From IMG/VR virus record IMGVR_UViG_3300022822_000015: a stretch of DNA of 20,000 bases. The stretch is one strand, 5' to 3'. Below are positions 1-20,000 of the stretch, in pieces. The notes under the pieces were generated by a model. The model was not told where the DNA came from, searched no databases, and saw only the letters and a program-made list of their open reading frames with translations. This stretch comes from an uncultured virus (IMG/VR IMGVR_UViG_3300022822_000015) (taxonomy: Duplodnaviria > Heunggongvirae > Uroviricota > Caudoviricetes). The translations under genes were made by a program, and so were the position numbers. Each line of letters starts with the position of its first letter. The first letter of the stretch is position 1.

Positions 1-1
1 C

Positions 2-1228
2 TGCACCAGCAACAACTCCCGGAGCAACAGTAGCACCTTTAACACCACCGCCTACCATAGCACCTACTAAAGCAGAGTAGTTGGCTTCATCTATATTACC
101 TTCTTCATTAAGTTCATCTAAAGCAGACCTAATAGAAAAGTCATCCATCTTAGCTTGTAGTATTGAATGCCAAGTTTGTAAATATTCTAGTGTTGCTTCT
201 AATCCGCCAACAGCAGACACTTTTACAGCAGCTTTTAGTACTCTTTTAGCAACTTCTACACTGTATTTTTTAGGTATAGGAGACAATGCTTTTGAAATGT
301 CTTTTGCATATTGTTTAGTAGCGTTTTTAGCAACTGTAACACCTGCTATAGATGGCAAAGCACTCATAAATATAGCTCTATCAAACATCATAAGTGCTAA
401 AGCAGCAGGAGCATTAACTAATTTGTGCATAACTGAAGACGCTTCACCATTTTCTTTAATGTAAGCTTCTTCATTTTGTTGTAATACAGCAGCAGTTGAT
501 AAACTTACTTGACTAGCTTTTTTACCAACAGACTTAGTAGCAGCTAGTGCTTTTTGTAATACGTTTAATTTTACACCTGCATCTTTAGCAGCTACTGCAT
601 CAGTAACAGCATCTGATATATCACCTATTGCATTAGCACCACGAAAAAGCTTTTTACCAAGCATAGGTAAACCACCAATACCAGCAGTACCAAGAGTACC
701 AGCAATGCCTGACGCTATTGTTCCAGTTAAACTGTCTACAGCTAGTTCTGGAAGTACTTTTGCAGTTGTACTTATAGCGTCTATTACATTACCTGCTGCG
801 TCTAAATACTCACCTTCTCTTAAACTTATTCTAGCGTTAGCTAAACTGTTTATGCCTGAAGATGCTGCTTCATTAAGCTCTTGCCTTACCGTGGCTCTAA
901 CGTTACTTCTAACGTCAGCTTCTTCCATTAGATTAGGGTTAGATTCTCCTGAAGCAATATTTTTTATGTTGTTAAATTCTCTATCAACAGCAGCAGTACC
1001 TAATGAGTACAAGTCATTAGCAAAACTAGTACTATTTGCAAGACCACCATTAAATCTGTCTATGTTGTTAGCTTGTTCTTCAGACACAGGAGTAACTTTA
1101 GGTTCAGGTGTAAGCTTTTGTTGCTTACTTGCTATTTTGTCTTTTAAAGAATCAATTTTCATGTCCAATAAAGAAGACGAGTAGTCTACCTGATAAGCAT
1201 TTCCAGCATTTCTAAATATTTCAGACAT
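2..1228 (-). CDS. N-terminal part (~409 aa, runs off the left edge) of an N4 gp50-like virion RNA polymerase / large ejection protein
   Basis: Not in the ORF track. ATG at 1228, 6 nt after the stop of the 668-aa gene, and no stop seen down to the window edge (MSEIFRNAGNAYQVDYSSSLLDMKIDSLKDK...GGLEATLEYLQTWHSILQAK...ALVGAMVGGGVKGATVAPGVVAGA). Ala/Gly-rich hydrophobic helices. Occupies the gp50 position after gp53-52-51. No polymerase catalytic motifs lie within the window. Confidence 0.7.
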   Translation of the reverse strand, partial: MSEIFRNAGNAYQVDYSSSLLDMKIDSLKDKIASKQQKLTPEPKVTPVSEEQANNIDRFNGGLANSTSFANDLYSLGTAAVDREFNNIKNIASGESNPNLMEEADVRSNVRATVRQELNEAASSGINSLANARISLREGEYLDAAGNVIDAISTTAKVLPELAVDSLTGTIASGIAGTLGTAGIGGLPMLGKKLFRGANAIGDISDAVTDAVAAKDAGVKLNVLQKALAATKSVGKKASQVSLSTAAVLQQNEEAYIKENGEASSVMHKLVNAPAALALMMFDRAIFMSALPSIAGVTVAKNATKQYAKDISKALSPIPKKYSVEVAKRVLKAAVKVSAVGGLEATLEYLQTWHSILQAKMDDFSIRSALDELNEEGNIDEANYSALVGAMVGGGVKGATVAPGVVAGA

Positions 1229-1234
1229 AGTTAG

Positions 1235-3241
1235 TTACTTACCTTGTTCTTCTAATAAAAGTTTCAAGTATTCTGCTTGTTGTTTTTCAGCTCCTGATTT
1301 AGGTTTAAAATCTTTTAGTTTTTGATCACCTGTTCTAAGAGCTTCTAATAACTGTTTAATTTTATCTTCATCAACTTTACTTTTTAAATCTCGAAGTTTT
1401 TGGAGTTTTACATTGCTTGCAGTTTTTTCAGCTTTTTCTTGAGCTTGTTCAAAATTAAAATTTTGTAGTCTAAAATCAGTACCATTAGGGTTAGTTCTTT
1501 CAGGTCGATCTCCAGCACTGTAGTTAAAAATAGAAGTATCTTTATACTTAGGATTTTTTGCGTCTACTTCACTTAAACCTTTTTGAGCTGCAGCTTTTTC
1601 TGCTTCAGTACTATTAGGGTCTAATGCTATAGCTATAAAACCTCTTTTATCAGCAGCAACTTTTTGAGATTTAACTTTTGCTCTAGCCTCTAATTCTTTA
1701 GCTTTTGTAGTTATTTCTTTAGTTTTAAGTTCAGGTGTGTACGTATTACCGGGACCAGAAAGTATTCTATTTTCAGCAGGTGTAATATCTCTTTCTTTTG
1801 TGCTAATAGGAGCTTCTACAGGTTCTTCAACATCATCACTAGTATCTATTTCATCTTCAGAAATTATAGGCTTAAGCTTAATTTTAGGCTTAGTTTTAGG
1901 TTTATTTCCACCTAGTTTAAAGTCTCTACTAACTCCTGTTTGTTCTTCAATAAACTTTTGAGCTTGTTTTTGTCTTTCTTCAGAAGTAGTAGCTTGCTGT
2001 ATAGAATTTTTTAATATTTTGTTAATAGAGTCATCGTACTGAGAAATTAAACTATTATATAGAGACTGTTGTTGTTGAAATTTTTGATCATTACTTTCAC
2101 TACCACCAATTTTTCTACTGCTAGAAGCTTCTTGGTTTTGTTGAGCACCTAGTGCAATAGCAGCCATAGTATCATCGTTAGACATCATATCTGATATGTC
2201 TTTGCTAAACGTACCATCACCATTTATTAATTTTAAAGCTCTCATAGCTCTAATAGTGGCTGCTGGTCCAACTTTAGATTGAGACTGACTAGCAGCAACT
2301 ATAGTTTGTAAATCATCTATAGACATATCAGGAGAATTTAAAGGAAATAAACCAAAAAATGTTTCAGGAGTAAGTGCTTCACTGATCCATTTTATAGCAC
2401 CTTTACTTTGAGGAACATTTAATGTTTCTGAAATATCTTTAAAAGCATCAGCATTTTCTTTTTGACTTATAGAACCAGTTTTAAATGCGTTAGTTCCAAT
2501 ATTAGTAGTATTACTATTTCCTGAGTTGCTAAATATTTTGCCAGCAAAATTTAATCTATTTTCAGCATTTTTACTTAATCTTTCTTGACTTTTAACATCT
2601 AACACACTGTAATTTTCAGTAGCTGTTTGTTGCATTTGTGCTATTTCTGTTTCACTTAGACCAGCTTCTCTTGCTAAAGCAGCTACATCTGATTTTATTT
2701 TAGCAGGGTCTTGATACAGTCTAGGGTTATCAATCATATTTTGGATAAACCCATCCATAAGATCATCTTTTCTTTTATAACCATCTACTTGATTTAGATT
2801 TATAGAAGTATTTCTTCCACCGTCACTAATAGTTCTTGTACCAGAAGTTTGTGTTTGGTAACCCGGAGAATTAAATATAGCTTGTTTTGTGCCTTGTTCC
2901 ATCTCAAAAGAAGGCTGCATATCTTTAGCTTGTTGAATTAAATTGCTCATAGCTAAATTTTTATCTATACCTCTTTGTTTTTCTAAATCAAAAATACGTT
3001 GTTCTTCAACTACAGCTCTTTGACCTTCGTTTTCACGAAAATTTTGTTGTCTTTCAAAATTGGCTTGTTGTTGCATAACAGCATTTTGCTCAAGCTGTGC
3101 ATTTCTAGCTTCTTGCATTTGTGCATTTATACTAGCAAGACCTTTTTGAGAACTCTCAATAGAACGTGCAGCGTTAGCAAAAGCTTGGTTAGAGCCACTA
3201 AAGTTAGGATTTATTCTAGATCTAAAAAGTTCACCAGCCAT
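1235..3241 (-). CDS. N4 gp51-like internal virion (ejection) protein, 668 aa
   Basis: Size and position between the gp52-like and gp50-like genes; Q/N/A-rich helical N-terminus. Assignment is mainly by synteny. Confidence 0.6.
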   Translation of the reverse strand: MAGELFRSRINPNFSGSNQAFANAARSIESSQKGLASINAQMQEARNAQLEQNAVMQQQANFERQQNFRENEGQRAVVEEQRIFDLEKQRGIDKNLAMSNLIQQAKDMQPSFEMEQGTKQAIFNSPGYQTQTSGTRTISDGGRNTSINLNQVDGYKRKDDLMDGFIQNMIDNPRLYQDPAKIKSDVAALAREAGLSETEIAQMQQTATENYSVLDVKSQERLSKNAENRLNFAGKIFSNSGNSNTTNIGTNAFKTGSISQKENADAFKDISETLNVPQSKGAIKWISEALTPETFFGLFPLNSPDMSIDDLQTIVAASQSQSKVGPAATIRAMRALKLINGDGTFSKDISDMMSNDDTMAAIALGAQQNQEASSSRKIGGSESNDQKFQQQQSLYNSLISQYDDSINKILKNSIQQATTSEERQKQAQKFIEEQTGVSRDFKLGGNKPKTKPKIKLKPIISEDEIDTSDDVEEPVEAPISTKERDITPAENRILSGPGNTYTPELKTKEITTKAKELEARAKVKSQKVAADKRGFIAIALDPNSTEAEKAAAQKGLSEVDAKNPKYKDTSIFNYSAGDRPERTNPNGTDFRLQNFNFEQAQEKAEKTASNVKLQKLRDLKSKVDEDKIKQLLEALRTGDQKLKDFKPKSGAEKQQAEYLKLLLEEQGK

Positions 3242-3248
3242 TATATTA

Positions 3249-3713
3249 TTACCCTATTGCACTACCATCTACATTAGCTGCTTTAGCTCTTGCCATTCGG
3301 TCTATATATTCTTGACTACCAGCTTCCACACTATTTAATGCTAAACCATTACGAGTTCTTTCCATAAGATCTGCATTATAAGAAGTTGCATTATTAGCAA
3401 GACTTCTATTCATACCAGCTAGCTCAATACCAAACTGTTTTTTTCCTTGCTTACGCATTTGGTGAGCATTATACATACCATATAGGCTACCTAAACCTTG
3501 AGCAGCTAACCCAAAGTTTTGAAATCCATTTAAAGATTCTGGTGCTTTTGGGTAATTTTGATCACCCATTAAAACACCATTACCTGCATTCATTCTGTAG
3601 TCTTGTGGTTTATAACTAAAATCGTCATAGGAAGCTGCTAAACTAAATTCTTTAGCAGGGTCGTATATTTGTGTTGTTGTAGGAATTTTGAAATTACTGT
3701 AAGTTTCACCCAT
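3249..3713 (-). CDS. N4 gp52-like small virion/ejection protein, 154 aa
   Basis: Gly-rich amphipathic segment GLAAQGLGSLYGMYNAHQMRKQGKKQF followed by N..NNATSYNADLMER; size and synteny match gp52. Confidence 0.7.
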   Translation of the reverse strand: MGETYSNFKIPTTTQIYDPAKEFSLAASYDDFSYKPQDYRMNAGNGVLMGDQNYPKAPESLNGFQNFGLAAQGLGSLYGMYNAHQMRKQGKKQFGIELAGMNRSLANNATSYNADLMERTRNGLALNSVEAGSQEYIDRMARAKAANVDGSAIG

Positions 3714-3730
3714 AATTCTGTACCTTTTTG

Positions 3731-6472
3731 TTAAACTACACCTAAAGTTAAGGCGTTTTTATGATAGTTGCCCACTACTGTACCATAATCATACATGCTA
3801 GAATAGTTGTATTGTATTGGTCCAGCCATAAACCTATATGTGTCAGGACTATTAAGAAAAGCTAGGTAGGTTGGGTCTAATCCATTTTCTTGTGCTTCTA
3901 TTAATCTAGCTAGTTCTTGTGACCTAATATCAAATTGATTATTTATTTCTAGCATCTCTGCTTGAAGCTCTAGTATATCTGCATTTATATCAGCTACTAT
4001 CATATTACTAAACTGTGTGACGCTTTGTGTAATAACAGCAGGATCACTCATACCTGTTGAACCTGAACCAGTTTGGCTAGTTAAGTAAGCAGCACCAGCA
4101 GCAACAACTACTTTTAAAAATTCACTATCTATACTAGATATTATAGCAATTGCTATAGAAATAATAACATAATTAGCTAATGCAACCTGAAAAAAAGCAG
4201 CTAAAGATAGTTTTGTAGGGTCAAAAGTTATCAGAGTGTAAACTATTAGTACTATTTCTAGTAAATCTGCAAACGCTGAAGTTTCATACCAAGCCACTTC
4301 AGTTATCTGTACAGAATAAAAATTCATCCTTAAAGCTAGGGTGTACAACTGTAGTTGTTCAACTGGAGTTAAACTATCAATAGAAAAATGAGACAACAGT
4401 ATAGAAAAGTTATCATCCCCTAGTTTACTAAGGCTCATGTTTTCTTGCCCATTACCTAAAATAAACTCTATACCAGACATGTTTGTTAATACAATTGTAG
4501 AACAAGAAGTAGTAGACACCTGTTTTCTCATAGTAAGAGTGTTTACGTTAGTTACAGTATGGCTGTAAGTACCAATTGGACCTGAATCAAATATGGTAGT
4601 AGAAGCATTTTGTGTAGACCATACTACAGCTCGTTTTACATTTTGTTCTAAAAACGTAGCATAATACCCTTGGTTGTCTACTGTTGTATTAAAATCAACA
4701 GCTTCTGTAATTACTAATGTATAAAACATCTCATAAAGAATTTTAGAAACTACTGTTGCTGTATCAGTAGGGTTTACAGCGAAGGATAAAAATCCTTCTG
4801 ATATACCAGCAATATTAGGGTTAGCTTCTATTTGTTGTATTATGTCGTTAAACTCTAAGTCTAAAGTACCTAATAGCCCTACTATACCATCATAGTTTTC
4901 TTGTCCTACACTAACTACACTGGCAGAAACTGTGTTAGACCTAAGTATACCAATAGGCATAAACTCTAAGTTACTTAAACTACTGCTTACCATTTTAACA
5001 TCAGGGTAAGTATTACTACTTATGTCATACACCCAATATTTCCATTCAGCAATTTCGTCAATATAGTAAGTAACAATTACATAAGAAATAATTCTATAAG
5101 CAGGTCTAGTAATCACACTAGTCAAAGTTTCTGTTAAAGGAGATGGCATATTAGTGTTATCTGTGTCTACAGGGTTAGCAACACTATAAGTAATAGTAGT
5201 TGATATGCTGTGTTTTCCTTCAGCTAAAGCGGTAGCTTCAAAACTGTCTTGTGTAGAGATACTTTCTATACTTACAACCATAGTAACAGAGGAACTTAAC
5301 AAGTTTACTGTTTCCGGGGTTATAGTAAAACCTAAACCTGTACCACTAGAAGAAATTTGGTTTATGGTAGTTCCTGCAGAAGCATCACCACCAGAACTTG
5401 TCACTGTAAAAGTTATTACATTTCCGTCTACATCTACACTATCTACTGTTAACACATCATCATTGTCCAAAGTTATTGTGTCTAATGCACTGTAGAAATT
5501 AGTACTGTCGCTTCCAGAACTAGAGTACGAACCATTACTGCCAGAATCATCGTAGTTTGCCTCTGTTTGATCTTCTAACAAGGTATATTCATAAGGTAAT
5601 GAGTTTGCTTCAGTACTAATAGTAAAGTCTGTGTACGATGTACCAGCTAGCAATACTACAGTATCAACTGAGGTAAAATGGGTACCGTTTGTAGCTGTTC
5701 CTGTGTAACTTAAATTAACTGTGACAGTTTTGTTAGCAGGTATAAGTCTATCGACACTAACTGTGTACATTAGTGTGTTATCTCCTTGAACTACTTCTGA
5801 ATAACCAGATAAATAAAACGTAGCAGTTTCTCTTAGTCTCTGTACTGTTAATTGGTAGTTATTAGCTCCTGCATTGTACGTAACAGCAGATAAAAAATAG
5901 CTATCGAAAGTACCGTACTCGTCACTAAAAGTTAATGTATTAAGATGGGGAAGATAACTATAAACATTTTGTAAATAGTGTTTAAAATAAACTTCTTTTG
6001 TAGGGTACTTTTGTACTGCACTAGTAATATTAACTGTGTAACCAGTTATAGAAAACAAAGCATTAATAACAGCAGATTGGTCTATAGTATTTTTACGTAC
6101 ATTTGTTGTAGGTAAAGCATAAGGATACTCACCTTCTTCTGCGTAATTGTAGTAACCGTCTATTTTTCCTTGAGCAACTTTAGTGTACTTATTAAACGGA
6201 GATATTAATGCAATAGCAGAATTTTTTGTGTACTCAAGTGCTATTTTAACTAACGCATCTTCTTCTAGATCTGTAGTTGAAGGATAAACTTTCTGTGAAA
6301 CATGTTGTACTTGTACTACGGTCTCATCTTCGATACCAAATATACCTACTACAAATTCCAGTAAAGGCATAACAATATCATCCCATACTGTTTCTACAGC
6401 CTCTACTACTCCTTCAACAACATCTTCTACTATGTCTATTATATCTTCAATAATTTCTACAACAGCACCCAT
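3731..6472 (-). CDS. N4 gp53-like structural protein, 913 aa, with an internal Calx-beta-like domain and C-terminal hydrophobic helices
   Basis: Size and synteny; WKYWVY...FMPIGILR motif; VAWYET followed by hydrophobic helices near the C-terminus. Confidence 0.7.
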   Translation of the reverse strand: MGAVVEIIEDIIDIVEDVVEGVVEAVETVWDDIVMPLLEFVVGIFGIEDETVVQVQHVSQKVYPSTTDLEEDALVKIALEYTKNSAIALISPFNKYTKVAQGKIDGYYNYAEEGEYPYALPTTNVRKNTIDQSAVINALFSITGYTVNITSAVQKYPTKEVYFKHYLQNVYSYLPHLNTLTFSDEYGTFDSYFLSAVTYNAGANNYQLTVQRLRETATFYLSGYSEVVQGDNTLMYTVSVDRLIPANKTVTVNLSYTGTATNGTHFTSVDTVVLLAGTSYTDFTISTEANSLPYEYTLLEDQTEANYDDSGSNGSYSSSGSDSTNFYSALDTITLDNDDVLTVDSVDVDGNVITFTVTSSGGDASAGTTINQISSSGTGLGFTITPETVNLLSSSVTMVVSIESISTQDSFEATALAEGKHSISTTITYSVANPVDTDNTNMPSPLTETLTSVITRPAYRIISYVIVTYYIDEIAEWKYWVYDISSNTYPDVKMVSSSLSNLEFMPIGILRSNTVSASVVSVGQENYDGIVGLLGTLDLEFNDIIQQIEANPNIAGISEGFLSFAVNPTDTATVVSKILYEMFYTLVITEAVDFNTTVDNQGYYATFLEQNVKRAVVWSTQNASTTIFDSGPIGTYSHTVTNVNTLTMRKQVSTTSCSTIVLTNMSGIEFILGNGQENMSLSKLGDDNFSILLSHFSIDSLTPVEQLQLYTLALRMNFYSVQITEVAWYETSAFADLLEIVLIVYTLITFDPTKLSLAAFFQVALANYVIISIAIAIISSIDSEFLKVVVAAGAAYLTSQTGSGSTGMSDPAVITQSVTQFSNMIVADINADILELQAEMLEINNQFDIRSQELARLIEAQENGLDPTYLAFLNSPDTYRFMAGPIQYNYSSMYDYGTVVGNYHKNALTLGVV

Positions 6473-6479
6473 AATTAAA

Positions 6480-6959
6480 CTACCTAGAATTATGTAAAAT
6501 TTTATCCAATTTCTGTTTTATTAGACTAATGTTTATGATAACAGGGGTACCAAACTCATACCATTTTTTAATACTTTTAACTGTTAGTAAACTTTTTAAG
6601 TTAATAACTCCTTCTTTTTTATGGGGAATAAAACTAAGAGTCTTTACAGGTGAATAAGCATTTCCATAGAATATACTTATAAGAAGTGTTAGTGTACCTA
6701 CAGGATTTCCTTTACCATAAAACAAAACTCCTTCAGTTTTGTAAGGACTTAGTTTCTTAAAATACAAAAAACAAGACCCATCAATTAAACAATACGCTGT
6801 GTTCTCAGCTATACACTTTAACATACGTTTTTTGTGTATATTAGTGTCACTATCAGAAACTAAGGATTCTACAACAGAGTAGTGGTTATCTATATCTTGT
6901 TCATTACATTTACGGATGTAGTTATCATTCTGCAGTAAATTAATAAGTTTGTATTTCAC
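6480..6959 (-). CDS. Hypothetical protein, possible GNAT-fold acyltransferase, 159 aa
   Basis: GTG start 1 nt after the ACP stop. YIRKCNEQDIDNHYSVV resembles the GNAT beta1-alpha1 opening (IRxAxxxDxxxI), and the size is typical of GNATs. No clear acetyl-CoA-binding (R/Q)xxGxG motif. Confidence 0.4.
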   Translation of the reverse strand: MKYKLINLLQNDNYIRKCNEQDIDNHYSVVESLVSDSDTNIHKKRMLKCIAENTAYCLIDGSCFLYFKKLSPYKTEGVLFYGKGNPVGTLTLLISIFYGNAYSPVKTLSFIPHKKEGVINLKSLLTVKSIKKWYEFGTPVIINISLIKQKLDKILHNSR

Positions 6960-6960
6960 A

Positions 6961-7200
6961 TTATACAGAAGTAGTTGAGTGGCAGATAGAAACTAACATT
7001 TTTACGGACAAAGCATCTACATCTATATCATCAAATTCTGCTGTGTCAATATCATAATCATTGGCTATTGTAAGCAGTACTATTACTACTCCTAAACTAT
7101 CAAGCTCGCTATCCATAAACATACCGTCCATGAGAACAGGCAACCCATTCTCATAGACAATACAACTATTTATGTTAGCTAGTGTTTCTTCTTTAGTCAT
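6961..7200 (-). CDS. Acyl carrier protein (phosphopantetheine-binding), 79 aa
   Basis: FMDSELDSLGVVIVLLTIANDYDI matches the ACP helix-II signature (F.DLG.DSL..VEL...E..F.I), with the DSL serine at residue 35 (Ser36 in E. coli AcpP). 15 Asp/Glu versus 2 Lys; C-terminal LSVKMLV resembles the helix-IV 'TV.D.V' segment. Confidence 0.8.
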   Translation of the reverse strand: MTKEETLANINSCIVYENGLPVLMDGMFMDSELDSLGVVIVLLTIANDYDIDTAEFDDIDVDALSVKMLVSICHSTTSV

Positions 7201-7730
7201 TAGGCTGGCAAATCATTTAGTATATCTTCATATAGTGCAGAAGTTTTAGCTTCATTAACAATAGTTGGAGCAGCACCTGTTTTATTAACAGAATAGTAAA
7301 TAGCCCAAGTTTCTAGTGTTTTAGCTAGTACTTTTTGTTTAGCATCTACTTTAAACCCTAGTGTTTGAGCTGTAATTAGGTCGTCTTTTTTATCTTCCGT
7401 AGTTTTTTGTGCTTCAAGAAGTAAATTTTTACTAATACTTTCTATGACCTGTTTATCAACTAAAAGTTTTTGTGCTTGCAGTAAAGCAGAAGTATCTATC
7501 TGTATTTGTGTCTCTAGATAAATTTTTGCAGCTGTTTGAATTACTGACTGCATAGCTCCAAGATACACTTTAGCGTAGTCAACACCATTAATAGCACCTG
7601 AATCGTACTGAGACTTAATGTGAGCAGTAATACTCTCCATCATATCATCAAAAATACCATCTCCTTGTACTTTATAAGTAGAGGAGTCAGTAGTTACGTT
7701 ATTTGTAAACTCAGTAAAAGCTAAGGTCAT
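7200..7730 (-). CDS. N4 gp54-like structural protein, 176 aa
   Basis: GDGIFDDMMESITAHIKSQYDSGAINGVDYAKVY matches the gp54-family pattern G.G.FD.LM....HL..EY..G.I.G..YA..Y; synteny. Confidence 0.75.
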   Translation of the reverse strand: MTLAFTEFTNNVTTDSSTYKVQGDGIFDDMMESITAHIKSQYDSGAINGVDYAKVYLGAMQSVIQTAAKIYLETQIQIDTSALLQAQKLLVDKQVIESISKNLLLEAQKTTEDKKDDLITAQTLGFKVDAKQKVLAKTLETWAIYYSVNKTGAAPTIVNEAKTSALYEDILNDLPA

Positions 7731-7732
7731 TT

Positions 7733-8215
7733 TTATTCACCTTCACCATAACTAATAGCGTATTTTTTTACTCTTATAGTAATCATATTACCTGTGTCTT
7801 TTCCATCAACAAATTCACGTTTATGTAGAGGCATAAGAGTAGAAGCTGCAATTTTAATTAGTGCTACTTCTAGCTCTACAGGAATATCTAACGGTACATT
7901 TTTAGCTAATCCGAAGTAGTTATTCTCAAAACTCAAATGTGCAGTATTAGCTACAGCAGAATCACGAGGATCTTTATTTGTAATAGTTACTACTCTTGTT
8001 TTGAAAGCCGCTTTACGTTTTTCATTAATTTTTTGTCTTTTAGTTAGCGGTTTTTTAGAATGTTTTTCAGAAACAACTACTGGTTCTACATCTTGTGTTT
8101 CTACTTTTCCGTTAGCTTCATCAACTTTAGCTTGTAGTTTTTTAGTAGGAATATTAGCTTGAAACTCTAAACCTAGCTCATTAGCTTCCAGTATTAGGTC
8201 ATCTCGATCTGACAT
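7733..8215 (-). CDS. N4 gp55-like protein, 160 aa
   Basis: EANELGLEFQANIPTKKLQAKV N-terminal motif and RVVTITNKDP...KNVP; lies directly downstream of the capsid gene. Confidence 0.7.
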   Translation of the reverse strand: MSDRDDLILEANELGLEFQANIPTKKLQAKVDEANGKVETQDVEPVVVSEKHSKKPLTKRQKINEKRKAAFKTRVVTITNKDPRDSAVANTAHLSFENNYFGLAKNVPLDIPVELEVALIKIAASTLMPLHKREFVDGKDTGNMITIRVKKYAISYGEGE

Positions 8216-8239
8216 GTGTTAAATCCTTTCAGTTGTTTA

Positions 8240-8278
8240 ACAAATTAATAATAGCCGGGACTTTTTCAAGTCCCAGCT
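8240..8278 (-). terminator. Stem-loop (probable intrinsic terminator) downstream of the major capsid gene
   Basis: Minus-strand RNA AGCUGGGACUU-GAAA-AAGUCCCGGCU: 11-bp stem with one U-G pair and a GAAA tetraloop, followed by an interrupted AUUAUUAAUUUG tract. Confidence 0.7.
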
Positions 8279-8294
8279 GGTTAATACTTATTGG

Positions 8295-9518
8295 TTATTT
8301 GCTAGCGCAAACATACCCTTTAAGTAAACGTTCTTCTCGCAAGATAAGACCTGCGTACCAAAAATTGTAACTAAAGAAACCTTGAGTTGCATAAGGATTA
8401 CTAAGTTCAATCTTACCGGGAGACTGACTGTTAAACTTAATTTTTCCTTTACCTTTTAGTCCTACAATAGCAAAAGAGCCTTTTGTTGGAAACAAGATAG
8501 GGAAAACATCAAAGTTATCACGATCACCAGCAGTACCAGAAGTATTATCAGTACCACCACTAGAAGATAGATCACCTACGTAGTTCTGAGGTACAACACT
8601 ACCTTGAGCAGCGTAAACTAGAGCAGACTCAGATTCGATGAAACGAACATCACCCATAGAACCAACTTCACCTTCAGCTAGGCTAGCTGCTGCTGCATAC
8701 TTGTATGCAGGGATATAAGCGAACTCTTCAGCGTTACCTGTACCACGAGTCAAGTTATCAAGATCGTACTTGATTTCTGGACCAATAACAGCGTAGTAAG
8801 CTTTATTGATTGCACGAGTATCAACTTTAGTGTCACCTGAAACAACAGTAGTGTTCTTTTCAGCACGATTACGTACCAATCGACGAGTAATTTTACGGAT
8901 CATATCGTATGAAATCCGTGAATCATTATCATCTGTACCGTCAGTTTCAGCAGTATCTTGACCAATTTCTGCAATAGCAGTAGCACTTCCAACGTACTGG
9001 ATAGTAGTAGTAGCTAGCAAATCAAGCTGTGTAAGATCTTCGTACCGCATATTAGCTAGGTGTCCTAACTCTTCACGGTATTGAATCTGTACCATGTCCT
9101 CAGAGAACATATCAACTTCATCAGTATAATCAAGCATTTCACCGTAACGAGCAAAACCTGTTTCAATAGTAACTTTTTTAATTGTTACTTTATTAGCTGC
9201 ACCAGAACCTTCTGATAGCGTAGGCATACCTGCTGAAACATCAGTGATGTTACGTGCAGTAAGATAACCCTTAGTACCAAATTCTGAGTCAGTTCCACCT
9301 ACTTGACTACTAGGATCAAGTTTACGATCATAAATGTGTAACCATTTACTGACCTTAAAAGTTTTACCCATTTTGAGAGGCATAGATCGACGATCAGCAA
9401 ACTGACCATAAATATTTACAACGTTAGCTGCTTTAACACCAGCTTTGTCGTAATAATGCGTAATTGTATTCGGACCAGAAGTACTGTTAGTACCATTTCC
9501 GTAGACGTTATCTACCAT
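8295..9518 (-). CDS. N4-like major capsid protein (gp56-like), 407 aa
   Basis: YGQFADRRSMPLKMGKTFKV, LSEGSGAANKV, YIPAYKYAAAASLAEGEVGSMGDVRFI, FDVFPILF and NPYATQGFFSYNFWYAGLILREERL are N4 capsid-family motifs; AGGTGA RBS. Confidence 0.92.
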   Translation of the reverse strand: MVDNVYGNGTNSTSGPNTITHYYDKAGVKAANVVNIYGQFADRRSMPLKMGKTFKVSKWLHIYDRKLDPSSQVGGTDSEFGTKGYLTARNITDVSAGMPTLSEGSGAANKVTIKKVTIETGFARYGEMLDYTDEVDMFSEDMVQIQYREELGHLANMRYEDLTQLDLLATTTIQYVGSATAIAEIGQDTAETDGTDDNDSRISYDMIRKITRRLVRNRAEKNTTVVSGDTKVDTRAINKAYYAVIGPEIKYDLDNLTRGTGNAEEFAYIPAYKYAAAASLAEGEVGSMGDVRFIESESALVYAAQGSVVPQNYVGDLSSSGGTDNTSGTAGDRDNFDVFPILFPTKGSFAIVGLKGKGKIKFNSQSPGKIELSNPYATQGFFSYNFWYAGLILREERLLKGYVCASK

Positions 9519-9539
9519 TTAAATCACCTTTTTAGTAAA

Positions 9540-10670
9540 TTAGTTTGCACTTGTTACTTTTTTATACCAAGCGTCAAAATTTTCATCATTGTCGTCATCT
9601 AAATAATCGATGACACCTTTTTTACCAGCAGTAGAGGCTGTTGAACTAGCTGCTCTTTTGCTTTCAGCTTCTGATGATTCTTTACCAAATTTTGTCTCTG
9701 CCTCTTGTGCGCTTTTATTCAAGTCATCTACAGCGTTCTGGTTATTACCAGCTTCTATAGATTTTTGATAATCAGCACCTGCAAGAAGGTAGTAATCTAA
9801 ACTAGATTTAGAATTTCCATCTAACATTTGTAACTTTGCTGCTTCAGGAGCTACTTTAGCGTAGACACCTGATTTTATATCGTGATGCAGACCCATAATA
9901 ATTTTAGGGTTGCCTGCAATAATTTTCCTAGATCCATCATCCCATTGATTGTCTATAACATCAACAGTTGTTTTGTACTCTGGGTCTTTAGATATAGAAT
10001 CTTCAATCTCTGAAATTTCTAACTCAAAGTCTGATTTGCCGTAACTTTTAGATTCATACGGTTCAGTCTCTTCATCAAAACTCAGATCACTGAGATCAAT
10101 ATCTCTATCAGAAGCCAATTTTTTAATAGCACCTTTGTCACCTTTAAGGATGTCTAAGGCTAAGTCAAATTGGTCTTGAGTAATACTTTCTTCTTCCAGT
10201 GCAGAGATCATCTTCCTGTAAGGAGCCATCTTCTGCATTTTTTGAGTGTAGTCCATTGCCTTACCGAACACACCTTCAAACTGGTCCATGATTTCTTCAT
10301 CAGAGAATTCAAAGTCTTGACCATTAGCTTTAAACTTTCGTTTAATAATGTTTTTAACTTCTTCTACTTTCTTTTCAGAACCATCTTCAAGATCTTTATC
10401 AGTATCAAGTTCGTATTTATTTTCATTAATATTATCTGCGTCTGTATCAGACTTTTTAGTATCTTCATCTAAAACTTTGCCATCAGATAAATTTTTATCA
10501 CCAGAAGTTGTAGTATCCTCTTCAGATGTTGTTTCGTTACTGTTATCTTTATTTCTAGATAACAACTCAGCTGCGTCTTCATTTCCTTCTTCACGACGAA
10601 TTGCAGCCAGTGCATCAATAGGATCAATGTCGTTATCAAAAATTTCGTCTTCAGATAACTCGGTACTCAT
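9540..10670 (-). CDS. N4 gp57-like protein (often labelled tape measure; position and composition suggest a scaffold), 376 aa
   Basis: Acidic low-complexity N-terminus, FKANGQDF...MDYTQKMQKMAPYRK and HDIKSGVYAKV motifs; immediately upstream of the capsid gene. Confidence 0.75.
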   Translation of the reverse strand: MSTELSEDEIFDNDIDPIDALAAIRREEGNEDAAELLSRNKDNSNETTSEEDTTTSGDKNLSDGKVLDEDTKKSDTDADNINENKYELDTDKDLEDGSEKKVEEVKNIIKRKFKANGQDFEFSDEEIMDQFEGVFGKAMDYTQKMQKMAPYRKMISALEEESITQDQFDLALDILKGDKGAIKKLASDRDIDLSDLSFDEETEPYESKSYGKSDFELEISEIEDSISKDPEYKTTVDVIDNQWDDGSRKIIAGNPKIIMGLHHDIKSGVYAKVAPEAAKLQMLDGNSKSSLDYYLLAGADYQKSIEAGNNQNAVDDLNKSAQEAETKFGKESSEAESKRAASSTASTAGKKGVIDYLDDDNDENFDAWYKKVTSAN

Positions 10671-11002
10671 TATTCAGTACCTTCAAGTTCTTCTTCATCT
10701 ACTATTTCAGAGTTAAGAGCACCTGCGTAGTTATACTCAACCATCATAAAGAAATAACCTAAGTTACTGCCTGCCACTAGATCTTCCATAATAGCTGATC
10801 GTTCACCTCGTCTAATAACTCCGGGATCTGCTAACATACTAACAGAATCTAATGCTTTATCTTTAAGATAACCATTAGTAATTACTCTTTGAAACTGAGA
10901 GTTATTTTTTAGCCAAGCTAAATCTTCTCCCATAGTAATGTGGTGTTCTGTTTCAATTGTTTCTAGCTCTACTTGATCTTGTTCTTCTGTCAGGCTACTC
11001 AT
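10670..11002 (-). CDS. N4 gp58-like protein, 110 aa
   Basis: L..LKNNSQFQRVITNGYLKDKA motif; lies between portal and gp57-like gene. Confidence 0.7.
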   Translation of the reverse strand: MSSLTEEQDQVELETIETEHHITMGEDLAWLKNNSQFQRVITNGYLKDKALDSVSMLADPGVIRRGERSAIMEDLVAGSNLGYFFMMVEYNYAGALNSEIVDEEELEGTE

Positions 11003-11042
11003 TAAGGAGTCCTATAGTTAAGTTATGTAAATAAGTTTTGTA

Positions 11043-11071
11043 TTTATACTATAATTTAATTGGTTTGTAAA
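11043..11071 (-). promoter_or_regulatory. Candidate sigma70-type late promoter upstream of the gp58-gp57-capsid block
   Basis: TTTACA-17 nt-TATAAA on the minus strand, one mismatch per box, overlapping the portal stop. The AT-rich background makes chance matches likely. Confidence 0.4.
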
Positions 11072-12993
11072 CTATCAATAGATTTTAATCCTATTTGTGT
11101 GTCTCTATCATGATCTTTTTTGACTAGTTCATCAGATAAGTCTTCACCTGTAGCTTTTTTCATAAAGTCTAAATCTTTAACATCTGTGTCGGAATCGGTA
11201 AACCTAGCTTTAGCTTCAGCTAATACAGCATTCGCAGTTTTTAAACGAAGATCAGCTGAGTTTTCTTCTGCTCTAGATTGTCTTTCTAGTATCTCCACTT
11301 TCTTTAACTGCAATTCAAGAGATTTCATTTCTTCTAAATATGGATCAGGCTCAGGTCTGTATTCTTCTATGGACTTTGCTACATCAGGCATTTTATGAAG
11401 TTTCATTATCTGAGCCATTATAATTTTACGTACACCGGGATCTTCATTAGGCCCATTAGTTTGAAGTAAGAAAGATAGTTCTTGGCTTTTAGCAGCATTA
11501 TCTTCAGCTGTAGATACTTCAATATCTATATCTACTTCACCAGCTAAGTCATCCCTTCTAATAGGAACATGTTGATCATTCGTTATACGTATTATTTCTT
11601 CTTCTTGTAGCCATACGGAGTTGTATGACATCCATTTACGCATAAGAGGTTTCATTAAGTTTTCAGCTACGTTTCTTACAATATCTAGTCTACGTACTGA
11701 TACAGCATCTAATACTCCCCCTGCTGCTCTAGCAGTAGATCCTAGTCCTTGCCCGTTAATACCACCTGAGAAACTTTTAATACCTGTAATAGCATCTGTC
11801 TCGTTATTATTAAGTTCAAGCATAGAAAACATACTGTTAGGTAAGTTATTATAAGAACCTTCATAAAAATCAGAAGAATTAGTGTTGTACTCAAAATTTC
11901 CTCCTGCAAGAAATCTTTTTTTGTTAAGTGTATCTAACGAACCTTTACGTATACCTTTCTGCCCATTATTGGAGTTAGCCATATTATCTATAGCACCACG
12001 TTTAATAGCAGTAGAGACTTTTTGGTTATCCCCTATCATTTCAGCGTTAGCTTCACCTGTCATTTGGAAAGGTATAGAATTATGTGCTACTACTAAAAAA
12101 GGTATTTTCTTATCAGGATAAGGATTACTTTCTAGCCTGATAATCACGTTGTTAACCCAAGTACAAATAATAGGTTTAGCAATACCTGTGCCATCTATAT
12201 CGTAGTTTCCCCAATACTCATGAATAATAAGTTTCTTTCTAGGTTTATCTTTAAACTCAAAACTACTACCTTTCTTTTCGTGTTCAGGAGTATAGTCATC
12301 ACTATCTCTAGCCATATCTTCAGATACTTTATTTAGTGCTTTATCGTTATACTTTTTATTTACACGTAGGGTACTAAGGTCACTCTCATACCTATGTACC
12401 ATAAACTGACACTTATCTAAGTCTCCTTGACAAGTAGGATCAATGTAGATGTCTTCTATACGACAAGTTTCTGCAAATGGTTTATTTACTAGTACTTTAA
12501 GTTCCTTTACTGTTTTGATACCTATTTGTACAGGTTTACCACTGTAAGGATCTAAATCATACACTGGGTAATCTTTTTCTACTTCTTCATCTTCGTAATC
12601 CCATGAACACTTAACAATTAGTGTGCCTTCAGTAGTAAGTAGTTTTATGCTATCCGTAATAAACTTGTACCTATTAAACTTACGAGTAAATTGGTAGTTT
12701 AGTATTAACTGGTTCTGTTCTGCTGCTTGACGATCTTCAGCTGTAATAGGAGTACATTTAACAATGTCTGCTGAAGATAGAAAAGGGTCTTTAAGAGAAG
12801 CATGTTGCCACTCGTCCTGACGCTTTATATCTCTCGATACTATCTTCGATTTACCCTTCTGCTCATTACCATAAGGTTCACCGTTATACTCTTTCTTCCA
12901 AGTTTCTACCTTAGAGACAGTTTCTAGTCTAAGGCTGTCAGCACTTGTAAGGTCATCTTTTAAACTTGATAATATTTTTGCTTTGTCTACCAT
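11056..12993 (-). CDS. N4-like portal protein (gp59-like), 645 aa
   Basis: GKSKIVSRDIKRQDEWQHASLKDPFLS, EDRQAAEQNQLILNYQF, IIHEYWGNYDIDGTG, NPYPDKKIPF, SNNGQKGIRKG, TGIKSFSGGI and STAEDNAAKSQELSFLLQTNGP are N4 portal motifs. Confidence 0.92.
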   Translation of the reverse strand: MVDKAKILSSLKDDLTSADSLRLETVSKVETWKKEYNGEPYGNEQKGKSKIVSRDIKRQDEWQHASLKDPFLSSADIVKCTPITAEDRQAAEQNQLILNYQFTRKFNRYKFITDSIKLLTTEGTLIVKCSWDYEDEEVEKDYPVYDLDPYSGKPVQIGIKTVKELKVLVNKPFAETCRIEDIYIDPTCQGDLDKCQFMVHRYESDLSTLRVNKKYNDKALNKVSEDMARDSDDYTPEHEKKGSSFEFKDKPRKKLIIHEYWGNYDIDGTGIAKPIICTWVNNVIIRLESNPYPDKKIPFLVVAHNSIPFQMTGEANAEMIGDNQKVSTAIKRGAIDNMANSNNGQKGIRKGSLDTLNKKRFLAGGNFEYNTNSSDFYEGSYNNLPNSMFSMLELNNNETDAITGIKSFSGGINGQGLGSTARAAGGVLDAVSVRRLDIVRNVAENLMKPLMRKWMSYNSVWLQEEEIIRITNDQHVPIRRDDLAGEVDIDIEVSTAEDNAAKSQELSFLLQTNGPNEDPGVRKIIMAQIMKLHKMPDVAKSIEEYRPEPDPYLEEMKSLELQLKKVEILERQSRAEENSADLRLKTANAVLAEAKARFTDSDTDVKDLDFMKKATGEDLSDELVKKDHDRDTQIGLKSIDSLQTN

Positions 12994-13001
12994 GTTAAAA
13001 C

Positions 13002-13109
13002 CTAAAGGTTGTCTTTTACAACAAATTTTTCAATACTAAAAGATCCTGTCCATGTAACTAGTGCATTTAAACCACCAATTAACATGTAGACTTGTGTTGT
13101 TGTGGTCAT
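13002..13109 (-). CDS. Possible 35-aa small protein (MTTTTQVYMLIGGLNALVTWTGSFSIEKFVVKDNL)
   Basis: AAGGA RBS-like sequence and an ATGA overlap with the upstream 42-aa ORF; ends 8 nt before the portal start. Confidence 0.3.
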   Translation of the reverse strand: MTTTTQVYMLIGGLNALVTWTGSFSIEKFVVKDNL

Positions 13110-13234
13110 TTAATGTCCTTACTAACGATAGACATATTCAATTTAACAAAACTAGTGGGCATAGTAATAAATGTCTCTAGGACTAACAGGTTACTTGTTT
13201 TTATAGTCACTATGTTAGGAGTTTTAACTAACAT
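13106..13234 (-). CDS. Possible 42-aa small protein (MLVKTPNIVTIKTSNLLVLETFITMPTSFVKLNMSIVSKDIK)
   Basis: ATG overlaps the end of the 67-aa holin-like gene; fills an otherwise empty gap in a densely packed operon. Confidence 0.25.
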   Translation of the reverse strand: MLVKTPNIVTIKTSNLLVLETFITMPTSFVKLNMSIVSKDIK

Positions 13235-13427
13235 TATTTTCTCTCTGGTACTTCATCTTAAACCATATAGTAAACCCAGCCATACCAAGCGTGGTTACTA
13301 TACCTATAAGAACTCCTAAAATTCCCCACTCTGCTGCGTTTAACCCAAATAACACTGTACCGCCACCTGCTACATACGTTGATGTGTTCAGCCAGTTGGC
13401 TATATTTTGTAATATGTCATCTTTCAT
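13224..13427 (-). CDS. Small holin-like membrane protein, 67 aa
   Basis: Hydrophobic segments (YVAGGGTVLFGLNAAEWGILGVLIGIVTTLGMAGFTIWF) with a basic tail KMKYQR; within the lysis cassette. Confidence 0.6.
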   Translation of the reverse strand: MKDDILQNIANWLNTSTYVAGGGTVLFGLNAAEWGILGVLIGIVTTLGMAGFTIWFKMKYQRENNVS

Positions 13428-13924
13428 TATTTGGCTACTCTATCTTTGTTAGCACTGCTTCTGGTTGTTCCGACCCAGTATGCGATTGAAGCCATCCATG
13501 CTGCTACGATCTGACCAACAAGCATGTTTAACATCTGATCATTACCAATAGGAATTGGTGCAAATATCAAAGCCAGTGTGATGACAGTTACAACTATCGA
13601 TAGGCCGATACAGATAGCTGCTGGCATTCGACTGTGTTTGTGTGCTGATCTGGCATTTTGAGTATCCCCTAGCTCAGAGGCAACCAGCTCGTTATCAAGC
13701 TCTTTCATTCGTATCTTGAAAGAGTTGTTAGCTTGAGTCACTTTCAACATCATCTCAGGACTGGCTTCTTCTACTGCTACACGCAACTGTTCTTCATTTG
13801 ATACTACGCCACCAGTAGCATCTGATATAGCTCTAATAGCTAATTGGGGCAGTGTGGCTCCACCAGATAATACTGCTGCTGCTATATCGGGAGCGTAACT
13901 TGTAAGTTTTTTTAACCAGTCCAT
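13427..13924 (-). CDS. Holin-like membrane protein (3TM/GTA-holin-like), 165 aa
   Basis: N-terminal AP.IA..L.GG motif, coiled coil ending DTQNAR, two C-terminal TM helices and a YWVGTTRSSANK ending (cf. YFFGSS..S..K); adjacent to the endolysin. Confidence 0.65.
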   Translation of the reverse strand: MDWLKKLTSYAPDIAAAVLSGGATLPQLAIRAISDATGGVVSNEEQLRVAVEEASPEMMLKVTQANNSFKIRMKELDNELVASELGDTQNARSAHKHSRMPAAICIGLSIVVTVITLALIFAPIPIGNDQMLNMLVGQIVAAWMASIAYWVGTTRSSANKDRVAK

Positions 13925-13926
13925 AA

Positions 13927-14367
13927 TTACACTCCAACTATTTCAAAGTGTACTAAGTCTTCAAATGTCTGATCACCAACATCATTATCCATGTCCCAAT
14001 CACCACCCCATCTTAATTTGTAAGCTATAGCTCCGTCAAGGTATAAAGCGTCTGCAACACCGATAACGTAAAAAGCAAAATAACGAAATTTTTCGTATTC
14101 GTTTCTATTACCTTCTCCCCACTTTTTTGGAATAGGGTAAGGGCTAACGTCTAAAGCCATTGATGGAACAGAGTTATGTTTACTATTAGGCCATTTAACT
14201 TTAGACAGTTTAGGTTTGTTACTAAACATTTTTGTTTGGTCTGCTTCGTTTCTATGTCCAGTTAAAATAGTGTTGTCCCAACCTTGCAAAACAGTTTTAA
14301 AAATAAGCTGTAAATCAGGATGAGCCTGCAGTAATTTACTTTCTGAATTTTTGCTGTACTTGTTCAT
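13927..14367 (-). CDS. Endolysin, peptidase M15 family (L-Ala-D-Glu peptidase-like), 146 aa
   Basis: HPDLQ, GHR, SKH....S.ALD and RWGGDW...DLVHFE zinc-peptidase motifs. Confidence 0.88.
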   Translation of the reverse strand: MNKYSKNSESKLLQAHPDLQLIFKTVLQGWDNTILTGHRNEADQTKMFSNKPKLSKVKWPNSKHNSVPSMALDVSPYPIPKKWGEGNRNEYEKFRYFAFYVIGVADALYLDGAIAYKLRWGGDWDMDNDVGDQTFEDLVHFEIVGV

Positions 14368-14370
14368 AAA

Positions 14371-14751
14371 TTAAAGTCCTTCAGTTATATGAATGTCAAT
14401 TAATTCTTGTTCAGTAGTGCAGTCATTAATGTCTATTTGCATAGCGTCATCAGCGTTACGAATAACTAGTCTATCAGCTTCTGCTTGAGTAGCATCATTT
14501 CCGGGAATTTGTAACGCTATAATAGCGTCTAATGGTGCAAATGCTAATTGTCGTTGTACTCTACGTAAATCATGTGTAATTAGTTTAGCAGAATCTATAT
14601 TTGTTACCACCGCGTCACCTACAATTCTCCATGCTGAACGAAAAACGCTATCGGGTACTGACTCCACCTCTTTCCATGTTGCACCTTCAGGGATTGAGGA
14701 CTGCTTTGAGCAAATCGCAACGGTGTTGTCTTCTTGTTGATATACGTACAT
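14371..14751 (-). CDS. Tail fibre assembly/chaperone-like protein, 126 aa
   Basis: IPEGATW...VPDSVFRSAW...AKLITHDLRRVQR...FAPLD...AEADRLVIR pattern typical of small proteins encoded after phage fibres. Confidence 0.55.
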   Translation of the reverse strand: MYVYQQEDNTVAICSKQSSIPEGATWKEVESVPDSVFRSAWRIVGDAVVTNIDSAKLITHDLRRVQRQLAFAPLDAIIALQIPGNDATQAEADRLVIRNADDAMQIDINDCTTEQELIDIHITEGL

Positions 14752-15218
14752 TAATGCTTCCTCAAATAGTTAATAGCCTTCTCAAGAAGCCCTATATTAT
14801 CTTTAAAATGGCCTAAAGCAAAGTTACAGCTTATACATAACAAGCCTCTAACCTCACCTGTTATGTGGTCATGGTCTACGTTTAAGCTCTTAGTGCAGTC
14901 ATCTTCATGTACATTACATATTAAACATGAGTAATCCTGACTTACCAGCATACTCGTATAGTCATCGTAGGTTATGCCATAGTTTTTCTTTAACCTAGTA
15001 TTAGCTACTTGCCTTGGGTTAGCTTTATACCATGCCTTAGCCCTGCTGCTGACCTTATCTTTTCTACTGTCGTCATAGGCGATATACTGATAGTTGCGAC
15101 AAGGAATGCATATATTCCTATATCCATGCTTTGATCCCTTATCAATAACAAAGCCTTTAAGATCTTCCGCAGTATGAGCCGACTTATCACAAGAAGGGCA
15201 GGTTCTTAGTGCTTCCAT
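14751..15218 (-). CDS. Endonuclease VII-family (His-Me finger) nuclease, probable free-standing homing endonuclease
   Basis: YGITYDDY...Q..SCLIC...LNVDHDHITGEVRGLLCISCNFALGHFKD, plus N-terminal CxxC...CxxC. ATG at 15218 (1 nt after the fibre stop, GGAGG upstream) is preferred to the TTG at 15236. Confidence 0.85.
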   Translation of the reverse strand: MEALRTCPSCDKSAHTAEDLKGFVIDKGSKHGYRNICIPCRNYQYIAYDDSRKDKVSSRAKAWYKANPRQVANTRLKKNYGITYDDYTSMLVSQDYSCLICNVHEDDCTKSLNVDHDHITGEVRGLLCISCNFALGHFKDNIGLLEKAINYLRKH

Positions 15219-15219
15219 C

Positions 15220-17562
15220 TTATGATTTACCTCCAAATACAGAAAGGCACACTAGATCATAGTCGTTTCCGGCTTGCCCTTGGTTATAGATTTTTACCTT
15301 TACAGAATTTTTATCGTGTGATAATGCTCTGTTATCATACCCAGTCGCGGCCAGAGTATATGCATATCCAAAACTGTCCATAGGTGTGTCAAAGACAATC
15401 TTATAATTGCCAGTCCCTAAATCAACCACATCAGACACATTATAACTATCACGAATCAAAGGTGGGTTTTGAGTCCCATCGAAATTAACCCAAGCAGTCG
15501 CAACACCAATGTTCTTAATCTCACCATGAACTGTCAAGTCACCATGCGCTTCAACATCATTAAACCGTTGCTTGGCAACAGGCATATTGGCGAGTGTAGA
15601 GTTGATTACATCACCATCAGAATCCGTCCTGAACTCTGCTAGATACGTGCGGTTTATTGCTGTGCCACTAGAGTTGTACATTTTACCAGCGTCGATTAGG
15701 TAGTAATCTGACGGGAGGATTGTGTTAAACTCTAGTTCTGTTATAGCTGTATAAGTTGAGTCCCCCGAGTTATTTGTAATGTTAATACGATGATATAAAT
15801 AAGCTGTAGTGTTGCTGCCAGTTAAGTTGATGTCTCCCCACAAGTACACTCCGTTGCCTAAGTAGTCATTAGCAGTATAAGTTGAATCAATAGCCGTCCA
15901 GCTGAAACCATTATGAGAACCTTCAATAGTAAACCTTTTAGGTACTCTATCTACATCACTACCTTCGCGTAGTCTCCATGACTTAATAATGCGAGGCTCT
16001 ACTCCCTTATACTGTAACCACGATAGAGTTGATGTAGTTGCATACCATTCAACCCCTGTTACGCCTACAATATCGTTAGAGTCTTTGTTAAAGGCTTTAT
16101 AAGCCTCGTAACCTGCGCCTCTTTCACCACTAGCACTAACAACACCTGTCGAACTTTCATAATCAAAGTGTTTAGCAGTAGTCCTTAGACTTGCATCCAG
16201 TGGACTAACCTCACCCCACTTGTCTGCATCATTTCGAGTGATACCTTCTAGTGGTCTGTTTTCAGTTACACCATACGAACCACCTAAGTCTTTATAGATG
16301 TAGTAGTGCTTATTCTCATGTCCTGCACCTAATGCATACGTTACACCAGATCCTACGTTTTCTTTACTATCTACTTGACCATTCGCATCAAAACCTTGAG
16401 CAAATGATATGAGTGTGTTCTGAGCAATTGATAAAGTGTCAGCAGTTGTTGGGTACGTGTAGTCTGAGTTTGTGTACGTGTTTGTAGATGCACCACCAGT
16501 AGATGACTCTGCATAGGCCATGAATAGGTATTCGTTGTTTAACGAATTTACTGTGCCATGAGCATCTTTAAGTACAAACCCATTATCGGTAAACTCTTTA
16601 ATCGCTATATATGTCTCGGCATTTGCTGAATTAGCGTATAAATCTGACGTATCGCCTCTTGTACTATCCCAAATGTACCAATCAGAGGTGCTAGTCATAT
16701 TCTTAATTATCACCCACGCAGGTTTAAAACCACAGTCCACATAGTTACCAGCAGCACCAATGCCGATATACTTGCCTATTTTGGAGACGTTGGGGACTGA
16801 TGCGAAGTGGTAGGATATGTAATTCTCTGTGGCAGCATTAATCCAAGAGTGGGAACCTATTTGTAAAGTTTCTTTTGAAAATAAAGCAGTTAAGTTAGTG
16901 GTGGTATTAAGTGCATCTGTGCCATTTAAACGTAAATATTGATTTGGAAACAACGGAGAATGCACAACCCAATGTTCTGAACCGTCACCTTCTCTATCTT
17001 TAGAAATACTCCACTCAGACTTAACACCCAAATGATACGGTATCTCATGCCCATCTTCACCATCACCCTCGTAACCAACAATAGAGAAACCTAAGTCTGG
17101 GTTGTAGTGACAAGTGTATGCCTTGTTACGATTAGTTGTGCCAGTGACTTTCTTAGTTGTCTGCCATGACCATGAGGCGAACTTGTCGGCATTGGCGTTT
17201 GCTGAACCAGACGTTCCTACAGTAAAGCCATCATTATCAAAAGATTCTAGCGTGGTTGTTGCGTTAGTTATTTCACTATTAGTTGTATCACTAACTAAAT
17301 ACTGTAGATTTCCTCTAACTGTATCCATTATTCTGTGACTATTAGTACCATCGCGATTCTTAATCCAAACAAGCCCACCAAAGTCACCAGTGTCCATATC
17401 AAGGCCAGTGTTGATCGCATGACTACTTGACCCATCACCAGTGTATATGGCAGCACTAAAACCTGATTGCGTGGACTCACCTTGAGTTACCGCTGTTTGA
17501 TTTAGAGTTGTGCTTCTAACAACAGATTCGGTACTATTTGCTAACTTTCTTGCTTTACTCAT
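15220..17562 (-). CDS. Modular tail fibre / receptor-binding protein, 780 aa, with an F5/8 type C (discoidin)-like domain
   Basis: MSKARKLAN start; three ~100-aa YxGxG...IK repeats; AYKAFN..W..WLQY..PKRFTIEGS.NG.SW..YHRINIT..ELEF discoidin pattern; C-terminal AWVNFDG..IRDSYNVSDVVDLGTGNY domain. Confidence 0.75.
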   Translation of the reverse strand: MSKARKLANSTESVVRSTTLNQTAVTQGESTQSGFSAAIYTGDGSSSHAINTGLDMDTGDFGGLVWIKNRDGTNSHRIMDTVRGNLQYLVSDTTNSEITNATTTLESFDNDGFTVGTSGSANANADKFASWSWQTTKKVTGTTNRNKAYTCHYNPDLGFSIVGYEGDGEDGHEIPYHLGVKSEWSISKDREGDGSEHWVVHSPLFPNQYLRLNGTDALNTTTNLTALFSKETLQIGSHSWINAATENYISYHFASVPNVSKIGKYIGIGAAGNYVDCGFKPAWVIIKNMTSTSDWYIWDSTRGDTSDLYANSANAETYIAIKEFTDNGFVLKDAHGTVNSLNNEYLFMAYAESSTGGASTNTYTNSDYTYPTTADTLSIAQNTLISFAQGFDANGQVDSKENVGSGVTYALGAGHENKHYYIYKDLGGSYGVTENRPLEGITRNDADKWGEVSPLDASLRTTAKHFDYESSTGVVSASGERGAGYEAYKAFNKDSNDIVGVTGVEWYATTSTLSWLQYKGVEPRIIKSWRLREGSDVDRVPKRFTIEGSHNGFSWTAIDSTYTANDYLGNGVYLWGDINLTGSNTTAYLYHRINITNNSGDSTYTAITELEFNTILPSDYYLIDAGKMYNSSGTAINRTYLAEFRTDSDGDVINSTLANMPVAKQRFNDVEAHGDLTVHGEIKNIGVATAWVNFDGTQNPPLIRDSYNVSDVVDLGTGNYKIVFDTPMDSFGYAYTLAATGYDNRALSHDKNSVKVKIYNQGQAGNDYDLVCLSVFGGKS

Positions 17563-17693
17563 TATGTGTCACCTGTGATTATTGCGACTCTCGCCGCTGA
17601 TCTAGCGTCTGTAATATTAGTAGGCACTGGCTCACCACTATCTACGTCACAACTTATATACCAGTTAGCTGTTATGCAGTTTATAAGTTCCAT
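17562..17693 (-). CDS. 43-aa fibre-associated small protein or truncated remnant (MELINCITANWYISCDVDSGEPVPTNITDARSAARVAIITGDT)
   Basis: Not in the ORF track. AAGGA RBS and TAATG coupling to the 780-aa gene; resembles the TDWY..R..E.G..IP..I...R..AR..I motif of small tail-associated proteins. Confidence 0.5.
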   Translation of the reverse strand: MELINCITANWYISCDVDSGEPVPTNITDARSAARVAIITGDT

Positions 17694-17778
17694 GTGTTCC
17701 TTTTAGTTTCCTCTCGGTAAGTGCTTTAAAAGATTCTTTCAACTCGTTAAATAAGTTACGTTTGGCGGTATCGCTCAC
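17665..17778 (-). CDS. 37-aa mini-ORF resembling the N-terminus of HigA2-type antitoxins (MSDTAKRNLFNELKESFKALTERKLKGTHGTYKLHNS)
   Basis: Not in the ORF track. GGAG RBS 8 nt before a GTG start; KRNLFNELKESFKAL resembles the R(D/N)LF.EL motif. Confidence 0.4.
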   Translation of the reverse strand: MSDTAKRNLFNELKESFKALTERKLKGTHGTYKLHNS

Positions 17779-17798
17779 TTAGGATGCTCCATCTGTTA

Positions 17799-18047
17799 TT
17801 AACCAGCTGTGTAACCGTTGCCTGTAGTGATAGCGCTATCTGCGTCTACCATACTTTCGTTGCCCCAATCGTCTTTTGCTTTCATTAAGACAAGATGCTC
17901 GACATTTCTATCTACACATGATTGTCTTTCTTCAGCGGTCTCATCGACCATTCTTACTCCTGCAATAACATCGTTGATGAGTGCTATTGAGTGACCCATT
18001 GCTGTAAAGTCTTGTAGTAATTCTACTTCAGTTCTTTTTTCGTTCAT
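17799..18047 (-). CDS. Small fibre-associated hypothetical protein, 82 aa
   Basis: AMGHSIALIN...VDRNVEHLVLMKAKDDW motif; ATGA overlap with the S74 fibre gene. Confidence 0.55.
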   Translation of the reverse strand: MNEKRTEVELLQDFTAMGHSIALINDVIAGVRMVDETAEERQSCVDRNVEHLVLMKAKDDWGNESMVDADSAITTGNGYTAG

Positions 18048-19999
18048 TTTGTCTGTCCTTCTAAGGTTAAAATACGGGCTTCTAAATCATCGTTCTTGGT
18101 TGATAGTTCTTGTAACGCTTTGACAAGCACTGGGATTAATGCTGTATCCACCATGCGAAGTTTGTCTTCGTCTTCATTGTCTACAATGACGGGGCTATCA
18201 CCCTCAAGCGCCAATACGTCTTGAGCTTTGAAGCCATAGCGCACACCGCCATTGGTTTCTTCAGAGTCCCGCGCAGTGCGGAACTGATACGCCGTGGGCT
18301 GCAACGCTTTGACAAACTCAAGGCCGTGGGGAACAGGCGCGAAGTTAATCTTGTCCCGCGCATCTGACACAACTGTCCATGCCACTTGAATGTAGGCATT
18401 GGTAACACCCGTCGAACCCATGCAAAAACGGTTATTTTCGGTCGTTGGGTTGAAGACTGGTGCGTTAGAGCCTGCTGAATTGCGCGGATTGATTGCTGTG
18501 TTTCCGCTACCCGTGGTGTTGCTATAGAGCGCGTCTGCTCCACTAGCTGTGTTGTCACTACCCGTGGTGTTGTTATAAAGGGATGTGTATCCACTAGCTG
18601 TGTTATTAACGCCTGTCGTGTTGCTATAAAGTGCGCTTCGTCCACTAGCCGTATTATTAACGCCCGTGGTGTTGCTATAGAGCGCGTTAAGTCCACTAGC
18701 TGTGTTGCTATGACCTGTGGTGTTGTTATAGAGTGCGTTTACTCCACTAGCTGTGTTGCTATATCCAGTAGTGTTGTTATAAAGGGATGTGTATCCACTA
18801 GCTGTGTTATTATATCCTGTCGTGTTGCTATAAAGTGCGCTTTGTCCACTAGCCACGTTATTAACGCCAGTAGTGTTGCTAAAGAGTGCGTTTTGTCCAC
18901 TAGCTGTGTTGTTACTACCAGTGGTGTTGCTATAGAGTGCGCTTCGTCCACTAGCTGTGTTGCCACTACCAGTAGTGTTGTTATAGAGTGCGTTTACTCC
19001 ACAGGCCGCGTTGTTATATCCAGTAGTGTTTAGATAAAGCGCCCGAAACCCACTAGCAATGTTGTTATATCCTGTGGTGTTGCTATAGAGTGCGTCCCTC
19101 CCACTAGCCGTGTTGCTAGTACCAGTAGTGTTGCTATAAAGTGCGTTTTGTCCACTAGCCGTGTTATTAGCGGCCGTGGTGTTGCTATAGAGTGCGTTCA
19201 ACCCGATGGCGGTGTTGCTACTACCCGTGGTGTTGCTATGGAGCGATTGTAACCCACTAGCCGTGTTATTATTACCAGTAGTGTTGGTTTGAAGTGCGTC
19301 TTGTCCACTAGCCGTGTTATTAACGCCTGTAGTGTTGCTATAAAGTGCGCTTTTTCCACTTGCAATGTTGTTATATCCAGTCGTGTTGCTATAAAGTGCC
19401 TCTGTTCCACTAGCTGTGTTGCTATATCCAGTGGTGTTGCTATAGAGTGCGCTTTGTCCACTAGCTGTGTTGTTATATCCAGTCGTGTTGCTATAAAGTG
19501 CCTCTGCTCCACTAGCTGTGTTGCTATATCCAGTGGTGTTGCTATAGAGTGCGCTTTGTCCACTAGCTGTATTATTATATCCTGTCGTGTTAGAACCTAT
19601 TGAACTTGTTCCGACAGCAGTATTATGAAAACCAGTTGTGGTGGCATATAAAGATTGGAAGCCTATAGCTACGTTATTATTTGAGGTGGTGCCCGAGGCT
19701 AACGCACTTTCCCCTATTGCAGTATTTTGTGTTCCAGTAGTAAGAAGTCCACCAGATTCACTGCCAATAAAAGTGTTTCTTGCACCAGTAGTAATAGCAT
19801 CACCTGCGTTATAACCAACTGCCGTGTTGTTACTACCTGTAGTGTTGGTATAGAGCGCCCGAAACCCACTTGCTGTGTTATTATCGCCTGTGGTAATCGC
19901 AGTTCCTGCACCATCTCCAATCAGCGTGTTATTATTACCACCTGCAACGATTGAGTCGCCAGCGCCAGCGCCTGCCACAAAATTGCCTGTTCCTGCTGT
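18044..19999 (-). CDS. Tail fibre/spike with YadA-head-like 17-aa repeats and a C-terminal peptidase S74 intramolecular chaperone (start lies beyond the right edge)
   Basis: The frame stays open upstream of 19978 (TAGTGNFVAGAGAG...). About 28 NTTGxxNTAxGxxALxx repeats; S-D-A-R-D-K autocleavage motif, GLEFVKALQP, YGFKAQDV and a terminal coiled coil LIPVLVKALQEL. Confidence 0.85.
   Translation of the reverse strand, partial: TAGTGNFVAGAGAGDSIVAGGNNNTLIGDGAGTAITTGDNNTASGFRALYTNTTGSNNTAVGYNAGDAITTGARNTFIGSESGGLLTTGTQNTAIGESALASGTTSNNNVAIGFQSLYATTTGFHNTAVGTSSIGSNTTGYNNTASGQSALYSNTTGYSNTASGAEALYSNTTGYNNTASGQSALYSNTTGYSNTASGTEALYSNTTGYNNIASGKSALYSNTTGVNNTASGQDALQTNTTGNNNTASGLQSLHSNTTGSSNTAIGLNALYSNTTAANNTASGQNALYSNTTGTSNTASGRDALYSNTTGYNNIASGFRALYLNTTGYNNAACGVNALYNNTTGSGNTASGRSALYSNTTGSNNTASGQNALFSNTTGVNNVASGQSALYSNTTGYNNTASGYTSLYNNTTGYSNTASGVNALYNNTTGHSNTASGLNALYSNTTGVNNTASGRSALYSNTTGVNNTASGYTSLYNNTTGSDNTASGADALYSNTTGSGNTAINPRNSAGSNAPVFNPTTENNRFCMGSTGVTNAYIQVAWTVVSDARDKINFAPVPHGLEFVKALQPTAYQFRTARDSEETNGGVRYGFKAQDVLALEGDSPVIVDNEDEDKLRMVDTALIPVLVKALQELSTKNDDLEARILTLEGQTK
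18490..19950 (-). repeat. Coding tandem repeat, 51-bp / 17-aa unit, about 28 copies
   Basis: Recurring ccactagc(t/c)gtgtt and gtgttgctata(g/a)agtgc at 51-nt spacing; in frame within the fibre gene. Confidence 0.9.
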
Positions 20000-20000
20000 G

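Follow-up and report, generated by a model that had tools for sequence, protein, structure and literature searches.

We found that, in an uncultured marine phage related to coliphage N4, the genes for tail tube and tail plug are separated by a gene pair that encodes a very divergent putative acyl carrier protein (ACP) and a protein with a predicted GNAT fold, to which about half of the related lineages add a putative ketosynthase. We tentatively favor the reading that the phage thereby encodes its own acyl-transfer module, one linked to the tail.

Gene order in the tail operon

The window, by which we mean the whole stretch of 20,000 nucleotides analyzed (from IMG/VR record IMGVR_UViG_3300022822_000015), has the cassette and all of its flanking genes on the minus strand, as checked on its ORFs:

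7200..7730, minus strand: gene for the gp54-like tail-tube protein (176 aa; PHROG 2050, virion structural protein, E 4.1e-27)
6961..7200, minus strand: gene for the putative divergent ACP (79 aa; candidate phosphopantetheine serine at residue 35)
6480..6959, minus strand: gene for the predicted GNAT-fold protein (159 aa; GTG start; unannotated phage family)
3731..6472, minus strand: gene for the gp53-like tail-plug protein (913 aa; N terminus MGAVV; PHROG 2220, E 8.5e-28)
3249..3713, minus strand: gene for the gp52-like ejection protein (154 aa; N terminus MGETY; PHROG 2646, E 8.7e-8; position after the gp53-like gene)

Rechecking these ORFs reproduced the junctions and the Met-Gly starts of the gp53-like and gp52-like proteins as given in a preliminary description of this DNA. 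The stop codon of the gp54-like gene overlaps the ATG of the 79-aa ORF within TAATG, the GTG of the 159-aa ORF lies 1 nt past the stop of the 79-aa ORF, and the ATG of the gp53-like ORF lies 7 nt past the stop of the 159-aa ORF. The GTG start is backed by an ATG-started orthologue in lineage L007 that aligns from residue 1. Such tight packing alone is unremarkable, since it is usual for phage late operons. In N4, gp54 and gp53 are consecutive with 3 nt between them, as the preliminary description had it, and the two extra genes that it placed between their counterparts here are an insertion relative to N4. Neither an internal terminator nor promoter enrichment was found in the cassette region, which lies within the late tail operon.

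The products of gp54 and gp53 have been described as tail tube and tail plug, respectively (PMC13434306). An HMM for gp54 built here also matches the annotated gp54-like genes of N4, Pollock, pYD6-A, VBP47, and 1.097.O, and the gp53-like gene is linked by both tblastn and HMM to the gp53-position genes of pYD6-A, Pollock, VBP47, and 1.097.O.

Conservation of the cassette in related phages

Lineages were defined as clusters at 90% identity, and genomic context was fetched for 12, covering 12 of the 133 clusters of the GNAT-fold family with a retrieval biased toward sequences near the queries. The GNAT-fold gene is immediately upstream of the gp53-like gene in all 12 lineages, its stop in most cases overlapping the start of that gene, and its identity across them goes down to 20-25%. 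Since the same gene family occupies the same junction throughout, the arrangement is conserved beyond chance. The ACP adjoins the GNAT-fold gene in 11 lineages, with overlapping reading frames; six lineages have a gene for a 277-aa putative ketosynthase between the two, and five have the pair without it. The remaining lineage, L035, has a lone GNAT-fold gene; the 8.1 kb examined contain neither an ACP nor a ketosynthase gene, so a phage ACP is not obligatory and another donor (acyl-CoA or host ACP) must be possible. The constant element of the cassette is the GNAT-fold gene rather than the ACP. Two cultured Alteromonas phages, R22Y and PT11-V19, carry the cassette. N4 and other relatives manage without it, and it was not found in the examined regions of any of five cassette-free Schitoviridae. 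A pattern scan of 185,579 species genomes found no bacterial relatives of the cassette genes.

A predicted GNAT fold with putative ketosynthase partners

The 159-aa protein has no match in Pfam (E ≤ 1), PHROG, NCBIfam, or PADLOC and falls in a family that lacks annotation and counts 133 cluster representatives (E ≤ 1e-3); a 121-sequence profile of this family returned no PDB sequence match at E ≤ 10. Structure prediction nevertheless bears out the earlier description of this protein as GNAT-like, since its AF2 model (pLDDT 80.8, pTM 0.77) is clearly of the GNAT fold, with elements in the order beta1-alpha1-alpha2-beta2-beta3-beta4-alpha3-beta5-alpha4-beta6. Two independent aligners agree on this: all eight Foldseek matches at E ≤ 1e-3 are GNAT enzymes, and VIA returned 66 chains at Z ≥ 8 (Z up to 10.2), with GNAT entries in at least 46 of the best 50 rows. 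Acetyltransferases match at Z 9.4-10.2, including Ard1 (9.9), RimI (9.7), and NatA (9.6), and GNAT-like decarboxylases also match, namely GphF (6mfc, Z 8.5) and SxtA (7uci, Z 8.7). A language-model look-up gave a weak hint (score 0.90) of a link with viral GNAT clusters. The predicted fold by itself identifies neither donor nor acceptor.

In the relatives, the 277-aa protein is, as far as sequence and model tell, a compact KAS I/II-type ketosynthase with a Cys-His-His triad and a thiolase fold. C108, H207, and H236 are invariant in four of four sequences, the L007 protein scores 26.3 bits against Pfam ACP_syn_III (cut-off 24), and a PDB profile search led to ketosynthases. Consistent with this, an Atlas model (pTM 0.89) has FabB/F-like neighbors at TM 0.83-0.89. 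The presence of such a gene inside the cassette of half the lineages strengthens the acyl-chemistry reading.

The same three partners could instead make a small molecule, although we consider this unlikely. The cassette would then be a miniature polyketide or fatty-acid initiation set, in which the GNAT-fold protein, as a malonyl-ACP decarboxylase, would prime the ketosynthase to yield a short beta-ketoacyl-ACP product unattached to any virion protein. GNAT, ACP, and ketosynthase are the three domain types of the CurA, GphF, and SxtA polyketide synthase loading modules, where they occur fused and the GNAT acts as a decarboxylase. GphF and SxtA are among the fold matches, and the relatives' ketosynthase has the Cys-His-His triad of decarboxylating enzymes. 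However, the decarboxylase matches lie about 1.5 Z under the best N-acetyltransferases, and the cassette encodes separate proteins with no thioesterase or other release enzyme among them. Moreover, its ketosynthase-less (5/12) and GNAT-only (1/12) variants would make no sense for a primer-only enzyme, and an initiation set leaves the position in the tail operon unexplained.

The best structural matches of the 159-aa model, Ard1/NatA, RimI, and Naa50/60, suggest a second alternative, also improbable in our view, that the protein is an ordinary acetyl-CoA-dependent acetyltransferase that modifies the N terminus or a lysine of a tail protein, with the ACP and ketosynthase as passengers. Ard1 is the top Foldseek match, and 13 of the best 50 fold rows in VIA are of the N-terminal type (Ard1, NatA, RimI, Naa50/60/80, NatC, and NatD), at ranks 2, 5, and 8 among others. 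N-terminal acetyltransferases act on small N-terminal residues after Met removal, and all the gp53-like proteins resemble such substrates in exposing a Gly, Ser, or Cys once Met is removed; the ACP-less lineage L035 fits as well. These enzymes, however, use acetyl-CoA without a carrier partner and have no detected sequence similarity to the 159-aa protein, and no GNAT sequence family is among the 25 listed of 38 families for the 121 family members. In classical GNATs the beta4-alpha3 loop, with the motif Q/R-x-x-G-x-G/A after beta4, binds the CoA pyrophosphate. The corresponding loop here (residues 82-86) falls outside the 28 best-conserved columns of the 121 members. Chance is also hard to see behind an ACP gene that adjoins the GNAT-fold gene, with frames overlapping, in 11 of the 12 lineages. 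Residues of catalytic type, namely Y66, H113, H26, C18, and D22, are near-invariant across the 121 members, in favor of the acyl-transfer reading.

A very divergent acyl carrier protein

The 79-aa protein has no Pfam match at E ≤ 1 and no PHROG match, and the curated PF00550 cut-off is not reached in its family (18.9 bits for the L010 orthologue vs a cut-off of 20.8). Its NCBIfam matches are sub-threshold and of the DltC/ACP kind, with DltC weak at E 0.0083. An 11-sequence profile of the family, searched against solved structures, found NodF (1fh1, E 1.3e-4) and the ACPs 2koo and 2cnr (1e-3), with carrier proteins accounting for 21 of 22 matches at E ≤ 0.1; a 5-sequence profile gave 26 of 27 at E ≤ 10. 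The DSL of the 79-aa protein aligns with that of NodF and ACP. All 11 relatives share D30, L33, D34, S35, and L36 without exception, with S35 in the motif M-D-S-E-L-D-S-L. In a low-confidence AF2 model (pLDDT 67), helix II (residues 34-49) starts at this D-S-L motif, at S35. For the model, Foldseek gave no match at E ≤ 0.001 and four weak ones (E ≥ 3.9), the top three being ACPs, and VIA named carrier proteins in 30 of the best 50 rows (Z ≤ 5.3). Judged by its sequence, this is an ACP that has diverged greatly; the assignment as an ACP with an intact DSL serine, as first described, is upheld by the family profile and the invariant S35, not by Pfam or PHROGs.

The two partners are complementary in predicted charge. 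The window's ACP has a pI of 4.1 and its 159-aa protein one of 9.4, and across relatives ACPs at 4.1-4.7 pair with GNAT-fold proteins at 8.6-9.4 in five of the six ACP-linked lineages computed.

An orthologous ACP, gp30 of Alteromonas phage vB_AmeP-R22Y, lies at the same junction beside an orthologous GNAT-fold gene and has been published as a host-metabolism gene (PMC11705849). Its authors annotate it as an ACP auxiliary metabolic gene, and phage and prophage ACPs are discussed in that role (PMC11705849, citing PMC8224337); the available text of the R22Y account does not mention the neighboring gene, the tail context, or the ketosynthase-bearing relatives. Extended to the present phage, this would mean that the ACP and its helpers serve to raise or redirect fatty-acid synthesis of the host during infection, which we judge very unlikely. 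The protein differs greatly from cellular ACPs, with no Pfam match and a family-profile E of only 1e-3 to 1e-4 to solved ACPs. Moreover, it always occurs together with a member of an apparently phage-only GNAT-fold family between late-operon tail genes, its partner genes have no relatives found in bacterial genomes by the pattern scan, and what stays constant across the lineages is the GNAT-fold gene and not the ACP. The preliminary description had held that this ACP is not a metabolic auxiliary gene, and the lack of Pfam matches, the lack of relatives in the 185,579 genomes, and the position in a late tail operon without an internal terminator support the view that the pair is not host-like metabolic cargo.

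A non-enzymatic role, with the GNAT-fold protein as a plug assembly chaperone or minor structural partner and the ACP-like protein as a structural adaptor as in mitochondrial complex I, is highly improbable as well: strict adjacency and translational coupling to the gp53-like gene and complex I ACP subunits among the sequence and fold matches would suit it, but the near-invariant Tyr, His, His, Cys, and Asp of the GNAT-fold family and the intact Cys-His-His ketosynthase of relatives point to chemistry, and the D-S-L serine is invariant in the ACP family.

Proposed route of acyl transfer and comparison with known systems

The acyl-transfer reading requires that the ACP be loaded. The full 198,785-bp record has no match to PF01648 (ACPS), so phosphopantetheinylation of the ACP would need a host enzyme. 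It also has no match to PF00109 or to the relatives' ketosynthase, and no further PP-binding domain, AMP-binding ligase, or acyl-ACP synthetase. The initial observation that the window encodes neither a phosphopantetheinyl transferase nor a ketosynthase thus stands, and the genome scan for loading enzymes extends it to the whole record.

In the route we propose, host AcpS would convert the phage ACP to its holo form, and the acyl group would come from the phage ketosynthase where present or else from host fatty-acid enzymes. The basic GNAT-fold protein may then dock the acidic acyl-ACP and transfer the acyl group to an amine, as its fold and gene linkage suggest. The acceptor would most probably be a tail or ejection protein, and synteny points to the plug protein, encoded directly downstream, as the likeliest candidate. 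It is possible, although we regard it as doubtful, that a group of marine N4-like phages thus assembles or acquires an acyl chain on its own ACP, half of the lineages with a 277-aa ketosynthase of their own, and that the GNAT-fold enzyme lipidates the plug or another ejected tail protein, which would promote its partitioning into the host outer membrane as ejection begins.

Toxin-activating acyltransferases (HlyC/ApxC, and CdiC acting on class IV CdiA) use an acyl-ACP donor and have a GNAT-like fold. They resemble the cassette in that a small acyltransferase gene lies beside its substrate gene, which here is only a candidate. They are unrelated in sequence to the 159-aa protein, which has no Pfam match at E ≤ 1 that would place it in the HlyC family, and they use host AcpP, whereas the phage has a dedicated ACP and its relatives a ketosynthase as well. 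As a precedent, acylation by CdiC raises the binding of CdiA to the outer membrane of the target cell (PMC8510554).

Among solved structures, the phage ACP profile matches best a rhizobial protein, NodF (E 1.3e-4). In the NodF/NodE/NodA system, an ACP and a ketosynthase, both dedicated, produce a special acyl chain, which an N-acyltransferase then passes on; NodA is not a GNAT. The Nod acceptor is a chito-oligosaccharide, unlike the candidate protein acceptor of the phage cassette, and the phage ketosynthase has 277 aa vs about 400 aa.

The way in which N4-like phages breach the outer membrane is under active structural study (PMC13434306), and an acyl-transfer set fixed between tail-tube and tail-plug genes offers a concrete hypothesis of lipid-assisted entry. 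Fatty acylation is not known from the virion proteins of tailed phages, and we found no report in the literature of such a protein or of this cassette. If the lipidation reading is true, no earlier case would exist of a tailed-phage virion protein that bears a lipid, nor of a virus that encodes a carrier/synthase set for one of its virion proteins. Whatever the acceptor, the analysis defines an unannotated and apparently phage-only GNAT-fold family of 133 clusters, a very divergent putative ACP family, and a near-minimal predicted ketosynthase, and it corrects the view that the R22Y "ACP" is just a metabolic gene.

Residue 2 of the gp53-like and gp52-like proteins

The preliminary description took the Met-Gly starts of the gp53-like and gp52-like proteins as a clue to N-terminal acylation. 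Among the cassette-linked gp53-like proteins of the 12 lineages, however, residue 2 is Gly in four, Ser in seven, and Cys in one, and the gp52-like protein begins Met-Gly in this phage only (one of eight lineages). All three cassette-free gp53 proteins with an unambiguous start (N4, pYD6-A, and VBP47) also begin Met-Gly. Co-occurrence of the cassette with Gly2 had been set beforehand as a test, and the two are uncorrelated across the lineages and the cassette-free phages. We thus find no support for a Gly2-directed, myristoylation-like rule. The N-myristoylated penetration proteins of eukaryotic viruses are modified by host N-myristoyltransferase with myristoyl-CoA at a strict Gly2; they share with our proposal the idea of a lipid on an entry protein that contacts host membranes, and differ in that Gly2 is not conserved in the cassette phages. 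The gp53 proteins of Pollock and Vibrio phage 1.097.O each have an internal Met-Gly start candidate.

Gene layout around the cassette

On sequence grounds, the window is a late virion operon of an N4-like phage, read from the minus strand, with a portal gene (Pfam SU10_portal, E = 3.6e-132), a major head protein and genes at the gp57, gp54, gp53 and gp52 positions that were recognized through PHROG matches. Two small genes, the cassette, lie between the gp54-like tail-tube gene and the gp53-like tail-plug gene, and the open reading frames, TAATG overlap, 1-nt and 7-nt gaps and Met-Gly starts in the preliminary description of this region were reproduced exactly:

7200-7730, minus strand, gp54-like gene, its stop sharing TAATG with the start of the 79-aa open reading frame
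6961-7200, minus strand, 79-aa open reading frame, acyl carrier protein (ACP), its start within the TAATG common to the gp54-like stop
6480-6959, minus strand, 159-aa open reading frame, GNAT-fold protein, GTG start 1 nt past the 79-aa stop
3731-6472, minus strand, gp53-like gene, beginning MGAVV, 7 nt past the 159-aa stop
3249-3713, minus strand, gp52-like gene (ejection protein), beginning MGETY

In coliphage N4, gp54 and gp53 are indeed consecutive, as had been stated, with 3 nt between them; the 79-aa and 159-aa genes are therefore an insertion relative to N4. Promoter sites are not enriched (15 against 23.8 expected), and no convincing terminator was found inside the block. A GC-rich terminator-like hairpin of 11 pairs (8278-8253, minus strand), the sole strong one in window 3000-9000, separates the major capsid gene, which it directly follows, from the gene at the gp55 position. 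Among close relatives the gp54-like protein ranges from 176 to 509 aa (window 7200-7730; 4177-4992 and 4168-5697 in the related loci L007 and L001) owing to an internal run of coiled-coil-like repeats, such as K-Q-G-L-L-V-D-K-Q-V-E-E in L007, while its N- and C-terminal parts remain conserved.

A divergent acyl carrier protein

The 79-aa protein is an ACP that has diverged very far. It gave nothing usable against Pfam, PHROGs or PADLOC and only a weak DltC match in NCBIfam (E = 0.0083), and word-index homology searches with both cassette proteins returned self-matches only. Its identification, proposed earlier from sequence, is upheld by profile matches to carrier proteins and by the invariant DSL serine. 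In an alignment of 11 sequences, with relatives from viral and metagenome contigs, D30, L33, D34, S35, L36 and C73 are invariant (11/11). Against solved proteins, the profile from this alignment found NodF (1.3e-4) and the ACPs 2koo and 2cnr (1e-3), carrier proteins making up 21 of the 22 matches at E<=0.1, their DSL motifs in register with that of the phage family; with a 5-sequence profile they made up 26 of 27 matches at E<=10. In the AF2 model, whose confidence is modest (pLDDT 67), the helices follow the order seen in ACPs and helix II begins at Ser35. Foldseek found no significant match for this model, and of 50 titles listed by an exhaustive structural aligner, 30 name carrier proteins, at low Z (<=5.3). 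The invariant C73, near the C-terminus, is unusual for ACPs.

An unannotated GNAT-fold family

A GNAT fold is predicted for the 159-aa protein, which founds an unannotated family. No match was found in Pfam, PHROGs, NCBIfam or PADLOC, yet an exhaustive profile search recovered representatives of 133 clusters at E<=1e-3, of which 87 reach <=1e-10 and 45 reach <=1e-30; almost all are free-standing and about 160 aa long. For 121 members, no GNAT family was among the Pfam matches listed (25 of 38 families), and the 121-sequence profile had no matches among PDB sequences. The earlier reading of a GNAT-like opening is extended to the predicted fold: strands and helices of the AF2 model (pLDDT 80.8, pTM 0.77) succeed one another as in GNATs, and all eight Foldseek matches at E<=1e-3 are GNAT enzymes, as is every other match listed, with Ard1 at the top (1.8e-4, TM about 0.5). 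An independent aligner found 66 chains at Z>=8, of which at least 46 of the best 50 are GNAT entries; among these best 50 of 66 are Gcn5 (Z 10.2), Ard1 (9.9), RimI (9.7) and NatA (9.6).

These neighbors bear on what the protein might do. N-terminal acetyltransferases account for 13 of the best 50 aligner matches, and a plain acetyl-CoA N-terminal acetyltransferase is one alternative, which we regard as unlikely; the loop after beta4, which binds the CoA pyrophosphate in classical GNATs, falls outside the 28 best-conserved columns of the 121 members (positions 82-86). GNAT-like decarboxylases also appear among the aligner matches (GphF, Z 8.5; SxtA, Z 8.7), so that a PKS-like priming decarboxylase with a small molecule as product comes into question, which seems to us similarly improbable. 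The best-conserved positions are Y66 (120/121), H113 (112), H26 (110), C18 (106) and D22 (102), and Cys18, Asp22, His26 and His113 were considered as a candidate metal site or triad.

Distribution and composition of the cassette

The cassette occupies the junction of the tube and plug genes; what stays constant in it is the GNAT-fold gene, to which the plug gene is coupled. Twelve lineages (GNAT-fold clusters at 90% identity) were seen in genomic context, that is, 12 of the 133 family clusters in a retrieval that favored sequences near the queries; pairwise identity among their GNAT-fold proteins reaches down to 20-25%.

Composition of the cassette in the 12 lineages
GNAT-fold gene directly upstream of the gp53-like gene, gp54-like gene upstream of the cassette: 12/12
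ACP present: 11/12
Ketosynthase (276-279 aa) encoded between the ACP and the GNAT-fold protein: 6/12 (loci L007, L010, L020, L022, L040, L042)
Two-gene form of the window (ACP, GNAT-fold gene): 5/12 (window, Alteromonas phages vB_AmeP_PT11-V19 and vB_AmeP-R22Y, loci L029 and L031)
GNAT-fold gene alone between gp54-like and gp53-like genes: 1/12 (locus L035)

In most lineages the stop of the GNAT-fold gene overlaps the gp53-like start. The 8.1 kb of L035 gave no ACP or ketosynthase signal. Of 50,697 GenBank phage records, those of the two Alteromonas phages alone contain the family; tblastn with its members P0072 and P0087 added no carriers there, and single-protein scans with the distant members P0072 and P0118 found no loci. 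The corresponding regions of five cassette-free Schitoviridae (N4, pYD6-A, Pollock, VBP47 and Vibrio phage 1.097.O) have gp54 and gp53 adjacent and match none of the three cassette HMMs. In bacteria, no relative of the ketosynthase or the GNAT-fold protein turned up when 185,579 species genomes were scanned for patterns drawn from the two alignments; this is weak evidence of absence because the scans rest on few peptide patterns.

The ketosynthase looks functional, with Cys108, His207 and His236 invariant. That of L007 (5210-6046) scores 26.3 bits against Pfam ACP_syn_III (cut-off 24), the profile matches solved ketosynthases, and the confident ESM Atlas model (pTM 0.89) has FabB/F-like neighbors over its full length (TM 0.83-0.89). 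Ketosynthase-bearing and ketosynthase-free lineages are interleaved (GNAT-fold identity 65% between L022, with the gene, and L031, without it; 48% between L007 and the window), which implies repeated loss or gain of the gene. In the ESM Atlas, several large clusters (89-245 members), wholly or mostly viral, consist of compact ketosynthases with 287-327 aa, and small phage ketosynthases seem to be widespread beyond the cassette.

Met-Gly starts are independent of the cassette

The preliminary description took Gly2 of the gp53- and gp52-like proteins as a candidate acylation site and expected it to accompany the cassette. This link did not hold, and Gly2 was rejected as a marker. Beside the cassette, residue 2 of the gp53-like protein is Gly in only 4 of 12 lineages, Ser in 7 (including all six with a ketosynthase) and Cys in 1, and a gp52-like Met-Gly start is confined to the window phage (1/8 lineages). 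Conversely, cassette-free gp53 proteins begin with Met-Gly in N4 (MGLFSS), pYD6-A (MGRYQ) and VBP47 (MGKYQ). Thus, Met-Gly is old in gp53 and unrelated to the cassette, and it seems to be conserved in gp53 throughout Schitoviridae. A small residue would be exposed after Met removal in every gp53-like protein; this would allow N-terminal modification without arguing for it.

In Pollock (L058 3182-5557) and 1.097.O (L060 3362-5377), an in-frame MGLFS or MGKYQ follows shortly after the annotated gp53 start; the annotated start lies 13-18 codons upstream of this M-G-(L/K)-(F/Y), which matches the N-termini of N4, pYD6-A and VBP47 gp53, and may be too long in both. In ACP-bearing lineages, the first 45 or so gp53-like codons (window 6338-6472) encode a hydrophobic stretch with a strong acidic bias (5-13 Asp/Glu against 0-2 Lys/Arg in 45 residues) preceding a conserved F-G-I-E-D-E-T-V-V motif, whereas the N-terminus is basic or neutral in gp53 of the ACP-less L035, N4 and pYD6-A, a contrast confounded by phylogeny.

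A possible acyl-transfer module for a tail protein

In N4, gp54 is the tail tube and gp53 the plug, which closes the tube with a hydrophobic knot, and gp52 and gp51 provide the outer-membrane channel and periplasmic tunnel; neither "acyl" nor "myristoyl" occurs in that report (PMC13434306). We tentatively propose, at somewhat short of even confidence, that the cassette is an acyl-ACP/GNAT transfer module that modifies one of the tail or ejection proteins, the plug being the leading candidate. Beyond gene identity, we infer every step. The ACP would be loaded by host AcpS and fatty-acid enzymes, the acyl chain would be tailored by the ketosynthase in lineages that have one, and the GNAT-fold protein would pass the acyl group to its target. 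Docking of the ACP would fit the opposite charges of the partners: the ACP has a pI of 4.1 in the window and 4.1-4.7 across the lineages computed, against 8.6-9.4 for the GNAT-fold protein in 5 of 6 ACP-linked lineages computed and 6.3 in the ACP-less L035.

A role in host metabolism has been put forward in the only paper found to touch on the cassette, which annotates the R22Y orthologue as an ACP and calls it an auxiliary metabolic gene (PMC11705849); for a cassette fixed at the tube/plug junction, we hold this to be very unlikely. No description was found in the literature of the paired GNAT-fold family, its ketosynthase-bearing relatives or any acylated tailed-phage virion protein. Equally remote, to our mind, is a non-enzymatic assembly partner, which the coupling to the plug gene might suggest, set beside a carrier protein with an invariant DSL serine.

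Loading enzymes and the 198,785-bp record

The window had been described as lacking a phosphopantetheinyl transferase and a ketosynthase. This holds, and the whole 198,785-bp record containing it (G001) likewise yielded neither, nor any further PP-binding domain or AMP-binding ligase. The window wraps the record end, window 1-17952 being G001 180834-198785 and window 17924-20000 being G001 1-2077. A threefold concatemer was rejected because the locus and the virion module each occur once in the record. Second copies of an endonuclease VII gene (96% identity) and a 780-aa fibre gene (66% aa identity) lie at 131.3-134.3 kb, the first being at window 14603-17510; the copies are 64.1 kb apart, near the size of a 65,148-bp contig with the same genes from another data set. 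GC content also differs within the record (0.30-0.34 versus 0.37-0.40). Either chimeric assembly or cointegration of an approximately 65-kb N4-like phage with another genome of approximately 134 kb may account for the record.
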